Part shown: positions 1 to 64,000 of the stretch, one piece after another
How positions within the stretch are numbered: position 1 is the stretch's first letter
Layout of the letters: each line of letters opens with the position of its first letter
NCBI GenBank assembly: GCA_035400945.1
Contig: DAONAJ010000003.1
Coordinates: 88,676-152,675, forward strand
Direction: 5' to 3'
DNA from: Spirochaetota bacterium
Lineage (GTDB): Bacteria; Spirochaetota; UBA4802; UBA5550
Length of the DNA stretch: 64,000 nucleotides
Made by a program: the position numbers and the translations under genes
The notes under the pieces: model-generated
What the model saw: only the letters and a program-made list of their open reading frames with translations
Database searches by the model: none
What the model was told of the DNA's origin: nothing

Positions 1-74
1 AATGGAAACCACCACGGTGCAGGCAATGATAGCCCATGTAACATAAGAATGATTCATAAAAAGGGGCGTTCCCG

Positions 75-1076
75 TCATGCCGGCCGTTTGCCGGTCATCA
101 GGTCGTTTTCCATTCCTGTCGGTATTCTCTTAATTTCCACACAGCCGGCCTTCTCAAGCCACTGCCTCATTTCATCCTCGGTGAAGGTATCGCCGCTCTG
201 CGTGTTCACCAGCATGTTCAGGGCGAACAGGGCGCCCCGCACGGGGGCTGTCCGGTCATTTTCCATGATGTGGTCCTGGATCACAATCATACCGCCGGGG
301 TTCAGCGACCGGTAAGCCCTTGCCATGAGGGCCACATTTTCATCGCAGGAATTTATATGCACAATGGCCGACATGAAGACAAGGTCATATCCGGTCCCGA
401 AATCATCGGTGTTGTAGTCGCCGTCCATCGTCGTAATGCTTGCGGAAAGGCCGGCCTCATCGATATACTTTTTCGTGAGCGCCGTCACCCGGGGCAGGTC
501 AAGCACCACGGCCTGCAGGCCCGGCTTCGCCCGGGCAAAGGCCATGGAATACACGCCGGATCCGCCTCCCACGTCGAGGACCCGCCGGATTCCCGACAGG
601 TCCAGGTGCGACACCAGGCGCTCCGCGCTTTTTTTGGCGCGGTGATGCATCGCCTCAATGAAATGGCCGAGTGAAACCGGATCGTATTCCCGGGCGAGAA
701 CGGTTTTCCCCGCCCGTACCGCGTCGGTCAGGCTTCCCCAGGAACGGTACAGGTTCAGCGAATGGCCTATGCGCGACAGAAAGTCCTCCGATCCCTTCAC
801 CAGGTACCGGAGAGAAAGGCCGGTATTCATGAAACAGCCCTTCTCCTTCCTGAGAAACCCCAGGGCGCACAGGGCATTGAGAAGCCGGTCGGTGCCCCGG
901 GGATCCGCCTTGACGGCGTCAGCCACCTCGGTTGATGTCACGCGGCCGCTGCCGATGACGGTAAAAATATCCAGTTCGAAGGCGGTAAGTATGATCCTGC
1001 TTTTCTGGAAAGCTGAAACCATTTCTATGATCTGGTCCGGTCCGTCTATCGCTGGCTTCTCAATTTTATCAGGCAT
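75..1076 (-). CDS. Class I SAM-dependent O-methyltransferase (family 2, with N-terminal dimerisation domain)
   Basis: 333 aa; SAM-binding motif LDVGGGSGVYSMAFA, followed by the acidic and hydrophobic motifs typical of plant/bacterial O-MTases (CrtF/hydroxyneurosporene-OMT type); N-terminal winged-helix dimerisation region. Confidence 0.8.
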   Translation of the reverse strand: MPDKIEKPAIDGPDQIIEMVSAFQKSRIILTAFELDIFTVIGSGRVTSTEVADAVKADPRGTDRLLNALCALGFLRKEKGCFMNTGLSLRYLVKGSEDFLSRIGHSLNLYRSWGSLTDAVRAGKTVLAREYDPVSLGHFIEAMHHRAKKSAERLVSHLDLSGIRRVLDVGGGSGVYSMAFARAKPGLQAVVLDLPRVTALTKKYIDEAGLSASITTMDGDYNTDDFGTGYDLVFMSAIVHINSCDENVALMARAYRSLNPGGMIVIQDHIMENDRTAPVRGALFALNMLVNTQSGDTFTEDEMRQWLEKAGCVEIKRIPTGMENDLMTGKRPA

Positions 1077-1328
1077 GGCGTTGTCCCCTGCTTTATTGAA
1101 TCATATTGTAATGGGGACAACTATTTTTGCAATACAAATAATAATTCCTGATGAAAGGATATTTTCATAAAACTAATGGGACGCATGTTGAATTGATCCG
1201 GGACGCGGCAATATTATAATCATCCACGAATCATCCTGGCGAAGGACACCAAACAAGGATTTGCACAGGGTACGGGTGGTTGTTGATCAGAAGGGGGGAA
1301 GATTATGTATTGTTCCCTGAAATATGCG

Positions 1329-1514
1329 CTACGCCCTGCACTGTCGCACTATTTCGGTCAGATAGGCCCGGTAGCACCGGTTCGCCTGTTCTTCCGATAC
1401 ATGCTCCAGGATAAAACGGATGTCGTCGGCATCATCCCTGCTGAAGAGGATCCTGTCGCAGGCGTCCAGAATATGAATAACGGTGTTTTTTCTCAGCATG
1501 GCCATCCTCCTCAT
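1329..1514 (-). CDS. Hypothetical small protein (61 aa)
   Basis: ORF only; no recognisable domain and a weak RBS; sits in the gap between the O-MTase and the lipoprotein gene. Confidence 0.2.
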   Translation of the reverse strand: MRRMAMLRKNTVIHILDACDRILFSRDDADDIRFILEHVSEEQANRCYRAYLTEIVRQCRA

Positions 1515-1646
1515 CCGTGAGGTTCCGATTAATTAATCGGCAGGACAGGCACAAATTATCATCCTAATTCATCCCGGTATCATGATTTTCCGCGCATACC
1601 GCCCGGCGTCATTCCGGAAAAGGCCGGGATGACGCCGTTTTTTTCA

Positions 1647-2549
1647 TTATTCCGGCTTTTTCTTTCTCCTGAAGAGGGCCGCAATGACCTTCCGTTTCCA
1701 GATGATCAACCCGGCAATGGCGGCCAGGGGAAGGAGATAAATGACCACCCAGAGAAGCTTCAATAAAAAATTCACCATGCCGACGACTGCATTGAAGTAA
1801 TCAGGCACATTGATGCGGTCCGGTCCCTTCAGGCTGACATGTATCCACGCCCATGCGACCCTGTCGCGGATCTTCCATTTACCGTGTTCAGCAGCGTCCA
1901 GGCGGTCCTCGCTCTGGGTCAGGGAATTGTCTATTTCGCTCCAGCTCTTCACGGCCGGCGCCACCTGGCCCGCAGCGGCGTTCTTCCGCGCTATACGAAG
2001 CTGTTCACGCTTGACCGTCCGCTCCTGCAGGGCCATCTCCTCGGTATGGTCAGTCACGCTGATGTTCTCGGAAACCAGCCTGCCCACCCTGTCGAGGTCC
2101 CGGAGGGCCTCATAGATCTTATCCGATTTTATCAGCAGATCGGATACCACGGCAGGCGGCTGGTCCTCCAGGGAGGTCCCGGCCTGCTTGATGAAGCCGT
2201 ATTTCGCCACGATCCCCAGCAGTTCATGCCGGGATTTAGACAGATCGCCGCTTTCATAGGTCAGGTCGACCCGGTATTCAAGGAGCCGCTCCTTGGCAAA
2301 TTCCATGGGGGTAAGAAAATGCCCGGCGAGGCCCCCTTTGCCGCCGTCTTTTTCCCCGGCAGCTTCGCGCTCTCTCTTACCCGCTGTTTCATCGGCGACA
2401 TTTCTGGCCTGCTCCTGTACAGCGCTCTTATCTTCCAGGGCGGCCGGGGCTTCGGCTTCCCGCGGAGATTCAGCTTTTTTGCATGATAATGGCGGTAATA
2501 AGACCAGTGCGCACAACAGTATCACAGCATGAATTCCGGGATTATTCAT
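1647..2549 (-). CDS. Hypothetical lipoprotein with C-terminal TM helix (DUF4349-like architecture)
   Basis: 300 aa; N-terminal signal peptide with lipobox-like LSC; central coiled-coil/charged region; C-terminal hydrophobic helix followed by basic tail (RRKKKPE). Confidence 0.55.
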   Translation of the reverse strand: MNNPGIHAVILLCALVLLPPLSCKKAESPREAEAPAALEDKSAVQEQARNVADETAGKREREAAGEKDGGKGGLAGHFLTPMEFAKERLLEYRVDLTYESGDLSKSRHELLGIVAKYGFIKQAGTSLEDQPPAVVSDLLIKSDKIYEALRDLDRVGRLVSENISVTDHTEEMALQERTVKREQLRIARKNAAAGQVAPAVKSWSEIDNSLTQSEDRLDAAEHGKWKIRDRVAWAWIHVSLKGPDRINVPDYFNAVVGMVNFLLKLLWVVIYLLPLAAIAGLIIWKRKVIAALFRRKKKPE

Positions 2550-2646
2550 AACGACTCCTCATCATATGATATTTGACGCGGTATGGCTGTATAAGGTTCT
2601 CGAAAAAATAACGGGCACAGGAAAGCATACCCTCATCCATGCATTG

Positions 2647-3027
2647 TCACATCTGTCTTTTATTCATGCAGATTCCTTTTTCGCAGACCGGGTTGCAGTA
2701 CCACGGTCCGCACCGGACCTTCAAATCACATCCGGCATTGCGGAATTCCTGGGCAATGAGCCGGAGGCGGCCGGCGGTTTTCTCATCGGCCAGGCCGCCG
2801 CAGGGAGACTTCATGGTCGCCGGCCCGAAGCACCCGCAATCAGCGTCAATTTCGCATGTGTAGGTGGCGCCGGAAAGGACATCGTCGAAGCGCTTCCCAA
2901 TTTCGCTGCATTTCTGCTTTGCGCCATGGGCCGCAAGGCAGGGACCGGGACCGAAGTCCCATATAAAGAGAAGAAGCAGGGCCCCGATTACCGCCGCCGG
3001 CACGAAATAGATTGTCAGGAATTTCAT
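2647..3027 (-). CDS. Small cysteine-rich secreted/membrane-anchored protein
   Basis: Start chosen at internal ATG (MKFLTIYFVPAAVIGALLLLFI signal-anchor); 12 Cys in about 100 mature residues (CEIDADCGCFGP...CGPWYCNPVCEKGIC); no known domain. Confidence 0.45.
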   Translation of the reverse strand: MKFLTIYFVPAAVIGALLLLFIWDFGPGPCLAAHGAKQKCSEIGKRFDDVLSGATYTCEIDADCGCFGPATMKSPCGGLADEKTAGRLRLIAQEFRNAGCDLKVRCGPWYCNPVCEKGICMNKRQM

Positions 3028-3097
3028 GACCTTGAAGGTACCCCGCCATTCCCTGCCTGGCAATAACTTTTTCGGAAGAGTGCCGTCGGAAAACCGG

Positions 3098-3769
3098 TTA
3101 CCAGCGCACTATCTTCCAGCCGCGTTTACGCGCCGTCCGTTCCAGCTTCCGGTCCGGGGTCACGCACACGGGATTGCCGACCGCTTCAAGCACCGGCAGA
3201 TCCGCGATCGAATCAGCGTAGTAGTACGCTGTCTCCATCGCATATCCATTATCCCGGCAATACCGCCTTGCCCGGTCAAGCTTGCCCATGCCATGGCAAT
3301 AGCTGCCCTTGAGATTCCCGGTGAGCCGGCCATCCTCGACTTCCAGCTCCGTGCAGAGAATGTCATCCATGCCAAGATACTTCCTCAATTCCTCGCATAT
3401 AAACGTGGGCGATGCCGAAAGTATCACGGTGCGGGTGCCGTTTACCCGGTGACGGCGTATCTCCTCCCGGGCACCCTCGCGCACCAGGCCTTTCAGCTCT
3501 TCAATCCACTCGGCAGCAATCGGTGCTATTGCTTCCACGCTCATGCCCCGGTACCATTTCATCCAGCGCGATACGGCATTCTGCGCCGAGATGATCCCAA
3601 GCTGATAGAGGATGTTGACCAGCACCGCCCTCCTGATCTCTCTTTTTCCGATGAGGCCATGCCGGTAAGAACCCTTGAACATGATGCGGCCGCTCGATGT
3701 GCTGAGTATGGTATGGTCCAGGTCAAAAAACGCCAGGTCATTCTTCACCGTATATCTCCCTCTTCTCAT
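3098..3769 (-). CDS. HAD-IB family hydrolase
   Basis: DxDxT motif FFDLDHTIL at N-terminus, HAD cap and C-terminal DD motif; start placed at MRRGRY to avoid overlap with the upstream gene. Confidence 0.75.
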   Translation of the reverse strand: MRRGRYTVKNDLAFFDLDHTILSTSSGRIMFKGSYRHGLIGKREIRRAVLVNILYQLGIISAQNAVSRWMKWYRGMSVEAIAPIAAEWIEELKGLVREGAREEIRRHRVNGTRTVILSASPTFICEELRKYLGMDDILCTELEVEDGRLTGNLKGSYCHGMGKLDRARRYCRDNGYAMETAYYYADSIADLPVLEAVGNPVCVTPDRKLERTARKRGWKIVRW

Positions 3770-3774
3770 GCAGA

Positions 3775-4386
3775 CTATAAAACATGCCGCGCCAGGCGCA
3801 GGGCCCACCGCCGGGCGGCATAGGTGTCGTAAAAATATATCTCCCGCGCCAGGAATCGCATCCTGCTGCCGAAGCCCCGGTAGCGGGTCGTGGGGGTCGG
3901 TGACGGGTAGGCGGTCATGCCGAGGTCATGAGCGATCCTCATGGCGCGCTTCATGTGCAGGGGATCGCTCACAACCAGGAATGTCTTCAATCCGTTTTTT
4001 CCGGCCAGATCCCGGGCGCAGGCAAGGTTTTCTTCAGTGGTCCTGGACCGGTCCTCCCCGAGTATATCCCGCAGCGGCACGCCGCGGCCGGCAGCGTAAA
4101 GCGACGCAACGGTTGATGCGGGCGGCTCATTGACGCTGTCCCGGGCCCCGGTGAAGATGATCTTTGTCACATAGCCGTTCCGGTAAAGCCATACCGCGTG
4201 ATTGATACGCTCCCTGAACACAGGCGATGGCCTGTCGCCGTAGGATGCCGCGCCGAGGACTATGGCCGCGTCTGATTTCACGGGTTCCGCGTCTCTGCCG
4301 TAGGTGATGAAACTGACGGCGTTATACAGGAACACACCGGCCAGCAGTCCTGACAAGGATATTAGTATAGCGTTATGCAATTTCAT
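3775..4386 (-). CDS. YdcF/ElyC/SanA family protein (DUF218)
   Basis: 203 aa; N-terminal TM anchor then DUF218 core (AIVLGAASYGDRPSPVFRERINHAVWLYRNGYVTKIIFTG...VVSDPLHMKRA). Confidence 0.7.
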   Translation of the reverse strand: MKLHNAILISLSGLLAGVFLYNAVSFITYGRDAEPVKSDAAIVLGAASYGDRPSPVFRERINHAVWLYRNGYVTKIIFTGARDSVNEPPASTVASLYAAGRGVPLRDILGEDRSRTTEENLACARDLAGKNGLKTFLVVSDPLHMKRAMRIAHDLGMTAYPSPTPTTRYRGFGSRMRFLAREIYFYDTYAARRWALRLARHVL

Positions 4387-5051
4387 CGCGGTGTTTACAT
4401 GGTCGCTGCATACTGATTACATATCACACTAGTACCACGGTCATGCGATGACAAGAACATTTTTTCCATGAACGGCAACCTCCATGAACCGCGTAATATT
4501 TTTTCCTCACTGATTGATTTCTACAACAACAGCGGCCATATTCGCATTCATAATTTATCCGCAGAACAATCACCGGTGCGGACTGTCACATTCAGGGAAA
4601 TCATCGGAGGGGTTGCATGAAAAAATTATATCTGCCATTAAGGGGTTTACTATGGTTAGAAAACATTTGGAAGCGCCATCGGTGATCATCCTGATGGCGT
4701 GGGGAGCGGGGCCGGCCGGTCCCCCTGATACCGCGCTACTGCGGAAAGGCAAAGTACAACATGGGTGGCCTTGTCCCCGGTATCGTGGCGGGTGTAGATT
4801 TCGATATCAAGAAACACGTGACAGTCTCGACAAGCGGCGGTCTTCGGTATGGCGCCACGGCAGGAGTGATGTCGTTCCGGCGCGGCGGATTATTTGAGGG
4901 CAACAGGATCGCCTACAGCCATGGCCATGAAGCCTTCCTCGATTTTTCGATTATGCACCAGTTCGACACGAGGCAAACCGGCAAGAAAGCGGGTTGAATG
5001 GAGATCACGTTCGGGGCGGCGGACGCATGGATCGGTCGCCGCCCGATCCTT

Positions 5052-6245
5052 TTACAGGTTCATCGGCTTCGGTTCCTGCTTTTCGCTGTCCCAGTACGGG
5101 GAAATCTCGAGAAGACGGTTGACCACTTCCGGCATGACGGAAAGGACATAGTCGATTTCCTCGGCCACCGTATAGCGGCTCAGGCTGAACCTGATCGATC
5201 CGTGGGCGGAAGTGAAGGGAACGCCCATGGCCCTGAGGACATGGGAAGGCTCCAGGGACCCCGAGGAACACGCCGAACCGGACGACGCGGCAATACCCAT
5301 GCCGTCAAGATACAGCAATATGGCTTCGCCCTCGATGTACCCGAAACCCACATTCGTTGTGTTGGGAACACGCTTGCCCGCTTCGCCGTTGAGGCTTGAA
5401 TTTTTGAAAGAAGACAACAGCCCCTTCTCCAGTCTGTCACGAAGCGCCTTTACCTTGGTGGCATAATCGGGAAGGTGCTTCAATGCCAGCTCCGCGGCCT
5501 TACCCATACCGATGATGCCGGGAACATTTTCCGTTCCGGGGCGCCTTCCCTTTTCCTGATGGCCGCCGTATAGAATCGGACGCATCCTGGTTCCGCGCCG
5601 CACATAGAGAGCCCCTATTCCCTTGGGAGCATGGAACTTGTGACCCGATATGGTAAGAAGATCGCACTGTATCCTGTTCACTTCGATCGGGATCTTGCCC
5701 GCTGCCTGGACCGCATCCACATGAAAGGGAATCCCCCGTTCTTTCAGAAACGGACCTATTTCCTCGACGGGGAAAATCACTCCCGTTTCGTTATTGGCAT
5801 ACATGATCGAAACAATGGCGGTGTCATCGTCAACGGAACTTTTCAGCGCGTTCATGTCCAGGTTGCCGGCATGATCCACGGGGACATAGGTGACGCGATA
5901 CCCTTCTTTTTCGAGCTTTTTGTAAAGGGAGATGATCGCCGGGTGCTCGACCCTGGAGGTGATGATATGCCGCTTGTCACGGTAATAGGCCAGCACACCC
6001 ATGACGGCCATGTTGTCGCTCTCGGTCCCGGTGCCGGTGAACACGATCTCATAATCGTTGTCCGCGCCAACCAGCCTGGCCACATTCATTCTCGCCAGGG
6101 CCACTTCCCTGGCCACGGACCCGCCAAAGGCGTGCATGCTGGACGGGTTTCCGTACCGCTCTTTCAGGAAGGGCATCATTGCGTCCAGGACCTCGGGCGC
6201 TATCATTGTCGTGGCGTTGTTATCCAGATATACGTTACGTTCCAT
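5052..6245 (-). CDS. nifS: Cysteine desulfurase NifS
   Basis: 397 aa class V aminotransferase; PLP-lysine region ISGHKFHAPKGIGALYVR and active-site Cys loop SSGSACSSGS; immediately downstream of nifU. Confidence 0.9.
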   Translation of the reverse strand: MERNVYLDNNATTMIAPEVLDAMMPFLKERYGNPSSMHAFGGSVAREVALARMNVARLVGADNDYEIVFTGTGTESDNMAVMGVLAYYRDKRHIITSRVEHPAIISLYKKLEKEGYRVTYVPVDHAGNLDMNALKSSVDDDTAIVSIMYANNETGVIFPVEEIGPFLKERGIPFHVDAVQAAGKIPIEVNRIQCDLLTISGHKFHAPKGIGALYVRRGTRMRPILYGGHQEKGRRPGTENVPGIIGMGKAAELALKHLPDYATKVKALRDRLEKGLLSSFKNSSLNGEAGKRVPNTTNVGFGYIEGEAILLYLDGMGIAASSGSACSSGSLEPSHVLRAMGVPFTSAHGSIRFSLSRYTVAEEIDYVLSVMPEVVNRLLEISPYWDSEKQEPKPMNL

Positions 6246-6272
6246 CTCATCACCCCCCGCCGGATACGCGGC

Positions 6273-7118
6273 TTATTTCACTTCATGGACAACAATGTCC
6301 TCTTCAACAAACTCGCGGAGCTTGGCCTCCACCAGGTTTTTCAGGGTCACATCGGAGACCATGCAGTTGACGCAGTGGCCGCGCAGGCCCACGTGCACAT
6401 TCTTATTGTCGATATCAATGAGCTCGATATCGCCGCCGTCTTTCTGGAGCATGGGCCTGATGACGTTGGCAATGGTTTCCTCAACCAGCTGCATTCGTTT
6501 GATGTTCGTGAGAGGCTTCCTGGCCGCCTTGGCAACCTCGGCCTCATGCACCTCGCCGGCCATTTCGTGAAGGATATCTTCTATCTTCGGGATGCATGAA
6601 CCGCAGGCCCCGCCGGCCTTCGTGTAGTTGGTGACGTCTTCCACGGTCTTGAGGTTATTTTCCCGAATGACATTTCTGATAAGGTTTTCGGTCACACCGA
6701 AGCAATGGCAGATAATCTCGCCTTCGGTATCGACATGGTCGGTTATCTTTTCACCGCGCCAGTTGGCTATGGCTTTTTCGAGCGCCTCGTTCCCCATGAC
6801 CGAGCAGTGCATTTTCTCCTCCGGCAGCCCGCCCAGGTAATCCGCAATGTCCTTGTTGGTTATTTTTTGCGCTTCCTCAACGGTTTTACCAATGATCATT
6901 TCGGTCAGGGCCGATGATGAGGCAATGGCGCTGCCGCAGCCGAAGGTTTCAAACTTAGCGTCACGGATAACATGGTTTTCATCGATGGAGAGGTACAGTT
7001 TAAGGGCATCGCCGCAGACAATGCTGCCTACTTCAGCGACGGCGTTGGCATTGTCAAGCTTGCCCACATTTTTCGGGTGCATATACAGCTGCTTGACTTT
7101 ATCGGTATAATCCCACAT
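6273..7118 (-). CDS. nifU: Fe-S cluster assembly protein NifU (three-domain form)
   Basis: 281 aa; N-terminal IscU-like domain (VGSIVCGDALKLYL...FGCGSAIASSSALTEMI...MHCSVMGNEAL), central Cys-containing bacterioferritin-type 2Fe-2S region, C-terminal NifU domain (GGACGSC). Confidence 0.85.
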   Translation of the reverse strand: MWDYTDKVKQLYMHPKNVGKLDNANAVAEVGSIVCGDALKLYLSIDENHVIRDAKFETFGCGSAIASSSALTEMIIGKTVEEAQKITNKDIADYLGGLPEEKMHCSVMGNEALEKAIANWRGEKITDHVDTEGEIICHCFGVTENLIRNVIRENNLKTVEDVTNYTKAGGACGSCIPKIEDILHEMAGEVHEAEVAKAARKPLTNIKRMQLVEETIANVIRPMLQKDGGDIELIDIDNKNVHVGLRGHCVNCMVSDVTLKNLVEAKLREFVEEDIVVHEVK

Positions 7119-7372
7119 TGGAAACCTCCTGCGAATTAGCTGAACAATCTGTCATCACACAAAACATCTGTCAAATAGATATTTTAAATATCACAATCCC
7201 AGTTATATTAAAATAATCTAAAATACTAAAAAAGTCGAGTATTTAAATTGGATTATTATGAATTAGTCACTATCCTGCACCCAATTTTTTAAAAAACTGC
7301 CTCAATGATAAAAATTTTAACAATATACGCTGGCGCTTCGATAACTAAATAAACATAAATTCAGAGGTATAC

Positions 7373-7729
7373 ATGTTTATTGAAACAACCATCAATGTCC
7401 ATAGTGACTGCTTGAGTAAATTATCCGAAACCGCCTGCTGTACCGGTATGTCACGCACAGCGATTATTACACATCTGTTGAAATATGCCCTGGAACTGAT
7501 AAAGTTGCCGAAGATGTCGGTGTCTTTAATTCTTGCTATTGTAATTGATAAATTTCTGAAGCGGTTTTTTAAGGCAAGAAAAGCCGATAACCATCAAATT
7601 CAGAATTACATGATAATGAAAAGAATAATAGATGAAATAACACATTGGATCTTCATCTGGAGATATCCGCCCAGCATTGAAGCCTATGTTAGCCATGGGG
7701 ATGATATATCCTCACCAAACATCATGTAA
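7373..7729 (+). CDS. Hypothetical small protein in AT-rich island
   Basis: 118 aa ORF with good RBS (AGAGG, 5-nt spacer); about 40% GC versus about 62% for the flanks; weak resemblance to a ribbon-helix-helix (MSRTAIITHLLKYALE). Confidence 0.35.
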   Translation: MFIETTINVHSDCLSKLSETACCTGMSRTAIITHLLKYALELIKLPKMSVSLILAIVIDKFLKRFFKARKADNHQIQNYMIMKRIIDEITHWIFIWRYPPSIEAYVSHGDDISSPNIM

Positions 7730-7753
7730 CCCGGCCATTAATGCATCAGCCGC

Positions 7754-8404
7754 CTACAGGTCCAGCAATTCCTCCGGTTGTTTCAGAAGCAGCCGCGCCC
7801 CGCTGGCCAACAATTCATCGGCATCCCTGAAACCCCAGAGAGCCCCCACGGGAAACATGCCGGCCGCAACCGCGGCCTTCATGTCCGTGTCCGAATCTCC
7901 CAGATAAAGAATGTCACGCGGCGCAATGTCCATCTCCCTGGCGATGAACAATGCCGCTGACGGGTCCGGTTTCTTCGGGAACCTGTCAGTTGCCCCCAGG
8001 ATAATCTCAAAATGCCAGCGCGAGAAATAATGGCGGCAGATGGCCTGTGTGAAATCGTCAGGCTTGTTCGACAGGATGGACAGTGGCGTCCCGCGTTTCG
8101 TAAAAGCGTCAAGCATTGAATCGATGCCGGTGTAGAGCCTGGTCTTAATGCCCCACCGCCGGGAATATTCATCCCGCATCTGTGCGGATATCTCCGCAGC
8201 CCGCTCATCATTGTCAAATCCGTCAGGTAAAACCCGACGCGACAGATCGCCGACGCCGCCGCCCACAAACTTCTTGTACCGTTCCACCGGATGCGGGTTA
8301 AACCCGTTACGCTGGAGAACAGAATTCATCGAGTCGGCGATATCATCCAGGGTATTGAGAAGCGTCCCATCCAGGTCGAATAATAATGCCTTATAATCCA
8401 TCAT
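7754..8404 (-). CDS. HAD-IA family hydrolase (phosphoglycolate phosphatase-like)
   Basis: 216 aa; motif I LLFDLDGTLLNT, motif III K, motif IV GDSDTDMKAA. Confidence 0.8.
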   Translation of the reverse strand: MMDYKALLFDLDGTLLNTLDDIADSMNSVLQRNGFNPHPVERYKKFVGGGVGDLSRRVLPDGFDNDERAAEISAQMRDEYSRRWGIKTRLYTGIDSMLDAFTKRGTPLSILSNKPDDFTQAICRHYFSRWHFEIILGATDRFPKKPDPSAALFIAREMDIAPRDILYLGDSDTDMKAAVAAGMFPVGALWGFRDADELLASGARLLLKQPEELLDL

Positions 8405-8439
8405 TCACTCCAGCCTATTACCATAACCGCCGGTTCAGA

Positions 8440-9546
8440 TCACCCCTTCCGCCGGACGAGGTCTTTCACATATTCGCCGATTGCCATTGAGCTTGTCAGG
8501 CCCGGCGACTCGATCCCGACGAGATTCACCAGGTGCGGAAAACCCGCGTCGCTTTCTTCCCTTATATAAAAATCCTTAACCTCTTTGCCGTCAGGGCCCT
8601 GGAGTTTAGGACGAATGCCGGCGGTATCGGGATGCAGTTCATCAGGGACGATCGACGGAAACATTTTTTTCGCCGACCTGTAGAAATAATCCTTCTTGCT
8701 GTCTGAGACGGAAAAATCATCAATACTGCCGATGTATTCGGTATCGGGACCGAAGCGGATCCTTCCATCCATGTCAATGGTCGCATGGACGCCCAGGCCG
8801 GTTAATTTTTTTTCCGGCACCGGGTACACCAGGTGACTGCACCGGATTTTTCCGGTATATGAAAAATAGGACCCCTTGCAGGGATGGATCGGCGGAACCG
8901 ATATTCCCGCCATTCCGGCCAAGGCCGTTGCGTGCAGGCCGGCCGCATTGATCACGTATTCGGTGGAAAACCTGCTGCCATCACCGAGTTCAAGCACATA
9001 ATGCTTATCCTGACGCAGGGAAACCACCGGTGAATTATACAGCAGGCTCCCGCCGTTCTGCTGCACATCGTACGCCATGGCCTTCATCAGCGAATGACTG
9101 TCGACTATGCCTGTTTCTTTGAGGTACAATGAGGCGGTTACATTGATGTGCGGCTCCAGCATGATGGATTCGTATGTATCCAGCAGCGCCACGTTTTCGA
9201 CGCCGTTCTTTCCGGCCTGGATGCGGAGCCACTCCAGCTCCGCTTCTTCTTCCGGACAGGTGGCGATGATCAGTTTGCCGCATTTTTTATGGGGGATATT
9301 CCGACGGGCGCAGTAATCGTACAGGAGCTTTCTGCCCCGGACGCAGAGCCTCTGCTTCAGGCTTCCCTCGCGGTAATAGATCCCGGAATGAATGACCTCG
9401 CTGTTGCGTGAACTGATCCCGCAGCCGAAGGTCTTCTCTTTTTCCACGACAAGGAGATCACCGCCGTCACTGCCGGCTTCGGCCAGGGCCCTGGCGACCG
9501 CGAGACCCACGACACCGGCCCCTATAATAGTATACTTGAAATCCAT
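8440..9546 (-). CDS. FAD-dependent oxidoreductase, L-2-hydroxyglutarate oxidase (LhgO/YgaF)-like
   Basis: 368 aa; N-terminal GAGVVG Rossmann dinucleotide fold; collinear similarity to LhgO (e.g. GSLKQRLCVRGRKLLYDYC...CGKLIIAT). Confidence 0.75.
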   Translation of the reverse strand: MDFKYTIIGAGVVGLAVARALAEAGSDGGDLLVVEKEKTFGCGISSRNSEVIHSGIYYREGSLKQRLCVRGRKLLYDYCARRNIPHKKCGKLIIATCPEEEAELEWLRIQAGKNGVENVALLDTYESIMLEPHINVTASLYLKETGIVDSHSLMKAMAYDVQQNGGSLLYNSPVVSLRQDKHYVLELGDGSRFSTEYVINAAGLHATALAGMAGISVPPIHPCKGSYFSYTGKIRCSHLVYPVPEKKLTGLGVHATIDMDGRIRFGPDTEYIGSIDDFSVSDSKKDYFYRSAKKMFPSIVPDELHPDTAGIRPKLQGPDGKEVKDFYIREESDAGFPHLVNLVGIESPGLTSSMAIGEYVKDLVRRKG

Positions 9547-9580
9547 TGATATGTTTTCGTTCAGTCCGGATCAGTCTGCC

Positions 9581-10651
9581 TCAGCGCTTTTCGTAATTCT
9601 TCTCGATCCAGTTGCGGTATTCACCGCTCCTGACGCGGGCCGCCCACCGCTCGTTGTCAAGGTACCACCGGATCGTCTTGTCGAGACCTCCGTCGAAATC
9701 ATAGCTCTGGCGCCATCCCAGTTCCTTCTTTATCTTGTCGCAGTTGATCGCGTAGCGGCGGTCATGGCCGGGACGGTCTTTCACGAAGGTGATCAGTTTC
9801 TTGTAATAGTCCTTATCCTTGCCCATGGCGGCGCCCATCTTTTCGCAGAGGACGTGGACGAGCTTCAGGTTTTCCCATTCATTCTCCCCGCCGATATTGT
9901 AGGTTTCCCCGGCCTTACCCTTGTTGACGATGAGCCACACAGCCGAGTTGTGGTCATCGACATAGAGCCAGTCGCGGACATTCCTGCCGTCTCCGTAGAC
10001 CGGCAGGGGCTTTTCATCCTTGATATTCTGTATCATCAGGGGGATGAGCTTCTCCGGGAACTGGTACGGCCCGTAGTTATTGGAACAGTTTGACAGGGTC
10101 ACCGGGATGTTATAGGTGTGGCTGTAGGCCATCACCAGGTGGTCCGACGAGGCCTTGGAAGCCGAATAGGGGCTGCGCGGGTCATAGGGGGTCGTCTCGA
10201 AAAAATATCCCGTATCGCCGAGGGAGCCGTACACCTCGTCGGTGCTGATATGATGGAAGAGCACGTCATCCCTGCCGTTCCAGCATTCGCGGGCAACTTC
10301 CAGCAGGTTGAAGGTGCCCATGATATTGGTCTGGATGAATTCCTTGGGTCCGAAGATTGAGCGGTCCACGTGGGATTCCGCCGCGAAATGTATGACCGTG
10401 TCGATGGCGTGCCTTTCAAAGAGCGCCTTGATTTTATCAAAATCGCACACGTCCGTCTTTTCAAAAAAATACCGCCTGCCGCCGTGGGCGCTTTCAATGT
10501 CCGCCAGGTTCTCGGGATTGCCGGCATAGGTGAGCTTGTCGACGTTGACAACGGTGCCGGCAAACCCCTTCTGGCCGAAGAGGTACCTGATAAAATTTGA
10601 TCCGATAAAACCGGCCCCGCCGGTTACCATGATATTGGTGAGCTTTCTCAT
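9581..10651 (-). CDS. rfbB: dTDP-glucose 4,6-dehydratase
   Basis: 356 aa extended SDR; TGGAGFIGSNF, catalytic YSASKASSDHLVMAY; last gene of rfbACDB cluster. Confidence 0.9.
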   Translation of the reverse strand: MRKLTNIMVTGGAGFIGSNFIRYLFGQKGFAGTVVNVDKLTYAGNPENLADIESAHGGRRYFFEKTDVCDFDKIKALFERHAIDTVIHFAAESHVDRSIFGPKEFIQTNIMGTFNLLEVARECWNGRDDVLFHHISTDEVYGSLGDTGYFFETTPYDPRSPYSASKASSDHLVMAYSHTYNIPVTLSNCSNNYGPYQFPEKLIPLMIQNIKDEKPLPVYGDGRNVRDWLYVDDHNSAVWLIVNKGKAGETYNIGGENEWENLKLVHVLCEKMGAAMGKDKDYYKKLITFVKDRPGHDRRYAINCDKIKKELGWRQSYDFDGGLDKTIRWYLDNERWAARVRSGEYRNWIEKNYEKR

Positions 10652-10675
10652 CTCATTCTCCCTGTGACTAAAATA

Positions 10676-11539
10676 TCATTTCCGCAGATTGCCGATGCAA
10701 TCCGCCAGCGCCTCGCGCCAGTCCCGGCACCGAACTCCCAGCTCGCGGATTATTTTCTCTTTTGATAAATATGAATTCTTCGGCCGGCGCGCCCTCGTGG
10801 GATACTCGGCTGTCGTGATGGGCACGACCCGCACGTCGCGGTCGACAAGGCCCTGCTTCCGCGCCTGGGCGCAAATCTCCGTCGCGAACTCGTGCCATGT
10901 TGTTTTGCCCTCGTTCGTGTAATGATAGATGCCGTACCGAGTTGACCTGTCATCCACCAGTTTCACGATCGCAGCGGCAAGGTCCCCGGTGTAGGTGGGG
11001 CTCCCCCACTGGTCCGCCACGACCCGCACCTCGTCCCGCTCCCCGAAAAGCCTGATCATGGTGAGGAGGAAATTCTTCCCCGTCCGGCCATAGAGCCAGG
11101 CGGTCCTGATTATAAAGAAGCGGTTCATGACCGCAGCGATCCGCTGTTCCCCGGCAAGTTTGCTCTCGCCGTAGGCGCCGATGGGGTTCGTCGCGTCGTC
11201 CTCGCGGTAGGCGCCGGGCTTTTCACCGTCAAACACGTAATCGGTCGAGACATGGATGAGGGCGGCACCCTTCTCTTCCGCCAGCCTGGCGATATTCATA
11301 ACGCCGTCGGCGTTTATCAGGAAGGCCTTATCCCGCTCGTCTTCGGCGGCATCCACCGCGGTATAGGCGGAACAGTTGATGATCCATTCGATCTGCCGTC
11401 CGCCGGCAAAGGCGCGGAGGGCGGCGGGGTCGGTTATATCGACATCGATGTCGGACGTTATGAAGGGCAGGGCGCGCTGTTCAAGCAGCTTCTCGACATC
11501 CGACCCGAGCATGCCCCTGTTGCCGATGAGCCAGATCAT
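10676..11539 (-). CDS. rfbD: dTDP-4-dehydrorhamnose reductase
   Basis: Start set at MIWLIGNRGMLG (ATGA overlap with rfbC stop); RmlD family; the longer track ORF has a spurious N-terminal extension. Confidence 0.85.
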   Translation of the reverse strand: MIWLIGNRGMLGSDVEKLLEQRALPFITSDIDVDITDPAALRAFAGGRQIEWIINCSAYTAVDAAEDERDKAFLINADGVMNIARLAEEKGAALIHVSTDYVFDGEKPGAYREDDATNPIGAYGESKLAGEQRIAAVMNRFFIIRTAWLYGRTGKNFLLTMIRLFGERDEVRVVADQWGSPTYTGDLAAAIVKLVDDRSTRYGIYHYTNEGKTTWHEFATEICAQARKQGLVDRDVRVVPITTAEYPTRARRPKNSYLSKEKIIRELGVRCRDWREALADCIGNLRK

Positions 11540-12080
11540 ACGTCCGCCAGCTCTCGCAGATACGGAAGCACCCTGTCCTTGTCGGATACGACCGGGTCCT
11601 TCACCGGCCACGCGACGCCGATATCCGGGTCGTCCCACCTGATGCCGCCGTCAAGGGCCGCATCATATTCCTCGGTGCATTTGTAGAGGAGGTGGACTTC
11701 GTCCGTCAGTGCCAGGAAGCCGTGGGCAAAGCCGGGCGGGATAAAGAGCATACGATTGTTTTCATCGGAAAGTTCCAGGCTCAGCCAGCGCCGGTACGTG
11801 GGCGAGTCTTTCCTGATATCCACCGCCACGTCCCAGACCGCGCCCCGGATGACGCGCACCAGCTTCCCCTGGGCGCGGGGCGGACGCTGGAAATGAAGGC
11901 CGCGGATGACATTGCGGATTGACCGGGAATGGTTGTCCTGGACAAAGCGGAAGGGGATCCCGGCCCGCGTGAATTCGGATTCCTTGTATGATTCAAGGAA
12001 AAAACCGCGGTCGTCGGGAAACACCCGGGGCTCCACGAGGACAAGGCCGTTTATTTCAAGGTTTGTGAATGCAAACGGCA

Positions 12081-12081
<1 letters not shown>
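11536..12081 (-). CDS. rfbC: dTDP-4-dehydrorhamnose 3,5-epimerase
   Basis: 181 aa cupin; RmlC motifs (RGLHFQ, DNHSRS); start overlaps rfbA stop. Confidence 0.9.
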
Positions 12082-12956
<875 letters not shown>

Positions 12957-13177
12957 AATGCCTCGATAAGATGTATATTATAACTATTTTTTTCAATTCC
13001 CCCTGCGCCGGAAACTGCAGGGAAAAACCATCATTCATGGTATTACAGCATATCCTGTAATACTGAATAACTCAATTCAGCATGAAACATTGTTAAAATA
13101 TGAATTATACACACCCGGATTGCAGAGTGTACAGCTTAATTTTGAAGGGATATCCGTCAACGGGAAATTAATTTTTT

Positions 13178-13732
13178 TTATAATCCAATTTTTTTGCATA
13201 AACCGGCCAGGTGATAGACCACTATGCCGTAGGCAACGGTGACATTGAGGGACTGTTTCAGGCCATGCATCGGTATATCAACCGCCATGTCGCACAGGGA
13301 CAGCAGCTCATCGGTAATGCCCTTCACCTCGTTGCCCAGGACCAGACAAAGGGGGAATTCATACCGGGCCTCGTCATAGGGAATACTCCGGCCGGTGTGC
13401 TCCAGGGCCACGATCCGGGACCCCTGGCCCCTGAGGCCGCGGATCACCTCAAACTGGTTCGGCCGGTATTCCCAGGGGACGCTTTCCACGCTCCCGAGGG
13501 CGGTCTTGTCGATCTCCGGCCGCGGAGGATGGCCCGTATAGCCGCACAGGTAGAGCTTTTCTATGCCGGCGCCGTCCGAGGTGCGGAAAATGGAACCCAC
13601 ATTGTACAGACTGCGAATGTCCTCGCACACCACGGTTACGGGTAACCGCTTCGCCTTCCTCAGCTGATCAAGGGAGGGGCGGGCCGATTTCAGCTCCTGG
13701 TGCGATAATTTTCTGATTGTGTCATCAGTCAT
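13178..13732 (-). CDS. SpoU/TrmH family RNA 2'-O-methyltransferase
   Basis: 184 aa SPOUT fold; LVLGNEVKGI and C-terminal knot motifs. Confidence 0.8.
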   Translation of the reverse strand: MTDDTIRKLSHQELKSARPSLDQLRKAKRLPVTVVCEDIRSLYNVGSIFRTSDGAGIEKLYLCGYTGHPPRPEIDKTALGSVESVPWEYRPNQFEVIRGLRGQGSRIVALEHTGRSIPYDEARYEFPLCLVLGNEVKGITDELLSLCDMAVDIPMHGLKQSLNVTVAYGIVVYHLAGLCKKIGL

Positions 13733-13739
13733 GGCAGGG

Positions 13740-14441
13740 TCATCTCCCGCGCAACAAGCCGTTGAAACGGGCGATGGGCCATTCCTTTTCCCTGGCCCGA
13801 GCCTCCAGGAGGCGGTCCGGGTTTACCGCGCAGGGGAATCCCACCATCTCCAGAAAGGGCGCGTCATAAATGCTGTCCCCGAAAAAGGCGCAGCGGACGA
13901 GGGGAACGCCGGCTTCGGCGGCGTAGCGCTTTCCCAGCTCCACCTTGCCCTCCCCGAAGCTGTAGGGCCTGACCGGTTCGGTGAAGCGGACGCCATCGTC
14001 ATGGAAGCGATTGGCGATCATATGGTCCATCTCGAGGTAATGCGCATAGGGCCCGGCAATGCATTCGTTCTGTGCCGTCAGGAGAACGACCCGGCACCCG
14101 CGTTGTTTCAGCTTCCTGATCAGGTCCGCCGCTTCCCGGTATACATGGTTCCTCCCTGCGTCATCGAAGAATTTCTTCCCCATCGCCCGGAATTCTTCCG
14201 TCCCAAGGCTGCCGACGCGGAACTTCTGGTAGCGCATGTATTCTTCAATGTGCATCCCGCCCCGGCGGAAGTCCCGGTAAAGCTTCGAAAGCCACGCGCG
14301 CTCGACCCACCCCTTCAGGTTACGGCGGGAGCGCCACGAGGCCCAGAGGGAATCCGTGTCCGCGTCGGTGATTGTCTCGTCCAGATCGAAAAAGGCGATC
14401 GACGCATCCTGCAGGTCATCGCTGATGAATTGGGTAGTCAT
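13740..14441 (-). CDS. HAD-IB family hydrolase
   Basis: 233 aa; FFDLDETITDADT motif I; paralogous to the 3098-3769 gene. Confidence 0.7.
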   Translation of the reverse strand: MTTQFISDDLQDASIAFFDLDETITDADTDSLWASWRSRRNLKGWVERAWLSKLYRDFRRGGMHIEEYMRYQKFRVGSLGTEEFRAMGKKFFDDAGRNHVYREAADLIRKLKQRGCRVVLLTAQNECIAGPYAHYLEMDHMIANRFHDDGVRFTEPVRPYSFGEGKVELGKRYAAEAGVPLVRCAFFGDSIYDAPFLEMVGFPCAVNPDRLLEARAREKEWPIARFNGLLRGR

Positions 14442-14586
14442 AGCCGCACCAGGTCCTGAATGTGATATAGGGAAAAGTACATCTCGCGGAGGGAGTTAAT
14501 TAATTCAAGAATTTTATGAGGCGTGCGGGAAATATTCTCTGGCCGCGCACCGGAACCTTTATCCATGAAGTTACGGGATGCGAAAA

Positions 14587-16143
14587 TTAATCATCGATGA
14601 TCAGGGCCATGTTGTGGAGATCCTGCACCATGCAGTCCAGGTCCCGGGAACTCTCCGAAAGCCTCCGGGCCCCCTCGGAGTAGACCTGGGTGATTTCATT
14701 CAGGCTGGTGATGGACTTCACGATCTCGCTCATGGACGCCTTCTGATCAGCCATCGACTTCTTGATCTCGTCGGACATGTTCATGACCGCCCCGGCCTCG
14801 TCGATGACCCTGCGGTTGATCTCCTTCTGGTTTTCCATCTGCTGGGAGATCTCCCGTATCTCGGTGCTGATGGCGCTTACGCCGGAGATGATCTTCATGA
14901 TGGTGGCCACCGTTGCCTCGACGTTGGCCATGCCGCGGCCGATCTCCTCGACGTTCGCCTTGATGAGCCCGTCGATCTCCTTGATGCTCGCCGCGGTCTG
15001 GTCGGCCAGCTTGGATATCTCGTCGGCGACTACGGCGAAGCCGCGCCCGGCCTCGCCGGCCCGGGCCGCCTCGATGGCGGCGTTCAGGCTGAGGAGGTTC
15101 GTCTTGTCGGATATATCGCCGATCATGCCCACGATGCCGGTCATCTGCCCCGAGCTCTCGTTGACCTTCGTGAAGCTCGCGCTCATGGCGCTGAGGACGT
15201 CGCCGCCGCGGTTGGCGACGCCGGACACCTCGTCCGTCAGGGCAAAGGCCTTCTGGATCCGCGCGGCGATCTCCCGGACCGTGCCGGAGAGGGTCTCGAT
15301 GTTCCCCGTGAGGGACACCATGCTGGTGTACTGGTTCACCACGCTGTCGGACACCATGTCGACGCCGCTGGAGATCTCCTCGGAGGTGGCGGTAATCTGT
15401 TCGATGGCCGAGGCCTGGCTCTGGGACTGCATGGAAAAGGAATCCGACTCCTTCGATAGCCGGCCGGAATTGTCCGTCAGCTTTGCCGATACATCCTTAA
15501 TGGAGTCATAGAGGCCCTTGATGACCCGGTACTGGTCCTCGTTTTTCTTCGCCTGTTCTTCCGTGCGGTCAAGGGCCGTTTTATTAATCTTGAATATCTG
15601 GTATGATATGAGACCGATAAAAACAATCGCGATGCCGCTGTCCACCAGGTAATCTATGGATGAGGTTTCATCCAGCTTGAACCTGTCAGACATCAACAGG
15701 AAGAAAAGAATGAATATCAGTAAATTGACCCCCGCATAGAGAAGGATGACCCATTTTTTCTTGGACACTACCAGGGGCGTCAGCACCAGGATGCCCGGAA
15801 TGTACACGATCGTGTCCAGGACGACTATGGAGCTTTTACTTTCATCAAGAAAGAGCGTGGCCCATACGGCAAGAAGGGTGATAATCATGAGCATATGCGC
15901 GGCAACGACATATTTCCCTTTTTTAAGGAAATAAATGGCGATCACCACCATGACCATGACCATGACCAGGGGGGCATTGAGTTCAATAGCCACCTGCCCC
16001 GTCACGATGTTCATGATGATGACGATAGGCACGATGCTGAAGATGATCAGCGAAATCGTGAGGATAATCCGTGATTTCTGCTTCAGGATATAGCTTGAAT
16101 CACGATAGACGCCGAGAAAATAGTCAATGATTTTTGAAAACAT
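14587..16143 (-). CDS. Methyl-accepting chemotaxis protein with N-terminal 6-TM sensor module (family A)
   Basis: 518 aa; about 190 aa polytopic membrane N-terminus, then MCP signalling domain with the highly conserved hairpin tip (NLLSLNAAIEAARAGEAGRGFAVVADEI). Confidence 0.85.
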   Translation of the reverse strand: MFSKIIDYFLGVYRDSSYILKQKSRIILTISLIIFSIVPIVIIMNIVTGQVAIELNAPLVMVMVMVVIAIYFLKKGKYVVAAHMLMIITLLAVWATLFLDESKSSIVVLDTIVYIPGILVLTPLVVSKKKWVILLYAGVNLLIFILFFLLMSDRFKLDETSSIDYLVDSGIAIVFIGLISYQIFKINKTALDRTEEQAKKNEDQYRVIKGLYDSIKDVSAKLTDNSGRLSKESDSFSMQSQSQASAIEQITATSEEISSGVDMVSDSVVNQYTSMVSLTGNIETLSGTVREIAARIQKAFALTDEVSGVANRGGDVLSAMSASFTKVNESSGQMTGIVGMIGDISDKTNLLSLNAAIEAARAGEAGRGFAVVADEISKLADQTAASIKEIDGLIKANVEEIGRGMANVEATVATIMKIISGVSAISTEIREISQQMENQKEINRRVIDEAGAVMNMSDEIKKSMADQKASMSEIVKSITSLNEITQVYSEGARRLSESSRDLDCMVQDLHNMALIIDD

Positions 16144-16266
16144 AGTCGCCCCGTTTGCACCCTCTGAAACAGTAACAGTTTCATCCCCTCGCCCTGGTGC
16201 CGATTGTCATACCATAAACTGAACAGTGGTCAACCATTTTATTTTTTTAGAGAAAAGAAGGCGCAT

Positions 16267-17892
16267 TTAAACCAATCTTCTTATAACGATAACGGTGCAG
16301 TCATCTCCCGGCGGCTTCAGTCCGAGAAACCGGTAGAATTCATCCATGATATGGTCCAGGATAGCCCGGGCGGGACCGGCAGGCCCCCCTTCCAGGGATT
16401 CAATGATACGCTTCTGGCCGTATTGTTCCGCGGATTCATTGACGCTTTCATCAAGACCGTCGGTATACAGGAGCAGGACGTCATCCTTGGCCATGCGGAA
16501 CCGGACAACGTCAAAATCGCCGCTGATGTCATCCATGCCGAGGATGGTCCCCCGCTGGTCCCTGTCCTGCGGCTTGACCATGCCGGCCCTTCCGGTGCCG
16601 GCCCTCCTCATCAGCAGGGCGTGATGGCCGGCATTGACGTATTCCACGCGGTCATCCCTGAACCTGAGCACGATGCCGCTCAGGTAGTTGTCGACGCTGC
16701 TGATGTCCGATTTCAGGTCAGCGTTCACATTCTCAATGACCTTGCCGAGACCGGCATCCTTCATCTGGGTGAAATTCCTCCCGATGATCGATTTCGCCAG
16801 GAGGGTGAAGATCCCCGCCGATATGCCATGGCCCGAAACGTCAAAGAGGGAAAGGCCTGCCAGCCTGTTGTCATGGACGTAAAAGTCATACAGGTCGCCT
16901 GAAACCCCCGCCTTGGGAAGATAGTCGAAGGCCACATCCCACTCGTCCGACGCCGGGGCCTCCCTGGGGAACAGGCTCTCCTGCACCCCGGCCGCCATGG
17001 CCATGTCCAGGGACGCGACGCGCTGGGCGTCCTCCAGCTCGGCGTTGGTATGGACCAGGCGGTCGTTGATAGCTTCGAGCTCCTCCATGGCGGCGTGGAG
17101 CTCCTCGGTGCGCTCCTCCACCTTCTTCTCCAGGTTCCTGTTCAGCTCCTCGACCTCGATCTGGAGCCGGACATAGCGGTTCATCAGAATCTGCGCCATG
17201 GAAAGTATTATGATGATATAGGCGTATTCAATGAGGTATATGAAGGGGTAAACCGCCGCCCCCACCAGGACATCATTGGCCGCGGCGATGAAAAATATCA
17301 CGAAGGCGACAAGGAGGGGGAGAATCTTCCTGTTCCCCGATTTCAGGTCTTTCACGATCAGGTAGAGTATCCACACATACCCCGCCATCATGGAGACATA
17401 CTGCACCAGATAGATGAGGCCCGGATCCACTTCCTGGTAGGTGATGTTGATGTAATTTCCAAGCCTTACCGGTTTCAGCATCGGGCGGTCCAGCGACAAC
17501 GTGAGTTCGTTCCTGACCGCCAGGCCGAGTATGAAAAGAACGAAAAAGTATCCGGCGATAACATAAAACAGCTTGCCGATCCGGTAATGCGAGAAATCAA
17601 AGAGGAACCAGAGCACCGCGATGCAGAGAAGGGCCAGACTGGCAAACTGGAACCGCTGCCAGAACATGCCCTCGGCCAGGGTCTGCGCGTTGTAGAGGCC
17701 CCCGCAGAAGAGGTCGTAGGCGGAAACGATAAAGCAGGTCACGGCGAAGGAAAGCTGTTCTCTCTCCGACCTTCTCCTGAAATACATCCAGAGGTAATAG
17801 AATCCCACGTAGAACGAAACGGACGCGGACATAAAAACAGGCACTGATAACCAGTTCACGGATGCGATCCCTCCTGTACAGCTCTGGTTCAT
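16267..17892 (-). CDS. 7TM receptor (7TMR-DISM-like 7TM, family B) fused to PP2C/SpoIIE protein phosphatase
   Basis: 541 aa; 7 predicted TM helices, coiled-coil linker, SpoIIE/PP2C domain (GDLYDFYVHDNRLAGLSLFDVSGHG...YTDGL). Confidence 0.8.
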   Translation of the reverse strand: MNQSCTGGIASVNWLSVPVFMSASVSFYVGFYYLWMYFRRRSEREQLSFAVTCFIVSAYDLFCGGLYNAQTLAEGMFWQRFQFASLALLCIAVLWFLFDFSHYRIGKLFYVIAGYFFVLFILGLAVRNELTLSLDRPMLKPVRLGNYINITYQEVDPGLIYLVQYVSMMAGYVWILYLIVKDLKSGNRKILPLLVAFVIFFIAAANDVLVGAAVYPFIYLIEYAYIIIILSMAQILMNRYVRLQIEVEELNRNLEKKVEERTEELHAAMEELEAINDRLVHTNAELEDAQRVASLDMAMAAGVQESLFPREAPASDEWDVAFDYLPKAGVSGDLYDFYVHDNRLAGLSLFDVSGHGISAGIFTLLAKSIIGRNFTQMKDAGLGKVIENVNADLKSDISSVDNYLSGIVLRFRDDRVEYVNAGHHALLMRRAGTGRAGMVKPQDRDQRGTILGMDDISGDFDVVRFRMAKDDVLLLYTDGLDESVNESAEQYGQKRIIESLEGGPAGPARAILDHIMDEFYRFLGLKPPGDDCTVIVIRRLV

Positions 17893-18033
17893 GACCGGCC
17901 CCTCAGCCGCGGCCTTTATCCGCCCGCGCCGCAGGACAAGGCGGAATCGCCTGCCATGAATCCCTGCTGGTATATAAATCGGTTCCCCCGCCGATCAAAT
18001 TCAGCATTACAGCGGGGTTTTTGCCCCATATAA

Positions 18034-20973
18034 CTACGGCTTCCCTGCCGCCGGGCCGGCGCTGCCGGCAAAGGTGTCCCTGAACTTCTCGATCGTAATC
18101 CTGAACCGGCCTGAAAGCCTTCCCTCGCGGGCAGCGAGGCGGATGCCCAGGGCCATGTAGGCCGTGCGCATCGATATCTTGTAGGCGCGCGAAAGCCTGA
18201 TGGTCTCCGTCGTGGCCCACCGGAGTATGAATTTAAAGGCGTAATCGTACACCGTTTCGTCAACATGCCTCAGCTCGCCGTTCCAGGCGTCAGGGTGGAA
18301 CCTGCAGACCAGGTTGTGCACGATGGGATGGACGAACCCTTCCCGGTGCATGCGGCCGTAGCCGAAGACCTGGATCAGGCCGTTCAGCCATTCCAGATAC
18401 GAGGCCAGGACCCCGCCGGAATTGGCCAGGATATCGGGGAAGGAGATCCTTCCCATCTCGGTTAGGACGTCCTCCGCGTCGGCGGTCACCGGCCCGTTGG
18501 CGCCCTGGAGGACGTACTCCCCTTCCAGGACCCTCACGTTCACGGTCGTGCCGCGGCCGTCGCCGCGGTTGACGATGACGTCCTCGAGGGCGGAGGGGAC
18601 CACGACGTTCACGACCGCCGAAAGCGGCCGGATCGTGTCCGCCGGGATGAACTCGCCGCGGTCAAGGATTTCCCGGGGAGCGTCGGCGAGCCTGCATGTC
18701 CCGCTCCTGCAGAAGGCGTGAAGGCCGGCGATTCCCTCTATGCCCCGGTCGTTCGCCAGGGTGCCGCTGATGTCGGATATCATCTTTATCTTTCCCCCGA
18801 TGCCGTCGATGATCCCGGCAAAGGAGGCGCCCACCTTGCCGAAGCCCTGGACCGCGAAGGTGAGCATCCTGATGCGGCGGTGCGCCAGGCGGTAAAACTC
18901 TTCGTCGGAGGATAGTGCGTCGCCCACCCTGGCCGGATCGGCCCAGAGGGACGGGTCGCCGTAATCGCCGAAATTCTGCTGCGCCGCCAGTACCTCGACC
19001 AGGCCCCTGCCGGTGGCGCCGGTGCGGATCCGCAGCCCCCGCGCCCCGGGCTTCCCGGTTATGGAGGCGGCGGTATATCCTTCAAGCCTGTCGCGGTCGG
19101 AGGCGAGGGTTTTCACCAGCTCGCCGGAACCGGTGCTGATGCCGAAATTCTCTTTCAGGATGCGCGCCTCCGGGGAATCCGGGGCGAGGGAGCCGGCCAT
19201 GATGGCCTTCAGATCCCGGGAAGCGTTATCCGTTATGCGGTTGAACAGGATGCCGATCTCGTCCGCGCCGATGCCCACGTCCCCGGCGGGAACGTCGGAG
19301 AAGGGCCCCACGCCCGCCCGGTAATAAAGAAAATCGGCGTAGGCGTTGAGGACGTTTTCACGGGCCTCCTTCCCCTCCTCCGCCGGAAGGGAGCTGAAGC
19401 GCAGGTCTCCCAGGATGCCCCCCTTGCCGGCGGCGTAGAGGGGAATTCCCAGGCCGAGGGTCTTGAAGAGCATGTTGGTGGACAGGGCCCCCTCGCCGGA
19501 AAAGGAAACATGGTCCGCGTGGGCCCTGATCCCGCCCTTGCCGATCCCGATCCCGCTGATCCGGATAAAAAGGTACTGCCTGCCGGTCCGGGGCTCCCGG
19601 TAATCTTCATAATAAATGTCGCGGAAGGATATAAGGCGGATGATCTCCTCGTCCGTGAGGGAGCGCGCCGGGCGGTCCGCCTCGCGCTCCAGGGGCACCG
19701 TCGACGCAGTCACGATGTTCTTCAGGGTGGACCAGTAGTAATCGTTCTTCATCTCCGCCGTCGGGTTCAGGAGATAGTGCTTGATCAGGCCGAAGGTCTT
19801 TTCCCGTATGTCACGGTTCCCGTCGTTCAGCAGAAAGACCAGGGGTATCAGGTATTCCTTGCGCTTGTTCTTCTGCATCGCCTCGATCAGGTCAAGCTTC
19901 TCGTAATCCTTTGCGGTCCTGATGCGGTCCAGGAGCTCCCGTATCTCGCCCACCGAAACGGGGGCCGACTGGAGCAGCACCAGCCGGTTATAGAGCTCCC
20001 CTCTCAGGAAATCCTCAACCTCGGGCGAGAGCATCGCGGCCTCGACGCAGGTGGTGAGGGCAATGAAGGCGCGCCCGCCGATAAGGAACGTTTCGAAGTA
20101 CTGGCGGTTGATGGAAATGCCGCGGCGCTCGAAGATCCTGTTGATGGTGCTGAAGTTTTCCTGGAACTTCTCCAGGGGCAGCCAGACCCGGACCATCTTT
20201 TCGTCCGACCCGTCCTCCCGGTCGGGCATGACATCGATATACAGGTCTTCATCGTTGCGGATAAGGGAGCGGACCGACAGCCAGGGAAACAAATAGTTCT
20301 GGATATTGCGCTTTTTTGCATTATGGAGCGCCCTGGTCAAAAATCCGCTCCCGCAGGAGGCGATAAAGTCGCGGATGTCACCGGCGGCGACCGGCGGCGT
20401 TTGGCCGCGAAGCGCCTCCGCCATGAAGGCCGCGGCCCCATCACCTTTGCCGGCTTCGGCGGGCCGCGCCTCCTCCCTCTCGAGGATATAGAGCCTCCGG
20501 ATGTCCCTGTTCTCCGGGTGAAAGCGCACCAGGTACGAATAGAGGCGGAAGCGGCAGGGGCCGCCATCGCTCATGATGCGCTCAATGGCCGCCGTGGTCT
20601 TGCGGACAAGATCGGTCGTATCGGATATGAGGAAGAGGTGCTTGTCGGGAAAATCGCCGCGGACATCTATGTTCCGGTAACAGCCGTCGGCATCGCAGCG
20701 CTCCTTTTCCTGGTAACGGTTGTGCTCCAGGAGAAAAGAAACCTCCTCGATGCTGAGGGACAGCTCTTCCAGGTCACGGTAAAGATAGGGATAGTCCCAT
20801 GAATTGATTTTTGCGGCTATGCTCTCGAGCTCATGGATGATGGATTCGGGCGAAAGATCCGAATGGCTCACCAGGTGGTCATAGAGCCTCTTGACATCCT
20901 TGTCCGATATCAGCCGTGACTTGATCCGGTTCAATCTCTCAGCATAGGGATCCGCTCCGCTTTGTGCCAGCAT
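18034..20973 (-). CDS. Large Glu/Leu/Phe/Val-dehydrogenase superfamily protein (large NAD-GDH-like, about 110 kDa class)
   Basis: 979 aa; C-terminal half carries all GDH signatures (GIGKGGIR and AAGKGGILGD Lys motifs, DVPAGDVGIGADEIG, Rossmann VQGFGKVGASFAG, PDILANSGGVLASYLEW) with an internal insertion of about 35-40 aa; about 470 aa N-terminal region has no domain I recognise. Confidence 0.7.
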   Translation of the reverse strand: MLAQSGADPYAERLNRIKSRLISDKDVKRLYDHLVSHSDLSPESIIHELESIAAKINSWDYPYLYRDLEELSLSIEEVSFLLEHNRYQEKERCDADGCYRNIDVRGDFPDKHLFLISDTTDLVRKTTAAIERIMSDGGPCRFRLYSYLVRFHPENRDIRRLYILEREEARPAEAGKGDGAAAFMAEALRGQTPPVAAGDIRDFIASCGSGFLTRALHNAKKRNIQNYLFPWLSVRSLIRNDEDLYIDVMPDREDGSDEKMVRVWLPLEKFQENFSTINRIFERRGISINRQYFETFLIGGRAFIALTTCVEAAMLSPEVEDFLRGELYNRLVLLQSAPVSVGEIRELLDRIRTAKDYEKLDLIEAMQKNKRKEYLIPLVFLLNDGNRDIREKTFGLIKHYLLNPTAEMKNDYYWSTLKNIVTASTVPLEREADRPARSLTDEEIIRLISFRDIYYEDYREPRTGRQYLFIRISGIGIGKGGIRAHADHVSFSGEGALSTNMLFKTLGLGIPLYAAGKGGILGDLRFSSLPAEEGKEARENVLNAYADFLYYRAGVGPFSDVPAGDVGIGADEIGILFNRITDNASRDLKAIMAGSLAPDSPEARILKENFGISTGSGELVKTLASDRDRLEGYTAASITGKPGARGLRIRTGATGRGLVEVLAAQQNFGDYGDPSLWADPARVGDALSSDEEFYRLAHRRIRMLTFAVQGFGKVGASFAGIIDGIGGKIKMISDISGTLANDRGIEGIAGLHAFCRSGTCRLADAPREILDRGEFIPADTIRPLSAVVNVVVPSALEDVIVNRGDGRGTTVNVRVLEGEYVLQGANGPVTADAEDVLTEMGRISFPDILANSGGVLASYLEWLNGLIQVFGYGRMHREGFVHPIVHNLVCRFHPDAWNGELRHVDETVYDYAFKFILRWATTETIRLSRAYKISMRTAYMALGIRLAAREGRLSGRFRITIEKFRDTFAGSAGPAAGKP

Positions 20974-21015
20974 GATGACCGTTCCTCCTGACCGGGCGCA
21001 CGAACACGCGCTATG

Positions 21016-30093: not shown

Positions 30094-32262
30094 TTACAGC
30101 ACCTTGAAGGCATTGGTCACTCCCTCATAGGAGCTTATTTTACCGGTCCAGCCCGACTTCCAGTTCCCCTTGTGTCGGATCCGATACGTTCCCGGCTCCG
30201 CGTTTTTCGTGTGCCACGTTATGGTTATCTTCGAGTATGATATCCCGTCTCTCTGCCAGCGGTATGTTGTCTCCGGGTCCCAGTCGCGGGCCACGGGGAC
30301 GTAACTCCCGTTCACCAGCTTCTCGACGACCAGGAACGTGTCCTGCGTACGGAGATTGTTGTTGGGGTGGCCGCCCCAGAACTGCGCGCTTACCGTGTCG
30401 CCCCGGCTGTAGCTCGCGCCGGGCTGGGTTATGACATCGCCGAAATTCTTGAAGAGCGGCTTGTCGTCCAGCACCACCTTGGCGGTAAAATCCACGGTGA
30501 GCCCCGTCACGTCCTGGGGAGACGGGCCGGCGGGGACATCGCTGCCGTCAACGATGGCCCTGCAGAGCTTCGCGTATTCCTGGCGGAACGCAGCCAGTTC
30601 GTTGGGACCGAACTGCGTGCAGGCGCCCTCGTACCACTGCATCGCGTATTCCTCCCTGGTGGCAAGATAGGATGCATAGGAGTTGGCGAGGCTCGATACA
30701 ACCGCCATGTCCACGCCGAGTCCGGACAGGCCGGTCACCAGCGTGTCCTTGATGCGGCGTCCCGACATGGTGGTGACCTCGGCGGGAACGGCCGCTATGG
30801 CCAGGTTCCCTATCTTGAGCACCTGGAGCGGCATGACCTGCGGCGTCATGGTCGGCCCGTTGATATTGATATGGGCGATGCCGGTCGGGATGAGCACCGG
30901 TTTCTCGGCCTGGCATTTCTTGTATGCCGCGTCATTGGTGGCGGGCCACGCGAAGGCGAAGACGCCGCCGAGGAACGTGCTCAGGAACGTGCTGGCGGCA
31001 TTGTCGCTCCAGTTAAGGCTGGCAACGGTGGTCCCGTTCGGGAACAACGGCGACGGGCTCGGGTTGTCCGACGGGCTCCCGGCGGAGAAGGAAGCGCCCA
31101 TGCCGGCAGCGCACGTGGTGCATTTCGTCTCTTCCACGTACAGCGTCCGCATGTCCACCCATTCATGGCGGTAATCGATCGAGCCTGAAAGCTCCCTCGT
31201 TGCGCCGTTATACAGTTCTTTCGCCTTATTGTACTGCTTGAGGACCGCATTCTCAAGGCTTTTATTCTTTTCAAAGGTGACGTCAGCCGGGGCCTGGCCG
31301 AAGCCGATGTTGGGCGTCACGTCGCCAGCGCTGGCCTGGGCGAAGGCGGCGACGAAGGTCCTGGCGGCAAGGTAATCGGTTCCCTTGTCCTTTTCGAAAA
31401 GGTATGATGCCCACCCCTTGTTATCGCCGCTGATCAGTCTGTTTTCAGGCCCGATACTGTCGGGATGAACCGCGTACCAGTTCACCATGCCGATCTCCTC
31501 GCCGTCAAGGGTGACGAACTTCAGGAGGGTCATGGTTGTATCGGTAATGCTGCTGTACCGCGCCCGCTCCGCGGCGGGATTGTTGTTATAGGCGGTCTCG
31601 GCGCGGTTTCCGCCGCAGCCCTCGATGGCGCCCTGGGCCACGAGTATCCTCCCCCGCTTCAGGTTGTTATGGGCCCTGAGTATCGACTGGTAAATGCCGT
31701 CAACGATGGCGTTGAAGTTCTGCTTCACGAAGCCGTTGATGGTCACATCGTAGAGGAAATATCCCGAGTAACCCCCGGGGCCGTTGTGGGTGTGCGTGGC
31801 GGAAAGGAGAACGTTCTTCTCATTGTAATATTTCGCCAGATCCGCGTTCCCCGCGATTTTCTCGCAGACCTTGACTTTGACCATCTGGAAGAGCATCCCC
31901 AGGTCCGCGCTCACGAAAACGACCCGCTTGTCAGCGTCACCGATTATGTAGGCGCGCGAGCGGAGCCGCAGGTGAATGCCGGATGTCTTCTGCTCTGACA
32001 CGGCGTATCCCATCATGCCGATTTCAGCCGCTGGTCCGGTTATATCGTAGATCCCGGCGCCGATAAGGTACACGCTTCCGCCGGACCCGGTTGTTTCATT
32101 GGGTTGTATGGCGGTTCCGCCATTACTGTCTGTCTGGCCTGAATCCGATCCTAGAAGGGGAAAGGGATTGTTGTCTGAATCACTATCACAGCCTGGATAC
32201 ACCAGACATAGCATCGAAAAAAGAAAAACAGCCATGAAAAATTTTTTCTTACCATTGCCCAT
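30094..32262 (-). CDS. Neutral/alkaline ceramidase (lipoprotein)
   Basis: 722 aa; signal peptide with Cys lipobox; N-terminal block closely matches the neutral ceramidase signature (YLIGAGIYDITGPAAEIGMMGYA...GIHLRLRSRAYII...VVFVSADLGM...NVLLSATHTHNGPGGY). Confidence 0.8.
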   Translation of the reverse strand: MGNGKKKFFMAVFLFSMLCLVYPGCDSDSDNNPFPLLGSDSGQTDSNGGTAIQPNETTGSGGSVYLIGAGIYDITGPAAEIGMMGYAVSEQKTSGIHLRLRSRAYIIGDADKRVVFVSADLGMLFQMVKVKVCEKIAGNADLAKYYNEKNVLLSATHTHNGPGGYSGYFLYDVTINGFVKQNFNAIVDGIYQSILRAHNNLKRGRILVAQGAIEGCGGNRAETAYNNNPAAERARYSSITDTTMTLLKFVTLDGEEIGMVNWYAVHPDSIGPENRLISGDNKGWASYLFEKDKGTDYLAARTFVAAFAQASAGDVTPNIGFGQAPADVTFEKNKSLENAVLKQYNKAKELYNGATRELSGSIDYRHEWVDMRTLYVEETKCTTCAAGMGASFSAGSPSDNPSPSPLFPNGTTVASLNWSDNAASTFLSTFLGGVFAFAWPATNDAAYKKCQAEKPVLIPTGIAHININGPTMTPQVMPLQVLKIGNLAIAAVPAEVTTMSGRRIKDTLVTGLSGLGVDMAVVSSLANSYASYLATREEYAMQWYEGACTQFGPNELAAFRQEYAKLCRAIVDGSDVPAGPSPQDVTGLTVDFTAKVVLDDKPLFKNFGDVITQPGASYSRGDTVSAQFWGGHPNNNLRTQDTFLVVEKLVNGSYVPVARDWDPETTYRWQRDGISYSKITITWHTKNAEPGTYRIRHKGNWKSGWTGKISSYEGVTNAFKVL

Positions 32263-32439
32263 TCCGGACCCCCTTCAGGTATTACTATGATACCAGGTTT
32301 TTTAAATTATATTAAAAAAATAAACCAAACAGCCGGTTTGATATTTAATTTATATTATATTATCATTAAAAAGTCATATCAAAATCTGACCGATCAGTAT
32401 TTGAATAGTAGTCAAATCGAATGCGGGGTCAGAGTAAAT

Positions 32440-32468
32440 TTGACAATTGGTGTGCATTTTGTTATATT
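32440..32468 (+). promoter_or_regulatory. Sigma-70-like promoter (TTGACA-N17-TATATT) immediately upstream of the multi-PAS gene
   Basis: Near-consensus -35/-10 with 17-nt spacer ending about 10 nt before the annotated ATG; implies a leaderless transcript or a downstream start (MMAQF at about 32557). Confidence 0.4.
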
Positions 32469-32478
32469 TTGTCCATAA

Positions 32479-34722
32479 ATGAAAGTAAAAAAAACAAGTA
32501 TCTACACATCCCTTCAGGACTTAATAATAAAAAACTTTCACCTGAGCCCTGAAGCGATGATGGCTCAATTCTGTCAGGGGATCATGGATCTCTACCCTCT
32601 CCAGGGTGCGGCCATTGCCGCAAGAAGCGGGACAGGCTTTGCACTGCGCTATAGCCGAAACATCTTTAATGATAACCCCGACATGGAATTCGACTATACC
32701 GATGCCGATATCATTGTATTCTCAAAGGAAGATAAGCACTCCAAAAACGAGCTCTTCTTTATTCCCGATGGGGAGCGGACCATACTCCTGATACTGGCAC
32801 CATCCAAGAGAAACCGCATCAACGTCCCGGAGATACAGGACGCGGCCAATCTCCTTGCCAGGGTCCTGGTGCAGCAGAAGATGAAGGCCGATCTGCTCCT
32901 CAAGTACAGCAACTACAAGACCATATTCAAGAAAACCTCGAACCTCACGGCAATACTCAACACCCGCGGGGAAGTGGTGGAATGGAACGAGGCGGCGGAG
33001 GAGCTCTTCGGCCGGGACCTTGCCGGCACCCCCGTCAGCTACGTTGATTTCGTCCATGATGACGAACTGACGCGAACCAGGGAGCTGTTCTCCTCGATGT
33101 ACCGCGGCATCATGAAATACCGCAAAACCCTTGACCCGGAGCGGCTGGGGAATGATCCGGCCTACCTGAAAACGGCGCGGGAAACCATCATGGAGATGGG
33201 AACGAGCCAGGGCTTCACCAGGCTGACAAACCGGAGCGGCAGCAAGACCCTTGACGTTGATTACACCATCAGTCTCATCATCCCCCCTGGTTCGCTGGAC
33301 ATACTGGGCTGCATCGTCACCACCACCGATGTCACCAAGCGGAAGGTCATGCGGGAGCGGCTTGAGGAGTCGGAGCGGAAATACCGCGAGCTCTTCAACC
33401 TGGTGCCGCTCTTCTCGATGCTCATCGACACCTCGGGAAAAACCGTTGATTACAACTATGTTTCAATGGAAGACTACGGCCTTGACCCCGGACAGGAGGC
33501 CCTGTCATACATGGATTTCATCCACGAGGAAGACCGCAACCGGGCCGCGTCGCTGTTCATCAACCTCTACACCAGCGCGATCGAGATTAAGAACCGCTGG
33601 ATCAAGGACAAGGCCATCACCATGGATGAATGCGCCAGGGAACTGCGTTCGCTCCGCATCAGGAACGAGCCGCTCCGTCTGCTGAGCCGGGGGAAAGACA
33701 AGTATTTCGAGACCCAGTTCAGCGCCAGCCTCTGGATCGGCGAATCAGACCTCGAGATAAAGGGCGCCCTCCTCTCCGCCATTGACGTGACGGAACGGAA
33801 CAATTACCGGCGGAAACTGGAGGAATCGGAAAAGAAATACCGGGAGCTTGTCGAGGAGAAGACCAGGGACATCATCTTCTCCCTCGACAACAGGGCCCAG
33901 TTCATCATGGTCAACAGCAACATCAGGGAAAAGCTCGGCTACCCGGAGGATTCAGTCATCGGGAAGCACATCATCGACATCCTCTACAAGGACCCCATCG
34001 ACAAGAACCAGATAAACCGGGAAACCTTCCTGGAGAACATCCACCGCGTCCTCGATGACCGCGTCCCCGACGTTCGCTTCAAGGCGGTCTGCGACCACAA
34101 GTTCCTCGGTGAACCGGTGACCCTCCAGTTCAAGCTGGATCCCATCATCGAGAACGACGCCGTCATCGGCATCATGGGCTTCGCGTCGGAGATATCGGAC
34201 GATCCCCTGCGGGAATATCTGGAAAAGGAAACCCTGTCCTACACCATCGACAACCGTCTTACCATAGCGGACGAGGTGAGCTTCCGGATAACGCGCAATC
34301 TGCAGAAGTACCTGCCCATCGGCAAGATAAGCCTGCTGCGCCTCGGCATCAGGGAGATGATCATCAATGCCATCGAACACGGGAACCTGGGCATAACCTA
34401 CGAGGAGAAGACCCTGGCCCAGAAGAACCAGAGCTACCATGATTTACTCCGGGAGCGGCAGATGAGCACCGAGAACCGCCACAAGAAGGTACGCATCGAT
34501 TACCAGTTGAATGAAGAAGCCATAACCTACACCATCAGGGACGAGGGCAAAGGCTTCGACTACCGGAAATTCATCAAGCTCAAGGTCAAAGCACTGAACG
34601 ACCAGATGCTGCAGCACGGCCGCGGCATCCTCATCACCCGGTCCGTTTTTGACCAGATACAATATAACGAAAAGGGAAACGAAGTTCACCTGGTGGCTTT
34701 TTTAAAGAAGAATACCGATTAA
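32479..34722 (+). CDS. Multi-PAS sensor with C-terminal RsbW/SpoIIAB-like GHKL ATPase (anti-sigma-factor-type Ser kinase) domain
   Basis: 747 aa; at least three PAS-like repeats each followed by the coiled-coil signature (RLEESERKYRELF; KLEESEKKYRELV), C-terminal HATPase_c_2-like block (GIREMIINAIEHGNLGI...TIRDEGKGFD...GRGILITRSVFD). Confidence 0.7.
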   Translation: MKVKKTSIYTSLQDLIIKNFHLSPEAMMAQFCQGIMDLYPLQGAAIAARSGTGFALRYSRNIFNDNPDMEFDYTDADIIVFSKEDKHSKNELFFIPDGERTILLILAPSKRNRINVPEIQDAANLLARVLVQQKMKADLLLKYSNYKTIFKKTSNLTAILNTRGEVVEWNEAAEELFGRDLAGTPVSYVDFVHDDELTRTRELFSSMYRGIMKYRKTLDPERLGNDPAYLKTARETIMEMGTSQGFTRLTNRSGSKTLDVDYTISLIIPPGSLDILGCIVTTTDVTKRKVMRERLEESERKYRELFNLVPLFSMLIDTSGKTVDYNYVSMEDYGLDPGQEALSYMDFIHEEDRNRAASLFINLYTSAIEIKNRWIKDKAITMDECARELRSLRIRNEPLRLLSRGKDKYFETQFSASLWIGESDLEIKGALLSAIDVTERNNYRRKLEESEKKYRELVEEKTRDIIFSLDNRAQFIMVNSNIREKLGYPEDSVIGKHIIDILYKDPIDKNQINRETFLENIHRVLDDRVPDVRFKAVCDHKFLGEPVTLQFKLDPIIENDAVIGIMGFASEISDDPLREYLEKETLSYTIDNRLTIADEVSFRITRNLQKYLPIGKISLLRLGIREMIINAIEHGNLGITYEEKTLAQKNQSYHDLLRERQMSTENRHKKVRIDYQLNEEAITYTIRDEGKGFDYRKFIKLKVKALNDQMLQHGRGILITRSVFDQIQYNEKGNEVHLVAFLKKNTD

Positions 34723-34975
34723 GTTGCCCTTTTTTCTTTTTTAACAAGAATTGAATAAACCAATAACTGCAATATACTGGAGTGTTGAGGTCGAATCAGG
34801 ACTATGACACCCTTGAAATCCGACAAAAATACTCCTTATGTCACATAAACCGTAAAAAAACCCTCTTTATCATTTGAATATCCATTAATTACGCATCGCA
34901 TCAAAATTCCATTCAGTTTATTACATCTCCTTTCGATATATTAATAGGCCAAACAACGAAACGGGTTAATTAAAC

Positions 34976-36361
34976 ATGCTCCATTTAGGCGATATTAAAA
35001 TTGCTCAGAACAATAATCTTGCCGTTTCCTCACTCCCCCAGAGCGCGAAAACCGGCCACGACTATTCGACTGACGCGAGTTTCTTCTCCCTCTTGCAGGG
35101 CCAGGTCAGGGCGGGCGAGCAGGTGCCGTCCATCCCCGCGGACAGGCCGGAGCCGTTGAAAAACAGCAGCGCCACCGCGGTCAACGACCGGGCGCCCCGG
35201 GAAGAATCATCCATGAACGCCCGCAGGGAAGAGACATCGCCGGCCGTCGGCAGGGCCGAGGAACAGGGACAAAAAGCCGCCGCCCAGGTACAGGGAAAAG
35301 ACATTAAAAATGCCGACGTGAAAAACACCGCGGAGAAAAAGGGCCCTGCCGACCCGCAGGGAAACCAGATCGAGAAAGGGACCGATGCCGGGGCGCGGAC
35401 GCGTCAGAAGCAGAAGGAAAAGAAAACCGGTGACGCCGACATGCACGACCTCCAGGAAGGACTGCACCGGATGATCGATATATTAAAAGGAAAAGAACAG
35501 CCGGAGATGAGGGCCATCAAGGCCTCGGCCCAGGAGGTCCATGACCTGCTCCGCGATTCAAAGATGAACCCCGACCGGGGGCTGCTGAAAAAATCCCTGG
35601 ATAAGCTGGCATCGCTGATCGACGCCTTCGCCGGCAGGACGCAGGCGGGAAAGAGCGAACACCTCGCCGGCGCCATGGCGGGGATAAAAGGCCTTGTGAA
35701 AAAAATGAAACCGGGCGAGGAAAAAAACCAGGCCCGCAGGCAGGGCGAGGCGGCCGAAACCGCGGCCCCTGCCGTGAAGGATATCATGGCTAAAATGGAA
35801 TCGCTCCTTGACGGCGTCAGGGGCGACGGCACCAACCAAAAGTCCGGCTCCCATGACCAGGGGAACAGCACGACATTCAACTTCGGCGCCGCGAAAGTCG
35901 ACATGACCGCCAGGCAGGCGGACCTCTCGGAGGCATCCCCAAGGAACAGCGTCTTCAGGGAAAACCTTGAGAGCATCATCCAGAACGCCCGGGTCGTCGT
36001 GAAAGACGGACGCAACGGCTCCTTCTCGGTGAGGCTGCACCCGGAAGAGCTCGGCACGGTCAGCATAAACCTGAAACTTCGCGAGGGTGTCGTCCAGGGC
36101 AGCTTCCTGGTCGAGACGCGTGAGGCCAGGGACCTCATCGCGGGCAGCCTTGACTATATCAGGCAGCAGCTCCATGACGCCGGCATCATGGTGGGCGAAT
36201 TCCACGTCAACGTGAACGACCAGCGCGGGAGGATGCTCTACGACCGCAGCGACGACCGCAGCGCCGTTATCGCGCCTTCGGAACAGTCTGTTGAGATAGA
36301 AAGCGAATACATGGCCAACACGATACCGTATCACAACGGCCAGATCAATCTGGTCATATAG
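34976..36361 (+). CDS. fliK: Flagellar hook-length control protein FliK
   Basis: 461 aa; low-complexity Pro/Ala/Lys-rich N-terminal part and conserved C-terminal Flg_hook domain (SVRLHPEELGTVSINLKLREGVVQGSFLVETREARDLIAGSLDYIRQQLHDAGIMVGEFHV). Confidence 0.75.
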   Translation: MLHLGDIKIAQNNNLAVSSLPQSAKTGHDYSTDASFFSLLQGQVRAGEQVPSIPADRPEPLKNSSATAVNDRAPREESSMNARREETSPAVGRAEEQGQKAAAQVQGKDIKNADVKNTAEKKGPADPQGNQIEKGTDAGARTRQKQKEKKTGDADMHDLQEGLHRMIDILKGKEQPEMRAIKASAQEVHDLLRDSKMNPDRGLLKKSLDKLASLIDAFAGRTQAGKSEHLAGAMAGIKGLVKKMKPGEEKNQARRQGEAAETAAPAVKDIMAKMESLLDGVRGDGTNQKSGSHDQGNSTTFNFGAAKVDMTARQADLSEASPRNSVFRENLESIIQNARVVVKDGRNGSFSVRLHPEELGTVSINLKLREGVVQGSFLVETREARDLIAGSLDYIRQQLHDAGIMVGEFHVNVNDQRGRMLYDRSDDRSAVIAPSEQSVEIESEYMANTIPYHNGQINLVI

Positions 36362-36370
36362 GAGAACCGT

Positions 36371-36946
36371 ATGAACGTACCACGAATGACAGGTCAGGAA
36401 CTTGCGGCTGCGCGCCTCGAAGCCGACATGGTGAACAAGAAGGTCAACCACGGCAAGGAAGGCATCAAGGGAGTCGCCGACAAGGACATGTTCATGAAGC
36501 TCCTGGTGACCCAGCTGAAGTACCAGGACCCGACCAGGCCGATGGAAGACCGTGAGTTCATCGCGCAGATGGCCCAGTTCTCCACCCTGGAGCAGATGTC
36601 AAACATGAACAAGGAAATGGGCAATCTGCTGAAAAGCTCCCGCTCCAACGAGGCCTTTTCCCTCCTGGGGAAACAGATTGACGCTCTGAACCCGCTGACG
36701 AACCGCCGCGTTTCCGGCGTCGTTTCGTCGATCCAGTACAATGGCGACGAGCAGGTCCTGATGGTAAACGGCGAACAGGTCAGGATGAACGATATCAGCG
36801 CGGTCCGCAACGCCGAGGTCCCGGCGGCCGCCGCCGCGGCATATTCGAACGCGGCCGCCGTAACGACGACCATTAATGGGGCCGCCGAGCAGAAAACGAT
36901 GAGCAATCAGGCGAACGGAAGGGATGCCGTTCCGGGTAACCAATAA
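36371..36946 (+). CDS. flgD: Flagellar hook capping/assembly protein FlgD
   Basis: 191 aa; FlgD N-terminal signature FMKLLVTQLKYQDPTRPMEDREFIAQMAQFSTLEQM. Confidence 0.85.
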   Translation: MNVPRMTGQELAAARLEADMVNKKVNHGKEGIKGVADKDMFMKLLVTQLKYQDPTRPMEDREFIAQMAQFSTLEQMSNMNKEMGNLLKSSRSNEAFSLLGKQIDALNPLTNRRVSGVVSSIQYNGDEQVLMVNGEQVRMNDISAVRNAEVPAAAAAAYSNAAAVTTTINGAAEQKTMSNQANGRDAVPGNQ

Positions 36947-36970
36947 TTCGAAGAGAGGAGAATTGCCAGT

Positions 36971-38344
36971 ATGATGCGTGCACTCTATTCCGGCGTTTCC
37001 GGTCTGAAGAACCATCAGACCAGGATGGATGTTGTGAGCAACAACATCTCGAACGTTAACACCTACGGTTTCAAAACAAGCCGGGTCACGTTCCAGGACA
37101 TGATTTCCCAGACCCTGTCCGGGGCGGCGCGGCCCGAGGAGAACCGGGGCGGCGTCAATCCCAAGCAGGTGGGTCTCGGCATGACCATCGCGTCCATCGA
37201 CAGGATATTCACCCAGGGAAGCCTCCAGACCACCGGCAACCAGACCGACCTGGCCATATCCGGCGACGGGTTCTTCGTCGTGTCCGACGGGGACCGCAAA
37301 TTCTACACCCGCGCCGGCACCTTCGGTATAGACAAGAACGGCACGCTGGTTAACCCGGGCAACGGCCTCAAGGTGCAGGGGTGGCAGGCGACCCGGAACC
37401 AGGCCGGGGAAATGGTAGTCAATCCGAGCGGATCGCTGGAGGACATCGTGATCCCCATTTACGGAAAAGTTGACGCAAAGGAAACAACAAACATCAAGTA
37501 TAAATGCAACCTTGATTCCCGCTACGCGGTCGTCCCGCCCAACGCCACGGGACGCATGCGGTCATCGGCGGGAGTGACGACCAATATCGACGCCTACGAC
37601 AACCAGGGGAACACGCACCGACTCACCATGGTGTTCTGGAAGACCGGCCCGAACCAGTGGACCGCGTCCGCCGCGATCACCGATTCGACGGTTCCCCTGA
37701 CCCTCGACGTGCCGGCCGGCGCCGGGATGCAGAACAACGCGAACCCGTCGTCCCGCATCAACCTCCGCTTCAGCCCGGACGGGAAGCTCGTGTCCGTGGC
37801 GGACGAGGGGTCGCCGGACGAATCGAACCAGGGAAGCCTCATCGTCAACGCCAACTGGCGCGTCGCCGGGGACCCGAACATGCGCACGATCCAGCTCGAC
37901 ATGGGCAAGTCGGGACTCCTCGAAGGGATAACCCAGTTCGCCTCCCCCGCCACCACCAAGGCGGTCGAGCAGGACGGCTACAACATGGGATACATGGAAT
38001 CCTTCAATGTTGACAACTCCGGCATCATTACCGGCGTCTATTCCAACGGCACGAAGCACATTGTCGGCCAGGTGGGCATGGCGGTCTTCACCAACCCGCA
38101 GGGCCTCACCGCCACCGGGGAAAACCTCTTCGAGGTGTCGAACAACTCCGGCGCGGCCAATGAGGGAGCCGCCAACACCCAGGGCCGCGGCAAAGTTGTC
38201 GCCGGCACCCTGGAAATGTCCAACGTGGACCTGTCGGACCAGTTCACCGACATGATCGTGACCCAGCGGGGCTTCCAGGCCAATTCCCGGTCCATAACCA
38301 CGGCGGACCAGATGCTGCAGGAGCTGCTCACCCTGAAGCGTTAA
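36971..38344 (+). CDS. flgE: Flagellar hook protein FlgE
   Basis: 457 aa; Flg_bb_rod N-terminus (LYSGVSGLKNHQTRMDVVSNNISNVNTYGFK) and C-terminal LEMSNVDLSDQFTDMIVTQRGFQANSR. Confidence 0.9.
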   Translation: MMRALYSGVSGLKNHQTRMDVVSNNISNVNTYGFKTSRVTFQDMISQTLSGAARPEENRGGVNPKQVGLGMTIASIDRIFTQGSLQTTGNQTDLAISGDGFFVVSDGDRKFYTRAGTFGIDKNGTLVNPGNGLKVQGWQATRNQAGEMVVNPSGSLEDIVIPIYGKVDAKETTNIKYKCNLDSRYAVVPPNATGRMRSSAGVTTNIDAYDNQGNTHRLTMVFWKTGPNQWTASAAITDSTVPLTLDVPAGAGMQNNANPSSRINLRFSPDGKLVSVADEGSPDESNQGSLIVNANWRVAGDPNMRTIQLDMGKSGLLEGITQFASPATTKAVEQDGYNMGYMESFNVDNSGIITGVYSNGTKHIVGQVGMAVFTNPQGLTATGENLFEVSNNSGAANEGAANTQGRGKVVAGTLEMSNVDLSDQFTDMIVTQRGFQANSRSITTADQMLQELLTLKR

Positions 38345-38390
38345 TGATGGGGCCGGGTTTTAACCCGACCTGATATGACATGAAAACAGA

Positions 38391-38420
38391 AAGGGCACGG
38401 TATTCCGTGCCCTTTTTTTT
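38391..38420 (+). terminator. Rho-independent terminator after flgE
   Basis: agggcacgg-tatt-ccgtgccct followed by T8. Confidence 0.75.
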
Positions 38421-38442
38421 GTTATGGATGATTTCCTTATGC

Positions 38443-38688
38443 TCAGTGGGATGCCTTGGGCTGTTCGGCCGGCGGCGTCACCTTCTTCTCGTAGGTATTG
38501 ATATCCAGCAGGTCATAGATGAAGCAGTACTGGGTATAGGCGGTATTCAGTATCAGCAGACCGATAGCCAGCAGGACAAACATGCCGAACCGGGTCGGTT
38601 CCAGGGAAAAAATATTCAGGATAAAGGCAAGGCCGATGAGGGTCCTGACAAAGCGGTCAGATGAGCCAACGTTTTTCTTCATTTCCAT
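38443..38688 (-). CDS. DUF2892 (YgaP-like) small inner-membrane protein
   Basis: 81 aa; N-terminal NVGSSDRFVRTLIG motif and two TM helices. Confidence 0.55.
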   Translation of the reverse strand: MEMKKNVGSSDRFVRTLIGLAFILNIFSLEPTRFGMFVLLAIGLLILNTAYTQYCFIYDLLDINTYEKKVTPPAEQPKASH

Positions 38689-38872
38689 GGTGGTCCTCTC
38701 GTAAAGTATGGATTTGCTCCCGCGCTGCCTGCCGCGGGGGTTATCGCATGAGCAATAATGACTGGTTATAGTTATTAAGGAGGGGCTTTAATGCGCAAGA
38801 ATAATTTTATTATTGACTATTTTTTTTACCATTCGATTTCTTTACCCAACAGACTCCGAACCGAGGAACACA

Positions 38873-39847
38873 ATGGCACGAATACTATCCGGCATACAGC
38901 CGTCGGGAACCCTTCACATAGCCAATTATTTCGCCATGATGAAGCCGATGATCGAATACCAGCATGATAATGACCTGTTCTGCTTTATCGTCAATTACCA
39001 TGCCATGACCAGCAACCAGGAGGGAGAGCGCCTCAGGAACTTCACCCTGGAGGCCGCCCTCGACTTTCTGGCCCTGGGCCTCGACCCCGATAAAAGCCAC
39101 TTCTGGGTCCAGTCGGACGTGCCGGAGGTGACGGAGCTGACCTGGATCCTGTCCTGCCACACATCGCTGGGTCTCCTCGAACGGAGCCACAGCTACAAGG
39201 ACAAGGTGGCCCACGGCATCGTCCCGAACACGGGCCTGTTCACCTACCCGGTCCTCATGGCCGCTGACATCCTCCTCTACCAGGCCCAGATCATCCCGGT
39301 GGGGAAAGACCAGAAGCAGCACGTGGAGATCACCCGGGACATCGCCATCCGCTTCAACAACATGTACGGCGAGATCTTCACCCTGCCGGAGCCGCGCATA
39401 TCCGACGATGCCGCCGTTATCCCCGGCATCGACGGGCAGAAGATGTCCAAGAGCTATGGCAACACCATCGAGATCTTCGAGGACGAGAAGTCCCTCAAGA
39501 AGAAAGTGATGCGGATCGTGACCGATTCCACGCCGGTGGAGGAGCCCAAGAACCCGGAGACCTGCAGCCTCTTCGCCCTGTACAGGCTCTTCGCGGAACC
39601 GTCGAAGGTCGAGAACATGAAGGACCGCTACCTGAAGGGCGGCCTCGGCTACGGGGAAGTCAAGAAAGAGCTCCTGGGCCTCATCTGGGAATACTTTGCC
39701 CCCTTCAGGAAAAAACGTGAGGAATACAGCAAGGACAAGGGCGAGGTGATCCGGATTTTAAAGAAAGGGGCCGATAAGACACGCGCTGTTGCCGCACCGA
39801 CCATGGAGCGCGTCAAGGAAGTGACCGGGCTCAGCTACAGCATGTAG
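38873..39847 (+). CDS. trpS: Tryptophan--tRNA ligase
   Basis: Start set at MARILSGIQPSGTLHIANY (class I HIGH-type region); KMSKS motif present; 324 aa. Confidence 0.9.
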   Translation: MARILSGIQPSGTLHIANYFAMMKPMIEYQHDNDLFCFIVNYHAMTSNQEGERLRNFTLEAALDFLALGLDPDKSHFWVQSDVPEVTELTWILSCHTSLGLLERSHSYKDKVAHGIVPNTGLFTYPVLMAADILLYQAQIIPVGKDQKQHVEITRDIAIRFNNMYGEIFTLPEPRISDDAAVIPGIDGQKMSKSYGNTIEIFEDEKSLKKKVMRIVTDSTPVEEPKNPETCSLFALYRLFAEPSKVENMKDRYLKGGLGYGEVKKELLGLIWEYFAPFRKKREEYSKDKGEVIRILKKGADKTRAVAAPTMERVKEVTGLSYSM

Positions 39848-39943
39848 CAGCCATAAAAGGATAACGCCCGCGCTCCCGTCCGCTTTGACCGGGATAAACC
39901 GCGTTCAATCCCCCCTATTAGCCGCGGTCCGGGAACATGCAGG

Positions 39944-39984
39944 ATACAATAAAAAAGCACTGCCCTGATGACGGGCAGTGCCCG
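39944..39984 (-). terminator. Rho-independent terminator after the 40028-40261 lipoprotein gene (minus strand)
   Basis: Minus-strand hairpin gcactgccc-gtcatca-gggcagtgc followed by TTTTTTATT. Confidence 0.55.
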
Positions 39985-40027
39985 GATGCCGCATAAAACA
40001 AGTTATGCGTCCTCGCGAACAATCATG

Positions 40028-40261
40028 CTACTTGATGGCCGCGCATTTGTCGCCGCACGCCTTTGCGTTCTTTTCGCATTCAGCTTTCTTTTTAGCGTCG
40101 ACTTTCTTGGTCTTCGCATCGGTCGCCTTGCTGATGCAGGCCGTCTTCTCGGCCGCGCACTTGTCGTTGCAATCCTTCCGTTTCTTCTCAACGCTCGCGC
40201 AGGAGACCAGGCCCGCCATAAAAACGGCAGCCATCATGACAATTATTGTTCTTTTCATCAA
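40028..40261 (-). CDS. Small Lys/Cys-rich lipoprotein
   Basis: 77 aa; signal peptide and lipobox (AGLVSC); mature part rich in K and regularly spaced Cys ([12 protein letters not shown]...[15 protein letters not shown]). Confidence 0.5.
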
Positions 40262-40644
40262 TTCCTCCGGTTTGGGTAATTTTGTTGCTATTTCGTATCA
40301 GCCGGCGATTTTATTCAAGAATTTTTTACCATCCACTTCCCGGACACACGGATTATTTTACTACCATCGTACGCGGCATCAGGGTCCTGCGGAACCGCAC
40401 AACACCTGTCCGAAACAGCATGGCGCGACAACTTCCAATTTCGGCACAAAAATGTCCGGGAAAAGATCCAGTAATTGAATTACCTCCATCACTGTGTGCT
40501 CTTTCAATCTATTCTGCTCTCCTTTCAATCAGGTTTTGCCTTGACTCTAGCGCGGGTGGTTTGCTAGCCTGCATGGAGAGGTTTCAAGAGTTTTATAAAG
40601 AATCTCTGTCCTGTTTAAACATAAAAAATCAAAGGGGTAGGCAA

Positions 40645-41502
40645 ATGGAAATCAAGAAAATTTGTGTGCTGGGCGCCGGCCTGATGGGCAACGGAATCGC
40701 GCAGGTCTGCGCCCAGGCCGGGTACGAAGTGGCCATGCGCGATATCGAACAGCGTTTTGTCGACGGCGGGATGAACACCATCAAAAAGAACCTGGGCCGC
40801 GACATGGAAAAGGGCAAAATCACCAAGGAGCAGATGGACGCGGTCCTGGGACGCATCAAGCCCACGGTGGACCTGAAGGAAGCGGCGGCCGGTGCTGATG
40901 TGGTGGTCGAGGTCGTCATTGAAGTCATGGATGTGAAGAAAAAGGTCTACGAGGAGCTCGAAAGCATTGTCCCGGCCCATTGCCTCTTCTTTACCAACAC
41001 ATCGGGCCTGAGCATCACAGAGATGGCCGCCGCGACCAAAAGGCCCGACAAGGTCATCGGCACCCATTTCTTCAACCCGGTGCCGGTCATGAAGCTCCTG
41101 GAACTGATCTGCTGCCACCAGACATCCGAGGAGACCCTGGCCGTGGCAAAGGAATGGGGAAGGAAAATCGGCAAGGAGGCCATTATCGTAAAGGAAGCGC
41201 CGGCCTTCGTCGTCAACCGCATACTCTGCACTATGATCAATGAAGCCTTCTTCACCCTGGATGAAGGCCTGGCCACGGCAGAGGACATCGACAAGGGCAT
41301 GATGCTGGGATGCAACCACCCCATCGGGCCCCTGGCGCTGGGCGACCTGATCGGCCTGGACACCCTGCTCCGCATCATGGAGGGCCTGCACCGGGAGCTG
41401 GGAGACAAGTACCGCCCCGCACCGCTCCTGAGAAAACTTGTCCGTGCGGGAAACTACGGCCGCAAGACCGGCCGCGGAGTATACGACTACAGCAAAAAAT
41501 AA
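40645..41502 (+). CDS. hbd: 3-hydroxybutyryl-CoA dehydrogenase (3-hydroxyacyl-CoA dehydrogenase family)
   Basis: Start set at [21 protein letters not shown] with RBS AAAGGGG; NAD-binding and C-terminal 3HCDH domains; the track ORF has a long spurious upstream extension. Confidence 0.85.
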
Positions 41503-41518
41503 TATAGCCGATCCCGCT

Positions 41519-41550
41519 GTGAAGGCACGGCAGCAAGCTCGTGCCTTCAC
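41519..41550. terminator. Stem-loop (10-bp stem) between convergent hbd and the 41588-41974 gene
   Basis: gtgaaggcac ... gtgccttcac; no clear U-tract on either strand. Confidence 0.35.
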
Positions 41551-41587
41551 CTTCATAGTCTGATTCGGGGATATCCTCCGCGCTCCA

Positions 41588-41974
41588 TCATCCCCCCTTC
41601 AGCTTTTTAAGTTTCTCGCGACCTTTCTCTGTCGTCCTGAGCTCGAATGGAAACGTATCCGAGAATACCTTCATTTCAACCCATTTATCCGGATTCCTGA
41701 TGAACCCATTCAGCTCCTCTTTCGAGACTTCTCTGCTCACGACCGGAACGTAAAAGTCCTCGTCTTTCATTACATACTCTGTTTTAATTACCGTGATCAA
41801 TCCTTCTTCAACGAGAGATCCGATAACCGCGCAGGCGAACCTGCATGCATCACCGTGGCCGAGCTTCTTGTCCCGAAATTGTATCTCGGTGACCAGGTTA
41901 CCCACGTTCAGGCCGAAGTCATCGGCCTCGATCAATACAGCTCCCTCGATTTCCATAATATCAATCATGCTCAT
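41588..41974 (-). CDS. Hypothetical protein (128 aa, no recognisable domain)
   Basis: ORF with coding-like composition; acidic N-terminus, basic C-terminal tail (KLKKLKGG). Confidence 0.45.
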   Translation of the reverse strand: MSMIDIMEIEGAVLIEADDFGLNVGNLVTEIQFRDKKLGHGDACRFACAVIGSLVEEGLITVIKTEYVMKDEDFYVPVVSREVSKEELNGFIRNPDKWVEMKVFSDTFPFELRTTEKGREKLKKLKGG

Positions 41975-42112
41975 TCTCCATAAAAAGGGTATTTACTATT
42001 GATACGGATTGAGGGGCTAAAAATTAAAAATATTTTGAAGCTAACTGCTTGTTAGGAGAGTCATGTATTGAATATCTCACGCATGATGGAAAACGGCAGA
42101 TGTGAAAGATCG

Positions 42113-42141
42113 AAAAAGCGCGGCCCCGGGGCCGCGCTTTT
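42113..42141 (-). terminator. Palindromic terminator after the RRM gene (bidirectional-capable)
   Basis: Perfect 20-nt palindrome gcgcggccccggggccgcgc flanked by A5 and T4. Confidence 0.55.
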
Positions 42142-42152
42142 AAGCGTAGAGT

Positions 42153-42428
42153 CTAGCGGAATCCTCTTCCGCCCCCGCCGCCGCCTCTCTTGTCTCCTTT
42201 CGGGCGGGCCTCATCCACCCGGAGGTTGCGCCCCTCAAGGTTAAAGCCGTCAAGGGCATTCTTCACGTTCTCCGCTTCCGACTGGCTGGACATCTCGACA
42301 AAGCCGAAGCCCTTGTCGCCGATGATCCGGATATCGACCACTGTGCCGTGCTGCGCGAAAAGTTCCTTTAACTGCTGTTCGCTCGCGGAATAACTGATGT
42401 TTCCGACGAAGAGTTTGCTCCCGTGCAT
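42153..42428 (-). CDS. RRM-type RNA-binding protein with Gly-rich C-terminal tail
   Basis: Start at MHGSKLFVGN with AGGAGG RBS; RNP-2 (LFVGNI) and RNP-1 (KGFGFVEM) motifs; GGGGGGRGFR tail. Confidence 0.8.
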   Translation of the reverse strand: MHGSKLFVGNISYSASEQQLKELFAQHGTVVDIRIIGDKGFGFVEMSSQSEAENVKNALDGFNLEGRNLRVDEARPKGDKRGGGGGGRGFR

Positions 42429-42616
42429 ACCATCCTCCTTTTTAATAACTATCGTGCTTAACAATGTCCGAAAAAGGAGATAGTTACATGGGGTCGAAGA
42501 CCTACATCCTTAGTGAGGAACTATCAAGCGTGTTTTGCTGCAATGATACATAGCCGCATAAAATAAGCAACCAATTTATCTGTTCATGGAATTACCGGGG
42601 CCGTGTTGATTGTCAT

Positions 42617-43033
42617 TTGCTCTATTATATTGTTGACAATAATTCATCAGCAAGAATGATTCGATGCTATAAAAATTTTCGGATTTACCTGGGCCACAGC
42701 GACCTTAATGCCCTGGGCCTGGTCAACAGCTACTATGTCAATATGACCGACGAAACACTGGTCTATAACCACACCATGACGGTGCCGGCCGGGCTCAAGG
42801 CGGGAGACTGGGTCGATATCCCCCTTGACATCGCCTTCGATTATGATCCCGGAAGCAATGTGGGAATTTACATTCTTCACGATGCCGGGTCGGGAGGGAT
42901 TGAAAACTTTGTGCATGCGGAGCAGGATGCGTACGAATATCCGTCACGCCTGCTGGGGATGGAAAACCAGTCTTCCAGCCTTCCCGGATGGAAAGCGGAT
43001 ATATCGTACTCGATCCGATTGGGCATGGAATAA
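42617..43033 (+). CDS. Hypothetical protein (start uncertain)
   Basis: 138 aa ORF; a sigma-70-like TTGACA box lies inside its 5' end, so the true start may be downstream; no domain recognised. Confidence 0.3.
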   Translation: MLYYIVDNNSSARMIRCYKNFRIYLGHSDLNALGLVNSYYVNMTDETLVYNHTMTVPAGLKAGDWVDIPLDIAFDYDPGSNVGIYILHDAGSGGIENFVHAEQDAYEYPSRLLGMENQSSSLPGWKADISYSIRLGME

Positions 43034-43118
43034 AACGCTTATCAGTAAACATGAAACGCCGGCGCTGGCTCCGCCGGCGTTTTACACCCGCCATTTATAT
43101 CGCGATCAATACGCCCCG

Positions 43119-43517
43119 TCACTCAAAGGGTATACAGCATTGCCCGTCAGCGCCCTGGGGACAATCCATGAATACCGTTCCGCCGGTTTTGCCTGGGCAG
43201 GATTCGGTCTTCAGTCTGCAAACGCCTCCTATGGCGGCGCACGACGTAACCGGCAGGCAGCATACGGCGCTGTCAGGCTCGTCCGGCAGGTCAGGGCATC
43301 CCCATCCGACCCATCCGACATGACTCTCACCGCAGCTGTTATACAGGTCATTGCAGAACCCGCCAACCCGCTCGCAATGGGTGCCCGATAATACGGCCAT
43401 CAGGGCTGTCGCAGTGTTTTTCGACGTATCGGATTTCTTTTCGCACTGTAAAGCCATGAGGGACAGGCTTCCCGCCAGTATCGAGACAACAGCAGTCATG
43501 CGGATAAATTTCCTCAT
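43119..43517 (-). CDS. Secreted cysteine-rich protein
   Basis: 132 aa; signal peptide; about 16 Cys in mature region with repeated GG[FV]C...C...C pattern (GGFCNDLYNSCGESH / GGVCRLKTESCPGK) and CC pairs. Confidence 0.5.
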   Translation of the reverse strand: MRKFIRMTAVVSILAGSLSLMALQCEKKSDTSKNTATALMAVLSGTHCERVGGFCNDLYNSCGESHVGWVGWGCPDLPDEPDSAVCCLPVTSCAAIGGVCRLKTESCPGKTGGTVFMDCPQGADGQCCIPFE

Positions 43518-43773
43518 AAATCCTCCCCGGTCAATATCCGGAAAGAGAAACCGTTATCGTGCGAACGCAGGTTTCGTTTTTCCCGGTGTTAATTAAAGCC
43601 ATTGTACGCAATAAGGTAGTAATCCGGACATCCGCAGACATCGTGGAAAACCCCGAGACGGGACTATTTTTCCCGGTTTCTTCATATATCGCGCCAAAGT
43701 ATTATCATTGACAATGATGAAATTATACACATAAATCAATCGGCGGAAAAAATCGGACCTGGCCCGGGATTAC

Positions 43774-45038
43774 ATGGGGCTCAGAGGGGAAATGCAGATG
43801 AACGCGACCTTGTGCACCGGGCTGGCGGCGGTCCTCGCCGGTATGTGTTCAATATCGTTTATTTATTTCGGGTTTTATCTCATCCCGGCGGCAAACAGAG
43901 ACGAACGCTTCAGGCCCCTCGTGTACCTATGCTTTTTTTCATCCGCCTGGAGCTTCTGCTATGTGTTGTATTTCCTGAGCAGGGACGCGTCCGCGCAGGA
44001 ATTCTGGCAGAGGTTCACCTTCGCGGGACAGTTCGCTTTTGCGTTTCTCTTGTGGTTCGTGATACGGTACTCCGATCCAATCCGGAGCAGGATCGCACAA
44101 ATAATCCCGGCCTCAATCCTGTGGATTCCCCCCTTCATCGGCTCATACATTGGAATTACCGAGAACGCGGTGGTGAGGGATTTCCCTTCGGGATTCTGGT
44201 TCTTATATGCCCAGATTCAAACTTCAATATACAATCTGGCCTCGATGATACTGCTGATTGTCTACCATTCCAGGCAGAAGACCAACAAGGGCAGGATGCA
44301 GGTCTATATCCTCACGTCGTCCGGGTTTGTGCTGGCCATCCTCTCATGGATGGCCGACTATTTGTTCGGCTACCGGGGCACCAGCAACATCATACCTTTC
44401 TGGCTGCTGGTCTGGATCGGCATACTTCTCTACATCATAAAAAAAAATACCGCCTTATCACCATCATGCCGGACTTCATCAGCAGGGACATCACCGAAAA
44501 TATCGAGGAAGGGATCATCCTCCTTGATACGTCCTTTAAGGTGATATTCAGCAACCGCGCGGCGCACGCACTGGTGAACGCGCGTCAGGGGGAGGAGGTC
44601 CGCTGGTTGGACATCGTTGTGGAGAAGCATGCGGTCCGGAGGGAATTCTCCGGACTGTTGAATTCAGACACGGCATCGGCCCGCATCCGTGTCAATATCC
44701 GGCAGCGCGGCGACGGAAGCGCAAAGATCCCCGTTGACCTGAAGGTGAAAAAGGTCATAGACTCCTTCAAGGACCTTTCTGGATTTCTCATCATCATGTC
44801 ACTGGTGAAGGAGCCGGGACATCTCAGAACCCTGCACGGCATAACGTCACGGGAGCTCGATGTGATCAGGCAGCTGGCCACCGGCAAGACGAACCGGGAG
44901 ATAGGGGTCATTCTCGGCATGACGGTACGTACCGTTGAAACACATATCACGAGCATCTTCGCCAAGATCGGGATCAAGAACAGGACCGAGCTCATGAGCG
45001 TGCTCTCCGGCTACGAGGGTTTCAAGGGGCAGGAATGA
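43774..45038 (+). pseudogene. 7TM receptor (family B)-PAS-LuxR one-component regulator, interrupted by a +1 frameshift at an A9 tract
   Basis: N-terminal 7TM (FWQRFTFAGQFAF, paralog of 16267 and 28204 N-termini) in frame 1 to 44544; PAS-like and LuxR/GerE HTH (ITSRELDVIRQLATGKTNREIGVILGMTVRTVETHI) in frame 3 to 45038; frames meet at AAAAAAAAA 44439-44447, and one extra A would fuse them (…LLYIIKKKYRLITIMPDF…). Confidence 0.7.
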
Positions 45039-45089
45039 CTGTATAGGGCCCGGATGACCCGCCGCATTCCGGGCGGCCATCGCCATCTA

Positions 45090-45680
45090 TTATTTTGCCG
45101 TCACCAATTCGGCCAGGCACGCCTTTGCCGAATCTTGCAGCCTGGAAATATTGTCTTTCACGTCACGCCGCTGCCCTTCATAGGTCCCGGCGCTGTATTG
45201 CCTGTTCACCGTAAAAAAATAAAACATGGTGCCGCCTTTGTCTGGAAGCGGGGCCCTGAGGGTCTTCACGGTCATCAGGATCGCCTTCTCCGCCTCTTTA
45301 AAGTACGCGGAACATTTCTCCATCTGTTTTCCCTTTCGGCCCGGAGCCGAGGCGGCTCTCCCGGCGCTGTCAACCATCCGCGCGCTCCCGTCTTTTTTCA
45401 CGACCAGCAGCACCAGCGCATCGCCATCCCATGTCTCCATCAGAACATGCACCAGGTCGTTGTCCTCGATATTATCGCTGAGGATGACGGAAGCCTCCGA
45501 GAAAATTTTCTCCCGCGCCTGCATATAAGCCTCGGGCAGACGGGAGGGATTCTCACCCTCTTCGATGGAGTGCGCGGTTATGGCCGCGGCCATCAGGCAG
45601 ACAAGAACGATTGCAATCTTCAATTTTTCCCCTGTCCGTTTATGTCTTACAGTGACAATGCCCCGTCCATTATCACACAT
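45090..45680 (-). CDS. Hypothetical membrane-anchored/secreted protein
   Basis: 196 aa; N-terminal hydrophobic segment (KIAIVLVCLMAAAITAHS); no known domain; overlaps rluD stop by 8 nt (operonic). Confidence 0.45.
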   Translation of the reverse strand: MCDNGRGIVTVRHKRTGEKLKIAIVLVCLMAAAITAHSIEEGENPSRLPEAYMQAREKIFSEASVILSDNIEDNDLVHVLMETWDGDALVLLVVKKDGSARMVDSAGRAASAPGRKGKQMEKCSAYFKEAEKAILMTVKTLRAPLPDKGGTMFYFFTVNRQYSAGTYEGQRRDVKDNISRLQDSAKACLAELVTAK

Positions 45681-46611
45681 GGAGCCGCTCTGCCTTATCG
45701 ATGAATTCCCGCATGTGCTCAGGGATGTCCGCCGAAAACGACATGGTCCCCCCCGTGGCAGGATGGGTGAACTCGAGCCTCACCGAGGCGAGGAGGAGAT
45801 ACGGCACCCGGTACTTCTCCCATTTCTTGGAATAGATGGGGTCCCCCACGATGGGGATGCTTGCGGAGGAGAGGTGCACCCGGATCTGGTGGGTCCTGCC
45901 GGTATGGAGGTCGATGTCAAGGAGCGTGAACACGCCAAGGCGGGAGTTGATCACCCTGCTCACCGTGAACTCCGTCAGGGCCTCACGGCCGCTCTCGTCG
46001 ATTGTCATCTTGTGGCGGTACTTCCGGTGCCTGCCGATGGGAAGGTCGATAAGGCCGTGGGCCTCCTTCGGCTTTCCCACGACCAGGGCGGCGTACTTCT
46101 TCCGCACCCTGCGCCCGCTGAACTCGGCGGTGAGGAACTGGTGCGCGGCGTCGTCCTTGGCGACCACCATCAGGCCGGCCGTGTCCTTGTCAAGGCGGTG
46201 CACGATGCCGGGCCGGGCAATGCCGCCGATGGAGGAAAGGTCTTTGATGTGATACAGGAGGCCGTTCACCATGGTGCGGTTCCAGTTTCCCGGCCCGGGA
46301 TGCACCACCAGGCCCGCCTGCTTGTTGACCACGACTATCGACCTGTCCTGGTAAACGATATCCAGGGGGATGTCTTCCGGCTCAAGCTCCAGCGGTTCCG
46401 GCTCGGGGATGACCACCACGATCCGGTCGTCGGTCTTGACCTTGTAGTTCGGCTTTATCGTCTTTTCGTTGACGGTAATGCTGCCGCCGTGGATCAGCTT
46501 CTGGATGTAGCTCCGCGACAGGTCCTGCTCGAGGGCAAGGGGCAGGAACTTGTCAACACGCTCCAGGTTGTTTTCTTCCGGCACAATCAGTTCTATGGGT
46601 TCAGCGCTCAT
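45673..46611 (-). CDS. rluD: RluA-family 23S rRNA pseudouridine synthase (RluD-like)
   Basis: 312 aa; N-terminal S4 domain, catalytic motif HRLDKDTAGLMVVAKDD. Confidence 0.85.
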   Translation of the reverse strand: MSAEPIELIVPEENNLERVDKFLPLALEQDLSRSYIQKLIHGGSITVNEKTIKPNYKVKTDDRIVVVIPEPEPLELEPEDIPLDIVYQDRSIVVVNKQAGLVVHPGPGNWNRTMVNGLLYHIKDLSSIGGIARPGIVHRLDKDTAGLMVVAKDDAAHQFLTAEFSGRRVRKKYAALVVGKPKEAHGLIDLPIGRHRKYRHKMTIDESGREALTEFTVSRVINSRLGVFTLLDIDLHTGRTHQIRVHLSSASIPIVGDPIYSKKWEKYRVPYLLLASVRLEFTHPATGGTMSFSADIPEHMREFIDKAERLHV

Positions 46612-47059
46612 GTATGAAGGTCAATCACTCCCTGTTCTATCGGCCCAGGCCGGTGTTTTGTATACTATTTCGTCATGGCGGTAAATTGCAATCACGTTTC
46701 ATCCATAGTGCGATAATATTTTTCATGGCAAAAAGAGTATTGCTTCGCTGCGCCCGTGCTAACACGCTGATGGAGGTATATCAAAAAGCATCAAATGGCC
46801 CCCATCCATGGGCAGGGTGAGGACTGGATACATCAACCACTTCTTCAGCATTGAAATAAAAAACCCGCCCCGGCCGGATTGATCCCGTTGAAAACTGTTT
46901 TTCATTTTGATACTTCTCTCTTTTTTGTTTTGACATTCAACCCGCGGTCCTGTAATGGTGCTATCTAAAATACAGAAACACATTCACCCCATTTGCACTT
47001 GTCGAACCGCCGGCACCGCCGCAGGCGGAGCAAATACTATTTGTTATTCGGAATTGGAT

Positions 47060-48049
47060 ATGAAACGGCATACTCGAACCATTTTACCGGTCCTGTTTTT
47101 CCTTCTCGTCATGACCGGGACCGGCGCCATGGCCGACACCGTCAGGCTTTACGATGGCACGGTCCTGGTGGGCAAAATCATCAGGGAAGACACGTCGGCC
47201 ATAACCTTCGCGAACTCCTACGGCACCTTCAAGATAAAACGGATCAGGATTGACGATATCTACAAAACCGAATCATACGATGAAGACATCGAAATCCACA
47301 GGAAGATGAAGTTTCCGGTAAACCTGTATAAAATCAGGGTCAATTACATTGCCGGGCTGAACAGGAAAGAGGGAAAGAAACGCGCGCTCATCCTTTTAAA
47401 AAAGGACAGGGAAAAGCGGGAAGCCAGACTGAAGGCCGAGAAAGAAAAAGCCGACAAGGAAAAAGCCAAGAAACAGGCAAAGGCCCGCGACAGGAAGAAA
47501 CGCCGAGGAGAAAGGCGCGGGCCCGTGACCGGGGACCACTGGACCAGCGGCCGCCTCTCCTTCTCCGGTGCTTTTCACTACAACCTGGGCAGCTCCCACA
47601 GCGCCCTTCCCCACGGGTATGCCGGCTATTTCGCCCTTGACCAGGGGCTGGACTTCGCCTCCGGCAGCCGCCATCCCATGATCCCGGGCCTCAGGTTCGA
47701 AGGCGGGTACATCTATTTCAAGAGATCATCGTACATGCTGTCGGGGTATCTCTTCGGCGGTGGGCTCATGTGGGCCTTTCCGTCCATGAAAAACAGCTGG
47801 GGCTGCTTTGTCCTGGCCCTCATACCCGGAGCCTCCTACCTGGAGGCGAAAATCAGCAGCTCCTTTCCCGGGATCGACGGCGGAACTTCCCGGGGCTTCA
47901 ACTTTTCCGCCCAGGCGATTTTCGGATACCAGAAATCCTTCGGCGTGTTCTCGATGTTCATCCAGGCACGGTACATGTACATCAAGGGGATGCGCTCGTA
48001 CTTTCATTCAGTCGCGGGAGAATGCGGATTCGGCTTCAATGCCTGGTAG
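47060..48049 (+). CDS. Hypothetical secreted/outer-membrane protein with KE-rich coiled-coil and C-terminal aromatic beta-rich domain
   Basis: Start at MKRHTRTILPVLFFLLVMTGTGAMA (signal peptide); Lys/Glu/Arg-rich segment; C-terminus ends GFGFNAW (OMP-like terminal aromatic). Confidence 0.5.
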   Translation: MKRHTRTILPVLFFLLVMTGTGAMADTVRLYDGTVLVGKIIREDTSAITFANSYGTFKIKRIRIDDIYKTESYDEDIEIHRKMKFPVNLYKIRVNYIAGLNRKEGKKRALILLKKDREKREARLKAEKEKADKEKAKKQAKARDRKKRRGERRGPVTGDHWTSGRLSFSGAFHYNLGSSHSALPHGYAGYFALDQGLDFASGSRHPMIPGLRFEGGYIYFKRSSYMLSGYLFGGGLMWAFPSMKNSWGCFVLALIPGASYLEAKISSSFPGIDGGTSRGFNFSAQAIFGYQKSFGVFSMFIQARYMYIKGMRSYFHSVAGECGFGFNAW

Positions 48050-48068
48050 GGTTATCCCGTCCGGCAGG

Positions 48069-49022
48069 CTATTGTTCCTCCTCCACCTTCTCGATGAGGC
48101 CCCTGCGCTCCATGTCCTGCAGGGTGTTGAGCTCGCTCTCTATGGCCTTTCTGGCTTCCGGGTCTTCAACAGTTTCCACATCGATCACCTGGTCTTTGCC
48201 GTTCCCGATCGACCCGGCCGGCGCCGCCTCCTCCCCGGTTTTCCGCGGTGTTTCGGTCTTTTCACCCCGGGCTTTTTCAGCCGATGAACCGTCCTCAAGA
48301 CTTTCCGGTTTTGATATGGAGAGCCCTTTTTTCCCTTCCTTCTCTTTCGGGACCGTTGAATAGGGCTCCGGTTCCTTGCGCTTCACGGCCACGGGCCGCT
48401 TTTTCTGCTCCGGCTTCTTTTTAAGTGCAACCGGTTTTTTCGGCCCACCCTTACCGGGCGCGACCTCTTTCTCTTCACCGGGCCCGTTCATGGCCTCCCC
48501 GGCCTCTGTTCCGGTGTAATCGACGCTTGACATCACCTCGTTGAAAACGTCCGTGTATCGCGAGAAGGAGCCGATGGGGGCCCTGCACTCGATGACCAGG
48601 GTGTTGCTGCCATACCGCGAGAACATGGTGCGCTGGAGCATCCTCACGCCCCGGGAATAATAATCGAAAACAACGACCTTGACCGTCACGTTGCCGCCTG
48701 CGGCCAGCTCCTTCGTCTCGATGATCTTCCTGAAGCCCTGCCCGGTTCCCGGGCCCAGCAGTTTCCTCCAGACGCTCAGTTCCTGAGCGCCCTCCCCGCC
48801 GGCGGGCAAAGCCGTGACGGCTATCTCGGTTCCGGCCGCGCGGGCGCGCCTGAAGATCACGTGATGCCGGTCCCCGTCTTCCCGGTAATTCTTTTTCCAG
48901 TCCGCCGGGGCGCAGATGCTGTAGTGGAAACCGGTGTCGCTGTACCTCCTGCACTCGGAGGCACGGGCCATTGATGGCAACAGCGCAACAATTACGAAGG
49001 GAAGAAGGGCAACGTTTTTCAT
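48069..49022 (-). CDS. Hypothetical secreted protein with KE/P-rich C-terminal tail
   Basis: Start at MKNVALLPFVIVALLPSMARA (signal peptide); globular N-domain then low-complexity acidic/lysine tail; convergent with the previous gene. Confidence 0.5.
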   Translation of the reverse strand: MKNVALLPFVIVALLPSMARASECRRYSDTGFHYSICAPADWKKNYREDGDRHHVIFRRARAAGTEIAVTALPAGGEGAQELSVWRKLLGPGTGQGFRKIIETKELAAGGNVTVKVVVFDYYSRGVRMLQRTMFSRYGSNTLVIECRAPIGSFSRYTDVFNEVMSSVDYTGTEAGEAMNGPGEEKEVAPGKGGPKKPVALKKKPEQKKRPVAVKRKEPEPYSTVPKEKEGKKGLSISKPESLEDGSSAEKARGEKTETPRKTGEEAAPAGSIGNGKDQVIDVETVEDPEARKAIESELNTLQDMERRGLIEKVEEEQ

Positions 49023-49240
49023 AGGGGTCAAACATCCATGTCTACTAGCATTAAGGACTACCGCCATCCCGGGGATCGTATTTATGAAAGCAAAAACATT
49101 GGTGCGAGTCAATAACATTTTCCCCCCGCCCCGCCGGGACATAAAAAATAGGTTGATTATTCCCTGCCGGTGTGGGACATTTTTCCAGGGACGGCGGACC
49201 CGTCCCCGTTTCCCGGCAACACACCCAGGGAGGTGGCATC

Positions 49241-50620
49241 ATGAAGATCACGGTCCTCAACGGAAGCCCCAAGGGGGACACGAGCGTCACCATGCAGTAT
49301 ATCCGGTATACGCAAAAACAGCACCCGGACCACACGTACTACATCCATGACATTTCCCGGGGGATAAAGGTCATCGAAAAGGATCCGAAGGCCTTCCGCG
49401 CCGTCCTGGAGGATGTCAGGGCATCAGAGCTCGTCATCTGGGCATTCCCCCTCTACTACTTCCTTGTCCCGTCGCAGTACAAACGATTCATAGAGCTGGT
49501 GTTCGAGGGGAAAGCTGCCCCGGCCTTCAGATCAAAATTCGCAGCGGTCATCACGACCTCCATCCATTTCTTCGACCACACGGCGCACAACTACATGCGC
49601 GCCATCTGCGATGACCTTGCTATGAAATTCGCCGGTTCCTACTCCGCCTCCATGTACGACCTGGTGAGGAGCCGTGAGCGGAAGCGCTTTGACGCCTTCA
49701 CAACATGCATGTTCGACGCCGTGCGGGACAACACGCCTGCGGCGCGGGCCTATTACCCAGTCAGCGCCAGGATGTCGCCGTACCGGCCCTCCCCGCCGAA
49801 AATCAGGATCAATCCCGCCGGGAAAAACATCGTCATCATCACCGACGCAGCCTCCCCCTCATCCAACCTTGGGAAGATGGCCGAGCGCCTCAGCCGGTCC
49901 TTTACCGAGGCGCCGCCGGTATACAACCTCCACGACCTCAAGATCAAGGGGGGATGCCTGGGGTGCCTCCAGTGCGCCTACGACAACCGGTGCGTGTACG
50001 GGGACAGCGACGACTTTCACCTCTTCTTTGAAAGCAGGATCAAGGCGGCGGACATCATCTTTTACTGCATGGAGACGCGGGACCGGTACCTTTCGTCCCT
50101 GTGGAAGCGGTTCATCGACAGGAGCTTCTACAACAATCACACCCCCGTCCTCGAAGGAAAGCAGATAGGGTGCCTCGTGTCGGGCCCGCTGGGGAAACTT
50201 TCGTCCTTCAATGAATTTCTCCGCTGCTTTCCGGAATTCCAGCATGCAAACCTTGTTGATATCGTCACAGACGAAGGCGGGAACTCGAAGGTTCTGGACC
50301 TGCAGATCCAGAACCTGGCCTCCAACGCCGTTGCCCGGGCCGAGAAGAATTACATAGGACCCCAGACCTTCCAGAGCGTCGGCGGCTGGAAGATTTTCAG
50401 GGACGAGATCTGGAGCTGGCTGCGTTTTCCCTTCCTGGCCGACCACCGCTACTACAAGAAGCACGGCATGTACGACTTCCCGAAGCGGCGCTTCACGCAG
50501 AGCCTGGTCAACGGGGCCCTTTCGCAGATGGTCAGGTTCCCCGGCTTCAGGGAGGTCGTGTACAAGCAGCGCATGAAGGATGAGATGCTGCGGCCCTTCA
50601 AGACCATCCTGAAGCAGTAG
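49241..50620 (+). CDS. Tandem flavodoxin-like-fold protein (NAD(P)H-dependent FMN reductase-like) with Isf-type Cys cluster motif
   Basis: 460 aa from MKITVLNGSPKGDTS (RBS GGGAGG); second flavodoxin-like repeat (KNIVIITDAASPSS...) carries C-x2-C-x2-C-x5-C (CLGCLQCAYDNRC), the iron-sulfur flavoprotein 4Fe-4S pattern. Confidence 0.65.
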   Translation: MKITVLNGSPKGDTSVTMQYIRYTQKQHPDHTYYIHDISRGIKVIEKDPKAFRAVLEDVRASELVIWAFPLYYFLVPSQYKRFIELVFEGKAAPAFRSKFAAVITTSIHFFDHTAHNYMRAICDDLAMKFAGSYSASMYDLVRSRERKRFDAFTTCMFDAVRDNTPAARAYYPVSARMSPYRPSPPKIRINPAGKNIVIITDAASPSSNLGKMAERLSRSFTEAPPVYNLHDLKIKGGCLGCLQCAYDNRCVYGDSDDFHLFFESRIKAADIIFYCMETRDRYLSSLWKRFIDRSFYNNHTPVLEGKQIGCLVSGPLGKLSSFNEFLRCFPEFQHANLVDIVTDEGGNSKVLDLQIQNLASNAVARAEKNYIGPQTFQSVGGWKIFRDEIWSWLRFPFLADHRYYKKHGMYDFPKRRFTQSLVNGALSQMVRFPGFREVVYKQRMKDEMLRPFKTILKQ

Positions 50621-50670
50621 GCAATAAGTAGCACTGCATCCAAAACCGCAATCGGGCATTTACCCCAGTA

Positions 50671-50698
50671 AAAACAGGCCCGGTCCTTTCCTGTTTTA
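50671..50698 (+). terminator. Weak terminator-like hairpin after the flavodoxin-like gene
   Basis: aaacagg-cccggtcctttc-cctgtttt. Confidence 0.4.
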
Positions 50699-50782
50699 GG
50701 ATTTTATCTTGACAATTTAGCTGAACACTGTTAAATTAACATTGTTCATATTATTAATGACAATTATTCAGGAAGGACGGCA

Positions 50783-51415
50783 ATGCCCAAAACCAGCAGA
50801 AGCGCCGAAGAAGTGGCGCAGGTCCGGGAGCATATTCTTAGCGCGGCCATCGGGATCATAGCCGACAAGGGATTCAGCCGCCTGAGCATGCGCAGCCTGG
50901 CGTCGGCCATCGGCATGACCGCCGCCAACATCTATAATTATTACAGCAGCAAGGACGAGCTGTACCTTGACATCCAGACCGCCGGATTCCAGGAACTCTA
51001 CGCCCGCTTTGCCGGTGCGCGGGACCGTGAAAAAACGCCGCTGAAAAAAATCGCGGCGATCATGAAGGAATATATATCATACGGAACATCCAACCCGGAC
51101 AGCTACAATATCATCTTCAGCATGGATACGCCCAAGTACGCCGATTACCGCGACACGCAGATCGAGCCGGTTGCCTACGCTGAAAAGAAAGCGGGGCTGG
51201 ACCTCATAGAGATAACCCGCCCCGTCGTGGCGGAGCTTCTGAAAAAGCGCGGGAAGCCAGCCGCCGGGGCATGGAAAAAAACCGTGCAGGCGTGGATCAT
51301 GCTCCATGGCATCGTAAGCCTCATGAACAGCCGCGTCCTCCAGGAGGTGGCGGATGACAGCTCCCGATTCATAGACGAAAGCGTGAAAGACGTTGTCAAT
51401 TACCTGCTCTCATAA
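50783..51415 (+). CDS. TetR/AcrR family transcriptional regulator
   Basis: 210 aa; N-terminal TetR HTH (ILSAAIGIIADKGFSRLSMRSLASAIGMTAANIYNYYSSKDELY); 26 bp upstream of the GRE gene. Confidence 0.85.
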   Translation: MPKTSRSAEEVAQVREHILSAAIGIIADKGFSRLSMRSLASAIGMTAANIYNYYSSKDELYLDIQTAGFQELYARFAGARDREKTPLKKIAAIMKEYISYGTSNPDSYNIIFSMDTPKYADYRDTQIEPVAYAEKKAGLDLIEITRPVVAELLKKRGKPAAGAWKKTVQAWIMLHGIVSLMNSRVLQEVADDSSRFIDESVKDVVNYLLS

Positions 51416-51441
51416 AACCTGACGCTACCGGGAGACCGCCC

Positions 51442-54399
51442 ATGAACATCATAACCTACATTCTCCTCCGCCTCATGGCCCTGCTCTTCAACCTGCGGCC
51501 CTCGCTGCGGAACTACCTCGCCGGCGCGGACGGCTTCATCAACTTCGTCGTGGGGTTCGCCACGGAAGACGGCAGCGTCAACCGCGCCATTTCCTTCCGC
51601 GACGGAAAGGTCAGGGCGCTGCGCCGCATACCCGCCGATGCGGACGTGACCCTGCGGTTCCGGAGCGGCAGGACCCTCATGGAGATGCTCAGGATTACCC
51701 CCAACGAAATGCTCATCCTTATCCTGAACAACAAGATGATCCTCGAGGGAAACATCGCCTATCTCCAGCTCTTCAACTTTTACATATCGCTGCTCCTGTG
51801 GAAAACCCACCGGCGAATGCTGGACAGAAAACAGAAGAAGGACATCAGGGAGCGGAAGCGGCAGTACGGCTCCGATAGGGCCGCTCCCGGCGACGATCTT
51901 CCCGCCCGCCGCAGGGGAATGCTCCGCGCCCCCTCGGTCGACCGGAACGTGAAGCATCTCGCGGACCCCTACCTGGCCGATTACAGTCTCGACGATTTCC
52001 CGCGCCTGCGGTGGATGCTGGACCGCCATTTCGACCGCATGCCGCAGCTCTGCGTGGAGCGGCCGAAGCTCCTCACCGACTGGTACCGGGCCAACGGCTT
52101 CGAGACCGACGCATCCGGAAAGCCCTGGGTGCCGGTACTGCGGCAGGCACTGGCCTTCAAGCATCTCATGGAACACAAAAAGCCGATAATCGCCGAGAGG
52201 GAGCTGATCGCGGGCACCAGCACCGCGAAGGAGCCCACCGGCGTCATCATATATCCCGACGCCCAGGGCACCATGCTCTGGGGCGAACTCAGGTCGATCG
52301 GCGACCGCGTTCTCAATCCCTACACGATCAGTCCGGAAGACGCCGACATCCTCCACCACGAGATCTTCCCCTTCTGGGCAACGCGGAACTTCAGGGAGTA
52401 TGTGCGCACGAAATACAACCATCCCCTCTGCCTCAAGATCGACGAGCGCTGGGTCTACTACTTCGTATGGAAATCGGTGGGCGTGTCCCATACCGTGCCG
52501 GACTACCCGGCGCTGCTGTCCCGGGGAACCCGGGGCCTGGCCTCCGATATCGATGCCGCCCTTTCGAGACTCGGCGATACAGACGCCGATCGCCGCGCCA
52601 ATCTCGAGGCGATGAAACTGTGCCTGGAAGCCCTCGATATCTACGGGAGGAACCTTTCCCTTGAAGCGGCGCGCCTCGCAGCGGCGGAACCGGACCCGTC
52701 CCGCCGCGCCGAACTGGAGAGGATCGCGCAGATCTGCGGCCGGGTGCCGCGGGAACCGGCCCGCACCCTCGACGAGGCGGTGAACGCGGTCTGGATCGCG
52801 TGGGTGGCCCTCCACATGGAAAACACCAACACGGGCCTCTCCCTGGGCCGCCTGGACCAGTGGCTCCAGCCCTATTTCGCCGCGGACATGGAGGCCATCG
52901 CCGACGACGCCGGCCGCGACGCGTACCTGAAACGCGCCATCGAGCTCGTCGGCTGCCTCTACATGCGCGGCACCGACCACCTTCCCCTCGTGCCCGACAT
53001 CGGCAACTACCTCTTCGGCGGGAGCTCGTCGGACCAGGCGATAACCCTCGGCGGGGTAACCCCGGACGGTAGCGACGGCGTGTGCGACATGACCTACATC
53101 ATGCTCAAGGTCACCGAGATGCTCTCCATCAGGGACCCCAACGTGAATGCCCGCTTCAACCCGGACCGGAACAGCGAGGCCTACCTGGATCGCCTCTGCG
53201 AGGTCAACTACGTGACCGCGGCAACGCCGTCGATGCACAACGACCGCTCCGTGTCCGCGTCCCTGGAGGACAAGGGCTACGACCCCCGTCACGTGCGCGA
53301 CTGGTCTGCCACCGGCTGCGTCGAGCCGACCCTGTCCGGCCGCCACATGGGTCACACGGGCTCGATACTGATGAACATGGTTTCGGCCCTCGAGATGGCC
53401 CTCAACAACGGGAACCACCCCCACGTGAACTGGCAGCTTGGACCCCGGACCGGATCCGTCGAGGGCGGTGACTTCGTCTCCTTCGAGGACTTCTTCAACG
53501 CCTGGGCGGCGCAGCAGCGTTTTCTCATCGACCAGGCGGTGGAGCTCAATAACCTCTATGCCGAGGCCCATGCCCGGTACCGTCCGTCGCCCCTCCTGAG
53601 CGCCCTCATCGACGGGTGCATAGCAAACGGCCTGGACGTGACCGCCGGCGGCGCCCGCTACAACAGCTCCGGGAGCTCTAATATCGGCCTGGCGGACGTG
53701 ACCGATTCCCTCATGGCGGTCAAGACACTGGTCTTCGACGAAAAGAAGGTCTCCTTCGCGGACCTCAAAAAAGCCATCGATACCGATTTCCGCGACGCTC
53801 CGGCCCTGCGCGCCCTGGTGCAGCGGAAGGTTCCCCTCTTCGGGTCCGGAGACCAGGCCGCCCTTGACATGGCCCGGCGGGTGGCCCGGGTCGTCCATGA
53901 CGCCTACGCGGCCCACCGCAACTACCGGGGCGGGCCCTACACCTCGGGCTTCTGGTCCATGTCGCAGCACGTGGCCTACGGCACCCTCTCGGGCACGCTC
54001 CCGTCGGGGCGCCTCTCGGGCAAGGCCTTCACCCCGGGGCTCACGCCGCAGCCCTCCGCGTCGCCGAGCTTCCTCGACAACATACGCGACGTGGCGCGCC
54101 TCGACCCGGCCTGCATGGACAACAACATCGCCTTCAACGTGAAGCTGGTCCCCGCGGCCGGCGAAAGCCGCGGGGACATCGTGAAAGCCATGAGGAATTA
54201 CGTGAAGACCTATTTCGACCTGGGCGGCATGCAGATGCAGTTCAACGTGGTGAACTCCGCCACGCTGAAAGACGCCATGGCCAACCCCGAAAAATACCGC
54301 AACCTGCTGGTGCGGATATCGGGCTACAACGCCTATTTCGTGACGCTGAATCGCGAGATGCAGATAGAGCTGATAGAGCGGGCGGAATACGGCATGTGA
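51442..54399 (+). CDS. Glycyl radical enzyme (PFL2/glycerol-dehydratase-like clade) with N-terminal SCP2-like domain
   Basis: 985 aa; C-terminal glycyl radical motif RISGYNAYFV; active-site Cys loop SATGCVEPTLSG with Glu (eliminase-type); residues about 20-120 resemble the SCP2 sterol-carrier fold (DVTLRFRSGRTLMEMLRITPNEMLILILNNKMILEGNIAYLQLFNF). Confidence 0.85.
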   Translation: MNIITYILLRLMALLFNLRPSLRNYLAGADGFINFVVGFATEDGSVNRAISFRDGKVRALRRIPADADVTLRFRSGRTLMEMLRITPNEMLILILNNKMILEGNIAYLQLFNFYISLLLWKTHRRMLDRKQKKDIRERKRQYGSDRAAPGDDLPARRRGMLRAPSVDRNVKHLADPYLADYSLDDFPRLRWMLDRHFDRMPQLCVERPKLLTDWYRANGFETDASGKPWVPVLRQALAFKHLMEHKKPIIAERELIAGTSTAKEPTGVIIYPDAQGTMLWGELRSIGDRVLNPYTISPEDADILHHEIFPFWATRNFREYVRTKYNHPLCLKIDERWVYYFVWKSVGVSHTVPDYPALLSRGTRGLASDIDAALSRLGDTDADRRANLEAMKLCLEALDIYGRNLSLEAARLAAAEPDPSRRAELERIAQICGRVPREPARTLDEAVNAVWIAWVALHMENTNTGLSLGRLDQWLQPYFAADMEAIADDAGRDAYLKRAIELVGCLYMRGTDHLPLVPDIGNYLFGGSSSDQAITLGGVTPDGSDGVCDMTYIMLKVTEMLSIRDPNVNARFNPDRNSEAYLDRLCEVNYVTAATPSMHNDRSVSASLEDKGYDPRHVRDWSATGCVEPTLSGRHMGHTGSILMNMVSALEMALNNGNHPHVNWQLGPRTGSVEGGDFVSFEDFFNAWAAQQRFLIDQAVELNNLYAEAHARYRPSPLLSALIDGCIANGLDVTAGGARYNSSGSSNIGLADVTDSLMAVKTLVFDEKKVSFADLKKAIDTDFRDAPALRALVQRKVPLFGSGDQAALDMARRVARVVHDAYAAHRNYRGGPYTSGFWSMSQHVAYGTLSGTLPSGRLSGKAFTPGLTPQPSASPSFLDNIRDVARLDPACMDNNIAFNVKLVPAAGESRGDIVKAMRNYVKTYFDLGGMQMQFNVVNSATLKDAMANPEKYRNLLVRISGYNAYFVTLNREMQIELIERAEYGM

Positions 54400-54538
54400 C
54401 TCATGCCGTGGGGCAAAACAAAGGATCAAGTATTGCCGGCAATTGTACGATAATACGGTATGCATGCCGCCGACGGCGGCACCGGGAATTGATCATTACG
54501 TTTTCCAGGCAGATTGACACTATTCCGGAGAAACCGCG

Positions 54539-54682
54539 ATGAATGAAAAAGCATACATCCAGTCCATAGTGCTGGCCGTGCGCAACGACCTTTCAAAGGG
54601 CATGAAGAAAGACGAGGTTCTGAAGAACCTTTCCCGCGTCATCAGCAGTGACCTCTTCAGCAAGGTAAAAGCCCAGCTGTAG
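54539..54682 (+). CDS. Possible small ORF (47 aa) downstream of the GRE
   Basis: ATG with GGAGA RBS 7 nt upstream; amphipathic helical sequence; no homology recognisable. Confidence 0.25.
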   Translation: MNEKAYIQSIVLAVRNDLSKGMKKDEVLKNLSRVISSDLFSKVKAQL

Positions 54683-54949
54683 CATCAGCAAGTTACCAAC
54701 ACACGCATCTGTCCGGAATACCCTCCCGCTCACCGGAAAACCCGCCACACCTTCGCGCAGCGCCATCCGCCAGCGCACCGGACCGGGTTTTTCAGGAAAC
54801 TGTTAGACTTTTTACATAACCCGTTATACTATTGAATTAATCCCCGGGCTCCATGCGGCGGCCGGGGATTGCATTGATAACGCCGCATTTCCCGGCAGGC
54901 TTTTTATATCCTGCAATAATCCGAACAAACCATTACAAGGAGAAATGCC

Positions 54950-55834
54950 ATGGGTGAATTCTTCAGCGGATACTGGCTGCTTATTACAATTTTAACGATC
55001 GTGTTCCTGGCGATCTTCTTTTCAGGGATACGGATAGTCCGCCCGACACACCGCGGCCTGATCGAACGCCTCGGCAAATACACCCGCTTTGCCCAGCCGG
55101 GCTTTCACTGGATCATCCCCGTCATCGAGCGGATGTTCCGGGTCAACGTCACGGAACAGATGGTCGACGCCAAGCCCCAGGAAATCATAACCAACGACAA
55201 CCTGAACGCCCGGGTGGACGCCCAGGTCTACTTCAAGGTGAAGGCCGACGAGGAGAGCGTCAAGAATTCCCAGTACAACGTCAACAACTACGAACTGCAG
55301 ATAGTGAATCTGGCGCGGACCACCCTGCGGAACATCATCGGCACCATGACGCTGAAATCGGCGAACAGCGAGCGGAGCAAGATCAACTCCGACCTGCTGC
55401 TGACCCTCTGCAAGGAAACGGAAAAATGGGGGCTGGAGGTCGTCAGGACCGAACTGAAGGAGATCGACCCGCCCAAGGACGTACAGGAGACGATGAACAA
55501 GGTGGTGAAGGCGGAGAACGAGAAGATCGCCGCCATCGATTTCGCCACCGCGACCGAGACCGCCGCCGACGGCCAGAAGCGCGCCGACATCAAGAAGGCG
55601 GAAGGGGTGCGGCAGGCGCGGATACTGGCGGCCGACGGCGAGGCCCAGGCGATCAAGCTGGTGAACGAGGCGGCCAACCAGTATTTCATTGGAAACGCGC
55701 AGCTGCTGCGGAGGATCCAGATGCTCGAAGAGGCCCTGAAAAACAACGCGAAGATCGTGGTCCCCGCCGGGACCGACCTGGTCAACGTCCTGGGCGAAAT
55801 GGCGGGCATCGTGCCGCTGAAGCGCGGGAACTAG
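54950..55834 (+). CDS. SPFH/band-7 (stomatin/prohibitin-like) membrane protein
   Basis: 294 aa; N-terminal TM anchor, SPFH core, Ala/Glu-rich coiled-coil C-terminus. Confidence 0.85.
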   Translation: MGEFFSGYWLLITILTIVFLAIFFSGIRIVRPTHRGLIERLGKYTRFAQPGFHWIIPVIERMFRVNVTEQMVDAKPQEIITNDNLNARVDAQVYFKVKADEESVKNSQYNVNNYELQIVNLARTTLRNIIGTMTLKSANSERSKINSDLLLTLCKETEKWGLEVVRTELKEIDPPKDVQETMNKVVKAENEKIAAIDFATATETAADGQKRADIKKAEGVRQARILAADGEAQAIKLVNEAANQYFIGNAQLLRRIQMLEEALKNNAKIVVPAGTDLVNVLGEMAGIVPLKRGN

Positions 55835-55942
55835 CGGGAAGAACCCCGCCAGTTCCCTGCCGCGTAAAAACCGGGACGATTTAACCGGCCATCACCGCGC
55901 AGGTCCGCCATCGTCCGCGCTGAAGAACCGGTCTCCGCGCCG

Positions 55943-56499
55943 TCAGAAGGCGTAGAGGCGCTGGCCCGCTATGACCATGACGCCCTGCCTGAAATCAATG
56001 TTCTTGCCCCTGCCGGCGACACCGCACCCGCCCATTTCCACGAAGAAGGTCCAGTGCTTCATCACGTAGATTTCTATGGCGCCGAAAAAACGCGAGGCGA
56101 AGAAGGGGCCGCGCCTGCGGGTTACATCGTACACGATGCCTCCCGTGACGCCGACATAGAGCCTGCTCTGCAGGTAGATGGGGGTCTTCCACAGGAGCCC
56201 CACGGACGGCATGACCGCAGTGCTCCAGTGCCGCGAGGTCGTAAGGCCCGTCATGGATTGGCGGAAGTAGTACTGGTTGGTAATGACCGGCGCGTCTATG
56301 CGGACGGCAAAGCCCTTGTCCAGGAAGACATGGAAATCAAGGCCATACATCGGGTCCTCATTGTAGAGGCCCACCGGGATACCGATGCCAAATCGCTGGT
56401 TATAGCGCGGCTCCTCCCCCGGCTTGATCGGCTGGGCCGCCGCAAATGAAACGGCCGCCATGACGAGTAACAAAGTCGGCACACATGCCCGAAAAACCA
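55943..56499 (-). CDS. Hypothetical outer-membrane/secreted protein
   Basis: Start at MVFRACVPTLLLVMAAVSFAAAQP (signal peptide); alternating beta-like pattern, C-terminal aromatic (…QRLYAF). Confidence 0.5.
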
Positions 56500-56597
56500 T
56501 GCTGTCACCTCCACTTTGATGTTTAATGCACCACCCGGTTTCACACCGCAACAATCTCACCGGTGAAATAGTTTCCCCGTCCGGAAACGATTTGCCT

Positions 56598-58489
56598 CTA
56601 TTTGCCCCTCGCCAGGAGCGCCTCGATGCGCGACAGGAGGTCCTGGCCGTTAAAGGGCTTGGTGATGTAATCGTCGGCTATGTTTACCTGGCCGTCATCG
56701 ATATCGCTCGATTCCACCCGCGCGGTGAGCATGATGACCGGTATATGCTTCAGCGCATCATCCTCCCTCAGCCGCTTGGTCATCTCATACCCGTTCATCA
56801 CCGGCATCATCACGTCGGTGATGACAAGATCCGGTTTCTTTGCTGCTGCCGCGACCAGGCCTTCCCGGCCGTTCTCGGCGCAGCGCACCAGGTACCGGCG
56901 CTCGAGGAGCGTGGTGAGATACTTCCGCATATCCGTATTGTCCTCCACCACCAGGAGCGACGCTTCGGGCCTGGCCGGCGCCGCCGCGGGTCCCGGGGGG
57001 GTCTCCCTGGCCTCGCTCATGAACCTCATCTCCACCGCCCGCTGCTGAAACAGCTGACCGCCCTTCTCCCCCGGCTGCAGGTACTGGATCCCGGGAAAGT
57101 ATTTCCACTGCGCCGTCCCCTTGGGGAGCATGATGGTGAACACGGTGCCGTGGTCATCGGGATTGTCGCCGGCATAGACGCTCTCCACCGATACCGTGCC
57201 GCCGTGCAGCTGGACCAGTTCCCTGACCAGGGAGAGGCCGATGCCGGAGCCTTCGCCCCGGCGGTGCGCGCCGGCATGGGCCTGGCCGAAGCGGTCAAAG
57301 ATGATGTCAAGGTTGTCCCGGGGGATGCCCGCCCCGGTGTCCTCGAACTCGATGTAGCAGGCCCGGTCATCGTCGATGACCCTGACCGTTATGGAGCCGC
57401 CGGGCTCCGTGTACTTGAAGGCGTTGGAGAACAGGTTCATGAATACCTTGTCCATCTTTTCGGGATCGAAATAGACCATGATGGAGTCCCTGGACGATAT
57501 CACTTTAAGTTCCAGCCGCCGCGTTTCAAAGGCGGAGCGGACCGTGTCGATATAAGACCGCACGAAGGCGACCATGTCCTGCTCGGCCACGACCATGGGC
57601 ATGCGGCCCGCGTCGAGCCGTGCGAGGTCCAGCAGGTTGTTGACGAGGTTCAGGAGCCGCGAGGCGTTGCGCTCGACCGTCAGGAGGAGATTGCGGTCAA
57701 GGGGGACTCCCTGGTCTTCCTGGAGGGCCGATTCGACCGGTGCCAGGATCATGGTCAGCGGCGTCCTGATTTCATGGGATATGTTGGCGAAGAAGTTGGA
57801 CTTGATGCGGTCCATTTCCTTCAGCTTCTCATTCGCCTCCTGGAGCTCCTCGGTCCGGTCGTGGACCATCTCCTCGAGGTGCTGGGCCAGGTCCCGGTTC
57901 TTCTCCATTTCCTCCTCGGCAAGGCGCAGGGCCCGGTCGTTGATCCTGAATATCTGATAGGACATGAAGCCGATGAAAATGAAGGCTATGATGTTGTCGA
58001 TGAGATAATCGGTCAGGGCGAACACTGAAAGATTGAACAGGTCCTTTGCCCGCATGCTGAAAACAATAAAAACGGCGATATTAACGGCGCAGTAGACAGC
58101 GATGCTGACCTTGCGCCGCGACACCACGATCGGCGTCAGGACCAGGAGGCCGATGGCATAGACGATCGTGTCCAGGACTATGACGCTTTCGGTATTGATA
58201 TCGAAAAACAGCGCCCCCCAGACTGCAGCCAGGCATATGCAGAGAACCATGTGGGCGGACAGGCTGAACCTTCCCGTTCTCAGCAGATACAGGGCAATGA
58301 ACATTAATATCAGCCCCGTGACCAGGGGCGACAGGACTTCCACTGACGCATTATTGCGGGCTATATTGGTGACAATGAGGACAATAAAAACAGCCAGGAT
58401 GACGAAGGTTACGGCAAGGATAAGCTTTGATTTCTGCTGGAGGACATAATCAGCGTTTTTGTATTTTCTCAGAAATAAATCGGCCAGTT
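56598..58489 (-). CDS. Hybrid sensor histidine kinase/response regulator with N-terminal 6-TM sensor module (family A)
   Basis: Start at MGKKLADLF; N-terminal membrane domain paralogous to the MCP N-terminus (DYVLQQKSKLILAV..., LLRTGRFSLSAHM); HisKA (SHEIRTPL), HATPase_c (GTGIGLSLV), C-terminal REC (DVMMPVMNG…K). Confidence 0.85.
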
Positions 58490-58735
58490 TCTTACCCATC
58501 AATTTCTTCCTCGACCGGAGAAAGCAGAAATCGGGATTCAAGGGAAGATGGCATCAGCATGAGGTAACAATCGGACATGTATATCCTCCAATAATAAAAT
58601 ACTATTATAGCAACAAATGTCAATCAGAAATAGCGATCTTATGATCGCAGGTTTACCGTCAGCCTGAAACTGGAAAGCTAAAAATATACTGGACAGAGGG
58701 GTAATACCCTTTAGTATTTAACGAGGGAAAGGACC

Positions 58736-59143
58736 ATGGAAAAAGTTCGAGGAGTAATCAAAGGCGTCAGGACCCGGATCCACCAGATCAGCGCCTATAT
58801 AGCGACGCTATACTACCTGGAGATCGTGTTCCTTATGTTCGGGCTGCTGTTCCTGTACGGCAAGGCCGTATCGATCATCGCGGGAATCCTGCTGACCCTG
58901 GCCCTTACCTATCACGTCATACAGCTTTTCTTAAAGAACAGGCTCCACCGGAAGCTGCAGCTCTGGCTGATGGACTTCCATGCGGCCTTTTCAGCGGGGT
59001 TTCTCTTCTTCAACGCGGTCCAGGGCGTCGATATGGCGCCGGGGGCTCTTATCGTTCTCATCACCCGGACCCTGCACCTGGCCTGCGAACTTCCCCTCAT
59101 CTTTTACCTTTCCGGCGACGGGGGAATCTCCGCTTTCCGCTAG
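58736..59143 (+). CDS. Hypothetical small membrane protein
   Basis: 135 aa, 3-4 predicted TM helices. Confidence 0.4.
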   Translation: MEKVRGVIKGVRTRIHQISAYIATLYYLEIVFLMFGLLFLYGKAVSIIAGILLTLALTYHVIQLFLKNRLHRKLQLWLMDFHAAFSAGFLFFNAVQGVDMAPGALIVLITRTLHLACELPLIFYLSGDGGISAFR

Positions 59144-59152
59144 TGCGGCGTC

Positions 59153-59851
59153 TTACTTCGCCGGCTTCGGCTCCTGCACCTGGGCAAACACGGCCCTGGC
59201 ATATTTCTCCCGCTTGATCAGCTCCCGGAGACGCATGAGAGTGTTATAGGGCAGGTCTACAGAGGCCATGTTGGCGATGCCCGGCGGGACCGATCCTCCC
59301 GGCTCGTTATGCATCTGGTACACCACCATGACATCTCCCGATCCGGCCGGGATAAAGGACCAGGCGCCGGTCATCTTCGGAATCCGCACCGTCTTGGGGA
59401 TCGGGGGGATATAATCGGGCTTCCCGGTAAGGGTTATCGTAATCGCCAGGGTCTTCGGGTCCTGCCTGCAGATGGAATATGACACGAGGTCGCGGTTCCA
59501 TACCGGCCAGGGCGCGTGGGTGACGATGTGATGAATCCGCTCATGGAAATTGAACTGTTTCAGGAGCTTCGCGTCAATGCACTCGTACATCCAGGCAGTA
59601 TAGGACGACGTGTCATCAAAGGCGGCCATCAGGCTGGAGAGCCGGGTCTTCTCGAGGTACATGGTCCCCTTGAACTCCTGCAGCTTGGATCCGGGCACGT
59701 CCCTGACGTAGACCTCGATGCCGTTGCCCTTCTTTTTCAGCTTCCATTCGCTCTGGGCTGAAGCATCAACAATAATTGATCCGGCCGCGATGAGCAGCGC
59801 AGCAGCACAGGCAATTTTTTTAATCATGGCAGTCGCCTCTCCATAAGTCAT
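59153..59851 (-). CDS. Secreted START/SRPBCC-type lipid-binding domain protein
   Basis: 232 aa; signal peptide; WKLKKKGNGIEVYVRDVPGS...FKG...HAPWPVWNRDLVSYS pattern typical of START domains. Confidence 0.6.
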   Translation of the reverse strand: MTYGEATAMIKKIACAAALLIAAGSIIVDASAQSEWKLKKKGNGIEVYVRDVPGSKLQEFKGTMYLEKTRLSSLMAAFDDTSSYTAWMYECIDAKLLKQFNFHERIHHIVTHAPWPVWNRDLVSYSICRQDPKTLAITITLTGKPDYIPPIPKTVRIPKMTGAWSFIPAGSGDVMVVYQMHNEPGGSVPPGIANMASVDLPYNTLMRLRELIKREKYARAVFAQVQEPKPAK

Positions 59852-59951
59852 TGTCGAAAATCATCAGGAACGTCCGGGCTGCATCATCTTTAATGATATC
59901 CGGGCCCTCCGGCCGCCATCGGTGCCTATGCCGCAGGCCATGGATCCGGGG

Positions 59952-60629
59952 CTAGTTGACCATGGGCTCCGATATCACCGGATACATTGCCGCCGCGTAC
60001 CGGTCCTCCCTGACCACGTTCCTGAATTTCTGCATGGTGAGGAACGGCAGGTCCACCACGGACAGGTTCAGCAGGGACAGCGGGAGCGGCCCGCCCGGAT
60101 CGGTGACCGTCTGGTACACGACCATGACGTCGCCGGTTTTCAGCGGCCTGAAGGTCCAGGAGGCCTTCATCATCGGGATACGCAGCCGGCCCTTCTGCGG
60201 CGGTATGTAGTCCGGTTTGCCGGTGATTGCGATGGTCACGGACAGGTCGTCCGGATTCTGGGTCATGAGGGAATACACGATCACGTCCCGGTCGCTGGCG
60301 GGCCAGGGCGCGTGGGTGACGGTGTAGGTGATGCGCTCCTGCACGTTCATGTACTTCAGCAGTTTTGATTCGGTGCAGTTGTGCATCCACCGGGGATAGG
60401 AGGCGGTATCGTCGAAAGTGGCGACCATGCTCGACAACCGCACGCCCTTGACATACATGACCCCCCTGAACTCCTTCAATCCGGATCCGGGGTAGTCCCG
60501 CAGGAAGGCGTAGATCCCGTCCTGCCTTTTCTTCAGCTTCCAGCCGTCATCCGCCGCTGCGGCATTATCAGCCTGCTGGAACACCGCGATTAAAATGAGT
60601 GCAGTAATGACTTTCAGTATTCTCTTCAT
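59952..60629 (-). CDS. Secreted START/SRPBCC-type lipid-binding domain protein (paralog)
   Basis: 225 aa; signal peptide; roughly half identical to the 59153 gene (WKLKKRQDGIYAFLRDYPGSGLKEFRG...HAPWPASDRDVIVYS). Confidence 0.6.
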   Translation of the reverse strand: MKRILKVITALILIAVFQQADNAAAADDGWKLKKRQDGIYAFLRDYPGSGLKEFRGVMYVKGVRLSSMVATFDDTASYPRWMHNCTESKLLKYMNVQERITYTVTHAPWPASDRDVIVYSLMTQNPDDLSVTIAITGKPDYIPPQKGRLRIPMMKASWTFRPLKTGDVMVVYQTVTDPGGPLPLSLLNLSVVDLPFLTMQKFRNVVREDRYAAAMYPVISEPMVN

Positions 60630-60732
60630 CGTACCGGGTAATACTCCTCTTTAAATTGACGCCGCGGCATGCAGCGCGGACGTTTTGTATTTATTAATAG
60701 ACAGTTAAGCCTTGTTTTTGGTTCCAACTTTT

Positions 60733-61947
60733 TTACATATTGTCCGCGACGGCCTTTCCGAACTCCGAGCACTTCAGCAGGGTGGCGCCCTGCATCTGGC
60801 GCTCCAGGTCGTAGGTCACCTTTTTCTGCTGGATGGTCTTCTCCAGGGCCAGTATCAGCCTGTCCGCGGCCTCCTTCCATCCCAGGAAGCGGAGCATCAT
60901 CTCGCCCGAGAGTATCAGCGAGCCGGGGTTGACCTTGTCCAGGTTCGCGTACTTCGGCGCCGTGCCGTGGGTCGCCTCGAACACCGCCTCGCTGTCGCCG
61001 ATGTTAGCGCCGGGGGCCATGCCCAGGCCGCCGACCTGGGCCGCCAGCGCGTCGGAGATGTAATCTCCGTTCAGGTTGGGCGTGGCCAGGACGTCGTATT
61101 CGTCGGGGCGCAGGATCACCTGCTGGAACATCGCGTCGGCGATCCGGTCCTTGATGACTATCTTTCCCGCCGGGACCTTCCCGTTGTGGTTCTTCCACAG
61201 GTCTTCCTCGGTGATGGTGCGGTCGCCGAACTCCTCGCGGGCGACCTCGTACCCCCAGTCGCGGAACGACCCCTCGGTGAATTTCATGATGTTTCCCTTG
61301 TGCACCAGGGTGACGGTGGCGCGGTTGTTGTCAATGGCGTATTCAATGGCCCTCCGGACCAGGTTCTTGGTGTTGACGATACTGATCGGCTTGATCCCGA
61401 TCCCCGCGTCGGCCGGTATGTCCGCCCCCATCTCTTCGGTCAGGAAACCGATCACCCTGAGGGCCTCCCTGCTCCCCTCCTTCCACTCGATGCCGGCGTA
61501 CACGTCCTCCATGTTCTCGCGGAAGATGACCATGTTCACCTTTTCCGGCTCCTTCACCGGGCTGGGCACGCCCTTGAGATAACGGACCGGCCGCACGCAG
61601 GCATAGAGCTTCAGTTTCTGGCGGAGGGAGACGTTGATGCTGCGGATGCCGCCCCCGACGGGCGTGGTGAGGGGCCCCTTGATGGCCACCTTGTAGGCGC
61701 GGATCTTGTCCAGGGTGGCGTCGGGAAGCCAGTTCCCCGTTTCCTTGAAGGCCTTTTCGCCGGCGAGCACCTCCATCCAGTCGATCTTTTTCTTCCCGGC
61801 ATAGGTCTTTTCAACGGCCGCATCCAGGGCTATTTTCGTGGCGCGCCAGATGTCGGGGCCGGTCCCGTCGCCTTCTATAAAGAGTATCACCGGGTTATCA
61901 GGGACGGTGATCTTTCCATTTTCATAGTTGATTATTTGACCGCTCAT
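60733..61947 (-). CDS. icd: NADP-dependent isocitrate dehydrogenase
   Basis: 404 aa; prokaryotic homodimeric IDH signatures ([33 protein letters not shown]). Confidence 0.9.
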
Positions 61948-62153
61948 GGCTTTCCTTCGATGTTTATTGGTAAAAAACAGGAACCAACAGTAAATTAGGG
62001 AACGATTTTGTCAAATCTCTATTTTTTAATACTGGACAATGATCAATTAATCTTAATCCTTGACAAATCTTTTTTTTTATCCGAGAATTACATTTCTCGC
62101 CCGGGGAAATCCCGTGGCTTGGAGCAGCCAAAATACAGTCAGGAGGCCGTGCC

Positions 62154-62798
62154 ATGACGATAACCTATGACAACCAGGAGTCCCGGGAATATTTCGACAA
62201 TGTCCAGGGCTACTACCAGGGCGAGGAAAAGAGGGAGGACGTGGCCCCCATCGGCAGGCGCCTGGCGGAGATCCGGAAGATGCAGAACATCTCCCTGGAG
62301 CAGTTTGCAAAAATATCCGGGATACCCCAGGCCAAGCTCAAGGAGATAGAGGAGCAGAAAATCCTCCCCGACCTGGGGACCATCGTCAAGCTCTCCAAGG
62401 CCCTGCGGATCGGCACGAGCTTTCTCCTGGGAGAGGAATCGGGGTACAGCTATTCCGTGGTGCGGAAAAAGGAGCGGCAGAAGATCAGCCGCGTCTCCAC
62501 CGGCAGCGCCGAGCGCCCCAACTACCAGTACCAGTCTCTTTCCCACGGGGTAAAGGACAAGCACATGGAGACCTTCCTGATAACCCTTTCGCCCGGCGCC
62601 GGCAGCACCGAGCTGTCGAGTCACGACGGCGAGGAGTTCCTGGTGGTAATGGAAGGGTCCATCAGGGTGATCCTGGGCGGCAAGGAGGAGATCCTGAACG
62701 AGGGCGACAGCATCTACTATCACGCCACCCTCCCCCACAACGTTCTGAACGCCGGCAAGGATAACGCCGTCATCATGGCGGTGATCTATGCAGGGTAG
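62154..62798 (+). CDS. XRE-family HTH regulator with C-terminal cupin domain
   Basis: 214 aa; XRE HTH (IGRRLAEIRKMQNISLEQFAKISGIPQAKLKEIE), cupin_2 C-terminus; AGGAGG RBS. Confidence 0.8.
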   Translation: MTITYDNQESREYFDNVQGYYQGEEKREDVAPIGRRLAEIRKMQNISLEQFAKISGIPQAKLKEIEEQKILPDLGTIVKLSKALRIGTSFLLGEESGYSYSVVRKKERQKISRVSTGSAERPNYQYQSLSHGVKDKHMETFLITLSPGAGSTELSSHDGEEFLVVMEGSIRVILGGKEEILNEGDSIYYHATLPHNVLNAGKDNAVIMAVIYAG

Positions 62799-63177
62799 CG
62801 GGCGAGCCATGGGAATGGGGCGCCCTGCCTCGGCTGCATGCTGGCACAGATGGGGAAGACCCCGGGCACGGCAGCAGTGAGCACCCCAGACCGGGCCTCC
62901 ATCCTTAAATCCCTGTAAACCGGTTGGTCGGCTAACAAAAATCAATAGCCCCCGTTAATGAAATTGGTCATTCCCCCTGACCGATACTGTCATGCCAGAA
63001 TCACTGATTCCTGTCCAATGAACCACAACTCCTGGTTATTTACTTTTAATAACCGACAAAGTACCTTATAATTGAATATGAAATTTGATATATAATCATG
63101 GGTCCTTTTTTCATGCTCATATATCACCGGGAGGACGTTAAGCAAAATCGTTCAACAAGGAATTCAAGCCATGAGTT

Positions 63178-64000
63178 GTATTCCAGGGAGAGACATCATG
63201 TACCGTTATTATCCGGATTCGACCATTCCAGGGATTTTCAGAAACAGGGCCTCATACTACCGTGATGATACCTTCATGAGACACAGGGTATCCGATTTCT
63301 GGATCGATATATGCTGGGAAGAGACCTATATCAAATCCAATGCCATCTCTTCATACCTGATAAACTGCGGGGTCAATCCGGGAGACAGGATCGCCATTTA
63401 CTCAGGGAACAGGCCGGAATGGGTATTCGCGGACCTGGGGATCCTTTCCACCGGTGCCGCGGACGTTACGATACCGGTAACCCTGCAGGCGCCGGAAGCG
63501 GCCTATATCCTCAGTGACTCTGACGCGACAATCTGCTTCTGCTCCGGCAGACGCGAGGCGGACAATATTCTCTCGTCGAGGAATGAGCTCCCCGGCCTTG
63601 AACGGATAATCGTCTTTGACCACGGGGATTACGGCAATGAAATGATTACGACACTCGACATGGTGATCCAGGATGGACTGCTTAACGACCTCAGCGAAGA
63701 GATTGAAAGCCGCGTCAGGGCGATCGACCCTGACGAGGTCATGACCGTTATGTACATGCCGGATATCGCCGGGTATCCGAAAGGGATCAGGCTTTCCGCC
63801 AGTGACGTCCTCGGAGAACTGCCTGACTTGAGAATGCTGGATATCCACCCCGCCCGGAATGCCGTCCTTTCCGTCCTCCCCCTCTCTGACGCCCTGGAAC
63901 GAAGCTCGGACTATTACCGGACAATGTACCGGGGAGGATCGATCGCCTTCTCTTCCGGCGCCGACAGGCTCCACGAGGAAATCCGGGAGGACCTCAGCGG
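63178..64000 (+). CDS. AMP-binding (acyl-CoA synthetase-like) protein, 5' part; runs off window end
   Basis: N-terminal domain of ANL superfamily (GDRIAIYSGNRPEWVFADLGILSTGAADV); phosphate-binding loop degenerate (YMPDIAGYPKG instead of T[SG]GTTGxPKG); not in the ORF track because it has no stop in the window. Confidence 0.65.

What the first reader, a model, noticed from the sequence alone, without database searches (positions are those of the whole stretch)
49241..54700. GRE locus lacks an adjacent radical-SAM activase; neighbours are TetR and a tandem-flavodoxin Fe-S protein
GRE genes are almost always paired with a cognate radical-SAM activating enzyme (CxxxCxxC). No ORF within about 5 kb on either side shows that motif. 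The neighbours are a TetR regulator, a 460-aa tandem flavodoxin-like protein with an Isf-type C-x2-C-x2-C-x5-C cluster (a possible electron donor), a 47-aa ORF and an SPFH protein. Either the activase is encoded elsewhere, or the flavodoxin/Fe-S protein participates in radical installation or electron supply.
Basis: inference. Interest (0 to 1): 0.55.

Follow-up and report, generated by a model that had tools for sequence, protein, structure and literature searches.

The report
Orphan glycyl radical enzyme, activase elsewhere
This glycyl radical enzyme gene really has no activating enzyme nearby, but the same genome encodes a standard activase beside a sister copy of the enzyme on another contig, and the neighbouring flavodoxin-like gene is only a chance neighbour, so the arrangement is ordinary.

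Summary
A 985-aa glycyl radical enzyme (GRE, 51442-54399) follows a TetR gene and a 459-aa two-domain flavodoxin-like protein with a C-x2-C-x2-C-x5-C motif. No radical-SAM activase lies anywhere in the 64-kb window or in the 9.8 kb beyond its end.

The MAG that carries this window (GCA_964415215.1) has a canonical GRE activase on another contig (TIGR02494, 282 bits against a cutoff of 174; CPLSCSWC). It sits beside a 61%-identical 985-aa paralogue whose glycine loop is identical. A congener's single 4.8-Mb contig has the same split, about 378 kb apart.

The family is large (at least 580 loci in species-representative genomes). 49 of 81 loci have an adjacent activase. Of 24 loci with full flanks, 10 have none.

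The flavodoxin idea is not supported. That gene is next to the GRE in only 1 of 81 related loci. In relatives it holds the same syntenic position without any GRE. A promoter plus a conserved TetR-operator palindrome separates it from TetR-GRE.

The most likely mechanism is activation in trans, as E. coli PflA activates TdcE. The side finding of more interest is that the GRE belongs to an uncharacterised family with an N-terminal SCP2 lipid-binding domain.

The parts
49241..50620 (+). Two-domain flavodoxin-like / Isf-like protein (459 aa). It is a resident backbone gene and not part of the GRE module.
   Evidence: Pfam FMN_red (two stretches) and Flavodoxin_2. CLGCLQCAYDNRC motif in domain 2. 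Widespread family of about 460 aa. Found in the same syntenic position without a GRE in L186 and L189. Next to the GRE in only 1 of 81 homologous loci.
50709..50737 (+). Sigma-70-like promoter (TTGACA, 17 nt, TAAATT, with TG before the second hexamer) upstream of TetR.
   Evidence: 10 of 12 matches. This is a consensus match only. The region as a whole has no more such sites than shuffled sequence.
50722..50748 (.). Palindrome TGAACACTGTTAA-A-TTAACATTGTTCA, a putative TetR operator overlapping the -10 region.
   Evidence: Related palindromes (AACnnnGTTAA-N-TTAACnnnGTT) lie upstream of the TetR gene in L011, L016, L018, L028, L046, L048, L050, L066, L074 and L091, across several phyla.
50783..51415 (+). 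TetR-family regulator (210 aa), 26 bp upstream of the GRE. It is the conserved partner of this GRE family.
   Evidence: Pfam TetR_N + TetR_C_33. A homologous TetR gene is present in 39 of 82 loci, in most of them directly upstream of the GRE with gaps of about -3 to +40 bp.
51442..54399 (+). Glycyl radical enzyme, 985 aa, of the PFL2/dehydratase clade. It has no adjacent activase.
   Evidence: Pfam PFL-like aa 199-847 and Gly_radical aa 864-967. NCBIfam PFL2-3 scores 509.6 bits, below the cutoff of 678.2, and no equivalog matches. Invariant family residues are kept. dN/dS against the congener is 0.13.
51442..51801 (+). N-terminal SCP2-fold domain of the GRE (aa 1 to about 120), followed by a basic helical linker (aa 121-198, 51802-52035).
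   Evidence: Pfam SCP2 matches weakly in 15 of 20 family members (best E 3.4e-4; window E 0.055, below cutoff). AlphaFold2 model with mean pLDDT 76. The Foldseek top 45 PDB hits are all SCP2-fold proteins, led by UbiJ-SCP2 6h6n at E 1.8e-5.
53317..53325 (+). Codons for Cys626-Val-Glu628 of the invariant TGCVEPT loop (thiyl-radical Cys and the general-base Glu of eliminase-type GREs).
   Evidence: Invariant in 28 family members. Aligned with C433/E435 of glycerol dehydratase 1r8w.
54313..54327 (+). Glycine loop R958-I-S-G961-Y962, the radical site.
   Evidence: Invariant in the family. The C-terminal 28 residues are identical in the paralogue that has the activase.
54539..54682 (+). 47-aa ORF downstream of the GRE with no Cys. 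Conserved in the congener.
   Evidence: No family hit. Not found at any other homologous locus.
54950..55834 (+). SPFH/Band_7 (HflK-like) membrane protein. It lies in the 6-kb block that is absent in relative L186.
   Evidence: Pfam Band_7 at E 5.6e-41. Found next to the GRE only in the congener L011.
55943..56500 (-). 185-aa hypothetical protein, the last gene of the block lying between the flavodoxin gene and the hybrid histidine kinase.
   Evidence: Gene calls. No Pfam hit. The block is absent in L186, where the flavodoxin gene abuts the kinase gene.

Best explanation
TetR-GRE is a self-contained, TetR-controlled module with its own promoter and operator. It encodes a functional glycyl radical enzyme with an N-terminal SCP2 domain, one of two paralogues in this spirochaete genome.

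The glycyl radical on Gly961 is installed in trans by the canonical radical-SAM activase encoded at the paralogue's locus on another contig. That locus reads ABM, Fe-ADH, GRE2, PlsC-like acyltransferase, activase. This is the same way E. coli PflA also activates TdcE.

The flavodoxin-like gene is a resident of the chromosomal backbone. It is adjacent only because the TetR-GRE block sits next to it. At most it is one of the cell's general low-potential reductants.

Shown: the activase is absent here; an activase and a paralogue are present in the same MAG and in the congener's single contig; the flavodoxin gene is not conserved next to the GRE. Inferred: that this particular activase activates this GRE.
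For: - No activase in 64 kb plus a further 9.8 kb.
- Window GRE and activase share a MAG. The window is 99.8% identical to GCA_964415215.1 contig CAYPZB010000037.1. Activase P0252 lies on contig CAYPZB010000025.1 of the same MAG, and in the same JGI metagenome as the window's 262-kb contig (Ga0116249_10000029 against _10000032).
- The activase contig has GC 57.5% against 56.4% for the window, and a tetranucleotide correlation of 0.977.
- NCBI accessions pair up in two further MAGs: GRE HNW26912/HPV40053 with activase HNW29862/HPV40605.
- The activase is canonical: CPLSCSWC, two C-x2-C-x2-C-x3-C motifs, Radical_SAM + Fer4_12, and TIGR02494 at 282 bits against a cutoff of 174.
- The paralogue next to it is 985 aa and 61% identical. 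Its C-terminal 28 residues are identical (VRISGYNAYFVTLNREMQIELIERAEYG).
- In the congener's 4.8-Mb contig, the GRE lies at about 654.5 kb and activase P0126 at about 276 kb.
- The family normally uses such an activase. 49 of 81 loci have one within 1.3 kb.
- Five genomes have one activase-linked and one orphan paralogue. L013, L014 and L016 have GRE-GRE-activase tandems.
- Cross-activation between GREs with conserved glycine loops is documented, for example PFL-AE with TdcE (PMC13450708 section 2.5).
- The GRE is under purifying selection, with dN/dS 0.13, and keeps every invariant residue.
- Evidence on the flavodoxin gene.
Against: - The link between the two contigs rests on metagenomic binning. 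It is supported by the congener's single contig and by composition, but the window's own genome is not closed.
- There are no expression or biochemical data. [quoted passage not shown]
- The two paralogues are only 61% identical overall.
- I could not scan the whole genome, so a further dedicated activase may exist.
- In the congener, the GRE next to the activase is split into three ORFs. So the activase is retained there without an obviously intact neighbour. That fits trans use but is also unexplained.
- A general role of the flavodoxin-like protein as reductant of the activase cannot be excluded by sequence.
Confidence: 0.75

Rival explanations
1. The two-domain flavodoxin/Fe-S protein is a dedicated partner of this GRE. 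It either supplies electrons specifically to the activase or replaces it in radical installation.
For: It is adjacent and on the same strand. It is conserved together with the GRE in the 86%-identical congener. It has an Isf-type Cys motif and flavodoxin folds. E. coli PFL-AE is reduced by flavodoxin in vivo (PMC13450708).
Against: - It is absent from the other 80 homologous GRE loci.
- The orthologous gene sits in the same backbone position (pseudouridine synthase ... flavodoxin ... histidine kinase / Iso_dh) with no GRE in L186 and L189.
- The family is far more widespread than the GRE, with 4321 hits.
- A 162-bp gap holding a promoter-like site and a conserved TetR operator separates it from TetR-GRE.
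- It has no radical-SAM motif, and no flavodoxin-fold protein is known to install a glycyl radical.
Confidence: 0.05
2. The GRE is activated by a different, dedicated activase encoded somewhere else in the genome, not by the one next to the paralogue.
For: Activases are usually specific for their GRE. I could not scan the whole genome. The activase search listed only the best 120 of 7089 hits.
Against: Only one hit in that list lies on the congener's 4.8-Mb contig. The glycine loop and the following C-terminus are identical between the paralogues. Five other genomes also show the pattern of one activase-linked and one orphan copy.
Confidence: 0.15
3. The orphan GRE is a decaying or non-catalytic copy that is never activated.
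For: It has no activase nearby. In the congener, the other GRE copy is fragmented, which shows that copies of this family can decay.
Against: dN/dS is 0.13 against the congener. The protein is 100% identical on 22 contigs from many samples. All 200-odd invariant family residues are kept, including G961, C626, E628 and H350. Orphan copies persist in at least 10 fully flanked loci from several phyla.
Confidence: 0.03

Closest known systems
E. coli TdcE (2-ketobutyrate formate-lyase) activated by PflA encoded at the pflB-pflA locus
   Same: A GRE paralogue with no adjacent activase is activated in trans by the activase of a sister GRE whose glycine loop is conserved (PMC13450708 section 2.5). Here the glycine loop and C-terminal 28 residues are identical between the paralogues.
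   Different: Trans-activation here is inferred, not shown. The paralogues belong to the PFL2/dehydratase clade rather than the formate-lyases. The activase is the roughly 310-aa type with two extra ferredoxin-like clusters.
PFL2 / B12-independent glycerol dehydratase family of GREs (TIGR01774; PDB 2f3o, 1r8w, HypD 6vxc, CutC)
   Same: These are the best sequence matches (E 1e-116 to 1e-106). The Cys-x-Glu loop (GCVEP) and the residue aligned with His164 of glycerol dehydratase are conserved.
   Different: The score is below the TIGR01774 cutoff (509.6 against 678.2), and no equivalog model passes. The position aligned with Asp447 of glycerol dehydratase is Gly, and His281/Ser282 align with Thr/Gly. 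There is an extra 198-aa N-terminal SCP2 domain plus linker. The substrate is unknown.
Iron-sulfur flavoprotein Isf / NAD(P)H-dependent FMN reductase (WrbA-like) family
   Same: Flavodoxin-like fold (Pfam FMN_red, Flavodoxin_2) and the compact C-x2-C-x2-C-x5-C motif. By my recollection of Methanosarcina Isf, this motif ligates a [4Fe-4S] cluster.
   Different: It is a tandem of two such domains (459 aa), with the Cys motif only in the second. There is no PDB sequence relative at E <= 0.01, and no NCBIfam model matches with a meaningful score. No link to GREs is evident.
SCP2 lipid-binding domains (UbiJ-SCP2, C-terminal domain of alkylsulfatases SdsA1/Pisa1, sterol carrier protein 2)
   Same: The predicted fold of GRE residues 1 to about 120 matches these (Foldseek E 1.8e-5 to 1e-3, TM normalised to target 0.5-0.68).
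   Different: The sequence match is below Pfam's threshold. I found no paper on fusion of SCP2 to a GRE in the held library. Ligand binding is untested.

Membership tests
Glycyl radical enzyme (PFL-like superfamily) | PFL-like barrel domain plus a C-terminal glycine-radical domain with an RVxG[FWY]-type loop | tested here: met
   Pfam PFL-like 554 bits and Gly_radical 82.8 bits, both above cutoff. The loop is VRISGYNAYF and is invariant in the family.
Glycyl radical enzyme (PFL-like superfamily) | Catalytic Cys on the Cys loop | tested here: met
   C626 in TGCVEPT is invariant and aligns with C433 of glycerol dehydratase.
Glycyl radical enzyme (PFL-like superfamily) | A radical-SAM activase available in the genome | tested here: met
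   None in the window. One is present on another contig of the same MAG and in the congener's single contig. Same-genome assignment rests on binning plus synteny with the congener.
Glycyl radical enzyme (PFL-like superfamily) | Glycyl radical actually formed on Gly961 | not testable with these tools
   Needs EPR or detection of the oxygen-cleavage product.
PFL2 / glycerol dehydratase subfamily (NCBIfam TIGR01774) and its characterised equivalogs (HypD, CutC, HpsG, PFL) | Score above the curated cutoff of the subfamily or equivalog model | tested here: not met
   TIGR01774 509.6 against 678.2. HypD 425 against 1100. HpsG 392 against 1000. CutC 374 against 1050.
PFL2 / glycerol dehydratase subfamily (eliminase-type GREs) | Cys-x-Glu general-base motif and glycerol-dehydratase substrate ligands (H164, S282, D447) | tested here: inconclusive
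   C626/E628 and H350 (aligned with H164) are conserved. S282 aligns with Gly465 and D447 with Gly640. The residue numbering of 1r8w is from my own counting of the alignment.
GRE activating enzyme (TIGR02494; PF04055 + PF13353), as a gene within the finding's locus | An ORF with N-terminal C-x3-C-x2-C and a radical-SAM domain next to the GRE | tested here: not met
   No such ORF in 64 kb plus 9.8 kb.
Isf-type iron-sulfur flavoprotein | Flavodoxin-like FMN-binding fold plus a compact four-Cys motif C-x2-C-x2-C-x4-7-C | tested here: met
   FMN_red 63.7 bits against a cutoff of 24, in two stretches. CLGCLQCAYDNRC in the sequence. Cofactor binding itself is not testable here.
SCP2 domain (PF02036) | Pfam score above the gathering threshold | tested here: not met
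   Window 14.2 bits against a cutoff of 21.3. 15 of 20 family members give weak hits, best E 3.4e-4.
SCP2 domain (PF02036) | SCP2 alpha/beta fold | tested here: met
   AlphaFold2 model with pLDDT 76. The Foldseek top 45 PDB hits are all SCP2-fold proteins at probability 0.84-1.0.
TetR-family regulator with its own operator | N-terminal TetR HTH domain and a palindromic operator at its own promoter | tested here: met
   TetR_N 47 bits and TetR_C_33 41.7 bits. A 13-nt-arm palindrome overlaps the promoter-like site, and related palindromes occur at 10 other loci. Binding itself is not tested.

The most novel reading that the evidence does not exclude
The GRE belongs to a large, uncharacterised family found in at least 580 loci of species-representative genomes. 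These span Desulfobacterota (including Smithella and Desulfosudis oleivorans), Spirochaetota, Actinomycetota, Chloroflexota and Bacillota.

In this family an SCP2 lipid-binding domain is fused to an eliminase-type GRE core. The gene is controlled by a conserved TetR/operator pair. Recurring neighbours are acyl-CoA ligases, SDR and 3-beta-HSD-like reductases, a Fe-ADH and a PlsC-like acyltransferase.

The family would catalyse a new radical reaction on a hydrophobic substrate, for example dehydration or cleavage of a long-chain diol or glycerolipid. The SCP2 domain would deliver the substrate. Many genomes would keep two specialised paralogues served by one activase.
Probability: 0.35. Interest if true: 0.7.

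Novelty: new member of a known kind. Interest (0 to 1): 0.25.

Why it matters
For the finding as posed, the result is a clean negative. The missing activase needs no new radical-installation route, and the flavodoxin-like neighbour should not be annotated as a GRE partner. In this family, absence of an adjacent activase is common (10 of 24 fully flanked loci). It goes with a second, activase-linked paralogue, so genome-mining pipelines that require GRE-activase adjacency will miss about 40% of its members.

The useful by-product is a delineated SCP2-fused GRE family. It is widespread in anaerobic digesters, sediments and hydrocarbon- or fatty-acid-degrading lineages. It has a conserved TetR operator and lipid-metabolism neighbours, and no published function that I could find. 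That makes it a tractable target for discovering new GRE chemistry.

Tried and rejected
- **Metagenome scan for the activase.** I scanned metagenome contigs with the congener's activase P0126. The best identity was 58% and no contig of the window's organism was returned.
- **Three activase look-ups.** P0130 (87% identical to the congener's activase), P0133 and P0134 all came from other samples or MAGs, not the window's genome. L175 did show the same activase-TPR-SpoIIE-AF_1327-DUF218 synteny in another spirochaete.
- **Route that worked.** I listed the members of the 90%-identity clusters, then looked up member P0252.
- **Literature.** I searched 'glycyl radical enzyme' with SCP2, 'sterol carrier protein' and 'ether lipid', and read a limonene-GRE paper and an alkane review. 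None describes this family.
- **GRE small subunit.** I considered that the 47-aa ORF might be one, like BSS beta/gamma or HPAD gamma. It has no Cys and occurs only in the congener, so I rejected this.
- **Non-canonical activase hidden in an unannotated ORF.** I found no support. There is no C-x3-C-x2-C in any long ORF in any frame.
- **PDB sequence search with the flavodoxin-like protein.** No hit.
Full report
**Observation**

- A 459-aa protein at 49241-50620 (+) has two flavodoxin-like halves. Pfam FMN_red matches in two stretches (E 1.8e-17) and Flavodoxin_2 at E 7.5e-13. Its second half carries CLGCLQCAYDNRC, a C-x2-C-x2-C-x5-C motif.
- A TetR regulator lies at 50783-51415 (+), with TetR_N and TetR_C_33.
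- A 985-aa glycyl radical enzyme (GRE) lies at 51442-54399 (+). PFL-like covers aa 199-847 (E 7e-166) and Gly_radical covers aa 864-967 (E 3e-23).
- A 47-aa ORF lies at 54539-54682, and an SPFH/Band_7 protein at 54950-55834.

No activase is present.
- A six-frame scan of the whole 64-kb window finds C-x3-C-x2-C only three times, all in stop-free stretches of 31-80 codons that are not among the genes I called.
- Pfam scans of about 50 window proteins give no Radical_SAM hit.
- The window is 100% identical to a 262-kb metagenome contig. The called genes in the next 9.8 kb of that contig also carry no radical-SAM family.

**What the GRE is**

It scores below the curated cutoff of the PFL2/glycerol-dehydratase subfamily (TIGR01774, 509.6 against 678.2 bits). 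It scores far below every characterised equivalog: HypD, HpsG, CutC and PFL. Its nearest solved relatives are A. fulgidus PFL2, glycerol dehydratase, HypD and CutC. It keeps the Cys-x-Glu loop (TGCVEPT) and the residue aligned with His164 of glycerol dehydratase. The positions aligned with Ser282 and Asp447 are Gly. This points to eliminase-type chemistry on a substrate other than glycerol.

The first ~120 of the 198 N-terminal residues, which no library assigns above threshold, are predicted to form an SCP2 fold.
- Weak Pfam SCP2 hits occur in 15 of 20 family members.
- An AlphaFold2 model has mean pLDDT 76.
- The 45 best Foldseek PDB matches are all SCP2-fold proteins, led by UbiJ-SCP2 at E 1.8e-5.

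The family is large and well conserved. More than 500 proteins match at 59-92% identity over the full length. At least 580 loci occur in species-representative genomes of Desulfobacterota, Spirochaetota, Actinomycetota, Chloroflexota, Bacillota and others. I found no paper on it.

**Where the activase is**

I called ORFs in 81 homologous loci with up to 10 kb of flank and compared them by BLAST and clustering.
- A ~305-aa PflA-like protein with C-x3-C-x2-C near residue 30 lies within 1.3 kb of the GRE in 49 of 81 loci, usually overlapping or within 60 bp. So the family uses a standard activase.
- Of the 24 loci with at least 8 kb on both sides, 10 have none.
- Five genomes carry two loci each, one with the activase and one without.
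- L013, L014 and L016 carry GRE-GRE-activase tandems in which the first or second GRE is the 68%-identical relative of the window's enzyme.

An alignment of spirochaete activases then retrieved P0126. It lies on the same 4.8-Mb contig as the congener's GRE (86% identical, same flavodoxin-TetR-GRE-small ORF-SPFH order) but about 378 kb away.

Cluster membership showed that the window's exact GRE carries NCBI accessions HNW26912/HPV40053. Activases HNW29862/HPV40605 belong to one cluster. Looking up that activase (P0252) placed it on contig CAYPZB010000025.1 of GCA_964415215.1, the MAG whose contig CAYPZB010000037.1 is 99.8% identical to the window. It is also in the same JGI metagenome as the window's contig. 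Composition agrees: GC is 57.5% against 56.4%, and the tetranucleotide correlation is 0.977.

The activase is canonical. It has CPLSCSWC and two ferredoxin-type motifs, Radical_SAM plus Fer4_12, and TIGR02494 at 282 bits against a cutoff of 174.

It sits in the order ABM, Fe-ADH, GRE, PlsC-like acyltransferase, activase. That GRE is a 985-aa paralogue, 61% identical to the window's enzyme over its whole length including the SCP2 domain. Its last 28 residues are identical (VRISGYNAYFVTLNREMQIELIERAEYG).

**How it most likely works**

A recent review records that cross-activation is known between GREs with conserved glycine loops. The classic case is E. coli PFL-AE activating TdcE, which has no activase of its own (PMC13450708 section 2.5). 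The simplest reading is the same arrangement here: one activase serving two paralogues.

The orphan copy is not decaying. dN/dS against the congener is 0.13. All family-invariant residues are present. The protein is identical on 22 contigs from many samples.

What is shown is that an activase exists in the same MAG and in the congener's single contig. That it acts on this GRE is inference.

**The flavodoxin-like gene**

Four lines of evidence argue against a specific link to the GRE.
- From the GRE side, the gene is adjacent only in the congener and in none of the other 80 loci.
- From its own side, it belongs to a family with 4321 hits that keeps the same ~460-aa architecture in many phyla.
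- In a related spirochaete (71% identical protein), the backbone RRM protein, pseudouridine synthase, two hypothetical proteins, flavodoxin-like gene, hybrid histidine kinase, 135-aa protein and START protein matches the window's. There the flavodoxin gene abuts the kinase gene, and TetR, GRE, the 47-aa ORF, SPFH and the 185-aa gene are missing. A more distant relative has pseudouridine synthase, flavodoxin-like gene and Iso_dh, again without a GRE.
- The 162-bp gap between the flavodoxin gene and TetR holds a promoter-like site (TTGACA, 17 nt, TAAATT) overlapped by the palindrome TGAACACTGTTAA-A-TTAACATTGTTCA. Related palindromes precede the TetR gene at ten other loci from several phyla. So TetR-GRE looks like its own regulated unit.

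A non-specific role of the protein as one of the cell's reductants cannot be excluded from sequence.

**Comparison with what is known, and novelty**

The arrangement works like TdcE/PflA. The enzyme is a GRE by every testable criterion, but it fails the curated cutoffs of all characterised subfamilies and carries an SCP2 fusion.

As an answer to the finding, this is a new member of a known kind, and the missing activase is ordinary. I score interest at 0.25.

The most novel reading not excluded is that the SCP2-GRE family performs a new radical reaction on a lipid-like substrate. Support comes from the SCP2 fold, a TetR regulator whose TetR_C_33 C-terminal domain is the family's usual ligand-binding part, and recurrent neighbours: acyl-CoA ligases, SDR and 3-beta-HSD-like reductases, Fe-ADH and a PlsC-like acyltransferase. 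I give this about 0.35 probability.

**Limits**

- Same-genome assignment of the two contigs rests on binning, composition and the congener's closed-looking contig.
- The whole genome could not be scanned, so a second activase is possible.
- My ORF-based locus analysis can miss short or divergent genes.
- Only the best 80 of at least 580 loci were examined.
- There are no expression or biochemical data.

Noticed in passing
window 51442-52035 (GRE aa 1-198): The GRE has a conserved N-terminal SCP2-fold domain plus a basic helical linker. The whole family (at least 580 loci in species-representative genomes across at least 6 phyla) shares it, and I found no publication on it.
   Followed up: partly
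window 50722-50748; also upstream of TetR in L011, L016, L018, L028, L046, L048, L050, L066, L074, L091: An operator-like palindrome of the form AACnnnGTTAA-N-TTAACnnnGTT is conserved upstream of the TetR gene that precedes this GRE family, across Spirochaetota, Desulfobacterota and Phycisphaerae.
   Followed up: partly
L177/L178 4362-10945 (other contig of the same MAG): The paralogue locus reads ABM monooxygenase-like, Fe-ADH, SCP2-GRE (985 aa), PlsC-like acyltransferase (PF01553), activase. An alcohol dehydrogenase and an acyltransferase next to a GRE hint at an aldehyde-forming reaction on a lipid.
   Followed up: partly
L093 3251-6225 (congener, 4.8-Mb contig): In the congener, the GRE near the activase is called as three ORFs (644 + 92 + 69 aa; PFL-like, PFL-like, Gly_radical). 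It is either a pseudogene or frameshift errors in a long-read assembly. The activase is intact.
   Followed up: no
L013 1865-8421; L014 20-6561; L016 6300-13874; L041 3908-9899: Two SCP2-GRE paralogues occur in tandem, followed by one activase in L013, L014 and L016 (TetR-GRE-GRE-activase in L016). In L041 the tandem has no activase within 10 kb downstream.
   Followed up: partly
L069, L071, L076, L078, L083, L087, L090, L091 (Smithella and relatives), downstream of GRE-activase: A recurrent operon reads TetR, GRE, activase, NAD-dependent epimerase/3-beta-HSD-like protein, short-chain dehydrogenase. AMP-binding acyl-CoA ligases are nearby in 12 loci.
   Followed up: partly
window 50621-56597 compared with L186 7383-7392: The roughly 6-kb block TetR, GRE, 47-aa ORF, SPFH, 185-aa gene is present in the window and absent in a related spirochaete, where the flavodoxin-like gene and the histidine-kinase gene are 9 bp apart. 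This is an insertion or a deletion. No repeats or mobile-element genes were looked for at the junctions.
   Followed up: no
window 54539-54682: A 47-aa Cys-free ORF after the GRE is conserved in the congener (about 85% identical) but matches no family and occurs at no other GRE locus.
   Followed up: partly
window 30094-32274 (-), 59153-59851 (-) and 59952-60629 (-): A full-length neutral/alkaline ceramidase (Pfam E 6e-153) and two adjacent START-domain lipid-binding proteins are encoded in this spirochaete genome. These are lipid-related genes not obviously tied to the GRE.
   Followed up: no
window 18034-21015 (-): A 993-aa protein has Glu/Leu/Phe/Val dehydrogenase domains only in its C-terminal half. 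This looks like a large-type glutamate dehydrogenase.
   Followed up: no

What the first reader, a model, noticed from the sequence alone, without database searches (positions are those of the whole stretch)
51442..54399. Glycyl radical enzyme fused to an N-terminal SCP2-like lipid-binding domain
The 985-aa protein has unmistakable GRE hallmarks: the C-terminal RISGYNAYFV glycyl loop and a single catalytic Cys in GCVEP with the eliminase-type Glu. Its first ~120 residues align by eye to the SCP2 sterol-carrier fold (…DVTLRFRSGRTLMEMLRITPNEMLILILNNKMILEGNIAYLQLF…). SCP2 domains bind lipids or other hydrophobic ligands. Known GRE classes (PFL, glycerol/propanediol dehydratase, CutC, HypD, HPAD, X-succinate synthases) do not, to my knowledge, carry this fusion. 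This points to a GRE acting on a lipid-like or hydrophobic substrate. Candidates are a lipid-derived diol or amino-alcohol, or even a sphingoid base, given the ceramidase and START proteins nearby. A TetR regulator sits 26 bp upstream.
Basis: partly seen in the sequence, partly recalled or inferred. Interest (0 to 1): 0.85.

Follow-up and report, generated by a model that had tools for sequence, protein, structure and literature searches.

The report
Glycyl radical enzyme with SCP2-like domain
This is a real, widespread but unstudied family of oxygen-sensitive radical enzymes carrying a built-in lipid-carrier-type domain, which suggests they act on greasy, lipid-like molecules that no enzyme of this superfamily's eliminase branch is known to handle.

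Summary
Window 51442-54399 (+) encodes a 985-aa glycyl radical enzyme (GRE) with a PFL-like barrel, a Gly-radical domain (RISG961Y) and a Cys626-Val-Glu628 loop.

The fusion is conserved full-length in at least 580 GTDB species loci across many anaerobic phyla. In 5 of 5 contigs examined, the same module occurs as a separate ~170-aa gene directly after a related GRE, and before the activase in the four where downstream sequence is held. That argues for a functional partnership.

A TetR gene with a palindromic operator conserved across phyla precedes the GRE. No activase lies in the window, but one is adjacent in 39 of 80 related loci.

The catalytic core fits no named GRE family. The substrate is unknown. 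A hydroxylated hydrophobic or lipid-like substrate is the best inference. The proposed link to the ceramidase and START genes is not supported by conserved context.

I found no description in the literature available to me, including a June 2026 GRE review. Verdict: a new variant of a known kind.

The parts
50709..50737 (+). sigma-70-like promoter (TTGACA-17-TAAATT, TG-extended) upstream of tetR
   Evidence: 10 of 12 consensus matches. This is a consensus match only; 3 such sites were found in 49000-56000 against 2.1 expected by shuffling. Its significance comes from its position and its overlap with the operator.
50722..50748 (.). palindromic operator TGAACACTGTTAA-A-TTAACATTGTTCA, the presumed TetR binding site
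   Evidence: 13-nt arms, 12 of 13 complementary; unique in the window, 0 expected by chance; palindromes of the same type (AACAnnGTTAA-n-TTAACnnTGTT) lie within 160 bp upstream of the GRE-linked tetR in about 28 of 35 loci (my count by eye from the listing) from several phyla. TetR binding itself is inferred.
50783..51415 (+). TetR-family regulator (210 aa)
   Evidence: TetR_N E 2e-12 and TetR_C_33 E 2e-10; a homologous TetR lies near the GRE, usually directly upstream, in 38 of 80 related loci.
51442..54399 (+). SCP2-GRE fusion gene (985 aa plus stop). Identical to HNW26912.1 / HPV40053.1, 'pyruvate formate lyase family protein [Spirochaetota bacterium]'
51442..51822 (+). N-terminal SCP2-fold domain (residues 1-127; alpha-alpha-beta4-alpha-alpha-beta-alpha). 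The window's N-domain has no Cys and none is conserved across the family, so an Fe-S cluster is unlikely
   Evidence: Mean identity to family members is 56%.
51823..51996 (+). basic helix and linker (residues 128-185). The slightly larger segment 119-168 has net charge +10 here and averages +7.1 in the family
   Evidence: helix 105-142, then a stretch of lower confidence; linker identity 37% and the charge values.
51997..54396 (+). GRE catalytic core (residues 186-985): PFL-like barrel plus glycyl radical domain
52489..52491 (+). His350 codon, in the invariant 'SHT' motif. It aligns with GDH His164, HypD His160 and CutC Asp216
   Evidence: alignments; invariant column.
53317..53325 (+). Cys626-Val-Glu628 (CXE) on the Cys loop: thiyl radical site and general base
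   Evidence: aligns with GDH C433/E435; invariant; the review describes CXE as shared by 1,2-eliminases and isomerases.
54322..54324 (+). Gly961 codon, the glycyl radical site in RISGY

Best explanation
The gene encodes a glycyl radical enzyme of the CXE (1,2-eliminase/isomerase) type. Its catalytic barrel is permanently tethered, through a ~60-residue basic helix and linker, to an SCP2-fold hydrophobic-ligand-binding domain.

Shown here:
- the GRE hallmarks (Gly961, Cys626, Glu628, His350);
- the SCP2 fold;
- conservation of the fusion under purifying selection in hundreds of anaerobic species;
- the same module as a separate gene directly downstream of a related GRE (and upstream of its activase where that sequence is held);
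- a conserved tetR-operator-GRE unit.

Inferred mechanism:
1. A radical-SAM activase, encoded elsewhere in this genome and adjacent in many relatives, installs the Gly961 radical.
2. The radical passes to Cys626.
3. The thiyl radical abstracts H from a carbinol carbon of the substrate.
4. Glu628 deprotonates the hydroxyl.
5. A vicinal leaving group (water, alkoxide or amine) departs, with His350 acting as acid.
6. The product is an aldehyde or ketone.

Inferred role of the N-domain: the SCP2 module captures the hydrophobic tail of an amphiphilic, hydroxylated, lipid-like substrate, possibly at the membrane surface with help from the basic linker. It then feeds the substrate to the barrel, much as the SCP2-like domain of alkylsulfatases is thought to recruit long-chain substrates. 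TetR would de-repress the operon when the compound, or a derivative, is present.

The exact substrate is not identified.
For: - GRE domains and motifs.
- CXE defines the eliminase and isomerase classes: PMC13450708.
- SCP2 fold.
- Conservation: more than 120 full-length homologues at 59-92% identity; at least 580 GTDB species loci; N-domain identity 56% against core 68%.
- Split architecture: in 5 of 5 contigs examined, a standalone ~170-aa homologue of the N-domain (29-31% identity, BLAST E 2e-13 and 1e-11) lies directly after a GRE gene. That GRE is 39-42% identical to the window core and has the same GCVEP...H(T/S)G loop in the two contigs where the gene is complete. An activase follows in the four contigs that hold downstream sequence.
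- Activase adjacent in 39 of 80 loci and TetR in 38 of 80.
- Conserved operator.
- Occasional neighbours fit lipid or aldehyde metabolism: an extended SDR nearest to HpnA, OleD and SdmB, a classical SDR, an AMP-binding ligase, an aldehyde:ferredoxin oxidoreductase, an acyl-CoA dehydrogenase and phosphoesterases.
- Basic linker of +10 next to an acidic core of -15.
- SCP2 domains fused to enzymes that act on long-chain substrates exist (SdsA1, Pisa1 and YjcS among the top structural hits).
Against: - No ligand, substrate or activity has been tested.
- The window protein's Pfam SCP2 score is below the gathering threshold.
- The active-site positions I could map (Y340, H350, T464, G465, D531, H638, T639, W838) are not obviously more hydrophobic than those of soluble-substrate eliminases.
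- Beyond TetR and the activase, neighbourhoods are heterogeneous.
- No activase lies within the 64-kb window or within 10 kb either side on the parent contigs.
Confidence: 0.55

Rival explanations
1. The SCP2-like module is a structural or gating accessory and not a lipid binder. By analogy with the beta and gamma subunits of benzylsuccinate synthase, it would cover a hydrophobic patch, stabilise the enzyme, or control access of substrate or activase. The substrate would be an ordinary small soluble alcohol, diol or amino-alcohol.
For: - The known GRE small subunits are thought to aid solubility and to gate the substrate channel (PMC13450708).
- Occurrence both fused and as a separate gene is typical of obligate subunits.
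- The N-domain's pLDDT rises from 84 alone to 90-96 in the full-length model, which suggests docking onto the core.
- The mapped active-site residues are polar or aromatic, like those of soluble-substrate eliminases.
Against: - Among solved structures, the fold is overwhelmingly used to bind lipids or other hydrophobic ligands; all the top hits are lipid carriers or substrate-recruiting domains.
- It has no conserved Cys or Fe-S cluster, unlike every known GRE small subunit.
- TetR regulators and neighbours typical of lipid metabolism fit a hydrophobic substrate.
Confidence: 0.2
2. The N-domain plus basic linker mainly anchors the enzyme to the membrane. It would localise a GRE that modifies the cell's own membrane lipids (a biosynthetic or remodelling role) and is not catabolic.
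For: - The linker is strongly basic (+10; family mean +7) and sits beside an amphipathic N-terminal helix and a lipid-binding fold.
- TetR-type regulators often control membrane-lipid homeostasis. This point rests on general knowledge; only weak hits to FabR, FadR and FasR were seen.
- The family is widespread in lineages with unusual lipids. This is inference only.
Against: - No lipid-biosynthesis genes are consistently linked.
- The family shows tandem paralogues and active-site subtypes (HTGSI, HTNCM, HTNFQ), which is more typical of catabolic substrate diversification.
- No transmembrane segment is predicted by the model; the N-terminal helix packs into the fold.
Confidence: 0.12
3. It is a hydrocarbon-activating enzyme of the X-succinate-synthase type, as once proposed for the related Archaeoglobus fulgidus PFL2/PflD. 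The SCP2 domain would deliver alkanes.
For: - The best solved homologue is A. fulgidus PFL2 (2F3O, 392 bits).
- The family is common in Smithella and Syntrophaceae, Desulfosudis oleivorans and Desulfatibacillaceae, lineages known for alkane degradation (the physiology is from general knowledge).
Against: - The CXE motif with invariant Glu628 and His350 is the eliminase/isomerase signature.
- MasD and BssA score far lower (219 and 187 bits) than the dehydratases (about 360 bits).
- No HiPIP-like small-subunit gene family recurred in the neighbourhood clustering.
- The 2026 review lists PFL2 itself as of unknown function.
Confidence: 0.05
4. The gene is a non-functional remnant in this genome, because no activase is nearby.
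For: No CxxxCxxC-containing ORF and no activase homologue were found in the 64-kb window or within 10 kb either side on the parent contigs.
Against: - The 985-codon ORF is intact, with every catalytic residue conserved.
- The identical protein is seen on 22 contigs read, from several samples.
- About half of the related loci also lack an adjacent activase.
- The tetR-operator unit is intact.
Confidence: 0.03

Closest known systems
GRE 1,2-eliminases and isomerases: glycerol dehydratase 1R8W, propanediol dehydratase 5I2A, HypD 6VXC, CutC 5FAU/9F3W, HpsG/HpfG, IslA; YbiW, PflD, HplG
   Same: - PFL-like ten-stranded barrel and C-terminal glycyl radical domain.
- A single Cys followed by Glu (CXE).
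- A His at the GDH-H164 / HypD-H160 position.
- The motif TGLSLGRLDQ, nearly identical to CutC's TGLSLGRVDQ.
- An activase with a ferredoxin-like insert in related loci.
   Different: - It reaches no NCBIfam equivalog cut-off: HypD 425 of 1100, HpsG 392 of 1000, CutC 374 of 1050. Even the PFL2-3 subfamily model scores 510 against 678.
- The substrate-specifying residues differ: GDH S282 is G465 and D447 is G640; HypD D278 is T464; CutC D216 is H350.
- It carries a ~185-residue N-terminal SCP2 domain plus linker that none of these has.
Archaeoglobus fulgidus PFL2 (PDB 2F3O)
   Same: It is the best-scoring solved homologue (392 bits over residues 201-981). It shares CVE, the 'ISH' motif and GRxDQ. 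It is also of unknown function.
   Different: It is 776 aa and has no SCP2 domain. Its Cys-loop and barrel-loop residues differ: FSGQATNQ against FGGSSSDQ, and YPMTTN against FWSMSQH.
SCP2-fold lipid binders: UbiJ-SCP2 6H6N/6H6P, human SCP-2L of MFE-2 1IKT, AF1534 3BN8, Yarrowia and Aedes SCP2
   Different: Sequence identity is only 10-22%. The window protein is below the Pfam threshold. The domain has its own conserved polar motifs (N17, TPNE 86-89, GN 103-104, FN 111-112). It is attached to, or encoded beside, a radical enzyme.
Alkylsulfatases SdsA1 / Pisa1 / YjcS: an enzyme plus an SCP2-like domain
   Same: A catalytic domain fused to an SCP2-like domain that is proposed to recruit long-chain hydrophobic substrates. 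These are among the top structural hits. This is the closest analogue for how the window protein might work.
   Different: In the alkylsulfatases the SCP2 domain is C-terminal, the catalytic domain is a metallo-beta-lactamase fold, and the chemistry is hydrolytic, not radical.
GRE small subunits: BSS beta/gamma, MASS beta/gamma/delta, HPAD gamma
   Same: Accessory polypeptides encoded beside the GRE. Some of them gate a hydrophobic substrate channel. The split form found here (GRE, then the SCP2-like gene, then the activase) resembles that operon logic.
   Different: All known small subunits are HiPIP-like [4Fe-4S] or rubredoxin-like proteins, and they occur with decarboxylases or X-succinate synthases. 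This module has an SCP2 fold without conserved Cys and partners a CXE-type GRE.

Membership tests
Glycyl radical enzyme superfamily (PFL-like, IPR004184) | PFL-like beta/alpha barrel domain | tested here: met
   PF02901 E 7e-166, residues 199-847. The AF2 model has pTM 0.92.
Glycyl radical enzyme superfamily (PFL-like, IPR004184) | C-terminal glycyl radical domain with the fingerprint RVxG[FWY]x6-8[FL]x4Qx2[IV]x2R | tested here: met
   PF01228 E 3e-23. The sequence is R958-I-S-G961-Y-NAYFVT-L-NREM-Q-IE-L-IE-R. It has conservative variants (RI for RV, L for I/V), read against the motif quoted.
Glycyl radical enzyme superfamily (PFL-like, IPR004184) | Catalytic Cys on the Cys loop | tested here: met
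   C626 aligns with GDH C433, HypD C434 and CutC C489. It is invariant in 64 sequences.
Glycyl radical enzyme superfamily (PFL-like, IPR004184) | Cognate radical-SAM activating enzyme | tested here: inconclusive
   None lies in the 64-kb window or within 10 kb either side on the parent contigs. One is adjacent in 39 of 80 related loci. The rest of this genome was not available.
GRE 1,2-eliminase / isomerase classes | CXE motif (Glu two residues after the catalytic Cys) | tested here: met
   C626-V-E628 is invariant. The definition is from PMC13450708.
GRE 1,2-eliminase / isomerase classes | Catalysis of a 1,2-elimination or the related ring-opening on a hydroxylated substrate | not testable with these tools
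   This needs an anaerobic enzyme assay with the activase.
Named eliminases (glycerol/propanediol dehydratase, HypD, CutC, HpsG/HpfG) | Equivalog score cut-offs and substrate-binding residues | tested here: not met
   All NCBIfam equivalog scores are below half of their cut-offs. GDH S282 and D447, HypD D278 and CutC D216 are not conserved.
SCP2 sterol-transfer family (Pfam PF02036) | Score at or above the Pfam gathering threshold (21.3 bits) | tested here: not met
   14.6-15.5 bits for the window protein. 35 of 47 homologues match at E <= 1, best 3.6e-5.
SCP2 fold (structural superfamily) | alpha/beta fold with a five-stranded sheet packed by N-terminal helices and a C-terminal helix | tested here: met
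SCP2 fold (structural superfamily) | Binding of a lipid or hydrophobic ligand in an internal cavity | not testable with these tools
Ligand binding needs an experiment.
X-succinate synthases | Small Fe-S subunits, and an active site without the eliminase Glu | tested here: not met
   Glu628 is present and invariant. MasD scores 219 bits and BssA 187 bits, against 392 for PFL2. No HiPIP-like small-subunit family recurred in the neighbourhood clustering.

The most novel reading that the evidence does not exclude
The SCP2-GRE family would be the first set of glycyl radical lyases acting directly on membrane-type lipids under anoxia. Possible reactions include cleaving the ether bond of alkylglycerol or archaeol-type lipids, eliminating ammonia from sphingoid or other amino-alcohol lipids, and dehydrating lipid vicinal diols.

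For ether cleavage, the enzyme would abstract H at the neighbouring carbinol carbon and eliminate the alkoxide. This is the chemistry that YbiW and PflD already perform on ring ethers.

The SCP2 module would extract the lipid from the membrane. No anaerobic enzyme for ether-lipid cleavage is known to me.
Probability: 0.12. Interest if true: 0.9.

Novelty: new variant of a known kind. Interest (0 to 1): 0.68.

Why it matters
All characterised CXE-type GREs act on small, water-soluble metabolites: glycerol, propanediol, choline, hydroxyproline, sulfonates and anhydro-sugar phosphates. All known GRE accessory proteins are small Fe-S or rubredoxin-like subunits.

A clade found in hundreds of anaerobic species couples such a core to an SCP2 lipid-binding module, either fused or as a separate gene. 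This points to an unexplored substrate class of hydrophobic or amphiphilic alcohols and to a new kind of GRE accessory.

The family is abundant in sediments, digesters and groundwater. It occurs in Desulfobacterota, Spirochaetota, Chloroflexota, Actinomycetota and other phyla. Its reaction could therefore be a missing step in anaerobic lipid turnover.

The conserved TetR and operator give a direct experimental route to the substrate, through effector screening.

Tried and rejected
1. A profile of the N-domain searched against PDB sequences gave only chance-level hits to a reovirus VP3 and a cohesin. The link to SCP2 needed fold comparison.
2. Foldseek against afdb50 was unavailable.
3. Model coordinates are not exposed, so I could not examine the SCP2-barrel interface or the cavity.
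4. A search for an activase in the window found none. A CxxxCxxC regex found nothing and tblastn with 10 activases gave only spurious hits.
5. A functional link to the ceramidase and START genes was rejected. The ceramidase is 19 kb away, separated by fliK-flgD-flgE, trpS and regulators. START recurs only in the same lineage.
6. Membership of CutC, HypD, GDH or HpsG was rejected on score cut-offs and residues.
7. X-succinate synthase was rejected (see the rival explanations).
8. Ten literature searches combined 'glycyl radical (enzyme)' with SCP2, SCP-2, sterol carrier protein, lipid/N-terminal domain, ether lipid, sequence similarity network/fusion, alkylglycerol/archaeol/plasmalogen, A. fulgidus PflD/alkanes, sphingo- and lipid-binding. 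None found a description of this architecture. The library lacks most subscription-journal papers, so absence is not proof.
9. Neighbour clusters found in only 3-4 loci (aminotransferase, PfkB-like kinase, methyltransferase-like and others; assignments by eye from the sequences printed) were not pursued as signal.
Full report
**1. What is at the coordinates**

Window 51442-54399 (+) is an uninterrupted 985-codon ORF. Pfam finds a PFL-like domain at residues 199-847 (E 7e-166) and a Gly_radical domain at residues 864-967 (E 3e-23).

The glycyl loop is R958-I-S-G961-Y-NAYFV. The Cys loop is G625-C626-V-E628-P, with a single Cys followed by Glu. A TetR gene (50783-51415; TetR_N plus TetR_C_33) ends 26 bp upstream, and a GGGAG Shine-Dalgarno-like motif precedes the GRE ATG.

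The identical protein is deposited as HNW26912.1 / HPV40053.1, 'pyruvate formate lyase family protein [Spirochaetota bacterium]'. The flagellar hook genes in the window fit a spirochaete.

A 1021-codon antisense ORF (51400-54465, minus strand) shadows the gene. It has no support other than its length.

**2. The N-terminal domain is an SCP2 fold**

By sequence, the window protein matches Pfam SCP2 only below threshold. It scores 14.6-15.5 bits against a cut-off of 21.3, over residues 36-111 and profile positions 23-96 of 101.

The same family is the only recurrent hit when 47 homologous N-termini are scanned one by one. It matches 35 of 47, best E 3.6e-5.

AlphaFold2 with a 64-sequence alignment gives a confident full-length model: pLDDT 89.8, pTM 0.92, and N-domain blocks at 90-96. 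The topology is H2-18, H20-26, E35-41, E47-53, E56-60, E69-73, H76-83, H87-95, E99-103, H105-142. The domain modelled alone has pLDDT 83.6.

- Foldseek against the PDB: the first 43 hits are all SCP2-fold proteins or domains. They include UbiJ-SCP2 (E 2e-5, TM 0.54-0.68), AF1534, the alkylsulfatase C-terminal domains, human SCP-2L, and yeast and insect SCP2.
- A PDB sequence-profile search found nothing meaningful.

The window's N-domain has no Cys, and none is conserved across the family. It is followed by a basic helix and linker. Residues 119-168 carry net charge +10 here and average +7.1 in the family, while the core averages -15.

**3. The fusion is a large, conserved family**

More than 120 database clusters align over 100% of the length at 59-92% identity. 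All are annotated only as PFL-like plus Gly_radical.

The taxa include:
- Desulfobacterota (Smithella and Syntrophaceae, Desulfobacterales, Desulfosudaceae including Desulfosudis oleivorans, Desulfatibacillaceae);
- Spirochaetota / Leptospirales;
- Actinomycetota (Geothermincolia, Anoxymicrobiaceae);
- Chloroflexota, Bacillota, Myxococcota and Phycisphaerae.

Mean identity to the window protein is 56% in the N-domain, 37% in the linker and 68% in the core. The N-domain is therefore under purifying selection.

Some genomes carry tandem paralogues (L008, L011, L036). The family splits into Cys-loop subtypes: HTGSI (the window type, 107 of 201), HTNCM (53) and HTNFQ (15). Changes in a second active-site loop, FGGSSSDQA against FGGASSTQA, also occur. 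This pattern suggests several substrate specificities.

**4. The same module also occurs as a separate gene**

A profile of the N-domain searched against 1.84 billion representative proteins found 354 hits. These comprise fragments, more divergent SCP2-GRE fusions (P0212, P0215, P0231, P0186) and standalone proteins of 165-180 aa.

I examined five standalone genes. In all five, the gene sits immediately downstream of a GRE gene or of a GRE C-terminus (...LVRVSGY(S/T)AYFKDL...). Where downstream sequence is held, an activase follows. The loci are L088, L089/L090/L091, L092, L093 and L094.

The two complete split-system GREs (800 and 885 aa) are 42% and 39% identical to window residues 173-983, and they have the same GCVEPxSxGR...H(T/S)G loop. 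Their SCP2-like partners are 29-31% identical to window residues 4-127, with BLAST E 2e-13 and 1e-11. Like the fusion, they reach no NCBIfam equivalog.

Fused and split forms of the same pair are classic evidence that the two parts work together.

**5. Genomic context**

In the window lineage the order is FMN_red/flavodoxin-like (459 aa), TetR, GRE, a 47-aa ORF, then Band_7. No activase lies within 10 kb either side or anywhere in the window.

I clustered ORFs from the 80 related loci:
- A radical-SAM activase with a ferredoxin-like insert is adjacent in 39 loci.
- A TetR is adjacent in 38 loci.
- Smithella-type loci read TetR, GRE, activase, an extended SDR (nearest to HpnA, OleD and SdmB, all below cut-off), then a classical SDR.
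- An AMP-binding ligase appears in 12 loci.
- An aldehyde:ferredoxin oxidoreductase, an acyl-CoA dehydrogenase, a metallo-beta-lactamase-fold protein and metallophosphoesterases each appear in 3-4 loci.

Upstream of the window's tetR lies a sigma-70-like promoter (50709-50737). It overlaps a 27-bp palindrome, TGAACACTGTTAA-A-TTAACATTGTTCA (50722-50748). The palindrome is unique in the window, with 0 expected by chance. Palindromes of the same type precede the GRE-linked tetR in about 28 of 35 loci (counted by eye from the listing) across phyla. I therefore read tetR-GRE as an autoregulated unit; binding itself is inferred.

**6. What kind of GRE**

The best solved homologues all align only from about residue 180-230 onwards:
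- A. fulgidus PFL2 (2F3O, 392 bits)
- glycerol dehydratase
- HypD
- CutC
- propanediol dehydratase

No NCBIfam equivalog cut-off is approached. HypD scores 425 of 1100, HpsG 392 of 1000 and CutC 374 of 1050. The PFL2-3 subfamily model scores 510 against 678.

From the alignments:
- H350 aligns with GDH H164, HypD H160 and CutC D216.
- C626 and E628 align with GDH C433 and E435.
- GDH S282 corresponds to G465, and GDH D447 to G640.
- HypD D278 corresponds to T464.
- T639 aligns with CutC T502.
- TGLSLGRLDQ matches CutC's TGLSLGRVDQ.

A June 2026 review (PMC13450708) states the following:
- CXE is shared by the 1,2-eliminases and the isomerases.
- YbiW and PflD cleave a ring C-O bond next to the carbinol radical.
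- PFL2 is of unknown function.
- Only HPAD, BSS and MASS are known to have small subunits, all HiPIP-like or rubredoxin-like.
- The words SCP, sterol and 'fused' do not occur in it. 'Lipid' occurs twice, only in book titles in the reference list.

**7. Interpretation**

Shown: this is a CXE-type GRE joined to an SCP2-fold module. The pair is conserved, diversified and TetR-regulated.

Inferred: the usual relay from Gly961 radical to Cys626 thiyl abstracts H from a carbinol carbon. Glu628 acts as base, and His350 assists departure of a vicinal leaving group. The SCP2 module binds the hydrophobic part of an amphiphilic substrate and delivers it to the barrel. The closest working analogue is the SCP2-like domain of long-chain alkylsulfatases. 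The basic linker may hold the enzyme at anionic membranes.

I put about 0.55 on this reading. The rivals are:
- a purely structural or gating accessory (0.2);
- a membrane anchor for remodelling the cell's own lipids (0.12);
- X-succinate-synthase-like hydrocarbon activation (0.05);
- an inactive remnant (0.03).

It has no support from conserved context.

**8. Novelty and limits**

I found no description of this architecture in ten full-text searches or in the 2026 review. Public annotations are generic. The literature library lacks most subscription-journal papers.

The fold assignment rests on a predicted structure. The interface and cavity could not be inspected, because coordinates are not exposed. 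No substrate has been identified.

I rate it a new variant of a known kind, with interest 0.68.

Noticed in passing
window 50722-50748: A 27-bp near-perfect palindrome overlaps the -10 of the tetR promoter. The same operator type is conserved upstream of GRE-linked tetR genes in about 28 of 35 loci (my count by eye) from several phyla. It is unique in the window.
   Followed up: yes
L088 2440-6315; L089 684-4877; L091-L094: Split version of the system: a GRE without the N-domain, then a standalone SCP2-like gene of ~170 aa. An activase follows where downstream sequence is held. In L089 an unannotated 716-aa protein with no Pfam or NCBIfam hit follows the activase.
   Followed up: partly
L008, L011, L036 (tandem); L007 and L029 (second GRE at 11992-14523 and 5912-8428): Tandem paralogous SCP2-GREs with different Cys-loop subtypes (HTGSI, HTNCM, HTNFQ). 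In the Chloroflexota loci, an SCP2-GRE and its activase are followed by a second, shorter GRE (838-843 aa, no SCP2 domain) with its own activase.
   Followed up: partly
window 51400-54465 (-): A 1021-codon antisense ORF covers the whole GRE gene. It is longer than the real gene and was picked by a naive longest-ORF caller. It is most likely a shadow ORF of a GC-rich coding region (65.6% GC at 52-54 kb).
   Followed up: no
window 49241-50620 (+): A 459-aa protein with an N-terminal FMN_red / Flavodoxin_2 domain lies directly upstream of tetR. It is conserved there in the closest relatives (L001-L004) but not elsewhere. It could be a reductant for GRE activation, or unrelated.
   Followed up: no
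window 54539-54682 (+): A 47-aa ORF lies 140 bp downstream of the GRE. It is called as a gene in L001-L004, has no family match, and its function is unknown.
   Followed up: no
window 30094-32262 (-): A full-length neutral/alkaline ceramidase (Ceramidase_alk E 6e-153 plus its C-terminal domain) in a spirochaete genome. It is 19 kb from the GRE and not linked to it by conserved context.
   Followed up: partly
window 59153-59851 (-) and 59952-60629 (-): Two adjacent START-domain (lipid-binding) proteins next to an isocitrate/isopropylmalate dehydrogenase-family gene. This arrangement is conserved only in the closest relatives.
   Followed up: partly
window 18034-20973 (-): A 979-aa protein with Glu/Leu/Phe/Val dehydrogenase domains only in its C-terminal half (a large GDH-like protein). 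It sits next to an MFS transporter and a class-III aminotransferase.
   Followed up: no
window 46955-48049 (+), 48069-49142 (-), 55943-56560 (-), 58736-59143 (+), 62139-62945 (-): Several ORFs of 135-364 aa around the GRE with no Pfam match. The first three are called as genes on the parent contigs.
   Followed up: no
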